Shown here: piece by piece, positions 1 to 64,000 of the stretch
Layout of the letters: each line of letters starts with the position of its first letter
Position numbering within the stretch: position 1 is the stretch's first letter
Source: an uncultured Actinomycetota bacterium
GTDB taxonomy: Bacteria > Actinomycetota > UBA4738 > HRBIN12
Assembly: GCA_963788925.1 (NCBI GenBank)
Contig: CAWBIH010000004.1
Span: 5,679-69,678, forward strand
Direction: 5' to 3'
DNA: 64,000 bases
Notes under the pieces: generated by a model
Database searches by the model: none
Told to the model about the DNA's origin: nothing
Seen by the model: the letters and a program-made list of their open reading frames with translations, nothing else
Translations under genes and position numbers: made by a program

Positions 1-624
1 CCCGATGTTGAACTGCTTCGCGATGAACGGTGAGTACCCGGCGAGCGAGGTTCCGACGGTCACCGCCCAGATCGCCAGCTGGTCCCACGGCAGCAGGTAG
101 CCGGTGAACGACAGGCCGAGCGTCAGGAAGAGCAGGATCACGCCGACGACCCAGTTGAACTCGCGCGGAGGCTTGTACGCGCCGGTGTAGAAGACCCGCG
201 CCATGTGCAGCGTCACGCTGAAGACCATCAGGTGCGCGCCCCATCGGTGGAGGTTCCGGACGAAGTCCCCCAGGAACACGGTCGTCCGGATGCCCTGCAT
301 GTCCGTGTAGGCCTGCGCGCCGCCGATGTCGGCCATCGGGCGGTAGAAGAACATCAGGAAGATGCCGGTGATCGTGAGCAGGATGAACAGGAAGAACGAC
401 AGGCCGCCGAGGCAGAACGTGTAGGTCAGCTTCAGCCCGTGACGCTTCAGCTTCACCGGGTGGAGGTGGTACAGGACGTTGTTCATCGTCGCGAGCGCGC
501 GGTCGCGCGACGTGTCCTTGTAGCCCTTCCGGTAGATCGAGCCCGGCCGGAAGATCGACTTCCAGACCTCGGTCTCCCGGAGACGATCGCCGAGCTCGCT
601 CGGCGACGGGGGCTTCAACTTCAA
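1..624 (-). CDS. cytochrome b (b6/bc-type, N-terminal haem-binding domain); 3' part lies outside the window
   Basis: Absent from the ORF track because it is edge-truncated. Reverse translation from TTG 624 (GGGGAG Shine-Dalgarno just upstream) gives ...[43 protein letters not shown]...[71 protein letters not shown]. This is the classic cytochrome b helix A-D pattern with conserved His ligands. Confidence 0.85.
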
Positions 625-652
625 CGCGCTCCCCCTCTCGCGGTCGCCGCCA

Positions 653-1048
653 TCACTCTTCCGCCGCCTGGGACGCGGGGACCTCGGCCATCGTCCGTCT
701 GCCGCCGGAACCCTCGGGCAGCCGCGCATAGTACAGCGTGTCCGTGGGGCACCGGTCCACGCAGACCGAGCATCGGGTGCAGGCGTTGTCGTCCACCACG
801 AAGATCGCGGTCGAGGTGAGCACCTCGGCCTCCGCGGCCGGCGTCTCGGCGTCGTCGACGATGTCGGGAGAGAGCATGAAGATGCAGTTCCAGGGACACA
901 CGTCCTCGCACGCCCGGCACAGGATGCAGTTGTCCGGATCGAGCATCAGATGCTTCGGCGACTTCACGCCCTGGGCGAGCCACGAGGGGTCGACCGCCTC
1001 GAGGGTGTAGTCCTCGTGGATGTCCACTTCGGTCTTGGTGAACGGCAT
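653..1048 (-). CDS. 2x[4Fe-4S] dicluster ferredoxin
   Basis: ORF 653-1048. It carries two CxxCxxCxxxCP motifs ([12 protein letters not shown] and [12 protein letters not shown]) and lies directly upstream of cytochrome b on the same strand. Confidence 0.8.
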
Positions 1049-1064
1049 CTCTTCCCTTGGCCCC

Positions 1065-1505
1065 CTACCGGTACCCGCCGGTGGGTCGGACGTCGCCGGA
1101 CTCTCCGCGCAGCTTGCGCCGCCAGTTCTGCAGTGCGGCCGCCACGATCAGCACCGTGATGATGGGGCCGGTCGCGAGGCCCATCGCGACCGCGTCGCGG
1201 AGCATGAGCAGGCCCTCCTTGGAGAGCCACAGGAAGGACTCGCGGGAGAAGAAGCTCCCGCCGGTGTTGAAGGGATCGAGGAAGAACGCCTCGAGGTCCG
1301 TCGGTCCCTGCCAGCCGAGCTTCTGCTCGGCGTAGTACATCCACCACGACGACATCACCGACGTCGTGATCAGCAGGAAGAAGATCAGCGCCAACGAGAA
1401 GAGCACGGCGCTCGTCCAGGACCACTCGAAGTCCCTCAGGAACGCCTCGACATGGCGCTTGACGGTCTGGATGGGGGATCTGGCTGTGGTCTCGACCTGG
1501 CTCAT
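1065..1505 (-). CDS. small integral membrane protein (2 predicted TM helices), unknown function; first gene of the cytochrome b operon
   Basis: ORF 1065-1505. Hydrophobic segments are AVLFSLALIFFLLITTSVM and GLATGPIITVLIVAAAL. Codon usage resembles its neighbours and only 16 nt separate it from the ferredoxin. Confidence 0.6.
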   Translation of the reverse strand: MSQVETTARSPIQTVKRHVEAFLRDFEWSWTSAVLFSLALIFFLLITTSVMSSWWMYYAEQKLGWQGPTDLEAFFLDPFNTGGSFFSRESFLWLSKEGLLMLRDAVAMGLATGPIITVLIVAAALQNWRRKLRGESGDVRPTGGYR

Positions 1506-1583
1506 GCGCTCGCTTGCTCCATGGGCGGGCGAATCATAACCGGGCCTCGGGGGGCCTTGCCCTGCTCTCGGCTCCCGCTCCCA

Positions 1584-1603
1584 CTCGTGAAGGTTTTCAC
1601 GAG
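1584..1603. promoter_or_regulatory. Rex-operator-like palindrome CTCGTGAAGGTTTTCACGAG (perfect 8-4-8 inverted repeat)
   Basis: Located in the 142-bp divergent intergenic region between the cytochrome b operon and ccdA. It fits TTGTGAA-N4-TTCACAA in the GTGAA/TTCAC core. A TAGTCT -10-like hexamer sits 7 nt upstream on the minus strand. Confidence 0.55.
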
Positions 1604-1647
1604 CGGCTCCAGACTATGTCCCGGTCGGAGCGCAGACAACTCAGCTC

Positions 1648-2400
1648 GTGGAGCGGTGGGAGACTGAGCCGATGCTGGCGGGACTGGTCGAGACGGGGCT
1701 CTCGTCGTGGTGGGCGCCGGCCCTCGCCTTCGCCGCCGGGGTCGTCTCCTTCGCCAGCCCGTGCGTCCTGCCGCTGGTGCCCGGCTACGTCTCGTTCATC
1801 ACGGGGAGCCGCGCCACCGAAGGCGAGGGCCGGCGCCCGATCCTCGCGATCCTGCTGTTCATCCTGGGATTCACGATCGTGTTCACGCTGCTGGGCGCGT
1901 TCGCGGGGACCTTCGTCCGGTTCTTCCGGGATCCCTGGTTCCAGCGGGCGGCCGGGCTGGTGGTGCTCGTCCTCGGCCTCCTGATGCTCGGCTACGCGTT
2001 CCGCCGCGGCTCGCCGCGGCTGTACGCGGAGCGGCGGCCCTTGCTCGAGCGGGTGCGCCCCGGCACCGCCGGGGCGCTCCCGCTCGGCGTGGCGTTCGCC
2101 GCGGGCTGGACGCCGTGCATCGGGCCGGTGCTCGCGGGGATCCTCGCGATCGCGGCGGGCGGCGGCTCGTTCAAGGGGGCGGCGCTGCTGGCCGTGTACT
2201 CGCTCGGGCTGGGTCTGCCGTTCCTGCTCGTGGGCATCGGGGCCGACCGCCTCGTGGGGAGGCTGGGTTGGGTGCGGCGGCACTACCGGGCGATCGCGGG
2301 CGTCTCCGGTGCGCTCCTTGCGACCGTCGGGATCTTGCTGATGACGGGTCTGTTCCGTCAGGTCCTCGCGCCGCTCGCGCGCTTCGCGCCGCAGCTGTGA
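1648..2400 (+). CDS. ccdA: cytochrome c biogenesis thiol-disulfide transporter CcdA
   Basis: ORF 1648-2400 encodes a multi-TM protein with SPCVLPLVPGY and TPCIGPVL motifs (DsbD/CcdA family). An alternative start is ATG 1672. Confidence 0.85.
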   Translation: MERWETEPMLAGLVETGLSSWWAPALAFAAGVVSFASPCVLPLVPGYVSFITGSRATEGEGRRPILAILLFILGFTIVFTLLGAFAGTFVRFFRDPWFQRAAGLVVLVLGLLMLGYAFRRGSPRLYAERRPLLERVRPGTAGALPLGVAFAAGWTPCIGPVLAGILAIAAGGGSFKGAALLAVYSLGLGLPFLLVGIGADRLVGRLGWVRRHYRAIAGVSGALLATVGILLMTGLFRQVLAPLARFAPQL

Positions 2401-2456
2401 CCAAAGACCGTGGCGGATGGACGGGCGGAGGAGGCGCTCCTAGCATCGGGGCGCCC

Positions 2457-4001
2457 ATGACGACCTCGTCCGGTCCCACCGTCCGCCAGTCGGTCGCTCT
2501 CGTGTGGCGCACGTTGCGGTCCATGCGCACCGCGCTGATCCTCCTGTTGATCCTCGCGGCGGCGGCCGTGATCGGCTCGCTCCTGCCCCAGATCCCGAAC
2601 TCGCCGGAGCGCGTAGGTCAGTACCTCGTCGACCACGGGTTCTGGGGACCGGTGTTCTTCCGCGCCGGCTTCTTCGACGTCTTCGGCTCGTGGTGGTTCG
2701 TCCTGATCACGACGTTGCTCTGCGTGTCGCTCGCGGCGTGCCTGTTCCCTCGGACGAGAGCCATGATCCGAGCGATCCGGCAGCGGCCCATCCATGCGAG
2801 GGAGCTCGACGGGTTCCGCCACCACGCCGAGGTGCATGTCGGCACCGGCCCCGACGAGGCCGCCGTGACCGCGGCGCGCTATCTCCGGCGGAAGCGATTC
2901 CGCGTCTCCCGGGAGGGTCTCGGCATCGCCGCCGAGAAAGGAGTGCTCCGCGAGGTCGGGAGTCTCCTGTTCCACTGGGCGTTCTTCCTGCTCCTCCTCG
3001 GCGTGATCGTCGGGAAGGGCACGGGGTTCACGGGGCGTGCGGTCGTGACGGAGGGGGAGACGTTCGTGGATGCGCTGCCCAACTACTCCGGCCAGCTCCG
3101 CACGGGCAGGTATTTCGGCGGAGGCTTCACGGGCCTCGGCGTGCAGCTGCTCGACTTCGAGGACAGCTATCGCCGCAACGGCCAGCCGATCGACTTCGCG
3201 TCCCGGGTCAGGTTCCTCGATCGCGAGGGTCGGCCGACCGGCACCGACGAGGTGCGCGTGAACCATCCGGCGTCGGTGGGGGGTCTTCGGATCTTCCAGG
3301 AGGGGTTCGGGTGGGCGCCGGTCGTCGACGTGTCCCTGGACGGACGCCCGCTCTGGTCCTCGCCGATCGAGATGACGAGGGACGACGCGCCGGAGGGCGT
3401 CCCGGCCACCGCGATGCCGTGGCGCGGCGCGATCAAGCTCACCGCGCCCGAGCCCGACGTGACGATCACCCTCGAGCTCTGGCCGGACTTCCGGGCGTTC
3501 GCCAACCTCCAGCTCACCGGCGAGCCGACGCCGATGTTCGTCCAGTTCGACCCCTACATCCGGTACTCGGTGTACCGAGGCGAGATCGCCGACCCGGCGG
3601 TGTCGAACCTCGATACGAGCGGCCTGCACCTCGAGGGCCGCGGGGATCTCCACGCCGCCGGCACGAGCGCCTTCGACCTGCCCGGCGGCGAGGAGCTCCG
3701 GCTCGGGTTCCCGGAGCTCCGCCACTACAGCGTTCTGCTCATCAGCCGCGACGTGGGTATCCCGGTGGTGCTGGCCGCGGCTATCCTCGTCCTCGTGGGA
3801 CTCATCCCCTCGCTGTACGTCTCCCGGCGCAAGGTCTGGATCCGAGCGGAGGCCGCCCCCGGCGGCGCACTCGTGAAGATCGGTGGCTTCTCCCTGCAGC
3901 GGAAGGACTCCTTCGAAGAGGAGTTCGATCGGATCGTGCGAGCCATCGGCGGACCTCGGGAGCCCGAGTCGCAGCGGCACGAGAAGGTGGGGACGTCGTG
4001 A
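2457..4001 (+). CDS. resB: cytochrome c biogenesis protein ResB/Ccs1 (system II)
   Basis: In-frame ATG 2457 within ORF 1707-4001; the upstream part overlaps ccdA and is Arg/Pro-rich noise. The protein has N-terminal TMs (RTALILLLILAAAAVIGSLLPQ, WWFVLITTLLCVSLAACLF), a large extracytoplasmic domain and a C-terminal TM. Confidence 0.85.
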   Translation: MTTSSGPTVRQSVALVWRTLRSMRTALILLLILAAAAVIGSLLPQIPNSPERVGQYLVDHGFWGPVFFRAGFFDVFGSWWFVLITTLLCVSLAACLFPRTRAMIRAIRQRPIHARELDGFRHHAEVHVGTGPDEAAVTAARYLRRKRFRVSREGLGIAAEKGVLREVGSLLFHWAFFLLLLGVIVGKGTGFTGRAVVTEGETFVDALPNYSGQLRTGRYFGGGFTGLGVQLLDFEDSYRRNGQPIDFASRVRFLDREGRPTGTDEVRVNHPASVGGLRIFQEGFGWAPVVDVSLDGRPLWSSPIEMTRDDAPEGVPATAMPWRGAIKLTAPEPDVTITLELWPDFRAFANLQLTGEPTPMFVQFDPYIRYSVYRGEIADPAVSNLDTSGLHLEGRGDLHAAGTSAFDLPGGEELRLGFPELRHYSVLLISRDVGIPVVLAAAILVLVGLIPSLYVSRRKVWIRAEAAPGGALVKIGGFSLQRKDSFEEEFDRIVRAIGGPREPESQRHEKVGTS

Positions 4002-4945
4002 ACTGGGCGAGGATCTCGAGCACCGCGTTCGACGTGACGATCTGGCTCTACCTCGGCGCCATGGTGCTCTCCTTCGCCTACCTCGCGGCCCGGCGCGATC
4101 TGCTGTGGGTGACGGCGCGCGTCGTGGCGATCGCCGGCGCGACGGCCAACCTGCTCTCGATCGTCGCGCGAGGGATGGCGGCCGACCGCGTTCCCTGGGG
4201 CAACATGTTCGAGTACTCGACCGTGCTCGCCTTCCTGGTGGTCGTCGGGACGCTCGTCTTCGTCGAGGGTGTCGCGAAGATCAAGACGCTCACCGGGTTC
4301 ACGTTGATGTTCTCGGTGCTGACGCTCGCGATCGCGGCGATGTTCTTCCCGGTCGAGCCGAGTCCGCTCCAGCCGGCGCTCAACTCGTACTGGATCAAGA
4401 TCCACGTCGTCGCGGCGATCACCGGCTCGTCGCTCTTCGCGATCGGCGGGATCGCGACGATCCTGTTCCTCATCAAGGACCGATCGGAGCGGCGCTCGCT
4501 CGCGGTTCGCCGCGATCGCCCGCCCGCCCCGATCATGGGCGGCGCGGTCGAGGTCGACGCGCCGCACGACCTCCTGCCGGATCCCGAGGGTGCCGGCGGA
4601 GCGCCCGAGCCGCGGCAGGGCGGCGTCCTGCCGTCCGCCGCCGCCCTGGACCGCGTGGCGTATCGCGTGATCGCGTTCGCGTTCCCCATCTGGACCTTCG
4701 CCGTGATCGCCGGCGCGATCTGGGCGCAGCAGGCGTGGGGCCGCTACTGGGGATGGGATCCGAAGGAGACGTGGTCGTTCGTCACCTGGACGATCTTCGC
4801 GGGTTATCTGCACGCGCGATCGACGGCCGGATGGAAGGGCCGACGGGCCGCCGTCATCGCGGTCGTGGGATTCATCTCGCTGCTGATCACCTACTACGCC
4901 GTCAATCTGTGGATCGTCGGACTGCATTCGTACGCGAAGGGATGA
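3998..4945 (+). CDS. ccsA: cytochrome c assembly protein CcsA/ResC (system II)
   Basis: GTG 3998 overlaps the resB stop (GTGA). The product is polytopic and carries the Trp-rich haem-handling motif WGRYWGWDPKETWSFVTW. Confidence 0.85.
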   Translation: MNWARISSTAFDVTIWLYLGAMVLSFAYLAARRDLLWVTARVVAIAGATANLLSIVARGMAADRVPWGNMFEYSTVLAFLVVVGTLVFVEGVAKIKTLTGFTLMFSVLTLAIAAMFFPVEPSPLQPALNSYWIKIHVVAAITGSSLFAIGGIATILFLIKDRSERRSLAVRRDRPPAPIMGGAVEVDAPHDLLPDPEGAGGAPEPRQGGVLPSAAALDRVAYRVIAFAFPIWTFAVIAGAIWAQQAWGRYWGWDPKETWSFVTWTIFAGYLHARSTAGWKGRRAAVIAVVGFISLLITYYAVNLWIVGLHSYAKG

Positions 4946-5031
4946 GCTCGCAAGTCGCGAGAGACCCCGGTGATACAGTGCGCGCGGGCTCGCCGAGCCC
5001 GTCCTCGAGGCTCCGGGAGACCGAAGGAACC

Positions 5032-6136
5032 GTGCGGAAGAGGTTGCTCTGGGCGGCGGCCGCCATCGGCCTGCTGTTCCTGTTGGGGTCCTGCGCATCC
5101 GACGCGACGCAGAGCACCCTCGAGCCGCAAGGCCCGTACGCCAAGGAGCTGAAGGACCTCTTCGTCCCCGTGTTCTGGGTGGCCGTCGGCGTCTTCGTGA
5201 TCGTCGAGGGCGCCATCGTCTGGATCTCGATCCGGTTCCGGCACCGCAAGGGCAGGGAACGGATGCCCGCCCAGACCCACGGCAACACCCGGCTGGAGAT
5301 CGGCTGGACGATCGCGCCCGCGCTGATCCTCGCCGGCGTGATGGTGCCCACCATCGCCACGATCTGGGACCTCGCCCGCAAGCCGCCCGCCGATGCCCTC
5401 AACGTCACCGTCCGGGGCTTCCAGTGGTGGTGGGGCTTCGAGTACACGGACCCAGACATGCAGGCCGACTACGGAGACGGTGAGCAGATCCAGACCGCCG
5501 ACGTCCTGGTGATCCCCGAGGACCGGGTCGTCTACCTCTCCCTCGAGGGCGCCGGGGGGAAGATCATCAAGAACGATCCCGCCGACTCGGACTACATGGT
5601 GATCCACTCCTTCTGGATCCCGGAGCTCGCCGGCAAACAGGACGTCGTGCCGGGACGCACGAACCACATCCTGATGCAGGCGGACGAGCCGGGGATGTAC
5701 GAGGGTCAGTGCGCCGAGTTCTGCGGCCTGCAACACGGGCGGATGCTCGTGCGGGTCCGTGCGCTCTCCGCCGATGACTGGGACGCGTGGGTCAGCAACC
5801 ACAAGAGCCCGGCGGCCAGGCCCTCGGATCCGCTCGCCGCCAAGGGGATGGGTCTGTTCATGGGCCAGCTCTCCGACGGCCGTGGGTCGTGCGTCGAATG
5901 CCATGCGATCGGTGGCACGGACGCGGCGAGCTCCGACCGCGCCGAACCTCACGCACTTCGCCGACCCCACGCACGAGTGCTTCGCGGGGTGCAACTGGCC
6001 GACGAGCGATCGCGAGGCGCTCGAAGCGTGGCTCCGAAACCCCGATGCCGTGAAGATGGGCGCCAAGATGCCCAACTACCATCTGAGCCAAGAGGAGATC
6101 GACGCCCTGGTCGCCTACCTCTACAGCCTGAAATGA
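5032..6136 (+). CDS. ctaC: cytochrome c oxidase subunit II with fused C-terminal cytochrome c domain (caa3-type); apparent +1 frame break near 5935-5941
   Basis: GTG 5032. Lipobox LLFLLGSC; CuA site HSFWIPELAGK...CAEFCGLQHGRM; haem c site CVECH. The rest of the cytochrome c domain (APNLTHFADP...MPNYHLSQEEIDALVAYLYSLK) continues in the ORF 5759-6136 frame. Confidence 0.85.
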
Positions 6137-6155
6137 GTCATGAGATGACCGAGCG

Positions 6156-8042
6156 ATGGCGATCGTGAGCACGACCGCGAGGCGGGAGGGGATCCTGCGG
6201 CGTCCGACGGCCATCACCGGCTTCTGGAGCTGGTTCACGACCATCGACCACAAGAAGATCGGGATCCTCTACGGCGCGACGGCCCTCGTGTTCTTCCTCG
6301 TCGGAGGCCTCGAGGCGCTCCTGATCCGCTCCCAGCTCGCGCAGCCCAACGGCACCCTGTTGAACGCCGATCAGTACAACCAGATCTTCACGATGCACGG
6401 CGTCACGATGGTCTTCCTGTTCGTGATGCCGATGTCGGCGGCGTTCTTCAACTACTTCATCCCGCTGATGATCGGCGCCCGCGACGTGGCGTTCCCTCGT
6501 CTGAACGCCTACAGCTACTGGGTGTTCCTGCTCGGCGGGCTCTTCCTCTATTCGAGCTTCTTCCTGGGCGGCGCGCCCAACTGCGGATGGTTCTGCTACG
6601 CCCCGAACTCGATCTTCGATCCGACGGTCGGACCCACGTTCTACGCCCTCGGTCTGATCATCACCGGCATCGCGTCCACCGCGGGTGCGGTGAACCTGGC
6701 CGTGACCGTCATCAACATGCGTGCGCCGGGCATGTCGCTGTTCCGGGTCCCGGTCTTCGTGTGGATGGGCCTCGTCGTGCAGCTGCTGCTGGCCTTCTCG
6801 CTGCCGATCATCACGGTCGCCCTCTTCGAGCTGCTGTTCGACCGCGAGTTCGGAACCCACTTCTTCGATCCGACGGCGGGCGGTGACCCGATCCTGTGGC
6901 AGCACCTGTTCTGGCTCTTCGGCCATCCGGAGGTCTACATCCTGGTCCTGCCCGCGTTCGGGATCGTGAGCGAGATCCTGCCGGTGTTCAGCCGCAAGCC
7001 GTTGTTCGGCTACCAGTTCGTCGTGTTCTCCGGGATCGCGATCGGGTTCATCGGGTTCGGCGTCTGGGCCCACCACATGTTCGCGGCCGGCCTGGGGCCG
7101 GTGGCGAACACCGCCTTCGGCGTCTCGACCGCGATCATCGCGATCCCGACCGGCGTGAAGATCTTCAACTGGATGGGCACGATGTACCGGGGTGACATCC
7201 GCTTCACCTCGGCGATGCTCTTCGCGATCGGCACCGTGACGATGTTCGTGATCGGCGGTCTCTCCGGCGTCACGCACACGATCGTGCCGTCGGACTACCA
7301 GCAGACGGACACCTACTACATCGTCGCGCACTTCCACTACGTGATCTTCGGCGGTGCGGTGTTCGGGCTGTTCGGCGGGATGTACTACTGGTGGCCGAAG
7401 GTGTTCGGGCGGAAGCTGAGCGAGGGCCTCGGGAAGCTCCACTTCTGGGTGATGATCGTCGGGTTCAACCTCGCGTTCGGCCCGATGCACATCCTCGGAC
7501 TCCAGGGCATGATCCGCCGCACCTACACGTATCCGGAGACGCTCGGCCTGACGTTCTGGAACGAGGTGGCGACGGTCGGTGCGTTCCTGATCGCCGTGTC
7601 GATCCTCATCTTCCTCGTGAACGTCGTGGTCACGCACGCGAAGGCGAGGCCGAACGCCGCCGACGTCGCCGACCCCTGGGACGCGCGGACCCTCGAGTGG
7701 ATGACGCCCTCGCCTCCTCCGGTGCACAACTTCGACGACATCCCCACGGTCCACGCGCTCGACGAGTTCTGGCATCGCAAGTACGTCGAGGACGAGCGGA
7801 CCGGACGGCTGGTGCCGGCGCAGGCCGGGGCGGCGAACGGCCATGAGGATGCCCACGGCGGTGGGCACGGGATCCATCTGCCGAGCCCGTCGTATTGGCC
7901 GGTCGTCGCGGCGCTCGGGATGCCGGTGATCGCGTACGGCGTCCTCTACTCGTGGTGGCTCGTCGGGGCCGGCGTGCTGCTCACGCTCGTCGGCTTCTAC
8001 GCCTGGGCCTTGGAACCGTCGGTGTCCTCGGGGGACGCGTAG
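6156..8042 (+). CDS. ctaD: cytochrome c oxidase subunit I
   Basis: ORF 6156-8042 (628 aa). Motifs include WFTTIDHKKIGILY, FWLFGHPEVYILVLPAFG and HHMFAAGL. Confidence 0.95.
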   Translation: MAIVSTTARREGILRRPTAITGFWSWFTTIDHKKIGILYGATALVFFLVGGLEALLIRSQLAQPNGTLLNADQYNQIFTMHGVTMVFLFVMPMSAAFFNYFIPLMIGARDVAFPRLNAYSYWVFLLGGLFLYSSFFLGGAPNCGWFCYAPNSIFDPTVGPTFYALGLIITGIASTAGAVNLAVTVINMRAPGMSLFRVPVFVWMGLVVQLLLAFSLPIITVALFELLFDREFGTHFFDPTAGGDPILWQHLFWLFGHPEVYILVLPAFGIVSEILPVFSRKPLFGYQFVVFSGIAIGFIGFGVWAHHMFAAGLGPVANTAFGVSTAIIAIPTGVKIFNWMGTMYRGDIRFTSAMLFAIGTVTMFVIGGLSGVTHTIVPSDYQQTDTYYIVAHFHYVIFGGAVFGLFGGMYYWWPKVFGRKLSEGLGKLHFWVMIVGFNLAFGPMHILGLQGMIRRTYTYPETLGLTFWNEVATVGAFLIAVSILIFLVNVVVTHAKARPNAADVADPWDARTLEWMTPSPPPVHNFDDIPTVHALDEFWHRKYVEDERTGRLVPAQAGAANGHEDAHGGGHGIHLPSPSYWPVVAALGMPVIAYGVLYSWWLVGAGVLLTLVGFYAWALEPSVSSGDA

Positions 8043-8044
8043 CC

Positions 8045-8686
8045 ATGGCGGACGTCGCGATCGAGCGTGGCGGCGGCCACGGCGCCGACCATCCGGAGAC
8101 CACCACCGGGCTGCCGCACACGAAGCTCGCGATGTGGGTGTTCCTCGCGTCGGAGTGCATGTTGTTCGGCGCGCTGATCACCACCTACGTGCTCTATCGA
8201 GGGAGGAGCCTCGAGCCCCCGTTCCCGGCCGACATCTTCGACATCCCGTACACGTCGGTGTCCTCGTTCGTGCTGCTCGCCAGCTCGCTGACGATGGTGC
8301 TCGCCCTGTCGGCCGCGCAGCAGCGGGACGAGGGCCGGATGCGCCTGTGGCTGCTCACGACCGCGCTCCTGGGCATGACGTTCGTCGGAGGGCAGGTGTA
8401 CGAGTTCACGGCCTTCTACGACGAAGGGCTCAAGCTCTCGACGAATCTGTTCGGGACGACCTTCTACGTCCTCACCGGGTTCCACGGCGTCCACGTGACC
8501 GTCGGCGTCTTGATGCTGCTGTCGTTGTTCGGGATGTCCTTCGCCAAGCGCCTGCCGGACGACCCGTCGTTCCCGGTCGAGATGGTCGGGCTCTACTGGC
8601 ACTTCGTCGACATCGTGTGGATCGTGATCTTCACCGTGGTGTACCTGATCCCGACGCCGAGTCCGGGGGGTCCCGGTGGCCCTTGA
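8045..8686 (+). CDS. ctaE: cytochrome c oxidase subunit III
   Basis: ATG 8045 within ORF 7895-8686. Motifs include LAMWVFLASECMLFGALI and FYVLTGFHGVHVTVG. Confidence 0.9.
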   Translation: MADVAIERGGGHGADHPETTTGLPHTKLAMWVFLASECMLFGALITTYVLYRGRSLEPPFPADIFDIPYTSVSSFVLLASSLTMVLALSAAQQRDEGRMRLWLLTTALLGMTFVGGQVYEFTAFYDEGLKLSTNLFGTTFYVLTGFHGVHVTVGVLMLLSLFGMSFAKRLPDDPSFPVEMVGLYWHFVDIVWIVIFTVVYLIPTPSPGGPGGP

Positions 8687-9011
8687 GGAACGGGTAGAGC
8701 CCGCGGAGGCCCCTGCCTCGGCGGGAGCGCACGCCGCGGGTCATCCGAGTCCCAAGGAGTACGTCCGGATCGGGCTGATCCTCTTCGTCCTGACGGCGCT
8801 CGAGATCGCGGCGTCGTACACGAAGGTGAGCGGGGCGGTGTTGATCCCGACGCTGTTCGTCCTCGCGGTCGTCAAGTTCGCGCTGGTCGTGCTGTGGTTC
8901 ATGCACCTCAAGTTCGATGACCGTCGCTACGCGCGCTTCTTCGTGATGGGCCTCGCCGGCGCGTCCATCCTGTATCTGATCGTCCTGATCACGTTCAAGG
9001 TCTTCCTCTGA
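8676..9011 (+). CDS. ctaF: cytochrome c oxidase subunit IV (small prokaryotic COX4-type)
   Basis: ORF 8676-9011 (GTG start). Three-TM small protein containing KFALVVLWFMHLKFD, positioned after ctaE. Confidence 0.75.
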   Translation: MALEERVEPAEAPASAGAHAAGHPSPKEYVRIGLILFVLTALEIAASYTKVSGAVLIPTLFVLAVVKFALVVLWFMHLKFDDRRYARFFVMGLAGASILYLIVLITFKVFL

Positions 9012-9841
9012 TGGTCCTGCCCTCCTTCCACGTCCACCCGTCGGTCTTCGCGGTGATGGGAGGGTTGATCTGGGCGTACCTCGGCGCGGCCAAGCGTCAC
9101 GAGCTCGCGACCGGTGAGCGGCTCGAGCCGGGCCGCCGCAACCGATTCCTGGGAGGCGTCGCGGTCCTCTTCCTCGGCGCGAGCTGGCCCCTCCACGATC
9201 TCGCGGAGAGCTATCTCTACAGCATGCACATGGTGCAGCACATGCTCTTCACGTTCGTGGCGGCGCCGTTGCTGCTGACCGGGATGCCGGCCTGGATGTG
9301 GCGCGCGCTGCTCCGTCCGGCACCCGTGCGGGCGGCGTGGGGGCTGCTCACACGCCCGCTCGTGGCGCTGGTGGTCGCCAACGGCGTCCTGTTCTTCATC
9401 CACTGGCCCGAGATCGTGTCGCTGTCCGTTCGCTCCGAGCTCGCGCACTTCTCGCTCCACACGCTGCTGCTGGGCTCGGCGATCGTGATGTGGTGGCCGG
9501 TGCTGTCGCCGCTGCCCGAGCTGCCGGCCCTGTCGCGGCCGGGTCAGCTGATCTATCTCTTCTTCCAGTCGCTCGCGCCGACGATCCCCGCGTCGTTCCT
9601 GACCTTCGGCACGAAGCCGCTGTATCCGATCTACGCCACGTTCCCGCGGATCTGGGGCATCGACCCGCTCACGGACCAGCTGATCGCCGGGTTGGTGATG
9701 AAGCTCGTCGGCGGCTTGATCCTCTGGGTCATCATCGCGGCGATCTTCTTCCGCTGGGGCCACGAGGAGACCACCGAGGGCTGGGACGCGCTCAAGTTCC
9801 GCAACGTCGAACGGGAGATCCGGGCCGGGATGGGCCGATGA
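9011..9841 (+). CDS. ctaG: cytochrome c oxidase assembly factor CtaG (Bacillus/caa3 type membrane protein)
   Basis: ORF 9011-9841. Polytopic, with HMVQHMLFTFVAAPLLLTG and WPVLSPLPE motifs. Its start overlaps the ctaF stop. Confidence 0.75.
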   Translation: MVLPSFHVHPSVFAVMGGLIWAYLGAAKRHELATGERLEPGRRNRFLGGVAVLFLGASWPLHDLAESYLYSMHMVQHMLFTFVAAPLLLTGMPAWMWRALLRPAPVRAAWGLLTRPLVALVVANGVLFFIHWPEIVSLSVRSELAHFSLHTLLLGSAIVMWWPVLSPLPELPALSRPGQLIYLFFQSLAPTIPASFLTFGTKPLYPIYATFPRIWGIDPLTDQLIAGLVMKLVGGLILWVIIAAIFFRWGHEETTEGWDALKFRNVEREIRAGMGR

Positions 9842-10815
9842 GCGATCGAGGCGAACGCGAGAGCCTCCTGCTCCCGATCCTGATCCCGGTCGGCGGGCTG
9901 GCCGTCATCGTCGTCGTCCTCTACGCGTTCTCGCGGGTGCTGCTCTCGGTGAAGCCGAACGCCGCGACGGCCGTCGCGTTCGCCGCGGCCGCCGGGGTCA
10001 TGGCCGTCGCGGCGTTCGTCGCGTCGCGCAAGCGGGTCACCGGGGCCGCGCTCGGTGCGTTCGTGGGCGCCGCCGCCGGCATCGCGATGCTCGCCGGCGG
10101 CGTCGCGATCGCGGTGATCGGTCCGCCGGAGGAAGAGGTGGAGCCGTTCCACGCGGCCCTCGCGGCGCCCGAGGGCGCCGCGAGCGAGGGGTTCTCCACC
10201 GACGCCCTCGAGGTTGAGGCCGACGTGCCGATCGACCTCGAGTTCGACAACCAGGATCCGTCGGTCGGGCACAACGTCCAGATCTTCGACGGACCGGACG
10301 CCTCGGCCGCGTCCCTCTTCCAGGGCGAGGTGATCACCGGCCCGGCCAAGACCACCTATCACGTGCCTCCTCTCGCAGAGGGTGAGTTCTTCTTCCACTG
10401 CGAGGTCCATCCCACGACCATGACCGGCACGATCACGGCGGCCAAGGGAGCGGGCGGGATCAAGGTCGTCGCCAAGGACACGGCGTTCGACACGAAAGAG
10501 ATCAAGCTTGCCGCGGACGCGCCCTCGAAGCTCACGTTCGACAACGAGGACCCGTTCGCGCACAACCTCGCGATCTACACGGACGAGACCACCTCCGGCG
10601 AGCCGCTCTTCACGTTCGAGCCATTCGCCGGTCCGGACACGAAGACGTTCGACGTGGACCCGCTCAAGGAGGGTGAGTACTACTTCCATTGCGACATCCA
10701 CCCGAACATGAACGGAACGGTCGTGGTCGGTCCGCCACCGCCCGGCGAAGGTGGGAGCGCCCCGCCACCGCCGGGTGAAGGTGAAGGTTCCCCGTCACCG
10801 CCGGGCGGGGGCTAG
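9838..10815 (+). CDS. membrane-anchored tandem cupredoxin (two type-1 blue-copper domains) with Pro/Gly-rich tail
   Basis: ATG 9838 (ATGA overlap with ctaG) within ORF 9298-10815. Three N-terminal TMs are followed by two repeats carrying His...Cys-x2-His-x(2-3)-Met ligand sets (GHNVQIF...FHCEVHPTTM and AHNLAIY...FHCDIHPNM). Confidence 0.8.
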   Translation: MSDRGERESLLLPILIPVGGLAVIVVVLYAFSRVLLSVKPNAATAVAFAAAAGVMAVAAFVASRKRVTGAALGAFVGAAAGIAMLAGGVAIAVIGPPEEEVEPFHAALAAPEGAASEGFSTDALEVEADVPIDLEFDNQDPSVGHNVQIFDGPDASAASLFQGEVITGPAKTTYHVPPLAEGEFFFHCEVHPTTMTGTITAAKGAGGIKVVAKDTAFDTKEIKLAADAPSKLTFDNEDPFAHNLAIYTDETTSGEPLFTFEPFAGPDTKTFDVDPLKEGEYYFHCDIHPNMNGTVVVGPPPPGEGGSAPPPPGEGEGSPSPPGGG

Positions 10816-10863
10816 CGTTCGCCTGGTTGAGAGCCGCCGGGGGTCGCGACCGCCGCTGGTAGC

Positions 10864-11388
10864 GTGGCCGGCGTGCCACCTCGGCTGCTTCGCTTCCTCA
10901 TCCTGCCGTGCATCGCGCTCCTGCTGGGGCCCGCATGCGGCGGGGGGGACTCGCTCGCCGGCGTCTCGAAGGTCGACGAACCGCTCCCGCGGCTGTCCGG
11001 CAAGACGCTCGAGGGCGACCGTCTGAACGCGTCTGATCATGCCGACGGAAGCGTGCTGGTCATCAACGTGTGGGCGGACTGGTGCGGCCCCTGCCGCCAG
11101 GAGCAGCCTCAGCTGGTTCGTCTGGCGGATCGCTACCACCAGGACGAGGTGCGGTTCCTCGGGATCAACTACCAGGACGATCGCGACGCCGCTCGCGCGT
11201 GGGTCGAGGAGTTCGGGGTCCCGTATCCCAGTCTCTACGACCCCTCGGGCCGGACCGCGGTCGACCTGGGGTTCCCGTTCCTGCCCGACACCTATGTGGT
11301 CGATCGGGAGGGCACGATCCGATGGGTGGTGTTCGGCGCGTCCGACGAGGAAGAGCTCTCGGGCCTGATCGACGACCTCCTCGCCTGA
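10864..11388 (+). CDS. TlpA/ResA-like thiol-disulfide oxidoreductase lipoprotein
   Basis: ORF 10864-11388. Lipobox LLGPAC; thioredoxin active site WADWCGPC. Confidence 0.85.
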   Translation: MAGVPPRLLRFLILPCIALLLGPACGGGDSLAGVSKVDEPLPRLSGKTLEGDRLNASDHADGSVLVINVWADWCGPCRQEQPQLVRLADRYHQDEVRFLGINYQDDRDAARAWVEEFGVPYPSLYDPSGRTAVDLGFPFLPDTYVVDREGTIRWVVFGASDEEELSGLIDDLLA

Positions 11389-11392
11389 ACTC

Positions 11393-12484
11393 TCAGAGGA
11401 GTGCGTCGAGGCCGACCGCTCCGAACAGCCCGGCGAGGTACAGGATCGAGAACGCGAACAGTCGCCGCGTCCGGGCGTCGTCGCCGGTCCGCCAGACCTG
11501 CAGCGCGCGGTAGACGAACGAACCACCGAGCAGCACCGCGGCGCCCGTGTAGACGGGTCCCATGTGTCCTACGGGGACCAACACCAGCGTCGTCGCGAAC
11601 AGGACGAGTGAATAGAGGAGGATCTGCCGACGGGTCTCGGCCTCCCCGCGCACGACCGGGAGCATCGGGACGCCGGCCGCCGCGTAGTCGCCCGAGAACC
11701 GCATCGCGAGCGCCCAGAAGTGCGGCGGGGTCCACACGAACACGATCCCGAACAGAACGACGGCCGGCCAGGCGAGCGTCCCGGTGACGGCAGCCCATCC
11801 GACGAGCGCGGGCACGGCGCCGGCCGCACCTCCGATCACGATGTTCTGCGCCGTCGTCCGCTTCAGCCACATCGTGTAGACGAAGACGTAGAACGCGATC
11901 GCCGAGAGCGCCAGCACCGCGGCAAGGACGTTGACCACGACGGCGAGGAAGTAGAAGGCGATCGCGCCGAGGACGAAGCCGAATCGCAGCGCATGCTCCG
12001 GCGCGATCGCGTGAGAGGGGAGAGGACGCTGCCGGGTCCTCCGCATGATCGCGTCGATGTCGCGGTCGAGATACATGTTGATGGAGTTGGCGGAGCCCGC
12101 CGCGAGCGCGCCGCCGACGAGGGTCGCGAGGATCAGCCAGAGAGAAGGGAGTCCTTCGGCGGCGAGGAGCATCGCGGGCACCGTCGTGATGAGCAGCAGC
12201 AGCACGATGCGGGGTTTCGTGAGGCGGTAGTACGCGGTGACGGTGTCGCGGAGGGAGGGACGTTCGCCCTCGGTCGTCTCGTCGCCATCCTGCTCGGGCC
12301 GCGGCTGCCCAGCCGCGAGCCTCGACGCCACGGTGGCGAGCGCGACGACGGTCGCCCAGATCAGGACCGAGATCGCGACGTGTGCGACGACCGCCCACGG
12401 CCGGAGCCGTGTCCACACGTTGGCCGCGCCCACCATGATCTGGACGCCGAACAGCACGAGGGCCGCGGTCGAGAGCCGTACCAA
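11393..12484 (-). CDS. ctaB: protohaem IX farnesyltransferase (haem O synthase) CtaB, preceded in the same ORF by the last two TM helices of CtaA
   Basis: ORF 11393-12484. YYRLTKPRIVLLLLITTVPAM and NMYLDRDIDAIMRRTRQRP are UbiA-family motifs. The N-terminal 70 aa (LVLFGVQIMVGAANVW...HVAISVLIW) look like the CtaA C-terminus. Confidence 0.85.
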   Translation of the reverse strand: MVRLSTAALVLFGVQIMVGAANVWTRLRPWAVVAHVAISVLIWATVVALATVASRLAAGQPRPEQDGDETTEGERPSLRDTVTAYYRLTKPRIVLLLLITTVPAMLLAAEGLPSLWLILATLVGGALAAGSANSINMYLDRDIDAIMRRTRQRPLPSHAIAPEHALRFGFVLGAIAFYFLAVVVNVLAAVLALSAIAFYVFVYTMWLKRTTAQNIVIGGAAGAVPALVGWAAVTGTLAWPAVVLFGIVFVWTPPHFWALAMRFSGDYAAAGVPMLPVVRGEAETRRQILLYSLVLFATTLVLVPVGHMGPVYTGAAVLLGGSFVYRALQVWRTGDDARTRRLFAFSILYLAGLFGAVGLDALL

Positions 12485-13214
12485 TAGAGGATGCCCAGGC
12501 GTGCTCGGTGCGAGCTCGGATCGCCGTCCACAGCACGAGGAGCAGCGCGATCGCGGCGAGCACGCGGTGGAGGAACATCGCGGTGGCGGCGCCGCCGAGC
12601 GTGGGGACGAGCCTCCCGTCCATCAACGGCCAGTCGGTGAACACGAGCTGCGCGTCACTCGCCCTGACGTACGTGCCGACGAGCAGAAGGAGTCCGACGA
12701 CCGTCGCGGTCACGAGAGCCAGCCGCGAGAACGATCGGGCAGCCCCGTTGATGGCGCCTCCGTCGCGAGCGCTCGAGGTCATGGTGGCGCATGCCGCGAC
12801 GTACGTCACGTCCGCGATCAGGAGCAGCGCGACCACGAAGTGCGCGGTCACCCACCAGGGATCCAGGTCCGTGGCTACGACCACGGCGCCGAGCCCCGCC
12901 TGGGCCATCACGAGCGGGAACGCGAGGACCGCCGGCCAGAGCACCGACGGGTCTCGACGCTCCGAGCGGATCGCGGCGAGGCCGGTGAGCGCCGAGAGCA
13001 CGGCCACGAGGAACGCCATCCCTCGGTGCGAGAACTCGATGAGCGAATGGACGGTCCCCGAAGGGAAGAGGCGACCCGGCTCGCAGCCGGGCCAGGTGGA
13101 GCACCCGAGGCCGGAGCCCGTCCCCCGCACGAGCCCCCCGATCGCGAACAGCACCACCGTGGCGATCGCCGTTGCGAGCGCGAGGGTGCGGAAGCGGGAA
13201 CGGGAGACCGGCAT
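12483..13214 (-). CDS. ctaA: haem A synthase CtaA/COX15, N-terminal about 245 aa; reading frame breaks near 12484-12510 and continues into the ctaB ORF
   Basis: ATG 13214 within long ORF 11292-14600. Sequence reads MPVSRSRFRTLALATAIATVVLFAIGGLVRGTGSGLGCSTWPGCEPG...EFSHRGMAFLV...TAHFVVALLL...FLHRVLAAI. Confidence 0.8.
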
Positions 13215-13226
13215 GGCGACGCACGA

Positions 13227-14124
13227 ATGATAGTCGCGCCTTCGAGGGGGCTCGGCCTTGCGATACTGCCGCTCGTGACCGGAGATCTCCGCGCGCGCGT
13301 CGACACCGCCCTGGCGGCGTTCCTCGACGAGCGTCGTGGCCGGGTGGAGCGGCTGGATCCGTCTGCGCTCCCACTGGTGGACGAGGTGCGGCGCCTCGTC
13401 GACGCGGGGGGCAAGCGGATCCGTCCCGCGTTCTGCTACTGGGGGTTCCGCGCGGCCGGCGGCGAGGACGGCGAGGCGATCGTGCGCGCCGCGGCTTCGC
13501 TCGAGCTCCTGCACACCATGGCGCTGGTCCACGACGACCTGATCGACGGAGCGAAGGAGCGGCGAGGGGTTCCCACGACGGCCGTGTGGTTCTCCGAGCG
13601 AGCCTCCGAGCTCGGGGCGCCCGGCGATCCAAGGGACTTCGGCAGCTCGATGGCGATCCTGGTCGGCGACGTGAGCGCGGTGTGGGCGGACGGGCTGTTG
13701 TCGGCGTCGGGGTTCCCGCCCGGTGTGCTCGTCCCGGCTCTGGGCGTGTATCACGACATGCGGGAGCGGATGGCGGTCGGGCAGTACCTGGACGTCGGCG
13801 GCGCGGCGGGCGACCCGCAGGTCGCCCGCCACGCCGCCTCGCTGAAGGGCGGGAGCTACACCGTGGAAGGACCGCTCCTGATCGGTGCGGCGCTCGCGGG
13901 AGGCTCGCCGGCGGTGACGGAGTGCCTGTCCCGGTTCGGCGCGCCGCTCGGCGAAGCCTTCCAGCTCCGCGACGACCTGGAGGACGGCGAGGCTGCGGCG
14001 GGCGTGACACGCGAGACGGTGAACGGACTGGTCGCCGAGGCGAAGGCTTCGCTCGACCAAGCCGTTCTTCACGGCCGAGTCGGTCACGGCGCTGGGGGAC
14101 CTCGCGGACAAGGTGGCGATGTGA
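13227..14124 (+). CDS. polyprenyl (geranylgeranyl-type) diphosphate synthase; probable 1-nt frame break at about 14058
   Basis: Frame of ORF 12237-14546. It carries Asp-rich motifs LVHDDLID and FQLRDDLED. A typical C-terminus (KPFFTAESVTALGDLADKVAM, stop at 14122-14124) appears only after skipping one base at 14058. An alternative start is GTG 13275. Confidence 0.75.
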
Positions 14125-14546
14125 CCGAGGACCTCGAGATGCTCCGCCGGCTGTTCCGCGACCACCCGACATGTCGGGTCGCGACCGTGCGGCCCCACGG
14201 CGGGCCGCACGTCGCCACCCGTTGGTTCGTGTGGCAGCCGGACGCCCTCTACGTCGCCACGCGGGTCGGCGACTCCACGTGGGAGGCCCTCGAACACGAC
14301 GGCCGGATCTCGCTCCTGATCGACCGCGGGCGGGAGTGGAACGACCTCTCGGGCGTGAGGATCGAAGGTGTCGCCGAGCTCCTGCCGGCGGAGCACCCCG
14401 ACCTTCGCGAGCCGATGTCCGCCTGGCACGAGAAGTACCGGACGTTCTTCGCCGGTGACGGCTTCGAACGGTTCGCGGCGGCGATCCCGCAGCTCGGGTT
14501 CCTCCGTGTGGTCCCCGCCGTCGTGGACGCCTGGGACCACGGTTGA
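14121..14546 (+). CDS. pyridoxamine 5'-phosphate oxidase (PPOX)-family flavin/deazaflavin-binding protein
   Basis: GTG 14121 (ATGTGA overlap with the corrected synthase stop). Small beta-barrel-type sequence: CRVATVRPHGGPHVATRWFVWQPDALYVAT...SGVRIEGVAELL. Confidence 0.6.
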   Translation: MTEDLEMLRRLFRDHPTCRVATVRPHGGPHVATRWFVWQPDALYVATRVGDSTWEALEHDGRISLLIDRGREWNDLSGVRIEGVAELLPAEHPDLREPMSAWHEKYRTFFAGDGFERFAAAIPQLGFLRVVPAVVDAWDHG

Positions 14547-14576
14547 ATCCCGGCTGCCCGCTCTCGGAGCCGGTGC

Positions 14577-14603
14577 TAGGCTGCTTGTGAAAGGTTTCAC
14601 GAG
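14577..14603 (+). promoter_or_regulatory. extended -10 element (TGcTAGGCT) followed by the Rex-operator-like palindrome CTTGTGAAAGGTTTCACGAG
   Basis: The operator at 14584-14603 contains TTGTGAA-N4-TTCACgA, which matches 13 of 14 consensus positions. It lies 32 nt upstream of GTG 14635, and a GAGGGGAGG Shine-Dalgarno sits in between. Confidence 0.65.
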
Positions 14604-14634
14604 CGCCCGACGGGGCTCCTGAGGGGAGGCGCGC

Positions 14635-15882
14635 GTGCCAGAGCGGATCGAGACCGACGTCCTGGTCGTCGGCGCCGGCCCAGGTGGTTCGGCGGCGGCC
14701 TACCACCTCGCTCGTCACGGCATCGACGTCACGGCCGTCGACAAGGCGAGCTTCCCGCGCGAGAAGGTCTGCGGCGACGGACTCACTCCACGCAGTGTCG
14801 GCGCGGTGGAGCGCATGGGCGTGGACACGAGCGATCCCGGCTTCGAGCGCGTGATCGGCCTCCGCGTCCATTCGAAGGACGTCACGATCGATCTCCCGTG
14901 GCCCGAGCTCGAGACCTGGCCCAACTACGGCCTGGTGATGCCGCGGCTCGGCTTCGACCACATCCTGCTGGAACGAGCCAAGAAGGCCGGCGCCCGGGTC
15001 ATGGAAGCCACCGACGCCAGGAGGCCCCTGATCAAGGACGGGTGGGTCGTCGGCGCCGAGACGGCGCCCGCCGACGACGCCGATGCCGAGCCCAGCGAGA
15101 TCCACGCCCGCTTCACGATCGCGGCGGACGGCGCCGCGAGCCGCTTCGCGGCTCCCGCCGGCGTCCGCCGCGACGAGACCCGGCCCCTCGGCATCGCCGC
15201 CCGTCGCTACTACCGCGCCCCGAACCTCAGCGGGCCGTGGTTCGAGTCCTGGCTCGATCTCTGGGAGGGCGACATGCTCCTCCCCGGCTACGGCTGGCTC
15301 TTCCCGATGGCCGACGGCCGTGTGAACCTCGGCGCAGGACTGTTGAGCACCTTCCGGAACTTCAAGGACATCTCGGCCCCGCGCCTGTTCGATGCGTTCG
15401 CCACCATGCTTCCGGAGGAGCGGGGGATCTCGGAGGAGAACGCCGACGGCCGGATGCTCTCCGGGCCGCTCCCGATGAGCATGAACCGGGCGCCGCAGGC
15501 GGTTCCGGGGCTGCTCGTCGTCGGGGACGCCGCGGGCGCCGTGAACCCGATGAACGGTGAGGGGATCGCCTACGCGATCGAGACCGGGGAGATCGCCGCC
15601 GAGCTGATCCACGAGGCGCTCGTGAAGGACCGGCCCGGCCTCGCGATGGTGTATCCGCAGGCGCTCCGCGAGCGCTACGGCCGCTACTTCCACCTCGGTC
15701 GCGGCTTCGCGAAGCTCGTCGGCAAGCCCGAGATCATGGGTCCCGCGACGAAGTACCTGCTGCCCAACCAGAAGGTCATGGGGTTCGCGATGCGGATGAT
15801 GGCGAACCTCACGGACGGCCGCGACGGGGACGCGCAGGACAAGCTCTTCTACGTGCTCGAGAGGCTGGCTCGCGCGTCGTGA
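14635..15882 (+). CDS. FAD-dependent geranylgeranyl reductase family protein (menaquinone-side-chain reductase MenJ-like)
   Basis: ORF 14635-15882. Contains the VLVVGAGPGGSAAAY dinucleotide fold and FPREKVCGDGLTP. It sits immediately upstream of nuoA, as in many actinobacteria. Confidence 0.85.
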   Translation: MPERIETDVLVVGAGPGGSAAAYHLARHGIDVTAVDKASFPREKVCGDGLTPRSVGAVERMGVDTSDPGFERVIGLRVHSKDVTIDLPWPELETWPNYGLVMPRLGFDHILLERAKKAGARVMEATDARRPLIKDGWVVGAETAPADDADAEPSEIHARFTIAADGAASRFAAPAGVRRDETRPLGIAARRYYRAPNLSGPWFESWLDLWEGDMLLPGYGWLFPMADGRVNLGAGLLSTFRNFKDISAPRLFDAFATMLPEERGISEENADGRMLSGPLPMSMNRAPQAVPGLLVVGDAAGAVNPMNGEGIAYAIETGEIAAELIHEALVKDRPGLAMVYPQALRERYGRYFHLGRGFAKLVGKPEIMGPATKYLLPNQKVMGFAMRMMANLTDGRDGDAQDKLFYVLERLARAS

Positions 15883-16385
15883 CCGTAGGATTGCCGCCCG
15901 TGGGTCTGCGCGGATCCTTCGGGACGTTCCTGGCCGCCGGACTGAGCGACTACCTGCCCATCCTCCTCATGGGGGTGCTCGCCGTCGCGTTCGCGGTGGC
16001 CTCGCTCGGCGCATCGGCCCTGCTTCGTCCGCACCGGCCCAACCGCCCCAAGCTCTCCGCCTATGAGAGCGGCAACGATCCGGTGCGGCTCCCGGGCGGA
16101 GAGCGCTTCAGCGTGAAGTTCTACGTCGTCGCGATGCTCTTCATCATCTTCGACATCGAGACGATCTTCCTGTTCCCGTGGGCCGTCACGTTCCGGCAGC
16201 TCGGTCTGTTCGGGCTGATCGAGATGGCGGTGTTCATCGGGCTCGTGTTCGTCGCGTACGTCTACATCTGGAAGAAGGGGGGCCTCGACTGGTCCTCGGC
16301 GCCACCCGATCTTCGGGACGACGAGGATCTCGAGGAGCCGACCCCGGTCGCGGAGCTGGACGAGGAGTATCTCGGTGCCCGTTGA
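15879..16385 (+). CDS. nuoA: NADH-quinone oxidoreductase subunit A
   Basis: ORF 15879-16385. Motifs YESGNDP and [12 protein letters not shown], plus an acidic C-terminal extension. Confidence 0.9.
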
Positions 16386-16893
16386 GCGCTACGAAGGACA
16401 CCTCACCGGCCGGACCCCGGAGGAGGTCGAGGAAGAGGTTCGGAAGGGCGTCATGCTCACCACGATGGACCGCGCCGTCAGCTGGGCGCGGAAGCAGTCC
16501 ATGTGGCCCGCGACGTTCGGTCTCGCCTGCTGTGCGATCGAGATGATGTCCGCCGGCGCCGGCCGCTACGACCTCTCCCGGTGGGGGATGGAGCTGTTCC
16601 GTGCCTCGCCCCGACAGGCCGACCTGATGATCGTCGCCGGCCGGGTGTCCCAGAAGATGGCGCCCGTTCTCCGGCGTGTCTACGACCAGATGGTCGAGCC
16701 GAAATGGGTCGTCTCGATGGGCGTGTGCGCGTCCGCCGGTGGCATGTTCACGAACTACGCCATCGTCCAGGGCGTCGACACGATCGTGCCGGTCGACATC
16801 TACGTTCCCGGGTGCCCGCCCAAGCCGGAGATGCTGATGTTCGGAATCTTGAAGCTGCACGAGAAGATCCGGACGACCGGGACGATCCGATGA
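16375..16893 (+). CDS. nuoB: NADH-quinone oxidoreductase subunit B
   Basis: Contains [18 protein letters not shown] and PGCPPKP, the ligands of cluster N2. Confidence 0.95.
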
Positions 16894-17390
16894 AGTCCGC
16901 GGAGCTGGCCGGGCGTATCCGGGACCACTTCCCCGACGCGCTGGACGCACGCGACGAGGTCACGGTGTTCATCGGCAGAGACGAGCTGGTCGACGCGTTG
17001 GTCCGACTTCGCGACCAGCCGGATCTCTCGTTCGGCTTCCTCTCGAGCGTGACCGCGACCGATCACCCCGGGAAGGATCCGCGGTTCTGGGTCGTCTACG
17101 AGCTCCGATCCGTGGCCCATGCGCATCGCCTCCGTGTCAAGGTGGGGCTGCCCGGCGACGATCCGCACGTGCCGTCGGTCACCGGGCTCTTCCCAACGGC
17201 CGATTGGCACGAGCGGGAGACGTGGGACCTGTTCGGGGTCGTCTTCGACGACCATCCGGATCTCGACCGGATCCTGCTCCCCGACGACTGGGAGGGCCAT
17301 CCCCTCCGCAAGGACGAGGAGCTCGGGGGCGTCGGCACGCAGTACCACGGCGCGTTCATCCCACCCGTCGACGAACGGACGATGCCCTGA
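16890..17390 (+). CDS. nuoC: NADH-quinone oxidoreductase subunit C
   Basis: ATG 16890 (ATGA overlap with nuoB). Contains [24 protein letters not shown]. Confidence 0.9.
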
Positions 17391-17402
17391 TGGGTCGGAG
17401 AG

Positions 17403-18689
17403 ATGGACGCGGCGCGCGACGAACTCCGAGGCGTTCCTCATCAGGTCCGTGACCGGGTCACGGGCGAGGTCCGCCGGGAGACGATGATCATCAACATGGG
17501 GCCGCAGCACCCCTCGACGCACGGGGTGCTCCGCCTGCTCCTCGAATTGGACGGCGAGACCGTCATCCGGTGCAAGCCGATCGTCGGCTACCTCCACACC
17601 GGCATCGAGAAGAACACGGAGTACCGCACGTGGGTCCAGGGCGTCGCCTATGTCACGCGCGCCGATTACCTCTCCCCGTTCTTCAACGAGCTCGCGTATT
17701 GCCTGGCCGTGGAGCGGCTCCTCGGGATCGAGGCGCCGCCCCGAGCCCAGGTCCTGCGGGTGATGCTCTGCGAGCTCAATCGGATCGCGTCCCACCTGGT
17801 CTGGCTCGCCACGGGCAGCCTGGAGCTCGGCGCGGTCTCGATGATGCTCTACGGGTTCCGCGAGCGCGAGGTGATCCTCGACATCTTCGAGGCGGTCACC
17901 GGCCTTCGGATGAACCATTCGTACATCCGGCCCGGCGGCGTGATCATGGATCTGCCGTCCGACGGCCCGCGCATGATCGCGAAGCTCCTCGACACGATGC
18001 CGGCTCGGATCGACGACTACGAGCGGATCTTGAACGACAACCCGATCTGGCTCGAGCGCAACGTGGGCGTCGGGAAGCTCTCCGCCGAGGATGCGCTCGC
18101 CTTCGGCGTCACGGGGCCGATCCTCCGGTCCGCCGGAGTCCCCATCGACCTGCGGAAGGACGAGCCGTACAGCGGCTACGAGACCTACGACTTCGACGTG
18201 CCCGTGAGGATCGAGGCGGACGCGTACTCGCGCTACGTGATCCGTATCGAGGAGATGCGCGAGTCGCTGAAGATCGTCGAGCAGGCGCTCGAGCGGCTCG
18301 CCGAACCCGGCCCGGTGATGGTCGAGGACCCCAAGGTCGGCTGGCCGGCGAAGCTCTCGGTGGGACCCGACGGCATCGGGAACGACGAGGCGTACCTCCG
18401 CCACATCATGGAGGAGTCGATGGAGGCCCTGATCCATCACTTCAAGATGGTCACGCAAGGGGTGCGGGTCCCCGAGGGCGAGGTCTACACCGCGGTCGAA
18501 TCGCCCCGCGGAGAGCTCGGCATGTACGTGGTCTCCGCCAACGAGCACCGCCCCTACCGCGTCAAGATCCGCGACCCCTCGTTCGTGAACCTCCAGGCGG
18601 TCCCGACGATGGTCGAGGGCGGGCTCATCGCCGACGCGATCGCGGTGATCGCGTCCCTCGATCCGGTGATGGGGGGCGTCGATCGCTGA
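17403..18689 (+). CDS. nuoD: NADH-quinone oxidoreductase subunit D
   Basis: ORF 17403-18689. Contains [15 protein letters not shown] and YLHTGIEKN. Confidence 0.95.
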
Positions 18690-19264
18690 TGGCCGTGTTC
18701 GAAGGGAAGCGGCTCGAGGAAGCGAAGGAGATCATGGGCCGTTATCCCGAGGGCCGCGAGCGGTCGGCGATCATGCCGCTGCTCTACCTCGCGCAATCCG
18801 TCGAGGGGCACATCTCCCGCGACGGGCTCAAGGAGGTGGCCGGGCTCCTCGACCTGACCACCGCCGAGGTGGAGGCGGTCGCCTCCTTCTACTCGATGTT
18901 CCGCCTGCGACCGACCGGGACCCACGTCGTGAGCGTGTGCACCAACCTCGCCTGCATGCTCCGCGGCGCCGGCGACGTGTACGAGGCCGCCCACGAGGCC
19001 GCCGGGATGCGCCACGGCCAGGAGCTGTCGGAGGACGAGCTCATCACGCTCCACGAAGAGGAGTGTCTCGGGGTCTGTGACTTCGCCCCCGTCGCGCAGG
19101 TGAACTTCGCGAACCACGACAGCGTCACGCCCGATCGGATGCGGGAGCTCATCTCGGCCTTGAGGAGCGGTGACGTGCCCGAACCGTCGCGAGGTGGTCC
19201 CCGCATGGAAAGTTTCAAGGGCGCGTCGCGTGTCCTCGCGGGCTTGGAGGAGGCGCCGGCATGA
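18689..19264 (+). CDS. nuoE: NADH-quinone oxidoreductase subunit E
   Basis: ATG 18689. [2Fe-2S] ligands lie in VCTNLACMLRG...EECLGVCDFAP. Confidence 0.9.
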   Translation: MAVFEGKRLEEAKEIMGRYPEGRERSAIMPLLYLAQSVEGHISRDGLKEVAGLLDLTTAEVEAVASFYSMFRLRPTGTHVVSVCTNLACMLRGAGDVYEAAHEAAGMRHGQELSEDELITLHEEECLGVCDFAPVAQVNFANHDSVTPDRMRELISALRSGDVPEPSRGGPRMESFKGASRVLAGLEEAPA

Positions 19265-20562
19265 GCGTGGCCTTCGAACGGCGACTCACCCGCGACTGGG
19301 AAGACGCCTCCGTGATCGGGATCGACGGCTATCGCGCGAAGGGTGGCTACGAGGCGCTGAAGAACGCGCTCAACATGGAGCCCGTCGCGATCATCGACAC
19401 CGTGAAGGCGTCCGGACTGCGGGGCCGCGGCGGGGCGGGCTTCCCGACGGGCGTGAAGTGGTCGTTCGTGCCGACGAACACGGGCAAGCCGACCTACGTC
19501 GCCGTGAACTTCGATGAATCCGAACCGGGGACGTGCAACAACCGGGAGCTCGTCGAACGAGACCCGCACCGACTGCTGGAGGGGACGGCGATCGCGGCCC
19601 TCGCGATCGGCTGCCGCACCGCGTTCATCTACGTCCGCGGCGAGTACCTGGCGCAAGGCTTGATCCTCGAGAAGGCGATCGCCGAGGCCTACGAGGCCGG
19701 GTTCCTGGGCACGGGCATCGGCGGCAGCGACCTCGACCTCGACATCGTGCTGCACCGGGGAGCCGGTGCCTACATCTGCGGCGAGGAGACCGCGCTCCTG
19801 AACTCCCTGGAGGGCTTCCGGGGGCAGCCTCGCCTGCGGCCGCCGTTCCCGGCCGTCGAGGGTCTGTACGCCTCGCCCACGGTGATCAACAACGTGGAGA
19901 CGCTGATGTCCGTGCCCGACATCGTCGTGCGCGGTCCCGAGTGGTTCCGCGAGTTCGGCACCGAGAAGTCACCGGGCACGAAGCTCTTCACGATCAGCGG
20001 CAAGGTCGAGCGTCCCGGCAACTACGAGCTCCCGCTCGGAACGCCGCTCCGCGTTCTCCTCGAGGATCTGGCGGGGGGAGTCCTCGGCGGGCGTTCGCTC
20101 AAGGCGTGGACCCCCGGCGGCTCATCGACGCCGCTGCTCACCGCCGAGCACATCGACACGCCGCTCGACTACGAGTCCGTGGCGGCCGCCGGCTCGCTGC
20201 TCGGGACCGGGGCGGTGATGGTCCTCGACGACACCGACTGTGTGGTCGACGCGGCCCAGCGGATGACCCGCTTCTACGCGCACGAGTCGTGCGGGAAGTG
20301 CACGCCGTGCCGCGAGGGGACCTGGTGGGCCGAGCGCGTGCTCGGGCGGATCGCCGACGGCTACGGCCGGGCCGAGGACATCCCGGTCATGGCGGACATG
20401 GGCAAGCACATCATGTTCCGCGCCTTCTGCGCCCTGGCCGACGGGGCGGCGTCCGTCATCGATTCGAGCTTGAAGCACTTCCGCGAAGAGTTCGAGGAGC
20501 ACGTGCGCCTCGGACGATGCCCGTTGCGCCTCGAGCATGCGGAGGTGGCGTCGGCGGTATGA
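19261..20562 (+). CDS. nuoF: NADH-quinone oxidoreductase subunit F
   Basis: Contains GLRGRGGAGFPTG (FMN site), GAGAYICGEETALL and ESCGKCTPCREG. Confidence 0.95.
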   Translation: MSVAFERRLTRDWEDASVIGIDGYRAKGGYEALKNALNMEPVAIIDTVKASGLRGRGGAGFPTGVKWSFVPTNTGKPTYVAVNFDESEPGTCNNRELVERDPHRLLEGTAIAALAIGCRTAFIYVRGEYLAQGLILEKAIAEAYEAGFLGTGIGGSDLDLDIVLHRGAGAYICGEETALLNSLEGFRGQPRLRPPFPAVEGLYASPTVINNVETLMSVPDIVVRGPEWFREFGTEKSPGTKLFTISGKVERPGNYELPLGTPLRVLLEDLAGGVLGGRSLKAWTPGGSSTPLLTAEHIDTPLDYESVAAAGSLLGTGAVMVLDDTDCVVDAAQRMTRFYAHESCGKCTPCREGTWWAERVLGRIADGYGRAEDIPVMADMGKHIMFRAFCALADGAASVIDSSLKHFREEFEEHVRLGRCPLRLEHAEVASAV

Positions 20563-22922
20563 GCGATGTCACGCTGACGATCGACGGCAAGGAGGTCACC
20601 GTTCCTGCGGGGACCCTGATCATCCGGGCCGCGGAGCAGCTCGGCATCGAGGTTCCTCGGTTCTGCGATCACCCGCTCCTGAAGCCCGCCGGCGCGTGCC
20701 GCCAGTGCTACGTGAGCGTCGAGGGGCAGCCGAAGCTCGCCACCTCGTGCACCGTCCCGGTCGCGGCCGGCATGAAGGTGCGGACGCAGAACAGCGATCC
20801 TGAGGTCGCGGACGCGCAGCGAGCGAACATCGAGTTCCTGCTGCTGAACCACCCGCTCGACTGCCCGATCTGCGATCGCGGCGGCGAGTGCCCGCTCCAG
20901 GATCAGGCGCTCGCCTACGGTCCCGGCGACAGCCGTTTTCGCGAGGCGAAGCGCGTCTTCCCCAAGCCGATCCCGATGTCGCCGCTCGTGGGATTGGACC
21001 GTGAGCGATGCATCCTCTGCGCCCGTTGCACGAGGTTCTGCGACGAGATCTCCGGCGATCGGTTCCTCGAGCTCTTCGCGCGTGGCGCCGGCGAGCGCGT
21101 CTCGATCGCCGCCGGCGAGGACTTCCGTTCGCCGTTCAGCGGGAACACCGTCCAGATCTGCCCGGTGGGCGCGCTCACGTCGACGCCGTACCGCTTCGCG
21201 GCGCGGCCGTTCGACCTCACCTACGGCGACTCGGTGTGCCCGCATTGCTCCGCCGGCTGCAACATGCGGGTGGACGTTCGACGGGGCGAGGTGGTCCGGC
21301 ATCTCGCGCGCGACGAGTACGAGGTGAACGACGCGTGGCTCTGCGACAAGGGTCGGTACGCGTATCGGTTCCCGGACTCCCCGGAGCGCATCACGACGCC
21401 GCTGATCCGCGACCACGGGCTCGAGCCCGCGTCTTTCGGCGAGGTGCTCACGAAGATCGCGAGCTGGGTGGACGGCGCGCGCGTCGGAGTGCTGACGGGC
21501 GGGCGCCTGATGGACGAGGACTACTACGCCTTGTCGAAGCTCGTTCGAACGGTCTTCAAGACGAACGACCTCGACCATCGGCGGGGGAGCGGCGCGCCGA
21601 CGGCGGAGTTGTTCGCGGCGCGAGCGCCGATGGGCGTGACGTACGCCGACGTCGAGCACGCGAAGGCGATCTTGGTCGTTGGGCTCGACGCCGAGCAAGA
21701 GGTGCCGATCCTGCACCTGCGGCTGCGGAAGGCCGCGGCCGCAGGCGCGCGGATCTGGGTGCTGCACCCTCGCCGGACGAGGTTGCACGACGTGGCGACG
21801 CACGTCCTGGTCCGGCCCGGGGATGAGGCCCGCCTGCTGGCCGGCGGCGCGGACCCGCTGATGGACGAGGCCTTGGAGGCGCTCCGCGCCGCCGGCGGAA
21901 ACGCCCTGGTGATCGCCGGCGAGCGGCCGGGCGCGGCCGAGGCCGCGCAGGAGCGGTTCCGCACGTCCCGGTTCGCCTACGTCACGAGGCGGGCGGGCGA
22001 CCGCGGGGCGCTTCGCGCCGGTGTGCATCCGTCGCTCCTCCCGGGTGGGCGCAGCATGGGGGAAGCCGGCGCGGTCGAGAGCGTGTGGGCGACCGCCGTC
22101 AACCGAGAGCCCGGCCGCGATGCGCGAGGGATCCTCGAGGCCTGCGCCGCCCGCGAGATCGACGTCCTGTTCCTGATCGGCGTCGATCCGCTGCGTGACC
22201 ACCCAGATTCATCACTCGCACGGAGAGCATTGGAGAACGTGCCGCGGAAGGTGGTTCAGTCGCTGGAGCTCGGCTCGCTCGAGCCGTTCGCGGACGCGTT
22301 CCTCCCGGCCGCGGCCTTCCTCGAGAAGGAAGGCCACGTGACGACGTGGGAGGGTCGCGGACAGCGCCTCCGGCGTGTCCGCGACCCCGAAGGCCTCTCG
22401 ATCCCCGACTGGGAGATCTTCGCGAGCCTCGCGCTCGCGTGCGGGGGCGACCTCGGCTTCGAGAGCCTCGACGAGCTCCACGAAGAGATGGGCGAGCTCC
22501 TCGCACCGCTGGACCTCCTGAGCAGCCTGCCTGCTCCGAACGAGCCGACCGGGGAGGCCTCCGATGAAGGCCTCACGCTCTTCACCTACCCACTGCTCGT
22601 GGACGAGGGTCGCCTGTCGGAGCGGGCCGACGAGCTGAAGGAGGCGCTCGGGGAGAGACCCTTCGTCGAGATCCACCCGGACGATGCCGCCGCCGCCCAC
22701 GTCGGGGACGGCGACGACCTCGTCCTCACGACCGCGGTGGGCGAGGCGACCCTGCCGGCTCGCGTCACCGAGCACGTCGCGAAGGGTTCGGTCTTCGTTC
22801 CCTTCAACCAGGCGGGCTTCCAAGCGAACCGCCTCCTCGACGGTGACTTCGTGACCTCCGTCACCGTCGAGCCGGCCGCGCAGCTCGCGGAAGCGGGCGC
22901 CGAAGCAGGGGCCGAAGGCTGA
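20559..22922 (+). CDS. nuoG: NADH-quinone oxidoreductase subunit G
   Basis: ATG 20559. Contains CRQCYV, HPLDCPICDRGGECPLQ and CILCARCTRFC, followed by a molybdopterin-like C-terminal domain. Confidence 0.95.
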   Translation: MSDVTLTIDGKEVTVPAGTLIIRAAEQLGIEVPRFCDHPLLKPAGACRQCYVSVEGQPKLATSCTVPVAAGMKVRTQNSDPEVADAQRANIEFLLLNHPLDCPICDRGGECPLQDQALAYGPGDSRFREAKRVFPKPIPMSPLVGLDRERCILCARCTRFCDEISGDRFLELFARGAGERVSIAAGEDFRSPFSGNTVQICPVGALTSTPYRFAARPFDLTYGDSVCPHCSAGCNMRVDVRRGEVVRHLARDEYEVNDAWLCDKGRYAYRFPDSPERITTPLIRDHGLEPASFGEVLTKIASWVDGARVGVLTGGRLMDEDYYALSKLVRTVFKTNDLDHRRGSGAPTAELFAARAPMGVTYADVEHAKAILVVGLDAEQEVPILHLRLRKAAAAGARIWVLHPRRTRLHDVATHVLVRPGDEARLLAGGADPLMDEALEALRAAGGNALVIAGERPGAAEAAQERFRTSRFAYVTRRAGDRGALRAGVHPSLLPGGRSMGEAGAVESVWATAVNREPGRDARGILEACAAREIDVLFLIGVDPLRDHPDSSLARRALENVPRKVVQSLELGSLEPFADAFLPAAAFLEKEGHVTTWEGRGQRLRRVRDPEGLSIPDWEIFASLALACGGDLGFESLDELHEEMGELLAPLDLLSSLPAPNEPTGEASDEGLTLFTYPLLVDEGRLSERADELKEALGERPFVEIHPDDAAAAHVGDGDDLVLTTAVGEATLPARVTEHVAKGSVFVPFNQAGFQANRLLDGDFVTSVTVEPAAQLAEAGAEAGAEG

Positions 22923-24044
22923 TGGACTGGCTCGACTGGCTCCTGCTCGTCGCTCGGGTCGTGATCGTGTTCTTCGCGCTGCTGATCTCCGTGTTGGTCT
23001 ACATCTGGTTCGAGCGCAAGATCATCGCGGACATGCAGACGCGCATGGGTCCCATGCGCGCCGGCCCGCGCGGCATCCTCATCACCCTCGCGGACGGGAT
23101 CAAGCTCTTCTTCAAGGAGGGGATCCTCCCGACGAACGCCGACCGGCCCGTCTATCTCATCGCCCCGGTCCTCGCGATGTTCCCGGGGTTCCTCGCGTTC
23201 TGCACGATCCCGTTCGGCACGAGCATCACGCTGTTCGGTCGGGAGCTCCCCTTCCAGCTCGTGGACCTCGACATCGGGATCCTGTGGGTCCTCGCGATGA
23301 CCTCGATCGCGGTGTACGGCGTGGTCCTCGCGGGCTGGTCGAGCGGCTCGAACTATCCGTTGCTCGGGCGCCGTCCGCTCCTCGGCCCAGATGATCTCCT
23401 ACGAGGTCGCGATGGGGCTCTCGCTGGTCGCGGTGCTGATGTACAGCGGCCATCTGTCCTTCTCGGAGATCGTCTCGGCGCAGGATCGCGTGTGGAACGT
23501 GGTCCCGATGTTCCCGGCCTTCCTGCTGTACATGATCTGCGCGATCGCCGAGACCAACCGCCCGCCGTTCGATCTGGCCGAGGCCGAGTCGGAGCTGGTG
23601 GCGGGCTTCCATACCGAGTACTCCGGCATCACGTTCGCGATGTTCTTCCTCGGCGAGTACGTGGCGACCGTGACCGTCGCGGCGATCGGCGTGACGCTGT
23701 TCCTCGGCGGCTGGCGAGGGCCGGGCCCGGACTTCCTCCCGTGGCTCTGGCCGTTCCTGTGGTTCATCCTCAAGGTGACGCTGGTCATCTACGTGTTCGT
23801 CCTCGTCCGCGCCACGCTGCCACGGGTTCGCTACGACCGGCTGATGGCCTTCGGGTGGAAGGTCCTGATCCCCTTCGGTCTCGTGTGGATCCTGATCACG
23901 GGTGCGGTCGTCGTCCTCCCCGATCGGCTCGATCTCAACCGGGGGACGTTGCTGACGTGGGCGGCGATCGCGTTGGTCGCGATGCTGCTGCTCTCGTTCC
24001 TGCCCACGGGTCGGAGCACCCGTCGTGAGGAGATGACTCGATGA
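22922..24044 (+). CDS. nuoH: NADH-quinone oxidoreductase subunit H; single extra base about 23366-23370 splits it into ORFs 22922-24028 and 23391-24044
   Basis: The N-terminal part ends ...[12 protein letters not shown]. Removing one nt restores [20 protein letters not shown]...[26 protein letters not shown]. Confidence 0.9.
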
Positions 24045-24541
24045 CAGACGAACGCCCGCGCGAGCGGACCTTCCTGGGAGACACCGGCGCCGTCCTGAAG
24101 GGTATGGCGACGGTCTTCAAGCAGACGTTCCGCCCCGACAACACCGAGGAGTACCCGAAGGTCGTCGCCCCGATCCCCGAGCGGGCGCACACCGGTCGCC
24201 ACCTACTGAACCGGCACGAGAACGGCCTGGAGAAGTGCATCGGCTGCGAGCTCTGCGCGTTCGCCTGTCCGGCGGACGCGATCTGGGTGGAGGGCGAGGA
24301 CAACGATCCCGAGAACCCGACGTCGCCGGGGGAGCGGTACGCGAAGGACTACCAGATCAACTACCTGCGCTGCATCATGTGCGGCCTCTGCGTCGAGGCC
24401 TGCCCGACGCGTGCGCTCACGCTCACCAACTACTTCGAGATGTCCTACACCTCGCGCGAGGACGCGATCCTCACGAAGGAGCAGCTGCTGGAGCCGCCTC
24501 CGGAGCTCGGCACCACTCCGGGGGCGAAGGAGGGCCTGTAA
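24041..24541 (+). CDS. nuoI: NADH-quinone oxidoreductase subunit I
   Basis: Contains [12 protein letters not shown] and [12 protein letters not shown]. Confidence 0.95.
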
Positions 24542-24543
24542 GG

Positions 24544-25098
<555 letters not shown>

Positions 25099-25120
25099 AT
25101 CCGATGCGAGAGATGGGGAC

Positions 25121-25426
25121 GTGAGGACCCCGATCGCCTACTTCGTGGTGCTGTCGGGCGTGCTGTTCACGCTCGGCACGCTCGGCGTGCTCTTGCGGAA
25201 GAACGCGCTCCTGATCTTCATGTCGGTCGAGCTGCAGTTGAACGCGGTGAACCTCGCACTGGTCGCGTTCTCGAGGATGCATATGGCGCTGGACGGCCAG
25301 GTGCTGGCGTTCTTCTCGATGGTCGTCGCGGCCGCCGAGGTGGTCGTGGGCCTCGCGATCATCGTGGCGGTGTACCGGCGCCGGGGAACCGTGGACGTCG
25401 ATCAAGCACGAGGACTCGCCGGCTGA
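25121..25426 (+). CDS. nuoK: NADH-quinone oxidoreductase subunit K
   Basis: ORF 25121-25426. Contains [13 protein letters not shown] and [11 protein letters not shown]. Confidence 0.95.
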
Positions 25427-27330
25427 TGGACGACACGAGCGTCGGGATCTCGGGCGTGGCATGGCTCTGGCTCGTCCCCGCGATCCCTCTCGTGGCCGCA
25501 TCCCTCAACCTCTTCGTCGGCCGACGTCTCGGGAAGCTCGCGGGGTTGGTGGCGAGTGGGGCTGTGGGGCTCTCGTTCGTGATATCGCTCGTCGCCGTCC
25601 GCGAGCTCCTGCGCGCGTCTGCCGAAGAACGAGTCGTCACCCAGCATCTGTTCGACTGGATCCAGGTGGGCGCCTTCGAGATCGGCGCCAACCTGCGGCT
25701 CGATGCGGTCTCGGCGACGATGATCCTCGTCATCACCGGGGTCGGCCTCCTGATCCACGTCTACGCGATCGGCTACATGGAGGGCGATCCTCGCTATGGA
25801 CGGTTCTTCGCGTACCTGAACCTGTTCGTCTTCTTCATGCTCCTGCTCGTCCTCGCGGACAACTACGGCCTCCTGTATGTCGGCTGGGAGGGCGTCGGAC
25901 TCTGCTCGTACCTGCTGATCGGGTTCTGGTTCGAGAAGGCCGAGAACGCGAGCGCCGCGAAGAAGGCGTTCATCACCACGCGGATCGGCGACACCGCGAT
26001 GCTCATCGGCCTTGCGCTGATCGTGTCGAAGTTCGGGTCGCTCGACTTCGGTACGGTGCTCGGCGCGCCGGGGGAGACGATCGCGAAGGGCACCGCCACC
26101 GCGATCGCGCTCCTCCTGTTCGCGGGAGCGATCGGGAAGTCCGCGCAGGTGCCGCTCCACGTCTGGCTGCCCGACGCGATGGCAGGCCCCACGCCCGTCT
26201 CCGCGCTGATCCACGCGGCCACGATGGTGACGGCCGGCGTCTACCTCGTCGTTCGGAGCGCACCGCTCTTCGAGCTCTCAGGGGTCGCTCTGACCGTGGT
26301 CCTGGTCGTCGGCCTCGTCACGGCGCTGTTCGCCGCGACCTGCGCGTTGGCACAAGACGACATCAAGCGGGTCCTCGCGTACTCCACGATCAGCCAGCTC
26401 GGGTTCATGTTCATGGCGGCCGGCATGCGCTTCTACACGGGCGCGATGTTCATGCTCGTGGCCCACGCCTTCTACAAGGCCCTGATGTTCCTGGGCGCGG
26501 GGTCCGTGATGCACGGCATGCACGAGGAGACCGACCTGCAACGCATGGGCGGTCTCATCCGCCGGATGCCGATCACGGGATGGACGTTCGTGATCGGCGC
26601 TCTTGCGCTCGCCGGGATCTGGCCACTCGCGGGCTTCTTCGCGAAGGACCAGATCCTCGAGATCGCGAACCACACCGGACGCACGTGGATCTATCTGCTC
26701 GGGACGCTCGGAGCCTTGCTCTCCGCGCTCTACATCGGCCGGCTCCTGTTCCTGGCGTTCTTCGGGGAGCCGAGGAGCGAGGAGGCGGAGCACGCCCACG
26801 AATCGCCGCCCGTGATGACCGTGCCGCTCGTGGCGCTGGCGGCCGGGGCCGCGGTGACCGGCCTCATCCTCGCGACCAACGCGGAGGGCACGCTCGCGAG
26901 GTTCCTCGAGCCCGTGACCGGACCGGTCCCCGAGGGCGAGGGTCTCTCGACCCTCGCCCTCTCGGTCATCGCGACCGCGATCGCGCTCGGCGCGCTCGCG
27001 GTCGCCTGGTGGGTCTACGCCTCGGGCCGTGTCGATCGGCTCACCTTCCGCGAACGGCTGCAGCCGCTGCCGCGAGCGGCCGCGGCGGGCTGGTATGTCG
27101 ATCGTGCCTATTCCACGCTGTTCGTGAACCCGGGGATCGCCGCCGCCCGCTTCTCCGCGGACGTCTTCGACGCGAAGGGCGTCGACGGGCTCGTGAACGG
27201 GGTGGGGGGCGGCGTCCGGCGGCTCGCCGCCGCCGGACGCCGCATCCAGACCGGGTTCGTCCGCTCGTACGCGCTCGGGTTGTTCGTGGGCGCTGTTGGT
27301 GTCCTGCTGTGGCTGGGGACCCGGCTGTGA
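25426..27330 (+). CDS. nuoL: NADH-quinone oxidoreductase subunit L
   Basis: ORF 25426-27330. Contains WEGVGLCSYLLIGFW and [32 protein letters not shown]. Confidence 0.95.
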   Translation: MDDTSVGISGVAWLWLVPAIPLVAASLNLFVGRRLGKLAGLVASGAVGLSFVISLVAVRELLRASAEERVVTQHLFDWIQVGAFEIGANLRLDAVSATMILVITGVGLLIHVYAIGYMEGDPRYGRFFAYLNLFVFFMLLLVLADNYGLLYVGWEGVGLCSYLLIGFWFEKAENASAAKKAFITTRIGDTAMLIGLALIVSKFGSLDFGTVLGAPGETIAKGTATAIALLLFAGAIGKSAQVPLHVWLPDAMAGPTPVSALIHAATMVTAGVYLVVRSAPLFELSGVALTVVLVVGLVTALFAATCALAQDDIKRVLAYSTISQLGFMFMAAGMRFYTGAMFMLVAHAFYKALMFLGAGSVMHGMHEETDLQRMGGLIRRMPITGWTFVIGALALAGIWPLAGFFAKDQILEIANHTGRTWIYLLGTLGALLSALYIGRLLFLAFFGEPRSEEAEHAHESPPVMTVPLVALAAGAAVTGLILATNAEGTLARFLEPVTGPVPEGEGLSTLALSVIATAIALGALAVAWWVYASGRVDRLTFRERLQPLPRAAAAGWYVDRAYSTLFVNPGIAAARFSADVFDAKGVDGLVNGVGGGVRRLAAAGRRIQTGFVRSYALGLFVGAVGVLLWLGTRL

Positions 27331-28874
27331 ACAAGCTCCTCACGCTCACGACGTTCATCCCGCTCCTGGGCGCGTTGATGGTCCTGGCAGGCGGTCGCGG
27401 CCTGAAGGACGAGGCGGCGCGCTGGGTCGCGCTCGGGGCCTCGGTCGCGACGTTCATCGTGTCCCTCGTCGTCCTGGGCCGCTTCGATCCCGCCTCCTCG
27501 GAACCGTTCCAGATGATCGAGATCGCTCGCTGGGTGCCCTCGATCGGCCTGTCCTACGCCGTCGGCATCGACGGCCTCAGCATCTGGATGCTCCTGCTCA
27601 CGACCTTCCTGTTCCCCGTGTCGATCCTCGCGTCTTGGACGATCACGAAGGACGTCCGCCGCTATCTCGCCGCGATCCTCGTGCTCGAGACGGCGGTGAT
27701 CGGCACGTTCGTCGCCCTCGACCTGTTGCTCTTCTTCCTCTTCTTCGAGGCGCTCCTCGTGCCGATGTATCTGTTGATCGGCGGGTGGGGAGGCCAGCGC
27801 CGCATCTACGCCGCGATCAAGTTCTTCCTGTTCACGATGGCGGGCTCGGCGTTCCTCCTCGTCGCCATCCTGTTCCTGTACGCCCAACAGGACGGCCCCA
27901 GGCTGTTCGGATACGGCGCGATGATGGACGCGGCCGCGGGTGTGCCGGTCACGACGGCCCGGTGGTTGTTCCTCGCGTTCTTCGTCGCGTTCGCGGTGAA
28001 GGTGCCGTTGGTCCCGCTGCACACCTGGCTGCCGGACGCGCACACCGAGGCGCCGACGGCCGGCTCGGTCCTCCTGGCCGCGCTCCTGTTGAAGGTCGGG
28101 ACGTACGGGCTGATCCGGTTCAATCTGATGCTCTTCCCGGAGGCGTCGAAGTACTTCGCGACGTTCGTCGGCGTGATCGCCGTGATCGGGATCATCTACG
28201 GAGCGGTGAACGCGCTGATCCAGACCGACATCAAGCGGCTGGTCGCGTACTCGTCCGTCTCGCACCTCGGCTTCGTCGTGTTGGGCGTGTTCGCGTTCAC
28301 CCAGCAGGGGGTCACCGGAGGCGTGCTGCAGATGGTGAACCACGGTCTCGCGACCGGCGGGCTGTTCCTCCTCGTCGGGATGGTCTACGAGCGGACGCAC
28401 ACGCGCGACCTGGACCAGATGGGCGGGCTCGCATCGGGGATGCCGTGGCTGATGGGCGCGTTCTTGTTCACGGCATTCGCCTCCGCAGGCTTGCCCGGGC
28501 TGAACGGGTTCGTCGGCGAGTTCCTCGTGATCGTCGGGACGTTCGCCGTCAGCAACTGGTTCGGGGCGCTCGCCGCGACCGCCGTGGTGCTCGCCGCGAT
28601 CTACCTCCTCTGGTCGTACCAGCGGATGGCGTTCGGGCCTGTCCGCGAGGAGCACCGGCTGCTGCCCGACGTGAACCTTCGCGAGGTCGTGGTCCTCGCG
28701 CCCGTTCTGGCGCTCCTCCTCCTGTTCGGTGTGGCGCCGAAACTGCTCACCGACAGGATCGACCCGGCATCCGAAGCCGTGATCGCGCGCGTCGCGCCAG
28801 ACCCGCAGCACACGACCGACGTCGGTTCGCCCGTGAAGAACTCGATCATCGCCGTTCCGGGAGGCCTGCCGTGA
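27327..28874 (+). CDS. nuoM: NADH-quinone oxidoreductase subunit M
   Basis: GTG 27327. Contains FFEALLVPMYLLIGGWG and VPLHTWLPDAHTEAPTAGS. Confidence 0.95.
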   Translation: MNKLLTLTTFIPLLGALMVLAGGRGLKDEAARWVALGASVATFIVSLVVLGRFDPASSEPFQMIEIARWVPSIGLSYAVGIDGLSIWMLLLTTFLFPVSILASWTITKDVRRYLAAILVLETAVIGTFVALDLLLFFLFFEALLVPMYLLIGGWGGQRRIYAAIKFFLFTMAGSAFLLVAILFLYAQQDGPRLFGYGAMMDAAAGVPVTTARWLFLAFFVAFAVKVPLVPLHTWLPDAHTEAPTAGSVLLAALLLKVGTYGLIRFNLMLFPEASKYFATFVGVIAVIGIIYGAVNALIQTDIKRLVAYSSVSHLGFVVLGVFAFTQQGVTGGVLQMVNHGLATGGLFLLVGMVYERTHTRDLDQMGGLASGMPWLMGAFLFTAFASAGLPGLNGFVGEFLVIVGTFAVSNWFGALAATAVVLAAIYLLWSYQRMAFGPVREEHRLLPDVNLREVVVLAPVLALLLLFGVAPKLLTDRIDPASEAVIARVAPDPQHTTDVGSPVKNSIIAVPGGLP

Positions 28875-30349
28875 TCGGGCAAGAGGTCCTCCCGACCCCC
28901 GCGCTCGTGTTCGAGCCGGTCCTGCCGGAGCTCGTCCTCGTGGCGTTCGCGATCGCCGGGCTGCTCTACGAGGCCCTCGCCAAGCGAGCGGAACCGCTGG
29001 TCCACCTGTCGATAGGCCTGATCGGCGTGGCCCTCGCCGCGGCGACCAGCCTCTCGCTGTGGAGTTGGGACGGGGCCGCGACCGTGCTGGGAGGGACGGT
29101 CGCGGCCGATCGCTTCGCCGTCCTCGCGCGGCTCCTCCTCCTGGCGATCGCCGCGCTCGGCCTGCTCCTCGGCTACGAGTACTTCGCGCGGTCCGGCGAC
29201 GAACAGAAGGGCGAGTTCACGCCGCTGCTCCTGTTCGCCACCTCGGGGATGACGCTGATCGTGGCGGCAGCGGACCTCATCGTGACGTTCCTCGCGCTCG
29301 AGATCCTCTCGCTCTCGCTCTACGTCCTCACCGGCCTCACCGGCCGCCGCGCGGCGAACGAGGCCTCGATGAAGTACTTCTTGCTCGGCGCCTTCAGCTC
29401 CGCGTTCTTCCTCTACGGCGTCGCGATGGCCTACGGCGCGACCGGCACGACGAAGATCGGAGCGATGGCGCTCGCCTTGACCGGGAACGACGGAACGCAG
29501 TCGCTCGCCCTTCTCGGCTTCGCGCTCCTCGCGGTCGGTTTCGGGTTCAAGGTCTCCGCCGCGCCGTTCCACATGTGGACGCCGGACGTCTATCAGGGGG
29601 CACCGACTCCGGTGACCGCCTACATGTCGGCCGCGACGAAGGTCGCGGCGTTCGCTGCCTTGATCCGGGTGTTGGACGTCGCGTTCCAGGCGCTCGCGTG
29701 GGACTGGGCGCCGGTCGTGTGGGGCCTCGCTGCGGTCTCGATCGTCCTGGGGAGCATCCTCGCGATCGCCCAGACGAACGTGAAGCGCATGCTGGCGTAC
29801 TCGAGCATCGCCCACGCCGGCTTCATCCTCACGGGACTGACGGCTCCCGGGGCGGTCGGGATCCGCTCGGCGGTCTTCTACCTGGTCGCGTACGCGGCGA
29901 TGACCGTCGGCGCCTTCGGGACCGTGATGCTGGTGTCCGGCAGGGGAGAGGAGCGGACCCGGATCTCCGACTACGCGGGCCTCGCGCGGACCGACCCGGT
30001 CGCCGCGGCCTTGATGACCCTGTTCCTGTTGTCCCTCGCGGGCATCCCCCCGACCGCCGGGTTCATCGCGAAGGTGAACGTCTTCTCGGCGGCGATCGGC
30101 GCCGGGTATTGGGCGCTCGTGCTGGTGGGCGTGCTCATGAGTGTCGCGGCCGCGTTCTTCTACCTCCGCGTGATCGTCGTGATGTACATGCAGGAGCCCG
30201 AAGAGGCTCCGGCCTCGGACACCATCGAGCTCGCCGGCGGCGCCGCAGGAGCCGTCCTCATCGTGCCGGCCGCCGCGACCCTGGTCCTGGGCCTGTTCCC
30301 CGGTGTGATCGTCGGCGTCATCGAGAAGGCCTCGGTGCTGCGATGGTGA
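28871..30349 (+). CDS. nuoN: NADH-quinone oxidoreductase subunit N
   Basis: GTG 28871. Contains LEILSLSLYVL and APFHMWTPDVYQGAPTPVTAY. Confidence 0.95.
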   Translation: MIGQEVLPTPALVFEPVLPELVLVAFAIAGLLYEALAKRAEPLVHLSIGLIGVALAAATSLSLWSWDGAATVLGGTVAADRFAVLARLLLLAIAALGLLLGYEYFARSGDEQKGEFTPLLLFATSGMTLIVAAADLIVTFLALEILSLSLYVLTGLTGRRAANEASMKYFLLGAFSSAFFLYGVAMAYGATGTTKIGAMALALTGNDGTQSLALLGFALLAVGFGFKVSAAPFHMWTPDVYQGAPTPVTAYMSAATKVAAFAALIRVLDVAFQALAWDWAPVVWGLAAVSIVLGSILAIAQTNVKRMLAYSSIAHAGFILTGLTAPGAVGIRSAVFYLVAYAAMTVGAFGTVMLVSGRGEERTRISDYAGLARTDPVAAALMTLFLLSLAGIPPTAGFIAKVNVFSAAIGAGYWALVLVGVLMSVAAAFFYLRVIVVMYMQEPEEAPASDTIELAGGAAGAVLIVPAAATLVLGLFPGVIVGVIEKASVLRW

Positions 30350-30386
30350 CCACGAGTGAGATGGTGAGCTCGATGGAGACTTCACC

Positions 30387-31394
30387 GTGAGCCGCCGTGT
30401 CATCCCCGGCCTCGAGTCTCCCGACCCCGTCCTGGAGTCGGAGATCCGGACGCGGCTGGATCGTGTCGAGGAGGCGCTCCGCAAAGCGCTCGAAGAGGCG
30501 AACTCCGAGCTTCTTTCCGCCACCGCCAACTACCTGCTCGCGGCCGGCGGCAAGCGGTTCCGCCCGATGCTGGCGCTCCTGTCCGGCTACTTCGGCGACC
30601 CGACCGACCCTCGCTTGATCCCCGCGTCGGTGTCGCTCGAGCTCGTCCACGTGGCGACCCTGTACCACGACGACGTGATCGACGAGGCGGAGTCGCGTCA
30701 CGGCGTGCCCGCCGCGAACGTCCGATGGGACAACACGGTGGCGATCCTCACCGGGGACTATCTGTTCGCCCGCGCATCGGAGGTCGGCGCCGACCTCGGT
30801 CCCGATGTCTGCCGCATCCTCGCGCAGACGATCGCCGTGCTCTGCGACGGCCAGATCCGGGAGGTGGACGCCTCTCGGCGGCTCGACCAGACCGAGGACA
30901 ACTACATCGAGGTGATCCGCCGCAAGACCGGCGCACTGATCGCCACGTCATGCCGGCTGGGGGCGATGATGGCCGACGCCCCCGCCGAGCACGTCGACAT
31001 CCTCGATGACTTCGGCGAATCGCTCGGTCTCGCCTTCCAGCTCTCGGACGACATCATGGACCTCACCTCGAGCCAGCTCGAGCTGGGCAAGGAGCCGGGT
31101 GTCGACCTGAAGGAGGGCGTGTACACGCTGCCCGTCCTTCATGCGCTCGAGACCTCCCCGCATCGCGACGAGCTGGCCCGGATCCTGTCCACGGGCGTGC
31201 ACGGCGAGCTCCTCGACCGCGCGCTCGAGATCGTCGCGGACGGCGACTCGATCGAGCACGCTCGGAAGGCCGTCCGCGACGAGGTCGGGCGCGCGGTCAC
31301 CCTCGTCGAACGGCTCCCGAGGGGCCCTGCCCAGCACGCATTGGTGCAGCTCGCACGGTTCCTTTCGGCGCGCTGTGGAGCGGATGGAGTCTGA
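30387..31394 (+). CDS. long-chain polyprenyl diphosphate synthase (grcC1/hepT-like, quinone side chain)
   Basis: ORF 30387-31394. Contains LYHDDVIDEAESRHG and FQLSDDIMD. Confidence 0.85.
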   Translation: MSRRVIPGLESPDPVLESEIRTRLDRVEEALRKALEEANSELLSATANYLLAAGGKRFRPMLALLSGYFGDPTDPRLIPASVSLELVHVATLYHDDVIDEAESRHGVPAANVRWDNTVAILTGDYLFARASEVGADLGPDVCRILAQTIAVLCDGQIREVDASRRLDQTEDNYIEVIRRKTGALIATSCRLGAMMADAPAEHVDILDDFGESLGLAFQLSDDIMDLTSSQLELGKEPGVDLKEGVYTLPVLHALETSPHRDELARILSTGVHGELLDRALEIVADGDSIEHARKAVRDEVGRAVTLVERLPRGPAQHALVQLARFLSARCGADGV

Positions 31395-31415
31395 TGGAGG
31401 GCGCCCGAAGGGATC

Positions 31416-31817
31416 ATGCTAGGATCCGCGCTCGGGAAGACTTTCACAAGCGTGCCTGACTACTACTCGTCCTACGGTGTCGTGCTGGCGGTCGTGGCCG
31501 CCGGAGCTATCCTCGTCGCGGTGGCGTTCACCGCCGCCCGCCTGATCGCTCCCCACCGACCCAGCCCGGCCAAGCTCACGACCTATGAATGCGGGATCGA
31601 TCCGGTCGGCGAGGGCTGGTCGCAGAGCCAGATCCGCTATTACGTCTTCGGCTTCCTCTTCGTGATCTTCGACGTCGAGGCCGTGTTCCTCTTCCCGTGG
31701 GCGCGCGTCTTCGAGAGCCTCGGCTGGGCCGCGGTGGTCGAGATGGGCATCTTCATCGGGATCCTCGCCACCGGGCTGCTCTACGCCTGGCGCAAGGGGG
31801 TCGTCCGATGGGCCTGA
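31416..31817 (+). CDS. nuoA: NADH-quinone oxidoreductase subunit A, second copy (nuoA2); true start may be GTG 31452
   Basis: ORF 31416-31817. Contains YECGIDP and [12 protein letters not shown]. Confidence 0.9.
31420..31450 (+). promoter_or_regulatory. extended -10 element (TGcTAGGAT) followed by the Rex-operator-like palindrome CTCGGGAAGACTTTCACAAG
   Basis: The operator lies at 31431-31450 and its right arm TTCACAA is exact. The TGCTAGGNT-plus-operator layout is the same as at 14577-14603. An in-frame GTG at 31452 follows directly. Confidence 0.5.
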
Positions 31818-32314
31818 TCACCGAGAAGACCCCGCTCCCCAAGATCCAGCCGGTGAAGTTCCTGCTCAACTGGGGCCGCCGGTACTCCCTGTGGGTCATG
31901 AACTTCGGCCTCGCGTGCTGCGCGATCGAGTTGATCGCGACCTCGACCTCCAAGCACGACTTCATCCGCCTGGGCGTCATCCCGTTCGCCCACGGCCCGC
32001 GCCAGGCGGATCTCCTCGTCGTGGCAGGGACCCTGACCGACAAGATGGCGCCCGCTCTCAAGCGCGTCTACGACCAGATCCCCGACCCGAAGTACGTGAT
32101 CTCGTTCGGGTCCTGCTCCAACTGCGGCGGCCCCTACTGGGACTCCTACTCCGTGACCAAGGGCGTCGACCAGATCGTGCCCGTCGACGTCTACGTGCCC
32201 GGTTGCCCGCCCCGCCCGGAGGCCCTGCTGCACGGCATCGTGAAGCTGCAGGAGAAGATCAAGGACGAGGACATCCAGGAGAAGTGGGCGAGTGGCCACA
32301 GCGCTAGCTCCTGA
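31808..32314 (+). CDS. nuoB: NADH-quinone oxidoreductase subunit B, second copy (nuoB2)
   Basis: ATG 31808. Contains [18 protein letters not shown] and PGCPPRP. Confidence 0.9.
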
Positions 32315-32813
32315 GGACGTCGAGTCGCGCCTGCGGGCGCGGTTCGGCGATGACATCCTCGCCTTCGAGGTGCAGCACGGCCATCCGGTGGCGACCGTCA
32401 GCACGGAGCGCTACCGCGACGTCTGCCGGTTCCTGCGGGACGAGCCCGAGTTCGACTGCGTCTATTGCGACTTCACGGCCGGCGTCGACTTCGGCCCGGA
32501 GCGGGGGTTCGAGGTCGTCACGCACCTGTACTCGCTCACCCACCGTCACAACGTGCGCCTCAAGGTGCAGCTGACGCACGAGGATCCGACCTGCCCGACG
32601 GTGTCGGACCTGTTCCCGACGTCGGACTGGCACGAGCGTGAGACGCGAGAGATGTTCGGGATCCGCTTCGAGGGGCATCCGAAGCCGGTGAAGCTCCTGC
32701 TCTCCGAGCCGTTCGAGGGACAGCCGCTGCGCAAGGACTTCCCGTTGATGAGTCGCGAGGCGAAGCCGTGGCCGGGCCTCGTCGAAGGGGAGCCCGAGGA
32801 GGACGAGGAGTGA
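32292..32813 (+). CDS. nuoC: NADH-quinone oxidoreductase subunit C, second copy (nuoC2, 173 aa, not fused to D)
   Basis: ORF 32292-32813. Contains [23 protein letters not shown]. Confidence 0.85.
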
Positions 32814-33819
32814 TCCTCGCCGAGACGGGCGTCTCGATCGCCGAGGACGTGTTCTCGAACTTCTGGCTCGTCCTGTTGCTGAAGACGATCGCCGTGATGG
32901 GGTTCTTCCTCGTGGTTCCGCTCGGGGTCGGCTACATCGAGCACAAGGGCCTCGCCCACATGCAGGCGCGGCTCGGACCGATGGAGGCGGGCCGGTTCCA
33001 CGGATGGGCCCAGCTCGTGGCCGACGGGGTCAAGTTCATCCAGAAGGAGGACATCGTTCCCGGCCGCCGCCGACCGCAACGTGTTCTCGCTCGCGCCCGC
33101 GGTAGCGATGATCCCGTACATCGCGATCCTGGTGGTCCTGCCGCTCGGGGAACACGGTGTTCGCGGAGAACCTCGACGTCGGCATCTTCTTCGTGCTGGC
33201 GATGTCCAGCGTCTCCGTGATCGGGATCATGATGGCCGGCTGGTCCTCGGCGAACAAGTTCTCGCTGATCGGCGCGCTCCGTGCGGCCGCGCAGCTGATC
33301 GCCTACGAACTCCCGCTCGTGATCGCCGCGGCCGCGGTCGTGATGCAGGCCGGGACGCTCTCGATGGTGGGCATCGCCGAGGCGCAGCAGAACCTCTGGT
33401 TCATCATCCCGCAGCTGCCGGGGTTCCTGATCTTCATGATGGCGGCGTTCGCCGAGCTGCAGCGGCCGCCCTTCGACATGCCCATCGCCGACTCCGAGAT
33501 CATCTTCGGCGCCTACACCGAGTACACGGGCCTGAAGTTCGCCTTCTTCCTGCTCGCCGAGTACGGCGGGATCGTGGCGTTCTCCGGGATCGCCGCGGTC
33601 CTCTACCTGGGCGGGTACCAGCCGTTGCCCGGCATCCCGATCCCGGGCGTGCTGATGATGATGGGCAAGATCGGCGCGCTGGCCTTCTTGTTCATCTGGC
33701 TGCGGGCGACCTACCCGCGCCTGCGTGAGGACCAACTCCAGCGCTTCTCCTGGCTGGTGCTCATCCCCCTGTCCCTGGCCCTCATCATGGGCGTGGCCGT
33801 GGCGAAGGTGGCGTTCTAG
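32810..33819 (+). CDS. nuoH: NADH-quinone oxidoreductase subunit H, second copy (nuoH2); two frame breaks (about 33062-33066 and about 33147-33156)
   Basis: GTG 32810 (GTGA overlap with nuoC2). The product is pieced from three frames: ...HMQARLGPMEAGRFHGWAQLVADGVKFIQKEDIVPG / AADRNVFSLAPAVAMIPYIAILVVLPLG / TVFAENLDVGIFFVLAMSS...ELQRPPFDMPIADSEIIFGAYTEYTG. Confidence 0.85.
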
Positions 33820-34323
33820 GTGGCCGAGCAGAAGCGGAAGCGGGGGACCGGTCTCGGGCTCGCGAAGGGCCTCTCGGTGACGCTGAAGACGATGCTCCAG
33901 CCGGCCGTCACGCAGCAGTACCCGCGGGTGAAGCCCGATCTCCCCGCGCGGACGCGCGGGGTGATCGCGCTCAAGGAGGCCAACTGCACCGTCTGCTACA
34001 AGTGCTCGCGCGAGTGCCCGGACTGGTGCATCTACATCGATGCCCACAAGGAGACGCACGACCCGGCGAGCGGCGGTCGCGCTCGCTCCCAGAAGGTCCT
34101 CGACCGGTTCGCGATCGACTACGCCCTCTGCATGTACTGCGGGATCTGCGTCGAGGTCTGCCCCTTCGATGCGTTGTTCTGGAGCCCGGAGTTCGAATAC
34201 GGCGAGTACGACATCGACCTGATGACCCATGAGAAGGAGCGGCTCGAAGACTGGACCTACACCGTCCTGCCGCCCCCCGCTCTGGAAGAGGGTGCGGAGC
34301 CCGCGGAGGAACAGGCTTCGTGA
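33820..34323 (+). CDS. nuoI: NADH-quinone oxidoreductase subunit I, second copy (nuoI2)
   Basis: Contains [12 protein letters not shown] and [12 protein letters not shown]. Confidence 0.9.
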
Positions 34324-34820
34324 CGGCCCAGGAATACGCGTTCGCCGTGATCGCCGCGGTGGGCTCGATCAGTGCGATCGCCGTCGTGACGGCGCGGAAC
34401 GTGGTGCATGCGGCTCTCTACCTCGTGGTCGCGCTCCTGTCGGTCGGCGCGACGTTCCTGCTCCTCGGGGCGGAGTTCGCCGGCTGGGTGCAGATCTTGA
34501 TCTACGTCGGCGCCATCGTGATCCTGTTCCTCTTCGGACTGATGCTCACGAAGGCCCCGATCGGCAGGGACACCCTCGACAACAACCGCCGGTGGCTCGG
34601 AGCGCTCGTCGCCATCGGTGTCTTCGCGGGTCTCGTCTTCCTGATCCAGGAGGCGTTCCCGTTCGACTCCGAGCAGTTCGAGGTCTTCCGATCGACCACC
34701 CAGGGCGTGGGGGAATCGATGTTCCGTGACTACGTGCTCCCGTTCGAGGCGATCTCGTTCCTGCTGCTCGCAGCCTTGATCGGTGCCATCGTGCTCGCCC
34801 GCAAGGACGAGGGGAACTGA
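34320..34820 (+). CDS. nuoJ: NADH-quinone oxidoreductase subunit J, second copy (nuoJ2)
   Basis: Contains [23 protein letters not shown] and [16 protein letters not shown]. Confidence 0.9.
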
Positions 34821-34821
34821 C

Positions 34822-35124
34822 GTGATCCGGCTTCCCTTCGTGCTCGTGTTCTCGACGCTGCTCTTCTCGACGGGCGTCTACGGGGTCCTCGCCCGCAGGA
34901 ACGCCGTCATGGTCCTGATGTCGATCGAGCTCATGCTGAACGCGGTGAACGTGAACTTCATCGCGTTCTCGTCGTCGTTGCACGACGTGGGAGGCCAGAT
35001 CTTCGCCCTGTTCATCATCGCCGTCGCGGCAGCCGAGGTGGGGATCGGGCTCGCGATCGTGATCCTGCTGTTCCGGAACCGGGCGTCGATCAACGTGGAC
35101 GAGGTGAACCTCCTCAAGTGGTAG
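34822..35124 (+). CDS. nuoK: NADH-quinone oxidoreductase subunit K, second copy (nuoK2)
   Basis: GTG 34822. Contains [14 protein letters not shown] and [11 protein letters not shown]. Confidence 0.9.
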
Positions 35125-37088
35125 CGGCCGAGGTAACGACGACCGCTTCCGGCGCCATCCAGTACGCGTGGGTGATCGCGCTGCTCCCGTTCGTCGCGGC
35201 GGCCCTGACGCTGTTCTTCGGGAAGCGCACGCCGGGACAGGGCGCGGTGTACGGGATCACCGCCCTCGCCGTCGGCTTCGTGATGGCGCTCGCCGTGCTC
35301 TGGCACTTCGTGACGGGGGGAGGAGCCTACGCACCGGAGGGCATCGAGTGGTTCACGATCGGGCCACTGCATCTCGAGGTGGGCCAGTTCGTCGACGGCC
35401 TCACCGCGGTGATGCTCGTCGTCGTCACCGCGGTGTCGCTCGCGGTCCACGTCTACTCCCTCGGCTACATGCACGGGGACGTCCGGTTCACCTGGTTCTA
35501 CGTCGTGTTGTCCCTCTTCACCGGCGCGATGCTCACGGTGGTGGTCGCCAACAACCTGCTGATGCTGCTGGTCGGCTGGGAGATCATGGGCGTCTGCTCG
35601 TACCTGCTGATCGGCCACTGGTACGAGGAGCACGAGAACTCGAGCGCGGCGATCAAGGCGTTCATCACCACGCGCGTCGGCGACGTGCCGTTCATGTTCG
35701 GGATCTTCGCGCTGATCTTCGCCACCGGTTTCACGACCACGAACATCGCCGAGATCGGCGAGACGATCGCGAAGCCGGGAGTCTCGTCCGCCCTCGTCAC
35801 GGCGGCTGCCCTGCTCCTGTTCGGAGGGGCGATCGGGAAGTCCGCTCAGTTCCCCCTCCACGTGTGGCTTCCGGACGCGATGGCGGGGCCGACTCCGGTC
35901 TCGGCGCTGATCCATGCCGCCACGATGGTGGCCGCTGGGGTCTATCTGGTCGGGCGGATGTTCGAGGTCTTCGTGCACGCCGACCCGTTCGTCCTGACGA
36001 TCGTGAGCGTGATCGCCGCGATCACGACGCTAGGCGCCGCGTTCCTCGCGCTCGTGCAGGACGACATCAAGCGGGTCCTCGCGTACTCGACGCTCTCGCA
36101 GCTCGCGTACATGGTGGCCGGCCTGTCGCTCGGGCCGGAGGGCGTTTCCGCCGGTTTCTTCCATCTGTTCACGCACGCGTTCTTCAAGGCTCTGCTCTTC
36201 CTCGGCGCCGGCTCGGTGATCCATGCGGTCCATTCGAACAACATGAGCGACATGGGTGGCCTCAAGGACGAGATGCCCGTCACGTTCTGGACGTTCCTCA
36301 TCGGCTCCGCGGCGCTCGCCGGCGTGTTCCCGCTCGCCGGTTTCTGGTCGAAGGACGAGCTCCTCGTGGGGGCCTGGGAGCACAACCAGTGGCTGTTCTT
36401 CGTCCTGCTCGCGGTTGCGGTGATGACGGCGTTCTACATGACCCGGTGCGTCCTGCTGACGTTCTTCGGCACCTATCGGGGCACCGCGCACCCGCACGAA
36501 TCGCCGCCCGTGATGACCGGCCCACTCGTGGGGCTCGCGGGCGCGTCGGTCGTCGCGGGCTTCCTGGGCGCTCCACAGCTCGGGGCCGTCTTCGGGGACT
36601 GGGTGTTCTTCGAGCATCCGCACGAGGCGAGCTTCGTCTTCTGGGTGGCCCTCGTCGGCACGATCGCGGCCGCCGCGGGGATCCTGATCGGCTACCCGCT
36701 GTACCGGGAACGCCGCGAGCGGGATCCGCTCATGGCGTTCCCCCATGCCTGGAACCTGCTGCAGCACCGCTACTACATCGACGACTTCTACATGAAGGGC
36801 ATCGTCTATCCGATCCGCGATCAGGTCTCCGCCGCCGTGTACTGGACGAACCAGCACGTCCTGGACGGAGCGGTGAACGGCGCCGCGTGGGTGACGCGCG
36901 GGCTGGCGACGTTCATCAGTTGGATCGATCGCACCTTCGTCGACGGCCTCGTGAACGCCGTCGGCGGCCTGACCGGTGCGACGGGGGGCCTGCTCAAGTA
37001 TCTGCAGACCGGCAACGTGCAGTGGTATGCGGTCGTACTGTTCGTCGGCGTCGTGGCGTTGACCATCGTGTTCGTCCAGATCGCGTGA
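35118..37088 (+). CDS. nuoL: NADH-quinone oxidoreductase subunit L, second copy (nuoL2)
   Basis: Contains [15 protein letters not shown] and [32 protein letters not shown]. Confidence 0.95.
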
Positions 37089-37098
37089 GGAGTGTGAG

Positions 37099-38640
37099 AT
37101 GACCTGGGAGAGCTCGGCGATCACGATCACCACCCTGCTACCGATCCTCGGCGCACTGGTGATCCTCCTCGTGCCGAAGGACCGCGAACGGATGGTGCGC
37201 GGCCTCGGCATCCTGTTCACCGGCGCGGCACTGGTGCTGTCGGTCGCGATCGCGATCGGTTTCGACTATGGGACCGACGGGCTCCAGTACGAGCTCGACG
37301 TGAACTGGATCTCCGCGATCGGGGCCCGGTACCACGTGGGCATCGACGGGATCTCGATGGCGCTGTACGTGCTGACCTTCCTGCTCTCGTTCCTGTGCGC
37401 CGTCTACACGTGGCGCTTCGTTCCGGAGCCGGGCCGCACCAAGGCGTTCCTGGCGTTGATGTTGCTGCTCGAGACCGGGATGGCCGGCACGTTCATCGCC
37501 TTCGACCTGATCTTGTTCTTCGTCTTCTGGGAGATGGTGCTGGTCCCGATGTACTTCCTGATCGGGATCTGGGGGTCGGCGAACCGCGAGTACGCCGCGA
37601 TCAAGTTCTTCCTCTACACGCTGTTCGGCTCCGTGTTCATGCTGTTGGGGTTCCTGGCCCTCTACTTCAACGGACCGGACCCGCAGACGTTCGACCTGGT
37701 GAAGCTCACCGAGTTCGGGGCGAGCGGCGGGTACGCCCACACCTTCCAGCTGATCGTGTTCGGGGCGATCGCCCTCGGGTTCGCGATCAAGGTCCCGATG
37801 TGGCCGTTCCACACGTGGTTGCCCGACGCGCACACGGAGGCGCCCACGATCGGATCCGTGCTGCTTGCGGGGATCATGCTGAAGATGGGCACGTACGGCT
37901 TCATCAGGATCGCGCTGCCCGTGCTTCCCGAAGGCGCGCAGGCGTACGCGCCATGGATCGGGGTCCTCGCGGCCATCGCGATCGTCTACGCCGCGCTGGC
38001 GTGTCTCGCGCAACGGGACTTGAAACGGCTGATCGCGTTCTCCTCCGTCGGACACATGGGCTTCGTGATGCTCGGCATCGCCACGCTCACCGAGATCGGG
38101 ATCCAGGCGGCCCTGTTCGGCATGGTCGCCCACGGCCTGATCACCGGCATGCTCTTCTTCTGCGTCGGCTCGATCTACGACCGGTACCACACGAGGCAGA
38201 TATCGGAGATCGGCGGTGGGATGGCCCAGCGGATGCCGAAGCTGGCGGGCGTGTTCGCGTTCGTGGCCATCGCCTCCCTCGGGCTGCCGGGGCTGGCCGG
38301 ATTCTGGGGCGAGGTGATGGCCCTCCTCTCGTCGTTCCGGCCGAACGAGGTGCTCCTCGGTGAGCACGTCGGACTGTTCCGGGGCCTCATGGTGGCCGGC
38401 GGGATCGGGACGATCCTCACGGCCGGCTATTTCCTGTGGATGCTGCAGCGCGTGAACATGGGCACGATGCCCGAACGCTGGAACGAACACGCGCTGAGCG
38501 ACATGAACACCATCGAATGGGCGTCGTGGACGCCGCTGCTGGTGTTGATCCTCGCGCTCGGCCTGTTCCCGCGCCTGATCTTCGGCATCAGTCAGGAGGC
38601 CGTGAGCGGCATCATGGCCGTCCTGGGGCAGGGAGGCTGA
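37099..38640 (+). CDS. nuoM: NADH-quinone oxidoreductase subunit M, second copy (nuoM2)
   Basis: Contains FWEMVLVPMYFLIGIWG and WPFHTWLPDAHTEAPTIGS. Confidence 0.95.
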   Translation: MTWESSAITITTLLPILGALVILLVPKDRERMVRGLGILFTGAALVLSVAIAIGFDYGTDGLQYELDVNWISAIGARYHVGIDGISMALYVLTFLLSFLCAVYTWRFVPEPGRTKAFLALMLLLETGMAGTFIAFDLILFFVFWEMVLVPMYFLIGIWGSANREYAAIKFFLYTLFGSVFMLLGFLALYFNGPDPQTFDLVKLTEFGASGGYAHTFQLIVFGAIALGFAIKVPMWPFHTWLPDAHTEAPTIGSVLLAGIMLKMGTYGFIRIALPVLPEGAQAYAPWIGVLAAIAIVYAALACLAQRDLKRLIAFSSVGHMGFVMLGIATLTEIGIQAALFGMVAHGLITGMLFFCVGSIYDRYHTRQISEIGGGMAQRMPKLAGVFAFVAIASLGLPGLAGFWGEVMALLSSFRPNEVLLGEHVGLFRGLMVAGGIGTILTAGYFLWMLQRVNMGTMPERWNEHALSDMNTIEWASWTPLLVLILALGLFPRLIFGISQEAVSGIMAVLGQGG

Positions 38641-38647
38641 CCTCTTC

Positions 38648-40108
38648 GTGAGCGTTGACTACCACGCGATCCTGCCCGAGCTGATCCTCGCGGGGACGAT
38701 CATGCTCGTCCTGGTCGTCGACCTGTTCCTGCCGGCCCGCCTCAAGTGGGGTTCGATGCCGATCGGACTGCTCGGCGTCCTGGGGTCGCTCGTCGCCGTG
38801 CTCACGCTGCTGGGGGACGAACGCGCCACCTTCGGTGGTGCGTTCGTCGTCGACAACTTCGCCGTGTTGTTCAAGGTCTTCTTCCTCGCGGCGGCGGTGA
38901 TCGTCCTCGCGGTCTCGCGTCGGTACTTCGACCAGCCCGGCTACTACCAGGGCGAGTACTACTTCCTCCTCCTCACGTCGTTCCTCGGCTGCCTGTTGAT
39001 GCCGTCCTCGCGCGACCTCTTGATGCTGTTCATCTCGCTCGAGCTCGTCTCGGCGCCGGGGTTCCTGATGGCGGCGTTCCGCAAGTGGGACGTGACCGGG
39101 GTCGAGGGCGGCCTGAAGTTCTTCCTGATCGGCGTGCTGTCGACGGCCGTGATGCTGTTCGGGATGAGCTTGATCTACGGACTCACCGGGGGAGAGACGA
39201 GGCTCGACGCGATCGCCTCCGCCCTCGCCACGCTCGATCCCTCCCAGGAGGCGATGGCGCTCGCGTCGATCTTGTTCATCGTGGTCGGCTTCGCCTTCAA
39301 GGTCTCCGCGTTCCCCTTCCAGTTCTGGGCACCCGACACGTACGAGGGCGCGCCGGTCCCGGTCGCGGCGTTCCTGGCGGTGGCCTCCAAAGCGGCCGGC
39401 TTCGCAGGGCTGCTGCAGCTGATGTTCGTGGCGTTCATCGGACAGCACGAGTTCTGGGTGCCGATCTTCGCGTTCCTGTCGATCGCCACGATGACGATCG
39501 GGAACCTCGTGGCGCTGCAGCAGCGGCAGTTCGTCCGGCTGCTCGCGTACTCGGGGATCGCCCAGGCGGGGTACATCCTCTTGCCGTTCGCCCTGGTGAC
39601 GAACGACCAAGTCGTGAACCAGCAGGCGTTCGCTGCATCGACCGCCTACATCTTGATCTACGGCATCATGAACCTGGGCGCGTTCGCGGTCGGGGTCGCG
39701 CTCAGCAAGCGGAGCCCGAGGCTCCTGCTCTCCGACTTCGCCGGGGTCGCCCGGATCGCCCCGTTCCTCGCGGTGGGGATGACCCTGTTCTTGGTGTCGC
39801 TGGCGGGCGTGCCTCCGGCCGCCGGGTTCTGGGCCAAGATCTTGATCTTCGGCGCGGCGATCGCCCGCGGCGGCGTCCTCGGCCCGGTGCTCGCCGCGAT
39901 CATGGTCGTGAACTCGGTGGTGAGCGTCTTCTACTACCTCGCCGTCGCCCGTCAGATGATCTTCCAGCCGGCCGAGGACACCACGCCGTTCCGGACTCCG
40001 GTCCTGGTCGCGGGGGTCGTCGGGCTCTCGATGGCGGCGCTCCTGTTCTTCTTCCTCCTGCCCGGGACCTTCTCGAAGCTCGCGGACATCTCGACGCTCG
40101 TCGGCTGA
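38648..40108 (+). CDS. nuoN: NADH-quinone oxidoreductase subunit N, second copy (nuoN2)
   Basis: Contains LELVSAPGFLM and FPFQFWAPDTYEGAPVPVAAF. Confidence 0.95.
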   Translation: MSVDYHAILPELILAGTIMLVLVVDLFLPARLKWGSMPIGLLGVLGSLVAVLTLLGDERATFGGAFVVDNFAVLFKVFFLAAAVIVLAVSRRYFDQPGYYQGEYYFLLLTSFLGCLLMPSSRDLLMLFISLELVSAPGFLMAAFRKWDVTGVEGGLKFFLIGVLSTAVMLFGMSLIYGLTGGETRLDAIASALATLDPSQEAMALASILFIVVGFAFKVSAFPFQFWAPDTYEGAPVPVAAFLAVASKAAGFAGLLQLMFVAFIGQHEFWVPIFAFLSIATMTIGNLVALQQRQFVRLLAYSGIAQAGYILLPFALVTNDQVVNQQAFAASTAYILIYGIMNLGAFAVGVALSKRSPRLLLSDFAGVARIAPFLAVGMTLFLVSLAGVPPAAGFWAKILIFGAAIARGGVLGPVLAAIMVVNSVVSVFYYLAVARQMIFQPAEDTTPFRTPVLVAGVVGLSMAALLFFFLLPGTFSKLADISTLVG

Positions 40109-40210
40109 ACCGGCGTCCTCCGTTCGAACGAAAGAGCTGTGAGACCATTGTCGTGAGGGGCGTTTCGACCGCCCGAGGCGGGGATCGACCCCCATAAGGA
40201 GGAATGAAGC

Positions 40211-41101
40211 ATGGCACCGGGGATCAACCGGCTGAAGACCTGGGTCCTGATCGCGGCGATGGGCGGCCTGTTCGTCGTCGTCGGGCAGCTGCTCGGCGGC
40301 ACGAACGGAGCGACGATCGCGCTGGTCCTGGCGGTGGTCTTCAACTTCTCGATGTACTGGTTCTCCGACAAGATCGCGATCGCGACCACGCGCTCCAAGC
40401 CCGTGACCGAGCAGGAGATGCCCGACTACTACCGGATCGTGCGGGAGCTCACGAACGAGCAGCGCTTGCCGATGCCCAAGCTGTTCGTCTCCGAGATGCA
40501 GCAGCCGAACGCATTCGCGACGGGGCGGAACCCCGAGCACGCCTCGGTGGCCGTGACCCGGGGGATCCTCCAGATCCTCGACGAGCGTGAGCTCCGCGGC
40601 GTCCTCGCCCACGAGCTGTCGCACGTGGCCAACCGCGACATCCTGATCTCCTCGATCGCCGCCGCGATCGGCATGAGCATCACGTTCCTGGCGCGGTTCG
40701 CGTTCTTCTTCGGGGGCAACGACGAGCGCGGCGGCAGTGGCCTCTCGCTCCTCCTCGCGTGGATCCTCGCGCCGATCGCCGCGATATTGATCCAGATGGC
40801 CGTCACGCGTTCTCGCGAGTACCAGGCCGACGAGTCCGGCGCGTTCCTCTCCAAGGACCCCGACGCCCTGGCGAGCGCACTGCTCAAGCTCGAACAGGCT
40901 TCGAAGCAGGTGCCCCCGCTCGCGACCGTGAGCCCGGCCGAGGCGCACATGTTCATCGTCAACCCGATGAACGCCCTTCAGGCGCGCGGCAGGGGCGGGA
41001 TCTCGAGCCTGTTCAGGACCCACCCGCCGACCGAGGCTCGCGTCGAGCGCCTCCGGGCGATCGCCAGCGAGCTTCGCGGCGAGCGCGGCCCGATCGGCTA
41101 G
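40211..41101 (+). CDS. htpX: zinc metalloprotease HtpX
   Basis: ORF 40211-41101 with an AAGGAGG Shine-Dalgarno. Contains the HELSH zinc motif, TM helices and a typical N-terminus (RLKTWVLIAAMGGLF). Confidence 0.9.
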   Translation: MAPGINRLKTWVLIAAMGGLFVVVGQLLGGTNGATIALVLAVVFNFSMYWFSDKIAIATTRSKPVTEQEMPDYYRIVRELTNEQRLPMPKLFVSEMQQPNAFATGRNPEHASVAVTRGILQILDERELRGVLAHELSHVANRDILISSIAAAIGMSITFLARFAFFFGGNDERGGSGLSLLLAWILAPIAAILIQMAVTRSREYQADESGAFLSKDPDALASALLKLEQASKQVPPLATVSPAEAHMFIVNPMNALQARGRGGISSLFRTHPPTEARVERLRAIASELRGERGPIG

Positions 41102-41108
41102 CGCCTGG

Positions 41109-42491
41109 CTACGCGGACAGTTCCTGGCAGAACTCGCCGAACGCGTCGATGTAACGCTGGATGTCGTCCTCGGTGTGCTGCACCGAGATCGTCCACTGCT
41201 CCTCGTCGCCGGGGGTCATGAAGATGCCGCGGTTCACCATCCAGGGGTAGGAGGCCCAATAGAGCTCGGGGTGGGTCTCCAGGAAGTCCGAGTAGTTCGT
41301 GAGCCGTTCGGCTCGGTATGAGACGCAGCCCTTCGCGCCGAGGTCCACCGTGTGCGCCGGGATGCCCGAGTCGGCGATCGCCCGATCGCAGCCCTCCGCG
41401 AGCTTCGCGCCCAGCTTGCCCAGTTCGTCGTATGCGTCCTTGACCAGCACCTGCGTGAGCGCGGCGAGGCCGGCGGCCGACGAAAGCGGGTTCCCGTTGA
41501 ACGTGCCCTGCTGCGCCGCTCCCTTGTTGACGAACTCCATGACCGCCGCGTCGCCGCCGAACGCGCCGATCGTCGAGCCGCCGCCGATCGCCTTGGCGAA
41601 CGCGGAGAGATGCGGCTTCACGCCGTAGCGCTCCATCGTGCCGCCGTACGCGATCGTGCCGCCGCACTTCACCTCGTCGTAGATCAGGACGGTCCCGTGC
41701 TTCTCGCACGCGTCGCGCAGCGCCTGGAGGTATCCGGGCTGCGGCTCGATGATGCCCACGTTCATCATCACGGGCTCGAGGATCACCGCGGCGACCTCGC
41801 CCTCGTTGTCCGCCAGCGCTTCTTCGACCGCCGCCGCGTCGTTGAAAGGGACCACGATCGTCGTGTCCCAGAGCGCCTTCGGGATGCCCTTGGACGTGGG
41901 CTGCGTCGTGTACCAGGCCTTCCCCTCGTGCTCGACGTTATGACGGAGACCGAGCACGTCCGCCTCCGGCACGACGGAGAAGAGCACGGAATCGTGGTGG
42001 CCGTGGTAGGACCCCTCCATCTTCAACAGCTTGTCGCGGCCCGTCGCGGCTCGCGCGACCCTGATCGCGTCCATCGTGGCCTCGGTCCCGGAGTTGACGA
42101 TCCGCAGCTGCTCCAGCTCGAAGCGCTCGCAGATCGCCTCGGCGAGGGCGATGGTGGTGGGCGTGGTGACGGCGAAGTGGATCGCCTCGCGCGCGGCCTT
42201 CTCCAGGGCCTCGACGATCTTGGGGTGGGCGTGACCCACGATGTTCACTCCGAAGCCGCCGTGGAAGTCCTTGTACTCCGTGCCGTCCACGTCCCAGACG
42301 CTGGAGCCCTTCCCCTTCTCGAGGTAGACCGGGTACGGGTCCCCGACCTGGAAGTTGGAGGTGACCCCGTTGGGGAGGCTCTTGAGAGCCCGCTCATGGA
42401 GAGCTTTGGACGCGGTCGTGTTCGCCAGCCAGGCATCGCCTTCGCGCTTGGCGACCTCCGCCGCTCGGGCCGTGATCCGTTCGAGATCCAT
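41109..42491 (-). CDS. class-III (PLP-dependent) aminotransferase / glutamate-1-semialdehyde aminomutase-like
   Basis: ORF 41109-42491. Contains VNSGTEATMDAIRVARAATGR, LIYDEVKCG and SAFAKAIGGG (PLP-binding Lys region). Confidence 0.8.
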   Translation of the reverse strand: MDLERITARAAEVAKREGDAWLANTTASKALHERALKSLPNGVTSNFQVGDPYPVYLEKGKGSSVWDVDGTEYKDFHGGFGVNIVGHAHPKIVEALEKAAREAIHFAVTTPTTIALAEAICERFELEQLRIVNSGTEATMDAIRVARAATGRDKLLKMEGSYHGHHDSVLFSVVPEADVLGLRHNVEHEGKAWYTTQPTSKGIPKALWDTTIVVPFNDAAAVEEALADNEGEVAAVILEPVMMNVGIIEPQPGYLQALRDACEKHGTVLIYDEVKCGGTIAYGGTMERYGVKPHLSAFAKAIGGGSTIGAFGGDAAVMEFVNKGAAQQGTFNGNPLSSAAGLAALTQVLVKDAYDELGKLGAKLAEGCDRAIADSGIPAHTVDLGAKGCVSYRAERLTNYSDFLETHPELYWASYPWMVNRGIFMTPGDEEQWTISVQHTEDDIQRYIDAFGEFCQELSA

Positions 42492-42571
42492 CTCAACCTC
42501 CTAAGGGTCTGAGGAATCTACCGGGGGACCGGGTCCCTCACAACACAGCGGTTGCGTTGCGTTGCCGTCGT

Positions 42572-43066
42572 TCAGCGGTAGTTGGTGAACTGCAGTGCGA
42601 GACCGAAGTCCTCTTCCTTGACGGCGCGGATCGCCGACTGGAGGTCGTCCTTCGACTTCGCGGAGACCCGCAGCTGGGAGCCTTGGATGTGGGTCTGGGC
42701 CTTGGGGACGGCGCTGCGGACGAACTTGGAGATCTGCTTCGCCTTCTCGTCGGGGATCCCCTGGATGACCTCGATGGACTGCCGGACCGTCCCTTTCGTG
42801 GCCGGCTGGACCTCACCGGGCTTCAGGGACTTCAACGGGACCTGACGCTTGACCGCTTTCTCCTGGAGCACCTGCCACGCCGCCTTCAGACGGTCCTCGG
42901 TGCCGGCGGCCATCTCGATCTTGTCCGACTCGAGGGAGACCGACGTCCCGGTGCCCTTGAAGTCGAACCGCTGCGAGATCTCGCGCGCCGCCTGGTCGAC
43001 GGCGTTGCGGACCTCCTGCAGGTCGACCTCGGAGACGATGTCGAACGAGAACTGGTCCTTCGCCAT
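42572..43066 (-). CDS. yajQ: YajQ-family (UPF0234) nucleotide-binding protein
   Basis: ORF 42572-43066. Contains SFDIVSEVDLQEVRNAVDQAAREISQRFDFKG ... LQFTNYR. Confidence 0.85.
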   Translation of the reverse strand: MAKDQFSFDIVSEVDLQEVRNAVDQAAREISQRFDFKGTGTSVSLESDKIEMAAGTEDRLKAAWQVLQEKAVKRQVPLKSLKPGEVQPATKGTVRQSIEVIQGIPDEKAKQISKFVRSAVPKAQTHIQGSQLRVSAKSKDDLQSAIRAVKEEDFGLALQFTNYR

Positions 43067-43159
43067 GAGCCAATCCTAGAAGGGCGAGGGCTCCGGCGTC
43101 CCAGACGCCGCCCGCTTCACGGACGTGACGCACCGGTTGCTATCCTCACCGGTGATCCC

Positions 43160-43244
43160 GGGAGGATGCCCGAGTGGCCAAAGGGAGCGGCCTGTAAAGT
43201 CGCCGGCGAAGCCTACGGAGGTTCGAATCCTCCTCCTCCCACCA
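43160..43244 (+). tRNA. tRNA-Tyr (anticodon GTA), class II long variable arm, CCA encoded
   Basis: Acceptor GGGAGGA/TCCTCCC; anticodon loop CTGTAAA; T-loop GGAGGTTCGAATCCTCC. A TGcTATCCT extended -10 lies at 43138-43146 upstream. Confidence 0.9.
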
Positions 43245-43283
43245 CACACCAGGGGTGTTCTCATCACTGAGGCCCCTGACATC

Positions 43284-44654
43284 TCAGACGGAACGTGACA
43301 CGGCGAAGAGCCGCCAGGTTCCCGGGACGCCCTTCAGGTGGTGCTCGCCGCGGTCCTCGAACGCGATCTCGGATCCCACGACGAGGTCCTTCACCGTGGA
43401 GGACACCACGGTCTCGCCGGCGTCGGCCTCGGCCATGACGCGCGCACCGAGGTGGACCGCGATGCCTCCGACGTCTCCGTCGACGAGATCGATCTCGCCC
43501 GTGTGCAGGCCGGCTCGCACGTCGACGCCGATCGGGCGGAGGAACTCGTGGATCGCCTCTGCGCATCGGATCGCGCGGGCGGGACCGTCGAAGGTCGCGA
43601 GGAATCCGTCACCCGTCGTCTTCACCTCTCGTCCTTCGAACCGGTCGAGCGCTCGACGGATGAGCTGGTCGTGCTCGGCCAGGAGCTCTCGCCATCTGGC
43701 GTCTCCGATCTCGGCCGCGCGGTCGGTCGAGCCGACGATGTCGGTGAAGAGCACGGTCGCGAGCACGCGGTCGTGTCGCGGAGCCGGGCGGGATCCGGTG
43801 ACGAAGTGCTCGATCTCGCGCAGCAGGGCGTCCTGGTCGCCCGACCACAACAGGCTGCCGCGGCCCGGCAGCTCGACGTAGGTTGCGCCAGCGATCCGTT
43901 CGGCCAGGTAGCGGCCATGCGCGGACTCGACCGGCGTATCCGTCCGAGCGACGACGAGCGTCGGGACCCGGATGGCCGGCAGGATCCCGCGGATGTCCGT
44001 CGCGTTGATCATGTCGACCATCGAGGCGGCGGTTCCCGGGCTGACGGAATGGCGCTCGTAGCGCCCCCATGACTCGCGGAGCGCGACGTCATCTGCGTCG
44101 TCCGGGTCGAACAGGTCGAGCATCATCCCCGTGCCCCACGCCGACCCGAACGCCTCGATGATGTCCCGGGCCTGGTCTGCGGTGAGTCCCCACGGATAGT
44201 CATCGGTGCGCGTCATTCGCGCGAACCCGTCGATGAGGACGAGGGCGCTCACGCGGTCCGGGTACGTCGCCGCGAAGACGCACGCGAGGAACCCACCGGC
44301 CATCGCGGTCACGATGGCTGCCTTCTCGCTCCCGATGTCGTCGAGCACGGCCCTCAGGTCGTCCATCCATTCTTCGAGCGTGGGAAGCGCCTTCGCCGGC
44401 ACGGGATCCGACAAGCCGACGCCGCGCTTGTCGAAGCGGATCACACGTGCGAACGCAGAGAGACGGTCGTTGAACCGCGCGAGCGGTCTGACCTCGCGCT
44501 CGATCTCGACGTTGCTGAACCACTGCTCGGCGACGACGACGTCCACGGGACCCGAGCCGAGGGTTCGATAGGCGATATGGACGTCACCGCTCTTCGCGTA
44601 GCGGGTGGTGCTCGCCATCGGCTTCAGTGTGGGCCGACGACGTTCGTCCGGCAA
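43284..44654 (-). CDS. alpha/beta-hydrolase fused to class III adenylate/guanylate cyclase domain
   Basis: ORF 43284-44654. The N-terminal hydrolase fold contains FDKRGVGLSD. The C-terminal cyclase contains LATVLFTDIVGSTDRAAEIGD...KTTGDGFLATFDGPARA...GLHTGE. An alternative start is ATG 44618. Confidence 0.85.
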   Translation of the reverse strand: MPDERRRPTLKPMASTTRYAKSGDVHIAYRTLGSGPVDVVVAEQWFSNVEIEREVRPLARFNDRLSAFARVIRFDKRGVGLSDPVPAKALPTLEEWMDDLRAVLDDIGSEKAAIVTAMAGGFLACVFAATYPDRVSALVLIDGFARMTRTDDYPWGLTADQARDIIEAFGSAWGTGMMLDLFDPDDADDVALRESWGRYERHSVSPGTAASMVDMINATDIRGILPAIRVPTLVVARTDTPVESAHGRYLAERIAGATYVELPGRGSLLWSGDQDALLREIEHFVTGSRPAPRHDRVLATVLFTDIVGSTDRAAEIGDARWRELLAEHDQLIRRALDRFEGREVKTTGDGFLATFDGPARAIRCAEAIHEFLRPIGVDVRAGLHTGEIDLVDGDVGGIAVHLGARVMAEADAGETVVSSTVKDLVVGSEIAFEDRGEHHLKGVPGTWRLFAVSRSV

Positions 44655-44771
44655 GCGAGGCTCCCGTCAGTGCGGGGTCGCTGCTCGGTAGCGAGTCCCG
44701 TGCGGCGATAGCGCCTGCGACCTGCTGTGTTCCTTCCCTCCTACGTCAACTCGTCCTTCGCGGTTCAAGCG

Positions 44772-45404
44772 TCACGGATGCACGAACAACGCATAGCCGA
44801 GGTCGAGACGGATCGATGCCCTCACCCAGAACGCTGTGCTCGCGGTGAAGACGTCGGTCGCCGCGAGAACGTCTCTGTATTTCTCGAATTAGACGGGCGC
44901 CGCGGCGGTGTCGGCGAGAGCGTCGAGGTACCCCTTCACGCCAGCCCAGACGTTCTCGCCGGACTTCGCGAAGTAGGGCGTCGGGTCGAGCGTGTCGAGT
45001 GCCGTCCTGACGCTGTCGGAGAGGTCTGCCATGTACTGCTGATGCAGCGTCACGTCGTCGCGGGTGCACCGGCCCAGGTGGCCGCCGATGGAGTGCTTCC
45101 ACGGGTAGGAGAGCGCGACATCGGCCGCCTGGATGTAGCCCTGGATGTCCTCCGTGAGATTCGACAGGTACACCGGCGCCCACCCCGGGTTGACGATGTC
45201 GACCAGCATCAGTGTGTCGTGTTCCGGCAGTTGGATGAAGGTGAGAAATCCGATCGTCCCACCGGTTCGTGTGCCTCTCGTGAAAGCACGTACTTCCTCC
45301 CCCTCTGGGTCCACGCGGAGTTCTCGGTCATCCGGCCCAGTGGCCTCGATGGACGCACCGTGCTGGGACGGATGGCAGCACCCCGCCTCTCTACCGGCCA
45401 GCAC
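44772..45404 (-). pseudogene. remnant of a hydrolase-like gene (possibly MBL-fold) with in-frame TAA at 44889-44891 and no convincing N-terminus
   Basis: ORF 44889-45404 ends ...YLDALADTAAAPV then stop. The same frame continues for 38 protein-like codons (FEKYRDVLAATDVFTASTAFWVRASIRLDLGYALFVHP) to TGA at 44772. The family assignment is tentative. Confidence 0.4.
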
Positions 45405-45824
45405 CGTAGAGCCGGGCGGACCGGGCCCTCTAGCGTCGCCAGTGGGATGGCGTGGGGTCGAGACGATCCGCAGGAAGGGGGGCAGGCAGGCGGGAGAAGG
45501 ATGCAGGCGCAGACCGTGCAGATCCGGTCACACCACGCTCGTCTCGCGGCCGCGGCGCTGCTCATGGAGCTCGCAGGGGTTATCGCAACCAGCGGTTCCC
45601 TGGACGTGCCACTCATCGCTTCCTGAGATCGAAGCGAAGAGGTCGCCCTGAAGAGGGAGTCGGCAGGAAGGAGGACGCGATGCGAACCTTATCGATCCCG
45701 GTGTGTCCCCGCTGCGCGGCGGGCTCACGGCGATGGCGTACTGCATCGCGTGTCCACGCCACGAGATGAGGCCGTCTGTCCGTACACCACTGGGCGAGCT
45801 GACGGCTTCGGGAAGGGAGGAGTG

Positions 45825-46282
45825 ATGCAACGACGCAAGGCGCTCGGCATCGCGCTGATCGCGATGTCGCTCGCGACGATGGTTGTTGGCGTCGCGATGG
45901 GGACGCCCGGGTCGGGCGTGACGGTGACGCCACTCGCATCCGGCCGTATCGACAACGCGCTCCGCATCCGGCAGGAGAGGGGCAATCGACGGTGGTCGCG
46001 CGGTTCGCAGATCGCCCCGGGCGGCACGACGGGCTGGCACTCGCACCCCGGAAAGACGCTCGTCCTCGTTTCCGCTGGCAAGTTCACGCTCTATCGGGAC
46101 CGGGACGGCGCTTGCCAACCCGGACGTATGACGCCGGCCAGGGCTTCGTCGAGCCGCCGACGAGCGTGCACAAGGGTGTCAACGAGGGCGACGTGCCCGT
46201 GGAGTTGACCGCCGTCTTCTTCCGTGTGCCGGCGGACGGCACCACCCAGGATGACAAACGCTCCGATCCCGGCGTCTGCTAG
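45825..46282 (+). pseudogene. secreted cupin-domain protein, frame break about 46115-46125
   Basis: ATG 45825 with a signal peptide (KALGIALIAMSLATMVVGVAMG). GWHSHPGKTLVLVSAGKFTLY lies in ORF 45750-46208. It continues as TYDAGQGFVEPPTSVHKGVNEGDVPVELTAVFF in ORF 45992-46282. Confidence 0.6.
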
Positions 46283-46399
46283 CAGGGTCGGAGATTTCCT
46301 CGGCGCCCGTGTGGGCACAGCCCACACGGGCGCCACGGGCACGCGGTCCCGGAGCTGAGGGCATCGACGCATCTCGCGTGAAGCACGAACGAGATCTCT

Positions 46400-47597
46400 T
46401 CAGCGGCTCGAGGTGTCCGGCAACTCGACACGCCGAAACGCCGCGTAGATCAAGAGGTCGTAGACGATCTTCACGCCGCCTGCGATGAAGAACGGCGCGC
46501 CGGTCGCCGTCTGCATGAGTGCGCCGGCGACCGCCGGCCCGATCGGCCTCGAGACGTATCTCGCGGTGTTGGTGAACGCCGCCGCTCAACGCGCTCGTCG
46601 GGATCTACGAGCGCCACGACGAACGCCTGCCTGGCCGGCACGTCCATCTGCGAGAGCGTCACCCGGGTGAGCCAGAGCGCGATCGCTCCCGGCGAGATGC
46701 GGCGACAGCAGGATCGAACACCAACAGGACGTTGGAGGGGAGGTGGGTGAAGACCATCGTGTTCAACATCCCGAACCGCGCGGCGACGTGCGATGCGAGG
46801 ATCGACGACGCACCCTGCAGGAGCCCGGACACGAAGAACACCGCACCCATCAGCTCGACCGAGGCGCCGAACGTTCGCCCGAACCAGAAGACGACGAAGG
46901 ACTGCACGATGAACCCGCCGGCGAAGAGTCGAGCGAACAACGCGGCGAGACGCGCGACGGTTCGACGCGATCGCTGGAGCGGCGCTCTCGAGTGAGTGCT
47001 GGCCTCAACGTTGCCTGCCTCGACTCCATCGGAGAGCGAGCGGGCGATACGATGCCGCCACATCGCGAGGACCGGATAGAGGAACAACCATCGTCGCGCG
47101 TCGGTCGCGAGGATGCCTGGCAGCGCGCCGGTCAGCGCACCCACGGCTCCGGCCACGTACGCGATGGCGTTGTACCTCCCGAAGATCCGGAGTCGGAGCT
47201 GGGCGGGCGCCTGCCCGATCATCGCTTGCTCGAGCGAGGTGATCGGCCCGGATTCGTTCGGATCCGTCGACAAGCAGCCCGTAAGTCCCGCGAGCACGAG
47301 CAGGGGCACGGACCTCGTGAGGGCGAAGACGGACCCCGCGCCGCCGACGGCGACGAGGAGGCCGGTGTAGAGACGCCGCCGGCCGAGGCGTTCGCCGACG
47401 AGTCCGACGATGGTCGAGCTCAGGGCCATCCCGACGAGGATCGACGTGAATACCAGACCGACCGCTGCAGTGCTCAGGCCGCCGTTCGCAAGGCTCGCAC
47501 CGATGACGACGCTTCCCAATCCGTACAGGTACGCACGGATCGCCTGGACACCCAGGATCGCGCGGAGATCGCGCGCCGTCGCCTGTCGGTCCCACAT
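46400..47597 (-). pseudogene. MFS-type transporter, at least 2 frame breaks (about 46590 and about 46700)
   Basis: Three minus-strand frames join to give a 12-TM-like protein: MWDRQATARDLRAILGVQAIRAYLYGLG...; then SPGAIALWLTRVTLSQMDVPARQAFVVALVDPDERV; then AAAFTNTARYVSRPIGPAVAGALMQ...GGVKIVYDLLIYAAF, stop at 46400. Confidence 0.6.
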
Positions 47598-47671
47598 CCG
47601 CCAATGTGCCTGCCTCTCCTTCGGTCGGATGACCGCGCTGAGGCTACGACGCGCGTGACACGATTCCACCG

Positions 47672-48448
47672 ATGAGCGAACGGCTGCGCGTGGTCGCCGA
47701 GCTGGCGGAGGGTGGTTGCGTCGCTCCCGCCGAGGAAGCGGACGCGCTGCTCCTGGCATCCAGCGAAGGCGTAGGACGGATCGAGGAGCTGGTCGCTCGC
47801 CGGCTCAGCGGAGAACCACTGGCCTGGATCACCGGCTCGGTGCTCTTCTGCGGCGTTCGGATCCTCGTCGATCCCGGGGTGTTCGTTCCCAGGCCGCACA
47901 CGCAGGCGATGGCACGACGAGCGGTTGCCCTCCTGCCAGCCGATGGGACCGCGGTCGATCTGTGCACCGGCAGTGGTGCGGTGGCCGCCGTCCTCGCCTC
48001 GGCCCATCCGGAGGCAACCGCGCTGGCCACCGACATCGACACGCTGGCCGTCGCCTGTGCGGGGCGCAACGGCGTCAGCGCGCTCGTCGGAGATCTCGAC
48101 GAGCCGCTGCCGCCGTCCCTCCGCGGCCGCGTCGACGTGATGACGGCCGTGGTTCCCTACGTCCCCACCGAGGAGCTCCCGTTCCTCCCGAGAGACGTGC
48201 TCGCCAACGAGCCCCGCGCCGCCCTCGACGGCGGACCGCGCGGAACCTCGTTGCTCGTGCGGGCAGCCGAAGCCGCCGCGCGCTGGCTCGGCCCCGGCGG
48301 GAGCGTGCTCCTCGAGCTCGGCGGCGACCAGGCAGGCGAAGTGGCGACAGCACTGGAGGACGTCGGGCTTTCGGGGATCCGCGTCCATCGGGACGGTGAC
48401 GGGCAGGACCGCGCGATCGAAGCGCGAGCGGCGCTGCACACCTCGTAG
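47672..48448 (+). CDS. HemK/PrmC-like class I SAM-dependent methyltransferase with degenerate NPPY motif
   Basis: ORF 47672-48448. Contains GEPLAWITGSVLFCGVRILVDPGVFVPRP, a SAM motif (VDLCTGSGAVA), and AVVPYVP where NPPY is expected. Confidence 0.7.
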   Translation: MSERLRVVAELAEGGCVAPAEEADALLLASSEGVGRIEELVARRLSGEPLAWITGSVLFCGVRILVDPGVFVPRPHTQAMARRAVALLPADGTAVDLCTGSGAVAAVLASAHPEATALATDIDTLAVACAGRNGVSALVGDLDEPLPPSLRGRVDVMTAVVPYVPTEELPFLPRDVLANEPRAALDGGPRGTSLLVRAAEAAARWLGPGGSVLLELGGDQAGEVATALEDVGLSGIRVHRDGDGQDRAIEARAALHTS

Positions 48449-48541
48449 CTCGGCGCCGCTCACGGGCGGCTCACCTTGCTCTCATCTCCCGAGTCGCACG
48501 ATGTCCCTGTCACGATCGAGATCGAAGAAGAAGGGAGCACC

Positions 48542-49962
48542 ATGGCCCGCACGAGCATGAAGGTCCGGGCGACGAAAGCGGTCGCCATCGTTGCGATCGC
48601 GTCGATCTGCCTGATGGGTGTCGTCGGCGCCGTTGCCCGGAGCCAGCCGGTCGCCGCGGGGGGGACCACCGGATGTCAGCCGTCTGCCTCGACCCCGGTC
48701 CCGCAGCCCACCCAGGCGATGCTCGACGCGGCAGGGCTCGGTGATCTCCCACTCGCACCTGATTCGGTGCGCCGCGACCTCGTGGCCGCGCCGCTCTCGG
48801 ATCCGACTTCTGTGACCAACCCCCTGTTCCCGATCAGCGAACTGAAGTCCGCGATCCTCAACGGCCACGTTGACGGCAAGGTCTTCCACACGGAGACCAC
48901 ACTGCTGCCGTTCACGAAGATCATCGAATGGACGCCCGGACAGTGCGTGCGGGTGCTGGTCTCGCAGTACATGGCGTTCCTCGATGGGAGCTTGCAGGAG
49001 ACCGCGATCGACCTCTATGCGCAGGCCGACGACGGGTCGGTCTGGTACCTGGGGGAGAGCGTGTTCGACTACAAGGTCGACGGACTCGTCCTCACGACCG
49101 AGGGGACCTGGCAGGCCGGCTTCGATGGTCCGTTCGCGATGATCATGCCGTCGGACCCGCAGATCGGCGACGTGAACCGGGCCGAGAACATCCCCGGCAA
49201 CTCCTTCGAGGAGGTCCACGTCACGAAGGTCGACCAGACGTTCAACGGACCCTCGGGTCCGGTATCAGGGGGATGGTGGCCCTCGAGATCCATCAAGACG
49301 CCGCGCCGAGCGACAAGCTGTTCGCGCCTGGGTACAAGAGTTCCGGTCAACCGACGGACCGGACGTCGAGGCGATGGCGCTGGCCTCGCCGACGGACTCG
49401 TTGCCGGGTGGCGTGCCCGCCGAACTGGGAACGATCTCGAACGGCGCCGATCGATTTCGGATCACCCCTTTCGACGGCGGAGGAGTGGGCCCGCGCGGAG
49501 CACCGGGCGCACCGGATGCTCGATGCGTGGATCGCGTTTCGCGCCGGCGACGTGCCGCCCCGGTTGGTGAAGCCGACCAGCGTCGCGTTGCGGAATCTGA
49601 TCGCACAGATCGCGACGCGCTCGCCTTCGAAGACCCGCGACGCAGCGATCGACGCTACCTACGCGAGCAACGACTTGCAGCTCCGATACCGCCCGGTCAT
49701 CGAGGTCGACACGAAGCGGTTCGAGCTATGGGTCCGGCGGGCGCTCGTCGATGCGACCGCCGGATCCCTCGGGAGCACGCGCAGCGACGTGGTCACCCTC
49801 GAGTGGCTCCGAGACCGCATCGCACTTTCGCTCGATCGCGTCACGCTGGTCCGCCTCGACACGCTCGTCGGTGAGATGGGCGGGGCCGTCGTCGACGACG
49901 ACCTCCCGGCCGGAGCACATGCGGCCCGCGAGCTCCGCGCGCTGATGAGCGGACTTATCTGA
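48542..49962 (+). pseudogene. exported hypothetical protein, at least 3 frame breaks (about 49270, about 49338, about 49450)
   Basis: ATG 48542 with a signal peptide (AVAIVAIASICLMGVVGAVA). The path runs ORF 48476-49570, then 48928-49962, then 49374-49874, then back to 48928-49962. Confidence 0.5.
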
Positions 49963-49965
49963 GGG

Positions 49966-50283
49966 TTAGACCTCGCCGTAGAGGTCGCTCTGCGGGTCGA
50001 AGAAGCCACCGGCCGGGCGTGCGTGCGCGTGCCAGTGTTCGGGGATCCGGCGCCGTTCCGGGTCGATCCAAAAGCCATCCGTCCCATACCGGTCGCCGGC
50101 GATCCGTTCCAACCGTTCCAGCAGCGCGGTCTCGAGCTCGGCGTCGGGGAGCCCATGCGTCCGCCACACGACCATCGGCGTCCGGCACACGAGGCATTCC
50201 GCGACCCAGCACTCGTCGTCCTCGTGGAGCCACGGCGTGATCCGCTCGGCCGAGCAGAGCAGACACTCCTCAGGCATAGGCAC
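49966..50283 (-). CDS. small Cys-rich protein with histidine-triad-like HWHAHA motif (mini HIT-like)
   Basis: ORF 49966-50283. Contains CLLC...C-x5-C-x2-C and EHWHAHARP. Confidence 0.5.
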   Translation of the reverse strand: MPMPEECLLCSAERITPWLHEDDECWVAECLVCRTPMVVWRTHGLPDAELETALLERLERIAGDRYGTDGFWIDPERRRIPEHWHAHARPAGGFFDPQSDLYGEV

Positions 50284-50725
50284 CGACCTTCAGCTCGGCG
50301 CGGTCGCCGCCCTCGATGCCGGCCCGATCGAACCAGCCGAGGTTCGCCTCGATCGCGAGGACGTACGGCTCGTCGATCCCGTAGGTGGGGCAAGGATCGG
50401 CCTCGCACGGCTGCATGTCGCGCACGCCGATCACCCGGCCGCTCTCGTCGACGAAGGCGATCGAAAGAGGGATGAGCGTGTCCTTCATCCAGAAGGTGGA
50501 GTTCGACGGCTCATCGAATACGAACACCATCCCTTCGTCGGCAGCCAATGTCTCCACCCCCATCAGACCCTTCTGCTGCTCTTGCGCGGTCTCCGCGACG
50601 GCCACGTACAGGACGGCGCCGCTCCCGTCGAACGTCACCGTCGCCGCTGGCCGGTTGGTCTGGCCGTCGATCCCGCCGCACGCGACGAGTCCGGCGAGTG
50701 TCATCGCGACGGCGAAGAACTTCAC
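50270..50725 (-). CDS. DUF192-family lipoprotein
   Basis: ORF 50270-50725. Lipobox LAGLVAC. GLMGV...GMVFVF...FWMKDTLIPLSIAF is typical of DUF192. Confidence 0.7.
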   Translation of the reverse strand: MKFFAVAMTLAGLVACGGIDGQTNRPAATVTFDGSGAVLYVAVAETAQEQQKGLMGVETLAADEGMVFVFDEPSNSTFWMKDTLIPLSIAFVDESGRVIGVRDMQPCEADPCPTYGIDEPYVLAIEANLGWFDRAGIEGGDRAELKVGAYA

Positions 50726-50779
50726 CCATCCATGGTGCCACGGGCGGCGACGATCCCATTGTTATCATCGGCCCCTGCC

Positions 50780-50852
50780 GCCGGAGTAGCTCAGTCGGTA
50801 GAGCGCCTCCATGGTAAGGAGGAGGTCAGGGGTTCGATTCCCCTCTCCGGCT
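50780..50852 (+). tRNA. tRNA-Thr (anticodon GGT)
   Basis: Acceptor GCCGGAG/CTCCGGC; D arm TAGCTCAGTCGGTAGAGC; anticodon loop ATGGTAA; T-loop AGGGGTTCGATTCCCCT. No CCA is encoded. Confidence 0.9.
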
Positions 50853-50908
50853 CTCTCGCATGGTCATCGATCGTCGACCGGCCTGACTTTCCGGGATAGG
50901 AGTACGAC

Positions 50909-51724
50909 GTGATCCCGCTCCGTGATATCAACCCGACCACACGGACCGCGTGGCTCACGCTCGCGATCATCGCCGCCAACGTGGCGGTCTTCCTCCTCTG
51001 GGAGCCCACGTTCGCGGACCAGGGAACGCAGCAGACGTTCCTCTTCTGCAACGCGGAGATCCCGTTCGAGGTCACCCACCAGACGACCTTGGCGGACGGC
51101 GGCGCAGAAGCAGTGCAGGCGATCGAGGACACATACCGCGTGGGGCCTCCAACTGCGTCTGCGATCCAGGCGCTGCTCCGAGAGCGATGCCCCGACAAGA
51201 GCTGGCTGGCATCGATCTTCGTGTCGATGTTCCTCCACGGCGGGTTCCTCCACATCGCCGGGAACATGCTCTTCCTCTGGATCTTCGGGAACAACGTGGA
51301 GGATCGGCTGGGTCGGATCAGGTTCATCCTGCTCTACGTCTTGGGCGGGTTGGCCGCGTCCGGGCTTCAGCTCGCCTTCGATCCGAACGCGGCGGTGCCG
51401 AACGTCGGCGCCTCGGGGGCGATCGCCGCCATCCTGGGCTCGTACCTGATCATGTTCCCGAGGGCGCGGATCCACACGCTCGTCATCTTCTTCTTCATCA
51501 CGTTCCTCGAACTGCCCGCCAGCTTCGTGCTCCTGGCGTGGTTCGTCCTTCAGCTGTTCAGCGGCGTGGGGCAGATGGGAACACAGGTGGGTGGAGGCGT
51601 CGCGTACTGGGCACACGTGGGCGGATTCGCGTTCGGGTTGGGAGCCACCTGGCTCTTCTTCCGATCACAGATGCGGCGGCAGACGACCATCCCGCCGTTC
51701 CCGCCGCCTCCCTATCCGTACTGA
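50909..51724 (+). CDS. rhomboid-family intramembrane serine protease
   Basis: ORF 50909-51724. Contains FLHGGFLHIAGNMLFLWIFG and GASGAIAAILG (catalytic Ser). Confidence 0.85.
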   Translation: MIPLRDINPTTRTAWLTLAIIAANVAVFLLWEPTFADQGTQQTFLFCNAEIPFEVTHQTTLADGGAEAVQAIEDTYRVGPPTASAIQALLRERCPDKSWLASIFVSMFLHGGFLHIAGNMLFLWIFGNNVEDRLGRIRFILLYVLGGLAASGLQLAFDPNAAVPNVGASGAIAAILGSYLIMFPRARIHTLVIFFFITFLELPASFVLLAWFVLQLFSGVGQMGTQVGGGVAYWAHVGGFAFGLGATWLFFRSQMRRQTTIPPFPPPPYPY

Positions 51725-51789
51725 TCGACCTCGCCCGGCCAGCGTTCATGCCGCATCGTCGGCCTCGCAGGTAGACTGGGCGACCGCCG

Positions 51790-51861
51790 GGCGGGGTAGC
51801 TCAGTGGTAGAGCAAGCGGCTCATAATCGCTGTGTCGGCGGTTCGATCCCGCCCCCCGCTA
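51790..51861 (+). tRNA. tRNA-Met (anticodon CAT), elongator-type
   Basis: Acceptor GGCGGGG/CCCCGCT (G1-U72); anticodon loop CTCATAA; T-loop GGCGGTTCGATCCCGCC. It lacks the three G-C pairs in the anticodon stem that mark initiators. Ile2 (lysidine) cannot be excluded. Confidence 0.8.
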
Positions 51862-51910
51862 CGAGCCAGAGACGCGAAGTCCCACAGGATCCTCGAGGAG
51901 ACCAAGAGAC

Positions 51911-53095
<1,185 letters not shown>

Positions 53096-53102
53096 GGGAG
53101 CC

Positions 53103-53270
53103 ATGGCGAAGAAAGAAGGCAACCGCCCGAAGATCATCCTCGCGTGCTCCAACTGCAAGCGGCGCAACTACAACACGGTCAAGAACCGGGTGAACGACCG
53201 CGACCGGATCGAGCTCAAGAAGTATTGCCGTTGGTGCCGCGCGCACACGCTGCACCGCGAGACCCGCTAG
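53103..53270 (+). CDS. rpmG: 50S ribosomal protein L33
   Basis: 55-aa ORF, below the track cutoff: [55 protein letters not shown], with CxxC...CxxC zinc-ribbon motifs. Confidence 0.9.
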
Positions 53271-53331
53271 CGCGCAAGTCGCGAAGCGATAGCGCAACGT
53301 CCTCGCGGTCGGGATCAGGGCAGAGTCGGGA

Positions 53332-54072
53332 TCAGGACGCGTCGACGTCGGTCTCGGAAAGCGAGTCGCTCGTCTTGACCTTCCCGAAGCGGATCGCGGC
53401 GACCACGGCATCCGTCTTCGAGTGCACGCCGAGCTTGGTGAGCACGTTCTGGATATGGGTCCGAAGCGTGTGACGACTCATCCCGAGCTCGTTCGCGATG
53501 TCGACGGACGCCTCGCCGGTCGCGACGCGCTGGAGGATCTCCAGCTCTCGCGGCGTGAGCCGCTCCACACGGTGCGCGAGCTCGCCGTCGCTCCGCCGCT
53601 GCATGCGGAAGCGAGCGAGCGACAGCTCGACCTCGCTGACCGCATGCAGCGGTTCCCCTCGGAAGGCGCGCCGGATCGCATCGGCGAGGTCGGAGACGGC
53701 CTGCGTCTTACGCAGGAAGCCACGGGCGCCTGCCTCGACCGCCCGGGCAAGGACCACGTCGTCGTCGTGTCCGGACAGGAGGATCACCTTCGTCCCTGAG
53801 GACTCGCGCCTGATCCGCCTCGTCGCTTCGAGGCCGTCGACGCCCGGCATCTGGACGTCCATCAGGAGCACGTCGGGGTGCTGCGCCTGCGCCGACTCGA
53901 TCGCGGACTCGCCGCTGGTCACGACCTCGATCACGGTGAGGTCGTCCTCATTGTCCAGCGCGATCTGCAAGGCCTCGCCGAAGGAGCGGTGGTCGTCGGC
54001 GATGACGACACGGATATCCCCGTCGGCCTCATGAGAAGCGTTGCGTTCCTTGGATCTGGCGGCAGCAGCCAT
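53332..54072 (-). CDS. NarL/LuxR-family response regulator (receiver + HTH), no adjacent kinase
   Basis: ORF 53332-54072. Contains VVIADDH, LLMDVQMPGVDG, and an HTH (LTPRELEILQRVATGEASVDIANELGMSRHTLRTHIQNVLTKLG). Confidence 0.85.
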   Translation of the reverse strand: MAAAARSKERNASHEADGDIRVVIADDHRSFGEALQIALDNEDDLTVIEVVTSGESAIESAQAQHPDVLLMDVQMPGVDGLEATRRIRRESSGTKVILLSGHDDDVVLARAVEAGARGFLRKTQAVSDLADAIRRAFRGEPLHAVSEVELSLARFRMQRRSDGELAHRVERLTPRELEILQRVATGEASVDIANELGMSRHTLRTHIQNVLTKLGVHSKTDAVVAAIRFGKVKTSDSLSETDVDAS

Positions 54073-54188
54073 CAGGGCGCATCGTAGGCACTGTTGAGGG
54101 CGGAATCACGTAGCCCAAGCGCCGGATTTTCGCCAGTCCCCCGTCGGAGGGACGCCGCTTGCGGGACCTCGGGTAGGATGCCCGGCCG

Positions 54189-54575
54189 ATGAACCCGGCG
54201 GCGGCAGGGAAGACGTACCCCGCAACGACGTTCACCGTCGACCCGCAGCGGGTGGCGGCATTCCGGGAGATCTTCGAGGGGCCCGAGGGCGTGCCCGTCA
54301 CGTTCGCCACGACGGCGGAGTTCGCCGTCATGCCGCAGATCGTCGCCGACCCGGAGCTCGCACTCGACTTCTCGCGCGTGCTGCACGGGAATCAGGAGTA
54401 CGAGTTCAGGCGTCCACTTCGCGAGGGCGAGACGCTGGAGGTCCGGTGCCGGCTCGGATCGATCCGCGTGCTCGGCGGCAACGCGTTCCTCGTGCTCGTG
54501 ACCGAGCTGGTCGAGCCCGGCGGGGACATCGTCTGCACCGGGCGGTCGACGATGATCGAACGAGCGGCGGACTGA
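54189..54575 (+). CDS. MaoC-like (R)-hydratase, non-catalytic HadA-like subunit
   Basis: ORF 54189-54575. Hot-dog fold protein lacking the hydratase-2 motif. It occupies the rpmG-hadA-hadB-trpT-secE position conserved in actinobacteria. A TAGGAT -10-like hexamer lies at 54172-54177. Confidence 0.7.
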   Translation: MNPAAAGKTYPATTFTVDPQRVAAFREIFEGPEGVPVTFATTAEFAVMPQIVADPELALDFSRVLHGNQEYEFRRPLREGETLEVRCRLGSIRVLGGNAFLVLVTELVEPGGDIVCTGRSTMIERAAD

Positions 54576-54997
54576 TGCCGTCGGTGCGCGAAGTGCAGGT
54601 TCCGTCCGATCTGCCCGCGCTCTCGCGCGTCGTGACGCAAGAGGCGGTGAAGGCCTATGCGGACGCGGGCGGAGACCAGAATCCACTACATCAGGACGAG
54701 GCGTTCGCACGGGCGGCGGGGTTCCCCGGGATCATCGCGCACGGGATGTTCACGATGGGCCACCTCGCGGCGTGCCTTTCGAGATGGGCAGGAGGGCCGG
54801 AGCGCGTTCGCCGTCTGACCGCGCAGTTCCGGGCGCCCGTGTTCATGGGCGAGGAGATCGTGGCCGGCGGGCGCGTGAAAGCTGTTGACGTGGAAGAGCG
54901 AGTCGCGGTCATCGAGTGCTGGGTCTCGGTCGAGCGGAACGGCCGAGCGGAGTGGCCGATCAAGCGCGGCGAAGCCGAGGTGCTCCTGGACCCCTGA
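54575..54997 (+). CDS. MaoC-like (R)-hydratase, catalytic HadB-like subunit
   Basis: ATG 54575 overlaps the upstream stop. Carries the hydratase-2 motif YADAGGDQNPLHQDEAFA. Confidence 0.75.
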   Translation: MPSVREVQVPSDLPALSRVVTQEAVKAYADAGGDQNPLHQDEAFARAAGFPGIIAHGMFTMGHLAACLSRWAGGPERVRRLTAQFRAPVFMGEEIVAGGRVKAVDVEERVAVIECWVSVERNGRAEWPIKRGEAEVLLDP

Positions 54998-55049
54998 TCT
55001 CGGGGGCTACGTCACTCCTTCGTCGCTCGCTCCTTGAGCCCCCGAACCC

Positions 55050-56612
55050 CTAGGCTCCGATCTGCCCCTGTGCGTCCCGGCGCTGCGTCCGCCCCGACAT
55101 CGCCTGGATCGCCTCGCTCATCCGGTCGACGACGATCTGCACGTCGTTGCCGTAGCCCTCGTCCACGATCACCGAGACACGGTCGATCTTGTCGCTCAAC
55201 CGCTCGGCGACGTTGAGCATCGCTTCGGCCGTCGACTGCGACTCCTTGTGGAGCTGGTCGGACATCGACTGGAAGCGTCGATCCACCGAGCTCAAGACGT
55301 CGTTCGCGAGGCCGGCATGCAGCTCCTTGATCGACCGCAGTGTCTGCCGCAGAAGCTCCGCATCGTCGTTCGTGGGGCCGCCCGTGGCGAATCGATCCGC
55401 GAGCGCCTGGTTGTCCGAACGGATCAGCTTGGCGATCGCCGTCACTCGATCGTCCACGTGCCCCCTGAGCCGCTCTTCGAAGGCCTGCTGCTGCTCGGCC
55501 AGCATGGTGTCGATCCCCTCGATCGAGCCCACCGAGGCGTTCATCCGCTCGACGGTGTCTCCGATCGAGGAGGCGATCGCGACCTGGGCCGCTTCCGCCG
55601 TCTTGTCGACGAGCGCCTCGCCCACGAGGATCATCCGCTCTTCCACGGTCTCTCTGAGCAGCTGCTCCTGCTCCGCGGTCTTCTCCTCGATCATCCGGCG
55701 GAGTGCTTGGGAGTCGCTCCGGATCAACTCCGCCAACCCCCGCACCCGGGCGTCGATGAACCGCTCCATCGCGTTCTTGAGAGCGACCTCGTCCCTCGTG
55801 TGGATCCCCATGCCCTCCGACATCAACTCGAGCTGCTGTCCGATGGCTTGAACTTCCTCGCGTACGGTGGCGCCGACGTTCGCGGTCAGCTCCCCGTCCT
55901 GCGTGGCGAACGATTCCGCGTGCTCCTCGACCCGCTGGGCGAGGCGCCCGACCGCCTCGGCTCCGCCCTGGACGTAGCCCTGCATCGCCTCGACCACACG
56001 AGAGGTCTCGCGCGCGACCATCTCGCCGTGCTCCTGGACCTGCTTCAGGATCGCCTCGGTCAGGGTGCGGTCACGCTCGTCGAGGCTCTGGAAGGTGTCT
56101 GCGATGTGCCGCTCGACCTGCTCCAGCTGGTTCCGGACGCCCTCCACCCCATGGAGGGTGGGGGAATCGGCGATCTCCCGGATAGAAGCGACGGATGCCT
56201 CCATCGCCTGCTTGGTCGCCCGGCCGGTCTCGGCCAGATCGTTGAGCGAGTCCTCGACGCGGCCCGCCCGGGTCGATAGGGCCTGGAAGCGTTCGTCGCT
56301 CGATGCGATCAGGCTCCGTATGGCCTGATCGCGTGAGAGGAGGCTGACGATGCGCTCCTGCTCGGGACGCACGTCCTTTGCCGAGGAGCGCCAAAGCTCG
56401 GTGGCGACCTCGCGCATCAGGATCGTCGCCTGCGCCTCGAGGGCCTGCAGCCCCTCCTCGATGCGCTCGTCGACCGCGTTCGTCAACGCGTTCGCGATCT
56501 GTTCCTCGACGGGAGAGAGCACGGTCGGCTCGGGTTCCGGCTGTCGCGTGAAGACCGGAGAACGCCGACGAGCACCGGCTCCCGCCGGCCGTGCGGTGCG
56601 CTGTTCGTTCAT
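55050..56612 (-). CDS. 521-aa alpha-helical/coiled-coil protein of unknown function
   Basis: ATG 56612 within ORF 55050-57962; the upstream 450 codons run antisense to trpT/secE/nusG and are noise. The composition is rich in E/R/A/L/Q with no TM segment. An internal repeat is D-x-RV-x3-A-x-LIRSD-x-QAL. Confidence 0.75.
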   Translation of the reverse strand: MNEQRTARPAGAGARRRSPVFTRQPEPEPTVLSPVEEQIANALTNAVDERIEEGLQALEAQATILMREVATELWRSSAKDVRPEQERIVSLLSRDQAIRSLIASSDERFQALSTRAGRVEDSLNDLAETGRATKQAMEASVASIREIADSPTLHGVEGVRNQLEQVERHIADTFQSLDERDRTLTEAILKQVQEHGEMVARETSRVVEAMQGYVQGGAEAVGRLAQRVEEHAESFATQDGELTANVGATVREEVQAIGQQLELMSEGMGIHTRDEVALKNAMERFIDARVRGLAELIRSDSQALRRMIEEKTAEQEQLLRETVEERMILVGEALVDKTAEAAQVAIASSIGDTVERMNASVGSIEGIDTMLAEQQQAFEERLRGHVDDRVTAIAKLIRSDNQALADRFATGGPTNDDAELLRQTLRSIKELHAGLANDVLSSVDRRFQSMSDQLHKESQSTAEAMLNVAERLSDKIDRVSVIVDEGYGNDVQIVVDRMSEAIQAMSGRTQRRDAQGQIGA

Positions 56613-56840
56613 CGTGTGCCTCGCGATCCGGGGCCGCTGCGGCACGTCTTGGCCGAAGGATAGGGCAGGTGCACCCCGGCATAGGTATCTGCGCAGGAAA
56701 TCCCCCAGGGATCGCGCGCCGGCTCGGCTGGCCGGGGGACGCGAGAACGGTACGGTCGGTCGTTCCTTTGCCGGGCAAAGGAGGCGACCATATACTGAGG
56801 TCTCCGAACGTCCCGCCTCATGCCGGGGGGCCCGGAGCCC

Positions 56841-56914
56841 AGGGGCGTAGCTCAATTTGGTAGAGCACCGGTCTCCAAAACCGGCGGTTGGGGGTTCAAG
56901 TCCCTCCGCCCCTG
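56841..56914 (+). tRNA. tRNA-Trp (anticodon CCA)
   Basis: Acceptor AGGGGCG/CGCCCCT; anticodon loop CTCCAAA; T-loop GGGGGTTCAAGTCCCTC. Confidence 0.9.
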
Positions 56915-56927
56915 CAAGGGAGCACCC

Positions 56928-57236
56928 ATGAATCGACAGATGAAGCGGATGCAGGAGCGTCAGGAGCGCGCGCAGAAGCGCGCGGGTACGACGCGCCCCA
57001 CCACGCCGTCCGCCGCCACCAGGAAGGCCACCGTGCAGGAGAAGCGGAAGCGGACCGGGGCGCGCCAGTTCCTGAAGGAGGTCCGTCAGGAGCTCAACAA
57101 GGTTGACTGGCCGACCCGCCGGGAGCTCGTCTCGTACTCGATCGTGGTGCTCGTGACCGTGACCGTCCTCACCGCCTACGTGTTCGGACTCGATTCCGTG
57201 TTCACGAGGTTCGTGTTCGACGTGCTCGGCAACTGA
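56928..57236 (+). CDS. secE: preprotein translocase subunit SecE
   Basis: ATG 56928. Basic N-terminus, then FLKEVRQELNKVDWPTRRELVSYSIVVLVTVTVLTAYVF. Confidence 0.9.
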   Translation: MNRQMKRMQERQERAQKRAGTTRPTTPSAATRKATVQEKRKRTGARQFLKEVRQELNKVDWPTRRELVSYSIVVLVTVTVLTAYVFGLDSVFTRFVFDVLGN

Positions 57237-58187
57237 TGAGGACCGGCGAGTTGAACGAGACCGAGCCCACCACCGGATCCGTTGACGACGCCGAACAGGC
57301 TGTCGAGTCTGCGGAGACCGTCTCCGAGCAGGCGGAGAACCCAGAATCCGAAGCGGAGATCGGAGATGCCCTCGATGCCGCGGAGGAAGAAGTGCGGGTG
57401 ACCGAGACCGAGGCGGAGCCCGTCGTGCCCGAAGCGGAGACCGTCGAGCCGGTCGACCCGTCGAGCCGCGTCGAGCCCGAGCCGGTCGAACCCGACCCCG
57501 AGCCGGTCGAGCCCAGCTCGAGGCGGTCGAGGCCGAGGCGGTCGAGCCGAGGAGCCGGTCGAGGCGGTCGAGGTCGAGGCGGTCGAGGCGGAGGCGGTCG
57601 AAGCCGAGGCGGTCGCCGACAAGGCAGCTCCCGCCGCAGAGGATCCGTTCCGAGGTCAGGGAGACTGGTACGTCGTCCACACCTATTCCGGCTACGAGAA
57701 CAAGGTGAAGGCCAACCTCGAGTCGAGGATCCACACGATGCAGATGGAGGGGAAGATCTTCGGCGTCCACATCCCGATGGAAGACGTGATGGAGATCAAG
57801 TCCGGGAAGAAGCAGGTCGTGAAGAGGAAGCAGTTCCCGGGCTACCTCCTCGTTCGCATGGTCTACGACAACGACTCCTGGTACGTGGTCCGCAACACGC
57901 CGGGCGTCACCGGATTCGTCTCCGCAGGGACGGGGTCCAAGCCCACACCTCTTTCGAAGCACGAGGTCGACAAGATCCTCGCCGTGAAGAAGGAGGAGGT
58001 CCGCCCGCAGGTGCGCCTCGGCTTCGAGGAGGGCGACATCGTGCGGATCACGTCGGGACCGTTCGCGGACTTCAACGGAACCATCAACGAGATCAACGCA
58101 GACCAGGCCAAGCTCAAGGTGCTCGTCAACATCTTCGACCGGGAGACGCCGGTCGAGCTGTCCTTCGACCAGGTGTCGAAGGTCTAG
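57236..58187 (+). CDS. nusG: transcription termination/antitermination factor NusG with acidic repetitive N-terminal extension; two frame breaks (about 57513 and about 57549)
   Basis: The NGN/KOW core ([15 protein letters not shown]...[16 protein letters not shown]) has no start codon in its own frame upstream of GTG 57705. ATG 57236 (overlapping the secE stop) opens an E/P/V/A-rich extension in a different frame. Confidence 0.85.
57440..57615 (+). repeat. imperfect tandem 9/12-nt repeats (GAGGCGGTC / GAGCCGGTC units) encoding (E-A/P-V)n inside the nusG 5' extension
   Basis: Direct reading: gagccggtcga..gaggcggtcgaggccgaggcggtcgagccg..gaggcggtcgaggtcgaggcggtcgaggcggaggcggtcgaagccgaggcggtc. 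Confidence 0.8.
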
Positions 58188-58296
58188 CGCACAGAGCGCT
58201 CAAGGAGCGAAGCGGTAGCGCAAGAGAAAGAGAATGAGACAGAACCTTAGGCGCGGGAGGCCGGAAGGCCGTTGGGACCGCAGGAGGTAGGAACAG

Positions 58297-58728
58297 ATGG
58301 CTTCGAAGAAGAAGGTGCTCGCGACCGCGAAGCTCCAGATCACCGCCGCGCAGGCAACACCGGCGCCACCCGTGGGCACCGCGCTCGGCCAGCACGGCGT
58401 GAACATCATGGAGTTCTGTAAGCAGTACAACGACGCGACCCAACAGTTCGCCGGCCAGATCATCCCGGTCGAGCTCACGATCTACGAAGATCGGTCGTTC
58501 ACGTTCGTGCTGAAGCAGCCACCGGCCGCCGAGCTGATCCGGAAGGCCGCCGGGATCGAGAAGGGCTCGGGGGAGCCGAACCGAGAGAAGGTCGCTCGCC
58601 TGTCGAAGACGCAGGTGCGCGAGATCGCCGAGCGGAAGATGGTCGATCTGAACGCGAACGACATCGACAACGCGATGCGGATCATCGAGGGGACGGCGCG
58701 GAGCATGGGCGTGGAGGTGGCGTCGTGA
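58297..58728 (+). CDS. rplK: 50S ribosomal protein L11
   Basis: ORF 58297-58728. Contains [24 protein letters not shown]. Confidence 0.97.
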
Positions 58729-59447
58729 GCTCGAAGCCGGGGAAGCGGTACCGCCAGGCCGCGGAGACATTCGACGGGAGCCAGGAGTACCTCCCGGCCG
58801 AGGCGATCAAGATCCTGAAGGCCTTCCCGGACGCGAAGTTCGACGAAACGGTGGAGATCGCGTTCCGCCTCGGCATCGACCCGCGGAAGAACGATCAGGC
58901 GTTGCGTGGCACCGTTGCGTTGCCGCACGGCTCCGGCAAGTCGGTCCGCGTCGGTGTCTTCGCGGCAGGGGAGAAGGCCCGGGAGGCACGCGACGCGGGA
59001 GCCGACGTCGTGGGTGGTGAGGAACTGGTCGAAGAGGTCATGAAGGGCGTGATCGACTTCGACGCGGCGGTCGCCACGCCCGACATGATGGCGTCCGTCG
59101 GGAAGGCGGGCCGGGTCCTCGGGCCCCGTGGGCTGATGCCGAACCCCAAGACGGGCACCGTGACGATGGACATCGCGAAGGCCGTCGCCGACATCAAGGG
59201 CGGCAAGGTCGAGTACCGCGCCGATCGCACCGGCAACGTGCACCTGATCATCGGGAAGAAGTCATTCGAGGAGCGGAATCTCCTGGAGAACTACCTGGTG
59301 GTCGTCGACGAGCTCCTGAAGGCGAAACCCTCCTCGGCCAAGGGCCGGTACATCAAGTCGCTCGCGGTCTCCTCCACCATGGGTCCGAGCGTCCGGATCG
59401 ATTCGTCCAAGCCGAGGGGAGTCCAGACGCTCCCAGCGGACCGGTAG
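58725..59447 (+). CDS. rplA: 50S ribosomal protein L1
   Basis: ORF 58725-59447. Contains [31 protein letters not shown]. Confidence 0.97.
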
Positions 59448-59651
59448 CCGGGCGACTCGGCCCCGGATCGCGCTTGGCCGCCTGTTATCCTCGGGCTGCC
59501 GCAGACAGCAGGGGCGCGTGAGCGCGTAATCCCGGATCGGGTACCTGCCGAGGCGACGGTCGCGCGTGAGAGCACGCGTGCCGCCCGGGCTCGCGCCGCG
59601 CGCGTCTCCGCTGTCTGTGGGGACGCGTTGTTCATTTTTGGAGGAGGCGCG
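59448..59651 (+). promoter_or_regulatory. putative ribosomal protein L10 (rplJ) leader RNA
   Basis: A 204-nt untranslated region. CAGACAGC (59502-59509) pairs long-range with GCTGTCTG (59610-59617), enclosing GC-rich helices immediately upstream of the rplJ Shine-Dalgarno (GGAGGAGG). Confidence 0.45.
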
Positions 59652-60254
59652 ATGCCGAGCACGAAGAAGATCGAGCGAGTCGCGGAGCTGAAGGGGCAGA
59701 TCGAAGGCTCCACGGCGCTGCTGCTCACCGAGTACCGCGGCCTCACGGTGGCTGAGATCACCGAGCTCCGGAGATCGCTCCGGGAGGGCGGCGCCAGGTT
59801 CGCGGTCATCAAGAACACCCTGATGCGCCGGGCCCTCGAGCAGACCGATGCGGCCGAGCTCGGGTCTCTCTTCGATGGCCCCAGCGCAGTCGCGTTCGTC
59901 CAGGAGGACCCGGTGGCCGCCGCCAAGAGCGTGACGGCAGCCGCCAAGAGATTCCCCGCCCTCGTGCTGAAGGGTGGTTTCGTTGAGGGCCGCCTGCTCA
60001 ACGCCGACGAGGCGAAGTCGCTCGCCGACCTCGAGTCTCGTGAGGTGATGCTGTCGAAGCTGGCGGGGTTGATGAAGGGCGAGATGTCACGCGCAGCGGC
60101 CGTGTTCCAGGCGACGCAGGCGCGATTCCTTTCTCTCCTGGAGGCGTTCAAGGCGAAGCTGCCCGAGGAGCCGGCTGCCGAGGCAGCACCAGAGGCCGAG
60201 GCGGCGGCGCCTACCGACGACAGCCGCCCCGGAGACTGCCGAGACCGAGGTTGA
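59652..60254 (+). CDS. rplJ: 50S ribosomal protein L10; the C-terminus may really continue as an acidic tail to 60342 after a 1-nt frame break near 60222-60230
   Basis: ATG 59652 within ORF 59628-60254. Contains LLLTEYRGLTVAEITELRRSLRE. The alternative frame after DDS reads PETAETEVETPEAEAPEQEEVSEEVSSEEESSEEGKE and stops just before rplL. Confidence 0.9.
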   Translation: MPSTKKIERVAELKGQIEGSTALLLTEYRGLTVAEITELRRSLREGGARFAVIKNTLMRRALEQTDAAELGSLFDGPSAVAFVQEDPVAAAKSVTAAAKRFPALVLKGGFVEGRLLNADEAKSLADLESREVMLSKLAGLMKGEMSRAAAVFQATQARFLSLLEAFKAKLPEEPAAEAAPEAEAAAPTDDSRPGDCRDRG

Positions 60255-60345
60255 GACGCCCGAGGCAGAAGCACCCGAGCAAGAGGAAGTATCGGAAGAA
60301 GTGTCAAGCGAAGAAGAGTCAAGCGAAGAAGGAAAGGAGTGAACC

Positions 60346-60744
60346 GTGGCGAAGTCGAAGATCGGGACCGATGATCTGCTGGAGCAGTTCAAGGAGATGA
60401 CGCTCCTCGAGCTCTCCGAGTTCATCAAGGCATTCGAGGAGGCGTTCGACGTCCAGGCCGCGGCCGCGGCCCCCATGATGGTGGCCGGTGCTCCGGCCGC
60501 GGGCGCAGCCGGAGCTGAGGCCGAAGAGGAGCAGTCCGAGTTCGACGTCATCCTCCTGGCTGCCGGCGAGAAGAAGATCCAGGCCATCAAGGAGGTCCGG
60601 GCGCTCACGAGCCTCGGACTCAAGGAAGCGAAGGACCTGGTCGACAGCGCGCCGAAGCCCGTCCTCGAGAAGGTGACCAAGGAGGCGGCCGACAAGGCCA
60701 AGGAGCAGCTCGAAACGGCGGGCGCGACCGTCGAGATCAAGTAG
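60346..60744 (+). CDS. rplL: 50S ribosomal protein L7/L12
   Basis: ORF 60346-60744. Contains [23 protein letters not shown]. Confidence 0.97.
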
Positions 60745-60750
60745 CGGACC

Positions 60751-60775
60751 GGGGCGCCGGCTCCGCCGGCGCCCC
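60751..60775 (+). terminator. GC-rich hairpin after rplL (11-bp perfect stem, 3-nt loop, no U-tract)
   Basis: GGGGCGCCGGC-TCC-GCCGGCGCCCC begins 7 nt after the rplL stop. Confidence 0.6.
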
Positions 60776-60841
60776 AGGGTTCCCTCGGCAGCAACCCTTG
60801 TGTTAGCGTGCGGCAACGTTCATTACGAGGGGGAGACAGGC

Positions 60842-61264
60842 ATGCGGCAAAGTGATGGGAAGCATTTCGGTCAGCGACTCCGAGAATCGCGGGTTGCTGC
60901 CGGCCTCAGCCAATCGGAGCTCGAAGATATCTCCGGTATCCCCAAAGCTCGCCTCTCGCGCTACGAGAACGGTCACGTCGAGCCCTCGATCCAGACGCTG
61001 GCCCGGCTGTCTCGGGCGCTGAACGTCTCCGAAGCGTCCCTCCTCGGCGACCAGCGCGCCATCCTGGAGGACTTCTTCAACATCCTCTACGACCGCGGGG
61101 TTCGGATCACCTCCAGTGAACAGGGCGGACGGATCGCGAACGCGATCGCGGACCTCCTCGAGGCGATGGCCGTGAAGATCGACCAGGCCGATCCCGAAGG
61201 GCCGGTGCTCACACCGCTAGCCGACGAAGAGGTTCAGGCCCTCTCGACTCCGATCCTCCGCTAG
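60842..61264 (+). CDS. XRE-family helix-turn-helix transcriptional regulator
   Basis: ATG 60842 within ORF 60800-61264. Contains LSQSELEDISGIPKARLSRYENGHVEPSIQTLARLSRAL. Confidence 0.8.
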   Translation: MRQSDGKHFGQRLRESRVAAGLSQSELEDISGIPKARLSRYENGHVEPSIQTLARLSRALNVSEASLLGDQRAILEDFFNILYDRGVRITSSEQGGRIANAIADLLEAMAVKIDQADPEGPVLTPLADEEVQALSTPILR

Positions 61265-63108
61265 CTCTTTCCGAGTCCGAAGCGAAGGTCGAGATCCACG
61301 GCTCCCTGTCGCATGCCTGAGAACACGGCCGCGTCGCCTCGCCGATCCAACTCGCGGGACGCGGACAGGATGGTCGACCCATCGGGGAGGACCACCCGGA
61401 TCTCGTAGCGGATCCCAGCGATCGTCGGTTGGGGCAGCACCCGGAGGGTGATCTCCTTCGCGCCGTTCACCGTGCGAACGGCGTCGGGGACAACGTAGGC
61501 GACCGTGAGCGACGTCGACCCACCTCCCCGGACAGCGATCGAACCCGTCACGGTGGCAAGTCCGAGGTCCTGGCCCACCCGGATCGGGCTCGGGCGACTG
61601 GTCTCCGCCTCGATCTTGTCGGCGGTCTTGGGAAGGTAGAGCGTCACGTCCGCCGCGAAGGTTCCGATCGGCAGGCCGCCGACGGGCCTGCCGAGAAGGA
61701 CCGAGGGCGGGTCCGTTCCCGCGCCGTTGTCGAACAGAACCTCCGCGTCCACCGCCGCCGAACCATTCGGGCGGATCGTGATCGTTTGGATGACGGCCGT
61801 CTCCACGAGGGCCCCCACGTGGGAGTTCCCGATCGCACTCCAGGTGGCGGCGACCGGGAGCGTCGCTTCACCCTTCAGCCTCGCTCGTCCGTCGAGCCCC
61901 AACGAGCGGACGAGGTGGCGGTCCTCTTGCCGGGAAAGGTAGATGGCCAGATGCCGGCCGCGCGTGTCTGCGGCGGTGGCGAGCGCGAGGGACTCCACTC
62001 CCGGTCGCCGTTCGAGGAACGCGAGCAGGATCTGCGACGCTCGGTCGGCGTGGAGTTCGGCGGCTTTTGGTGGCGTGTCCCCCAAGAAGGAGTCGATCTC
62101 CAGCGACGATGCCGTGCTCTGATCCGACAGCGCGAGGGGCCTGCCTTTGACCTCGACGTCTCCGATCACCCAGACGAGATCCTGGAGCGCGACGGCGTCG
62201 ATCTGGATGACCCCGTCCACGGGCTCGATCCCGGACTCCTGGACCGCGCTCATGAGCGCGCGCGCCGTCTTCGGCCAATCGAGCGACACGTCGACGTCGG
62301 CCAAGGCCTTCGGCGCCGGCGTCATCGGTTCGAGCTCGAGGGCACCGTCGTCCACGAGCAGGATCCCCACCGAGGTGGGGGCGCCTCCCCCGGGCCGGGG
62401 CACTCCGAGCGCCGGGACACAGACGAGGTATCGGTGCTGCCCCCCGAACATCGCCGTGGCGAGGTGCATCGAATCACGGAAGCGCTGGGCGAGATCGGCT
62501 CGGCGGGTGAGACCGTCCAGGGTGTCGCGGTAGCCGGAGGCGACGGGCCCGAGGAGCCCGTCGCCTCCGGCTGCCTCGAGCGTGGTCAACGCTCCTCGGA
62601 GCCGATCGGCCACCGACCCCATCTCGGGGAGCGCGGTCTCGAACGCCTCGATGTCCAACGCGCCCGAGGCGGTCGAGGCCGGGATCCGGATATCCGTCCA
62701 CCCGAGGTCACGGGCGACCTTCACCATCGTGGTGCCGGCTTCCGCCGTCGCGAGCGATGCCTCGGCGACGGCCGAGGCCGCCTCGATGTTGTTGCCCACG
62801 ATCGGGAGGAGCCCCGCCAGGCCGAGCGAAGGATGTCCCACCGACGAAACCGCATGGTCTGCCGCCTCTCGGGCGGCGGCGAAATGGGGCGCCGCCGCAT
62901 CGGGATCTCCGGTGACGATCGACTCGATCCCCACCGTGAGCTCCGCCCGAGCGCTCGTGAGTCCGCGGACCAGATCCCTGCCCGCCCAGAGTCCGTCCAG
63001 AACGAGCAGGATCACGAACGTGGCCAAGCCCGCCCAGATGCCGAGGGCAACCCGTCTCCCGCGGGTCCTTGGGCGCCACCGGCCGGACGGGGCGGGGTCT
63101 GAGGCCAT
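61261..63108 (-). CDS. large N-terminally anchored extracytoplasmic protein (DUF4012-like, tentative)
   Basis: ORF 61261-63108 (615 aa). It has a single N-terminal TM (VALGIWAGLATFVILLVL) and a long soluble domain. The family call comes from overall architecture only. Confidence 0.7.
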   Translation of the reverse strand: MASDPAPSGRWRPRTRGRRVALGIWAGLATFVILLVLDGLWAGRDLVRGLTSARAELTVGIESIVTGDPDAAAPHFAAAREAADHAVSSVGHPSLGLAGLLPIVGNNIEAASAVAEASLATAEAGTTMVKVARDLGWTDIRIPASTASGALDIEAFETALPEMGSVADRLRGALTTLEAAGGDGLLGPVASGYRDTLDGLTRRADLAQRFRDSMHLATAMFGGQHRYLVCVPALGVPRPGGGAPTSVGILLVDDGALELEPMTPAPKALADVDVSLDWPKTARALMSAVQESGIEPVDGVIQIDAVALQDLVWVIGDVEVKGRPLALSDQSTASSLEIDSFLGDTPPKAAELHADRASQILLAFLERRPGVESLALATAADTRGRHLAIYLSRQEDRHLVRSLGLDGRARLKGEATLPVAATWSAIGNSHVGALVETAVIQTITIRPNGSAAVDAEVLFDNGAGTDPPSVLLGRPVGGLPIGTFAADVTLYLPKTADKIEAETSRPSPIRVGQDLGLATVTGSIAVRGGGSTSLTVAYVVPDAVRTVNGAKEITLRVLPQPTIAGIRYEIRVVLPDGSTILSASRELDRRGDAAVFSGMRQGAVDLDLRFGLGKS

Positions 63109-63260
63109 CGTCGCCGAACCCTAACGCCGGTCGGGGCGCCGCACCATCAACCGCCTCGTCAGTGGGCGTCTGAGACCATCGGAACGGTCCTTTCGGCGGC
63201 TTGACCGGCAGGGTATGGGGGGCGTACCCTCACTGGAACCCGCCGTCCGGGCAGGCTCCG

Positions 63261-63289
63261 TTGACGGTGCCCGCATCTCCTCGTAGACT
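63261..63289 (+). promoter_or_regulatory. sigma-70/SigA-type promoter upstream of rpoB (TTGACG-17 nt-TAGACT)
   Basis: -35 at 63261-63266 and -10 at 63284-63289 with an exact 17-nt spacer, about 68 nt upstream of the rpoB start. Confidence 0.5.
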
Positions 63290-63356
63290 GCTCGTTTGCC
63301 GTGCCGTCCACCGCGCCCTGCCGTGCGCTCTCGACGTCTCCCGGGAGGGGTTCTGC

Positions 63357-64000
63357 TTGCCTGATCAGCTCGTGCCTGTTCGGAATCGTGTCAGTTTCGC
63401 CAAGCTCGACGAGGTCCTTCAGCTTCCCGACCTCGTTGCGATCCAGAAAGACTCCTTCGATAGGCTCCTGAAGGAAGGTCTCAAGGAGGTCCTCGAGGAG
63501 GTTTCGCCCATCGAGGACTTCACCGAGCAATTCCAGCTTTATTTCGGCAAGCACGAATTCCGGGAGATGAAGTTCTCGGAAGAGGAATGCCGGGACAAGG
63601 ACATCACCTTTTCCGCCCCGCTGTTCGTCGAGGCGACCTTCGTCAACAAGGTCACGGGCGAGATCAAAGAGCAGGAGGTCTTCCTCGGAGACTTCCCGAT
63701 GATGACCGACCGAGGCACGTTCATCATCAACGGGACCGAGCGGGTCGTCGTCTCTCAGCTGGTGCGCTCACCGGGCGCCTACTTCAGCAAGGAGCCCGAC
63801 AAGACCACCGACAAGGACGTCTTCATCGCAAAGATCATCCCGTCCCGGGGTGCCTGGCTTGAGTTCGACGTCGACAAGAAGGACACCGTGGGCGTCCGGA
63901 TCGACCGGAAGCGCCGGCAGAACGTGACCGTCTTCCTCAAGGCGCTGGGGTTCGACGCCGGCGAGCTCCTCAAGCTCTTCGGCAACGCGCAGTCCATCCA
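63357..64000 (+). CDS. rpoB: DNA-directed RNA polymerase subunit beta (5' end; continues beyond the window)
   Basis: Absent from the ORF track because it is edge-truncated. TTG 63357 follows a GGGAGGGG Shine-Dalgarno. Contains [27 protein letters not shown]...[35 protein letters not shown]. An alternative start is GTG 63372. Confidence 0.9.

Follow-up and report, generated by a model that had tools for sequence, protein, structure and literature searches.

A second, partial set of complex-I genes, the nuo2 operon, has been annotated in Streptomyces for two decades. The S. coelicolor cluster (SCO4599-SCO4608) has the order A2-B2-C2-H2-I2-J2-K2-L2-M2-N2 and lacks nuoD, E, F and G; in most Streptomyces loci, htpX is the next gene. 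The function of this operon is unknown (PMC9239103), as the initial annotation of the locus studied here had also stated, and Streptomyces nuoD2 has been reported to be unlinked from it (PMC3765725, PMC8388888). Other relatives that combine the NuoA, B, C, D and H-N set with an absence of NuoEFG are NDH-1 of cyanobacteria and chloroplasts, Campylobacter complex I and archaeal Fpo. In complexes lacking the N module, the NuoI/NuoB clusters receive electrons from a different donor (PMC3144371, PMC4453560).

We analyzed a 64-kb stretch of DNA from an uncultured Actinomycetota bacterium, hereafter the window. Ten of its genes follow the Streptomyces nuo2 order and likewise include no D, E, F or G. 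This block is the known actinobacterial nuo2 operon, and close relatives conserve its ten complex-I genes in intact form. Streptomyces loci matched nuo2 of the window better than its canonical nuo1 operon (75-78% for B2, 65-71% for I2 and 58-61% for H2). The window differs from Streptomyces in that nuo2 directly follows nuo1 and a polyprenyl synthase gene, and in that its NuoC2 is compact, at 173 aa; NuoC2 of L052, the only Streptomyces locus examined for this feature, is extended by about 400 aa of low-complexity sequence. In Streptomyces, 700-1,280 nt separate C2 from H2; a nuoD remnant in this interval was rejected at that one locus, where the interval encodes the low-complexity C-terminal extension of NuoC2. 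The window belongs to a lineage of uncultured soil Actinomycetota in which one MAG bears the label Solirubrobacterales.

Gene content and surroundings of the nuo2 locus

All features described here are on the + strand. The canonical 14-gene nuoA-N operon, nuo1 (15975..30349), was delimited by a tblastn map of paralogues and is followed by a gene for a GrcC1-like polyprenyl diphosphate synthase (30387..31394; PF00348; best NCBIfam model NF042417, below cutoff). The initial annotation had begun nuo2 at 30387, which is instead the start of this synthase gene, a conserved upstream neighbor outside the operon that is syntenic in L001 and L007 to L020. The operon proper starts at 31416 or 31452 and ends at 40108, with tightly packed genes in the order nuoA2-B2-C2-H2-I2-J2-K2-L2-M2-N2, and is followed by htpX, which encodes an M48 zinc protease (40211..41101; PF01435; 342-345 bits on HtpX NCBIfam models, just under their cutoffs).

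Pfam and NCBIfam profiles assigned each open reading frame to the expected Nuo subunit (PF00507, PF01058, PF00329, PF00146, Fer4, PF00499, PF00420, PF00662 and PF00361), and the NuoB, H, K, L, M and N products passed the cutoffs of their NCBIfam models. nuoA2 (31452..31817) encodes 121 aa from a GTG at 31452 (PF00507 at 5.8e-36) with a conserved 11-residue motif retained; an alternative ATG at 31416 would give 133 aa, and relatives are called at 121 aa. The product of nuoB2 (31808..32314; 168 aa; PF01058; NF005012 at 223.6 bits against a cutoff of 116) is the carrier of cluster N2, and all four cysteine ligands are in place in its CC, GSC and GCPP motifs. nuoC2 (32292..32813; 173 aa) encodes the 30-kDa subunit (Complex1_30kDa; PF00329 at 3.9e-39), and homologs of 173-176 aa are widespread. 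After nuoH2 (32810..33819), nuoI2 (33820..34323; 167 aa; Fer4 families) encodes the 2x[4Fe-4S] ferredoxin-type subunit with both CxxCxxCxxxCP motifs retained, so that the iron-sulfur ligands described for NuoB2 and NuoI2 in the initial annotation are indeed present.

The remaining genes encode the rest of the membrane arm. nuoJ2 (34320..34820; 166 aa; PF00499 at 5.4e-41) is followed by nuoK2 (34822..35124; 100 aa; PF00420; NF004320 at 119.8 bits against a cutoff of 57), whose product retains both membrane glutamates, the IELMLNA motif and a 10-residue motif. nuoL2 (35118..37088; 656 aa; PF00662 and PF00361; NF005141 at 616.7 bits against a cutoff of 556) encodes an antiporter-like subunit with a long C-terminal extension. 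nuoM2 (37099..38640; 513 aa; PF00361; TIGR01972 at 567 bits) contains the motifs FWEMVLVPMY, FAIKVPMWPFHTWLPDAH and GFWGE, and nuoN2 (38648..40108; 486 aa; PF00361; TIGR01770 at 363.6 bits against a cutoff of 332.6) completes the operon. The conserved Glu/Lys residues of K2, L2, M2 and N2 were identified by eye. Exact look-ups of the NuoC2 and NuoM2 sequences retrieved no recorded protein.

As judged from its sequence, the cluster is a genuine complex-I-type (Nuo) operon, and an Mrp, Fpo or Hyf identity does not fit. The antiporter-like L/M/N fold family (PF00361) is common to Mrp antiporters and Mbh/Mbx/Hyf modules, but the Mrp, Hyf and Fpo NCBIfam models scored far under their cutoffs and under the Nuo models on nuo2, while the NuoL, M and N models passed. 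No Mrp-specific subunits were seen in nuo2, and NuoA, J, K, H, B, C and I are all present. Homologous subunits, cofactor motifs and proton-pumping residues are shared with the canonical 14-subunit enzyme, represented by nuo1 of the window and complex I of M. smegmatis and T. thermophilus. Unlike that enzyme, nuo2 encodes no NuoD, E, F or G, and its proteins are only 28-52% identical to those of nuo1 (tblastn). NuoB2 scored higher with mitochondrial PSST (195 bits) than with M. smegmatis NuoB (162 bits).

The stop of nuoC2 and the start of nuoH2 overlap as GTGA, leaving no space for nuoD between them. In tblastn searches of the 64-kb window with NuoD1, E1, F1 and G1, we detected no second NuoD, E, F or G; the single copies are all in nuo1, including the only nuoD of the window (nuoD1, 17403-18689; 569 bits on NF004739). 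Thus, nuo2 encodes in one operon 10 of the 11 subunits of an 11-subunit complex-I-like enzyme (A, B, C, D and H-N) and none of the NuoE/F/G (NADH/FMN) module. These results bear out the original description of a ten-gene cluster without D, E, F or G and, because those genes are missing, its corollary that nuo2 cannot be a stand-alone canonical enzyme.

The leader between the synthase stop and the nuoA2 GTG (31395..31451) had been proposed to carry a -10 element and a Rex-like operator of its own. It contains TGCTAGGAT, a -10-like hexamer of the TANNNT type that four relatives also have. The Rex-operator-like site (31433-31448) is weak, with two mismatches to TGTGAANNNNTTCACA (TGTGAA-N4-TTCACA), and no better than chance, since the window contains 9 such matches against 6.0 expected and 19 of 100 shuffles reach 9. 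Its right half-site, TTCACA, is present in L001 and L002 and absent in L003. Searches for a sigma-70 consensus promoter for the operon and for a terminator bounding nuo2 yielded none and nothing convincing, respectively.

Integrity of nuoH2 and selection on the operon

The nuoH2 gene occupies three reading frames, with changes from frame 2 to 0 at about 33053-33062 and from 0 to 1 at about 33146-33151. These breaks are two single-base insertions that are truly in the window sequence and produce non-compensating +1 shifts; when read through, the 336-aa NuoH scores 308 bits on NF004741, against a cutoff of 305. The initial annotation had raised the possibility that the operon is decaying, in which case this strain would be losing nuo2, and some Actinomycetota MAGs (L021 and L043) do retain only B2-C2-I2-htpX, indicating that loss occurs in the family. 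However, every contig of relatives spanning either site, DNA or RNA, has one base fewer there, and L001 encodes an intact NuoH2 of 335 aa. The canonical operon carries a similar break at 23366, where its nuoH1 gene (22922-24044) has one base too many, and broken gene calls are scattered in related long-read contigs (L003, L169 and L170). Because the extra bases are absent from relatives and nuoH1 is similarly broken, the nuoH2 frame breaks look like assembly errors, which is the simpler reading.

Substitution patterns also argue against decay. Relative to L008, dN/dS was 0.02-0.15 across every nuo2 gene, with values of 0.06-0.15 in both halves of nuoH2 and 0.02-0.11 in the remaining genes, including 0.11 for nuoC2 and 0.019 for nuoB2, whose product is 98.8% identical between the two. 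Furthermore, metatranscriptome contigs at least 95% identical to the window cover nuo2 at a depth similar to that of nuo1, and the operon appears to be transcribed in soil. Considering these findings together, we regard a decaying remnant as very unlikely.

Origin of the D-less operon and the nuoD2 family

The arrangement of nuo1, polyprenyl synthase, D-less nuo2 and htpX was found in 14 MAG species of the window's lineage, and the gap between C2 and H2 was 24-48 nt at 17 loci of this lineage. The D-less order A2-B2-C2-H2...N2 also occurs in Streptomyces, Nonomuraea, Actinomadura, Planomonospora, Spirillospora and Glycomyces. The initial annotation had named misassembly between nuoC2 and nuoH2 as a way in which nuoD could have been lost, and indel errors do lie nearby in the window. 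Yet the D-less junction has the same architecture at the 17 loci in independent short-read and long-read assemblies, metagenome contigs cross it, and Streptomyces and its allies are likewise D-less, such that the chance of a misassembly here is practically nil.

htpX is a conserved downstream neighbor of nuo2 across Actinomycetota. It follows nuoN2 in Streptomyces, Nonomuraea, Actinomadura, Spirillospora and other genera and in several lineages whose clusters retain nuoD2. The spread of this adjacency over these lineages indicates that the nuo2 arrangement is old. An insertion or duplication into conserved synteny, as first proposed, is contradicted both by this widely shared adjacency and by the 28-52% identity to nuo1 proteins; the identity alone rules out a recent duplication of nuo1. 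A full 11-gene form, A2-B2-C2-D2-H2...N2, is present in other Actinomycetota (Acidimicrobiia and Nitriliruptorales-like MAGs), and some of these loci share the context of nuo1, synthase, nuo2 and htpX. The D-less form derives from this 11-gene operon, which is still present in other Actinomycetota.

The 11-gene clusters, and through them the NuoD2 family, were exposed by a genome scan with NuoC2. A search of representatives with NuoD1 gave 150 matches, and the three candidates examined were rejected as NuoD proteins of ordinary A-B-C-D-H clusters. In-cluster NuoD2, encoded between C2 and H2, is divergent (36-38% identical to NuoD1 by tblastn). Among the 80 best metagenome matches to it, 56 were orphan nuoD2 genes, whose surroundings of up to 10 kb contained no further nuo gene. 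Such orphans of the in-cluster family are numerous in soil metagenomes and common in soil Actinomycetota, and their products share 54-62% identity with in-cluster NuoD2 and 42-44% with NuoD1.

The orphan genes form two clades, c5 and c6, each with a distinct conserved neighborhood, and the D-less operon likewise occurs in two lineages, that of the window and that of Streptomyces and its allies. Members of c6 lie on Actinomycetota contigs of 0.95 and 2.65 Mb, in a soil assembly set that also carries close relatives of the window, and have a G+C content of 0.67-0.73, close to the 0.66-0.70 of the window's lineage. We infer that c6 belongs to the window's lineage and c5 to Streptomyces-type genomes. 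No contig common to c6 proteins and the large contigs with the D-less operon was found, nor was a link found by sample, and the runs containing the orphan locus L117 did not overlap those containing the window. For L111, the one orphan nuoD2 tested, the window-containing runs yielded only pieces of 90-93% identity at depths that did not discriminate, and the variant pattern of these pieces fully matched no sampled orphan.

Proposed composition of the Nuo2 enzyme

The initial annotation had offered three ways in which the module might work: with NuoD borrowed from nuo1, with an unlinked partner, or as a different redox module. An unlinked partner fits best, given the ancestral in-operon nuoD2, the orphans in soil Actinomycetota and the Streptomyces reports (PMC3765725, PMC8388888). 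Nuo2 is thus probably a split 11-subunit enzyme without an NADH module, its nuoD2 encoded elsewhere in the genome, as far as comparison of gene sequences can tell. This reading comes close to the outcome that the initial annotation had set against its own proposal, a merely split enzyme of 11 subunits. From related Actinomycetota and Streptomyces, this organism most likely owns an orphan nuoD2.

Alternatively, Nuo2 might combine with NuoD1, and perhaps NuoEFG, of nuo1; the product would be another form of NADH:quinone oxidoreductase, distinguished by its membrane arm. This possibility has been raised for Streptomyces (PMC9239103, PMC3765725, PMC8388888), nuo1 with the window's only nuoD lies directly upstream, and our search of the 64-kb window located no nuoD2 of this genome. 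However, the NuoD-contacting subunits NuoB, C, H and I are all duplicated and 28-52% identical to their nuo1 paralogs, so NuoD1 would need to fit two divergent partner sets, and the ancestral operon has a NuoD2 of its own that survives in abundant, conserved orphan genes. We therefore consider sharing of NuoD1 unlikely.

It is more improbable still that the ten proteins act without any NuoD, as a different ion-translocating redox device. The cluster does occur without nuoD in at least two large lineages, and the reduced B2-C2-I2 sets hint at separate uses of its parts. Nevertheless, NuoB2, NuoC2 and orphan NuoD2 matched solved complex-I homologs of several types (complex I, NDH-1, Mbh, MBS and formate hydrogenlyase), and a NuoD-type subunit is listed for every one of them; orphan nuoD2 genes also exist. 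Moreover, NuoC2 is under purifying selection, and the only role of NuoC known to us is a structural one, bound to NuoD.

A split enzyme with an unlinked nuoD2 suggests the following model, in which the composition of the complex, its electron donor and its acceptor are predicted. The block encodes the membrane arm plus NuoB, NuoC and NuoI of a second, old enzyme of the complex-I type in Actinomycetota, whose ancestral operon comprised the 11 genes A2-B2-C2-D2-H2-I2-J2-K2-L2-M2-N2. In the window's lineage, as in Streptomyces, nuoD2 is absent from the operon and most likely persists elsewhere in the genome as a single gene, often adjoining a gene for an NDUFAF7/MidA-type methyltransferase. Once assembled, the enzyme would be a proton-pumping homolog of complex I with 11 subunits. 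It would contain clusters N2, N6a and N6b, lack the NADH-oxidizing module (NuoEFG) and pass electrons from a non-NADH donor to a membrane quinone, assumed to be menaquinone.

Several features set this putative enzyme apart from described N-module-less complexes: its NuoD2 would be encoded apart from the operon, and the NuoD2 family carries Trp in place of the quinone-binding Tyr (Tyr87, Thermus numbering) and lacks a segment of about 41 residues that NuoD1 of the window has. In addition, no donor-binding accessory subunit was seen at nuo2. The exchange of Tyr for Trp suggests that acceptor chemistry may differ from that of canonical complex I. NuoD2 also retains an Arg whose counterpart in mitochondrial NDUFS2 is methylated by NDUFAF7, a position at which NuoD1 has Thr, and the gene for the NDUFAF7/MidA-like methyltransferase lies directly after nuoN2 in Acidimicrobiia and beside orphan nuoD2 elsewhere. 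We tentatively propose that Nuo2 could be a distinct 11-subunit complex-I-type enzyme, widespread in Actinomycetota, with its own assembly factor.

The presence of nuo2 in one further lineage is ordinary, as published papers already discuss the operon. Our analysis adds the origin of the D-less form from an 11-gene operon, the survival of nuoD2 as a conserved orphan family accompanied by an NDUFAF7-like methyltransferase gene, strong purifying selection on nuo2 and its apparent transcription in soil. With these results, the vague idea of NuoD1 borrowing gives way to predictions that can be tested for a respiratory enzyme widespread among soil actinobacteria. If the proposal is correct, Nuo2 with its own assembly factor may draw electrons from a donor other than NADH and have an altered acceptor site, and the pair of nuoD2 and methyltransferase genes may sit apart from the operon for separate control.

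Gene content of nuo2

Besides nuo1, a canonical nuoA-N operon that is complete (about 15975-30349, + strand, as mapped by tblastn of paralogues), the high-G+C window (~67%) carries nuo2, a + strand operon of ten genes (A2, B2, C2, H2, I2, J2, K2, L2, M2, and N2). A MenJ-like geranylgeranyl reductase gene (14635-15882, + strand) precedes nuo1, a GrcC1-like polyprenyl diphosphate synthase gene (30387-31394, + strand) lies between the two operons, and htpX (40211-41101, + strand) follows nuo2. The initial annotation had started nuo2 at 30387; the operon itself stands, but this start belongs to the synthase gene outside it. All ten nuo2 products matched their expected Pfam family and those of B2, H2, K2, L2, M2, and N2 passed the curated NCBIfam cutoffs, with Mrp, Hyf, and Fpo NCBIfam models scoring far below the Nuo models. 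Adjacent genes overlap or lie within 10 nt of each other, and the nuoC2 stop is inside the GTG start of nuoH2 (GTGA overlap). We detected no second copy of NuoD, NuoE, NuoF, or NuoG within the 64 kb by tblastn with NuoD1, E1, F1, and G1 as queries. These matches, the GTGA junction, and the tblastn search confirm the proposed ten-gene operon without nuoD, E, F, or G.

NuoB2 retains the four N2 cysteines, NuoI2 retains both CxxCxxCxxxCP motifs, and the conserved Glu/Lys residues of K2, L2, M2, and N2 are present as read by eye. We also observed that mitochondrial PSST/NDUFS7 gave NuoB2 (31808-32314) a better score (195 bits) than Mycobacterium smegmatis NuoB did (162 bits), which hints that nuo2 did not arise simply as an actinobacterial offshoot of nuo1.

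Age and distribution of nuo2

Nuo2 proteins share 28-52% identity with their nuo1 paralogues, which rules out a recent duplication of nuo1. We searched a set of genomes, one for each GTDB species, with an alignment of NuoC2 and mapped synteny over the matches, distinguishing three groups of loci. The first has the order of the window (nuo1, synthase, A2B2C2H2...N2, htpX) in 14 MAG species labelled Actinomycetota, Actinomycetes, or Solirubrobacterales, with C2-H2 spacings of 24-48 nt at 17 loci measured in the window's lineage, and loss of nuoD through misassembly of the window is scarcely credible. The second (Streptomyces, Nonomuraea, Actinomadura, Spirillospora, Planomonospora, Glycomyces, and Mycobacteriales MAGs) has A2B2C2H2...N2 with nuoD absent and htpX next in most. 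MAGs proven to carry a D-less nuo2 include OY969099.1 (3.13 Mb), CAWGWB01, and CAWEPI01. The third, in Acidimicrobiia and other Actinomycetota MAGs, has the 11-gene A2B2C2-D2-H2...N2 form, and some of its loci (L029, L024, L089, L092, and L093) share nuo1 and the synthase gene upstream and htpX downstream. Because D-less and 11-gene groups have them in common, the link between nuo2 and htpX and the location downstream of nuo1 are ancestral. The identity to nuo1 and the arrangement common to other Actinomycetota speak against the earlier view of nuo2 as an insertion or duplication into conserved synteny. In Mycobacterium tuberculosis grcC1 adjoins htpX, which could stem from loss of nuo2 in that species as readily as from insertion here.

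Two Actinomycetota MAGs carry only nuoB2-nuoC2-nuoI2 followed by htpX and no membrane-arm genes (L021, 9500-12050; L043, 9070-12460); these sets are reduced remnants or, alternatively, soluble sub-modules. Two Nonomuraea loci have ~3 kb of other sequence between nuoH2 and nuoI2 within nuo2 (L045, 11438-14522; L075, 11462-14243).

The nuo2 operon of the window is thus a real, conserved operon of an already known actinobacterial kind. Both the operon and the main hypotheses of the initial annotation are already published for Streptomyces, in which the role of nuo2 (SCO4599-4608) was called unclear and cooperation with the canonical operon was considered possible (PMC9239103). Papers on Streptomyces report an unlinked nuoD2 (PMC3765725, PMC8388888). 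In Streptomyces nuo2, the NuoC domain and nuoH2 are 0.7-1.3 kb apart. An extra gene in this gap was rejected at the one Streptomyces locus examined (L052, 9857-11590), where NuoC2 is 577 aa and consists of a NuoC domain and a low-complexity tail of ~400 residues, rich in Ala, Gly, Ser, Pro, and Glu, that ends at the nuoH2 start. This tail is missing from the 173-aa NuoC2 of the window.

Reading frames, leader, and expression

As first reported, nuoH2 of the window is spread over three reading frames, which had raised the possibility of a decaying operon. Contigs of 95-99% identical relatives from four soil metagenomes have one base fewer at about 33055-33062 and another at about 33146-33151, and contigs from RNA runs lack the same bases as the DNA contigs. 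A similar break occurs in nuoH1 (22922-24044), where the window reads CTCGGGCGCC at 23360-23372 and relatives are one base shorter at 23366, restoring the frame. Across 15900-35800, only this site and the two nuoH2 sites were indels recurring in relatives across runs, and alignment with four assembled relatives gave the same pattern. NuoH2 is intact at 335 aa in a relative. Between the window and its close relative L008, the two large nuoH2 parts gave dN/dS of 0.06 and 0.15 and the remaining nuo2 genes 0.02-0.11, values no higher than those of nuo1 genes. Since relatives lack the extra bases, NuoH2 is intact in a relative, and dN/dS is low, the nuoH2 breaks most likely reflect errors in the consensus; at most, they are strain-specific lesions of very recent origin. 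The operon itself is not in decay, a process that we consider highly improbable for nuo2, and it is most likely functional. Separately, three long-read soil metagenome contigs with near-identical nuo2 (L003, L169, and L170) contain many fragmented or fused gene calls in varying places, which fits indel errors like those of the window.

The Rex-like operator proposed for nuo2 is weak: the site at 31433-31448 has two mismatches, matches in the window are not above chance, and it is not conserved in L003. The TGCTAGGAT motif upstream of nuo2 is kept in all four relatives. The best Rex-operator-like site of the window (TGTGAAAGGTTTCACG, 14586-14601) has one mismatch and sits immediately 5' of the MenJ-like gene before nuo1, not ahead of nuo2. 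Metatranscriptome contigs at least 95% identical span nuo2, suggesting expression in soil, at depths similar to nuo1, although contig depth is a poor measure of expression and related taxa are recruited by conserved stretches.

Orphan NuoD2 and the proposed Nuo2 complex

In-cluster NuoD2 shares 36-38% identity with NuoD1 (tblastn) and passes the NCBIfam NuoD model despite missing a segment of ~41 residues that is present in NuoD1 of the window and absent throughout the NuoD2 family, in-cluster and orphan. Scanning JGI metagenomes with a NuoD2 alignment, we analysed the best 80 loci: 24 were in-cluster and 56 were orphans, whose flanks of up to 10 kb to either side contained no further nuo gene. 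Orphan NuoD2 shares 54-62% identity with the in-cluster form and 42-44% with NuoD1, and forms two clades with conserved neighbourhoods, c6 (31 loci; PBP - NfeD - ... - SelB - SelA - nuoD2 - ... - PF02636 methyltransferase - NUDIX - MBL) and c5 (25 loci; DUF2520 - PF02636 methyltransferase - nuoD2). The c6 loci carry the label Actinomycetota, with members on contigs as long as 0.95 and 2.65 Mb, from assemblies of the soil set that also contains close relatives of the window (contigs up to 1.5 Mb). Among the metagenome and MAG loci compared, no orphan nuoD2 could be assigned to the same contig or MAG as a D-less operon. Because two D-less lineages face two orphan clades and Streptomyces provides a precedent, a split 11-subunit enzyme is the best-supported reading, and the missing NuoD of nuo2 is probably supplied by an unlinked nuoD2. 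Sharing of NuoD1 from the complete nuo1 operon seems unlikely, and a module working free of NuoD very unlikely.

A PF02636 (MidA/NDUFAF7-family) methyltransferase gene lies beside or near nuoD2 at 32 of the 56 orphan loci, most others having short flanks; examples are L168 (9203-10231), L167 (12232-13287), and L102 (11180-12856) on the - strand and L145 (1978-3063) on the + strand. In Acidimicrobiia, six 11-gene operons have the same kind of gene directly 3' of nuoN2 (L035, L054, L076, L080, and L084, about 19.2-20.6 kb; L074, 12.5-13.7 kb). Counting along the mouse NDUFS2 alignment in mature-protein numbering, we take Arg85 of NDUFS2 to be the Arg of the HRG motif; the aligned Arg is retained in NuoD2 (HRG/HRA), where NuoD1 of the window and Thermus Nqo4 have HTG. 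In mitochondrial NuoD, NDUFS2, Arg85 is methylated by NDUFAF7 (PMC3829151).

In a split 11-subunit Nuo2, NuoA2, H2, J2, K2, L2, M2, and N2 would make up a full proton-pumping membrane arm, and NuoB2 (N2), NuoI2 (N6a/N6b), and NuoC2 with unlinked NuoD2 would form the Q-module. Because NuoEFG are absent, Nuo2 would not oxidise NADH itself, and electrons should instead reach NuoI2 from another carrier, as in comparable 11-subunit enzymes (PMC3144371, PMC4453560). NuoD2 retains His38 (Thermus Nqo4 numbering). Since in-cluster and orphan NuoD2 have Trp aligned with quinone-binding Tyr87 of Thermus Nqo4 (RxDW versus RxDY; NuoD2-family alignments A3 and A5; orphan nuoD2 of L168, 8001-9188), Nuo2 and canonical complex I may differ in their acceptor sites.
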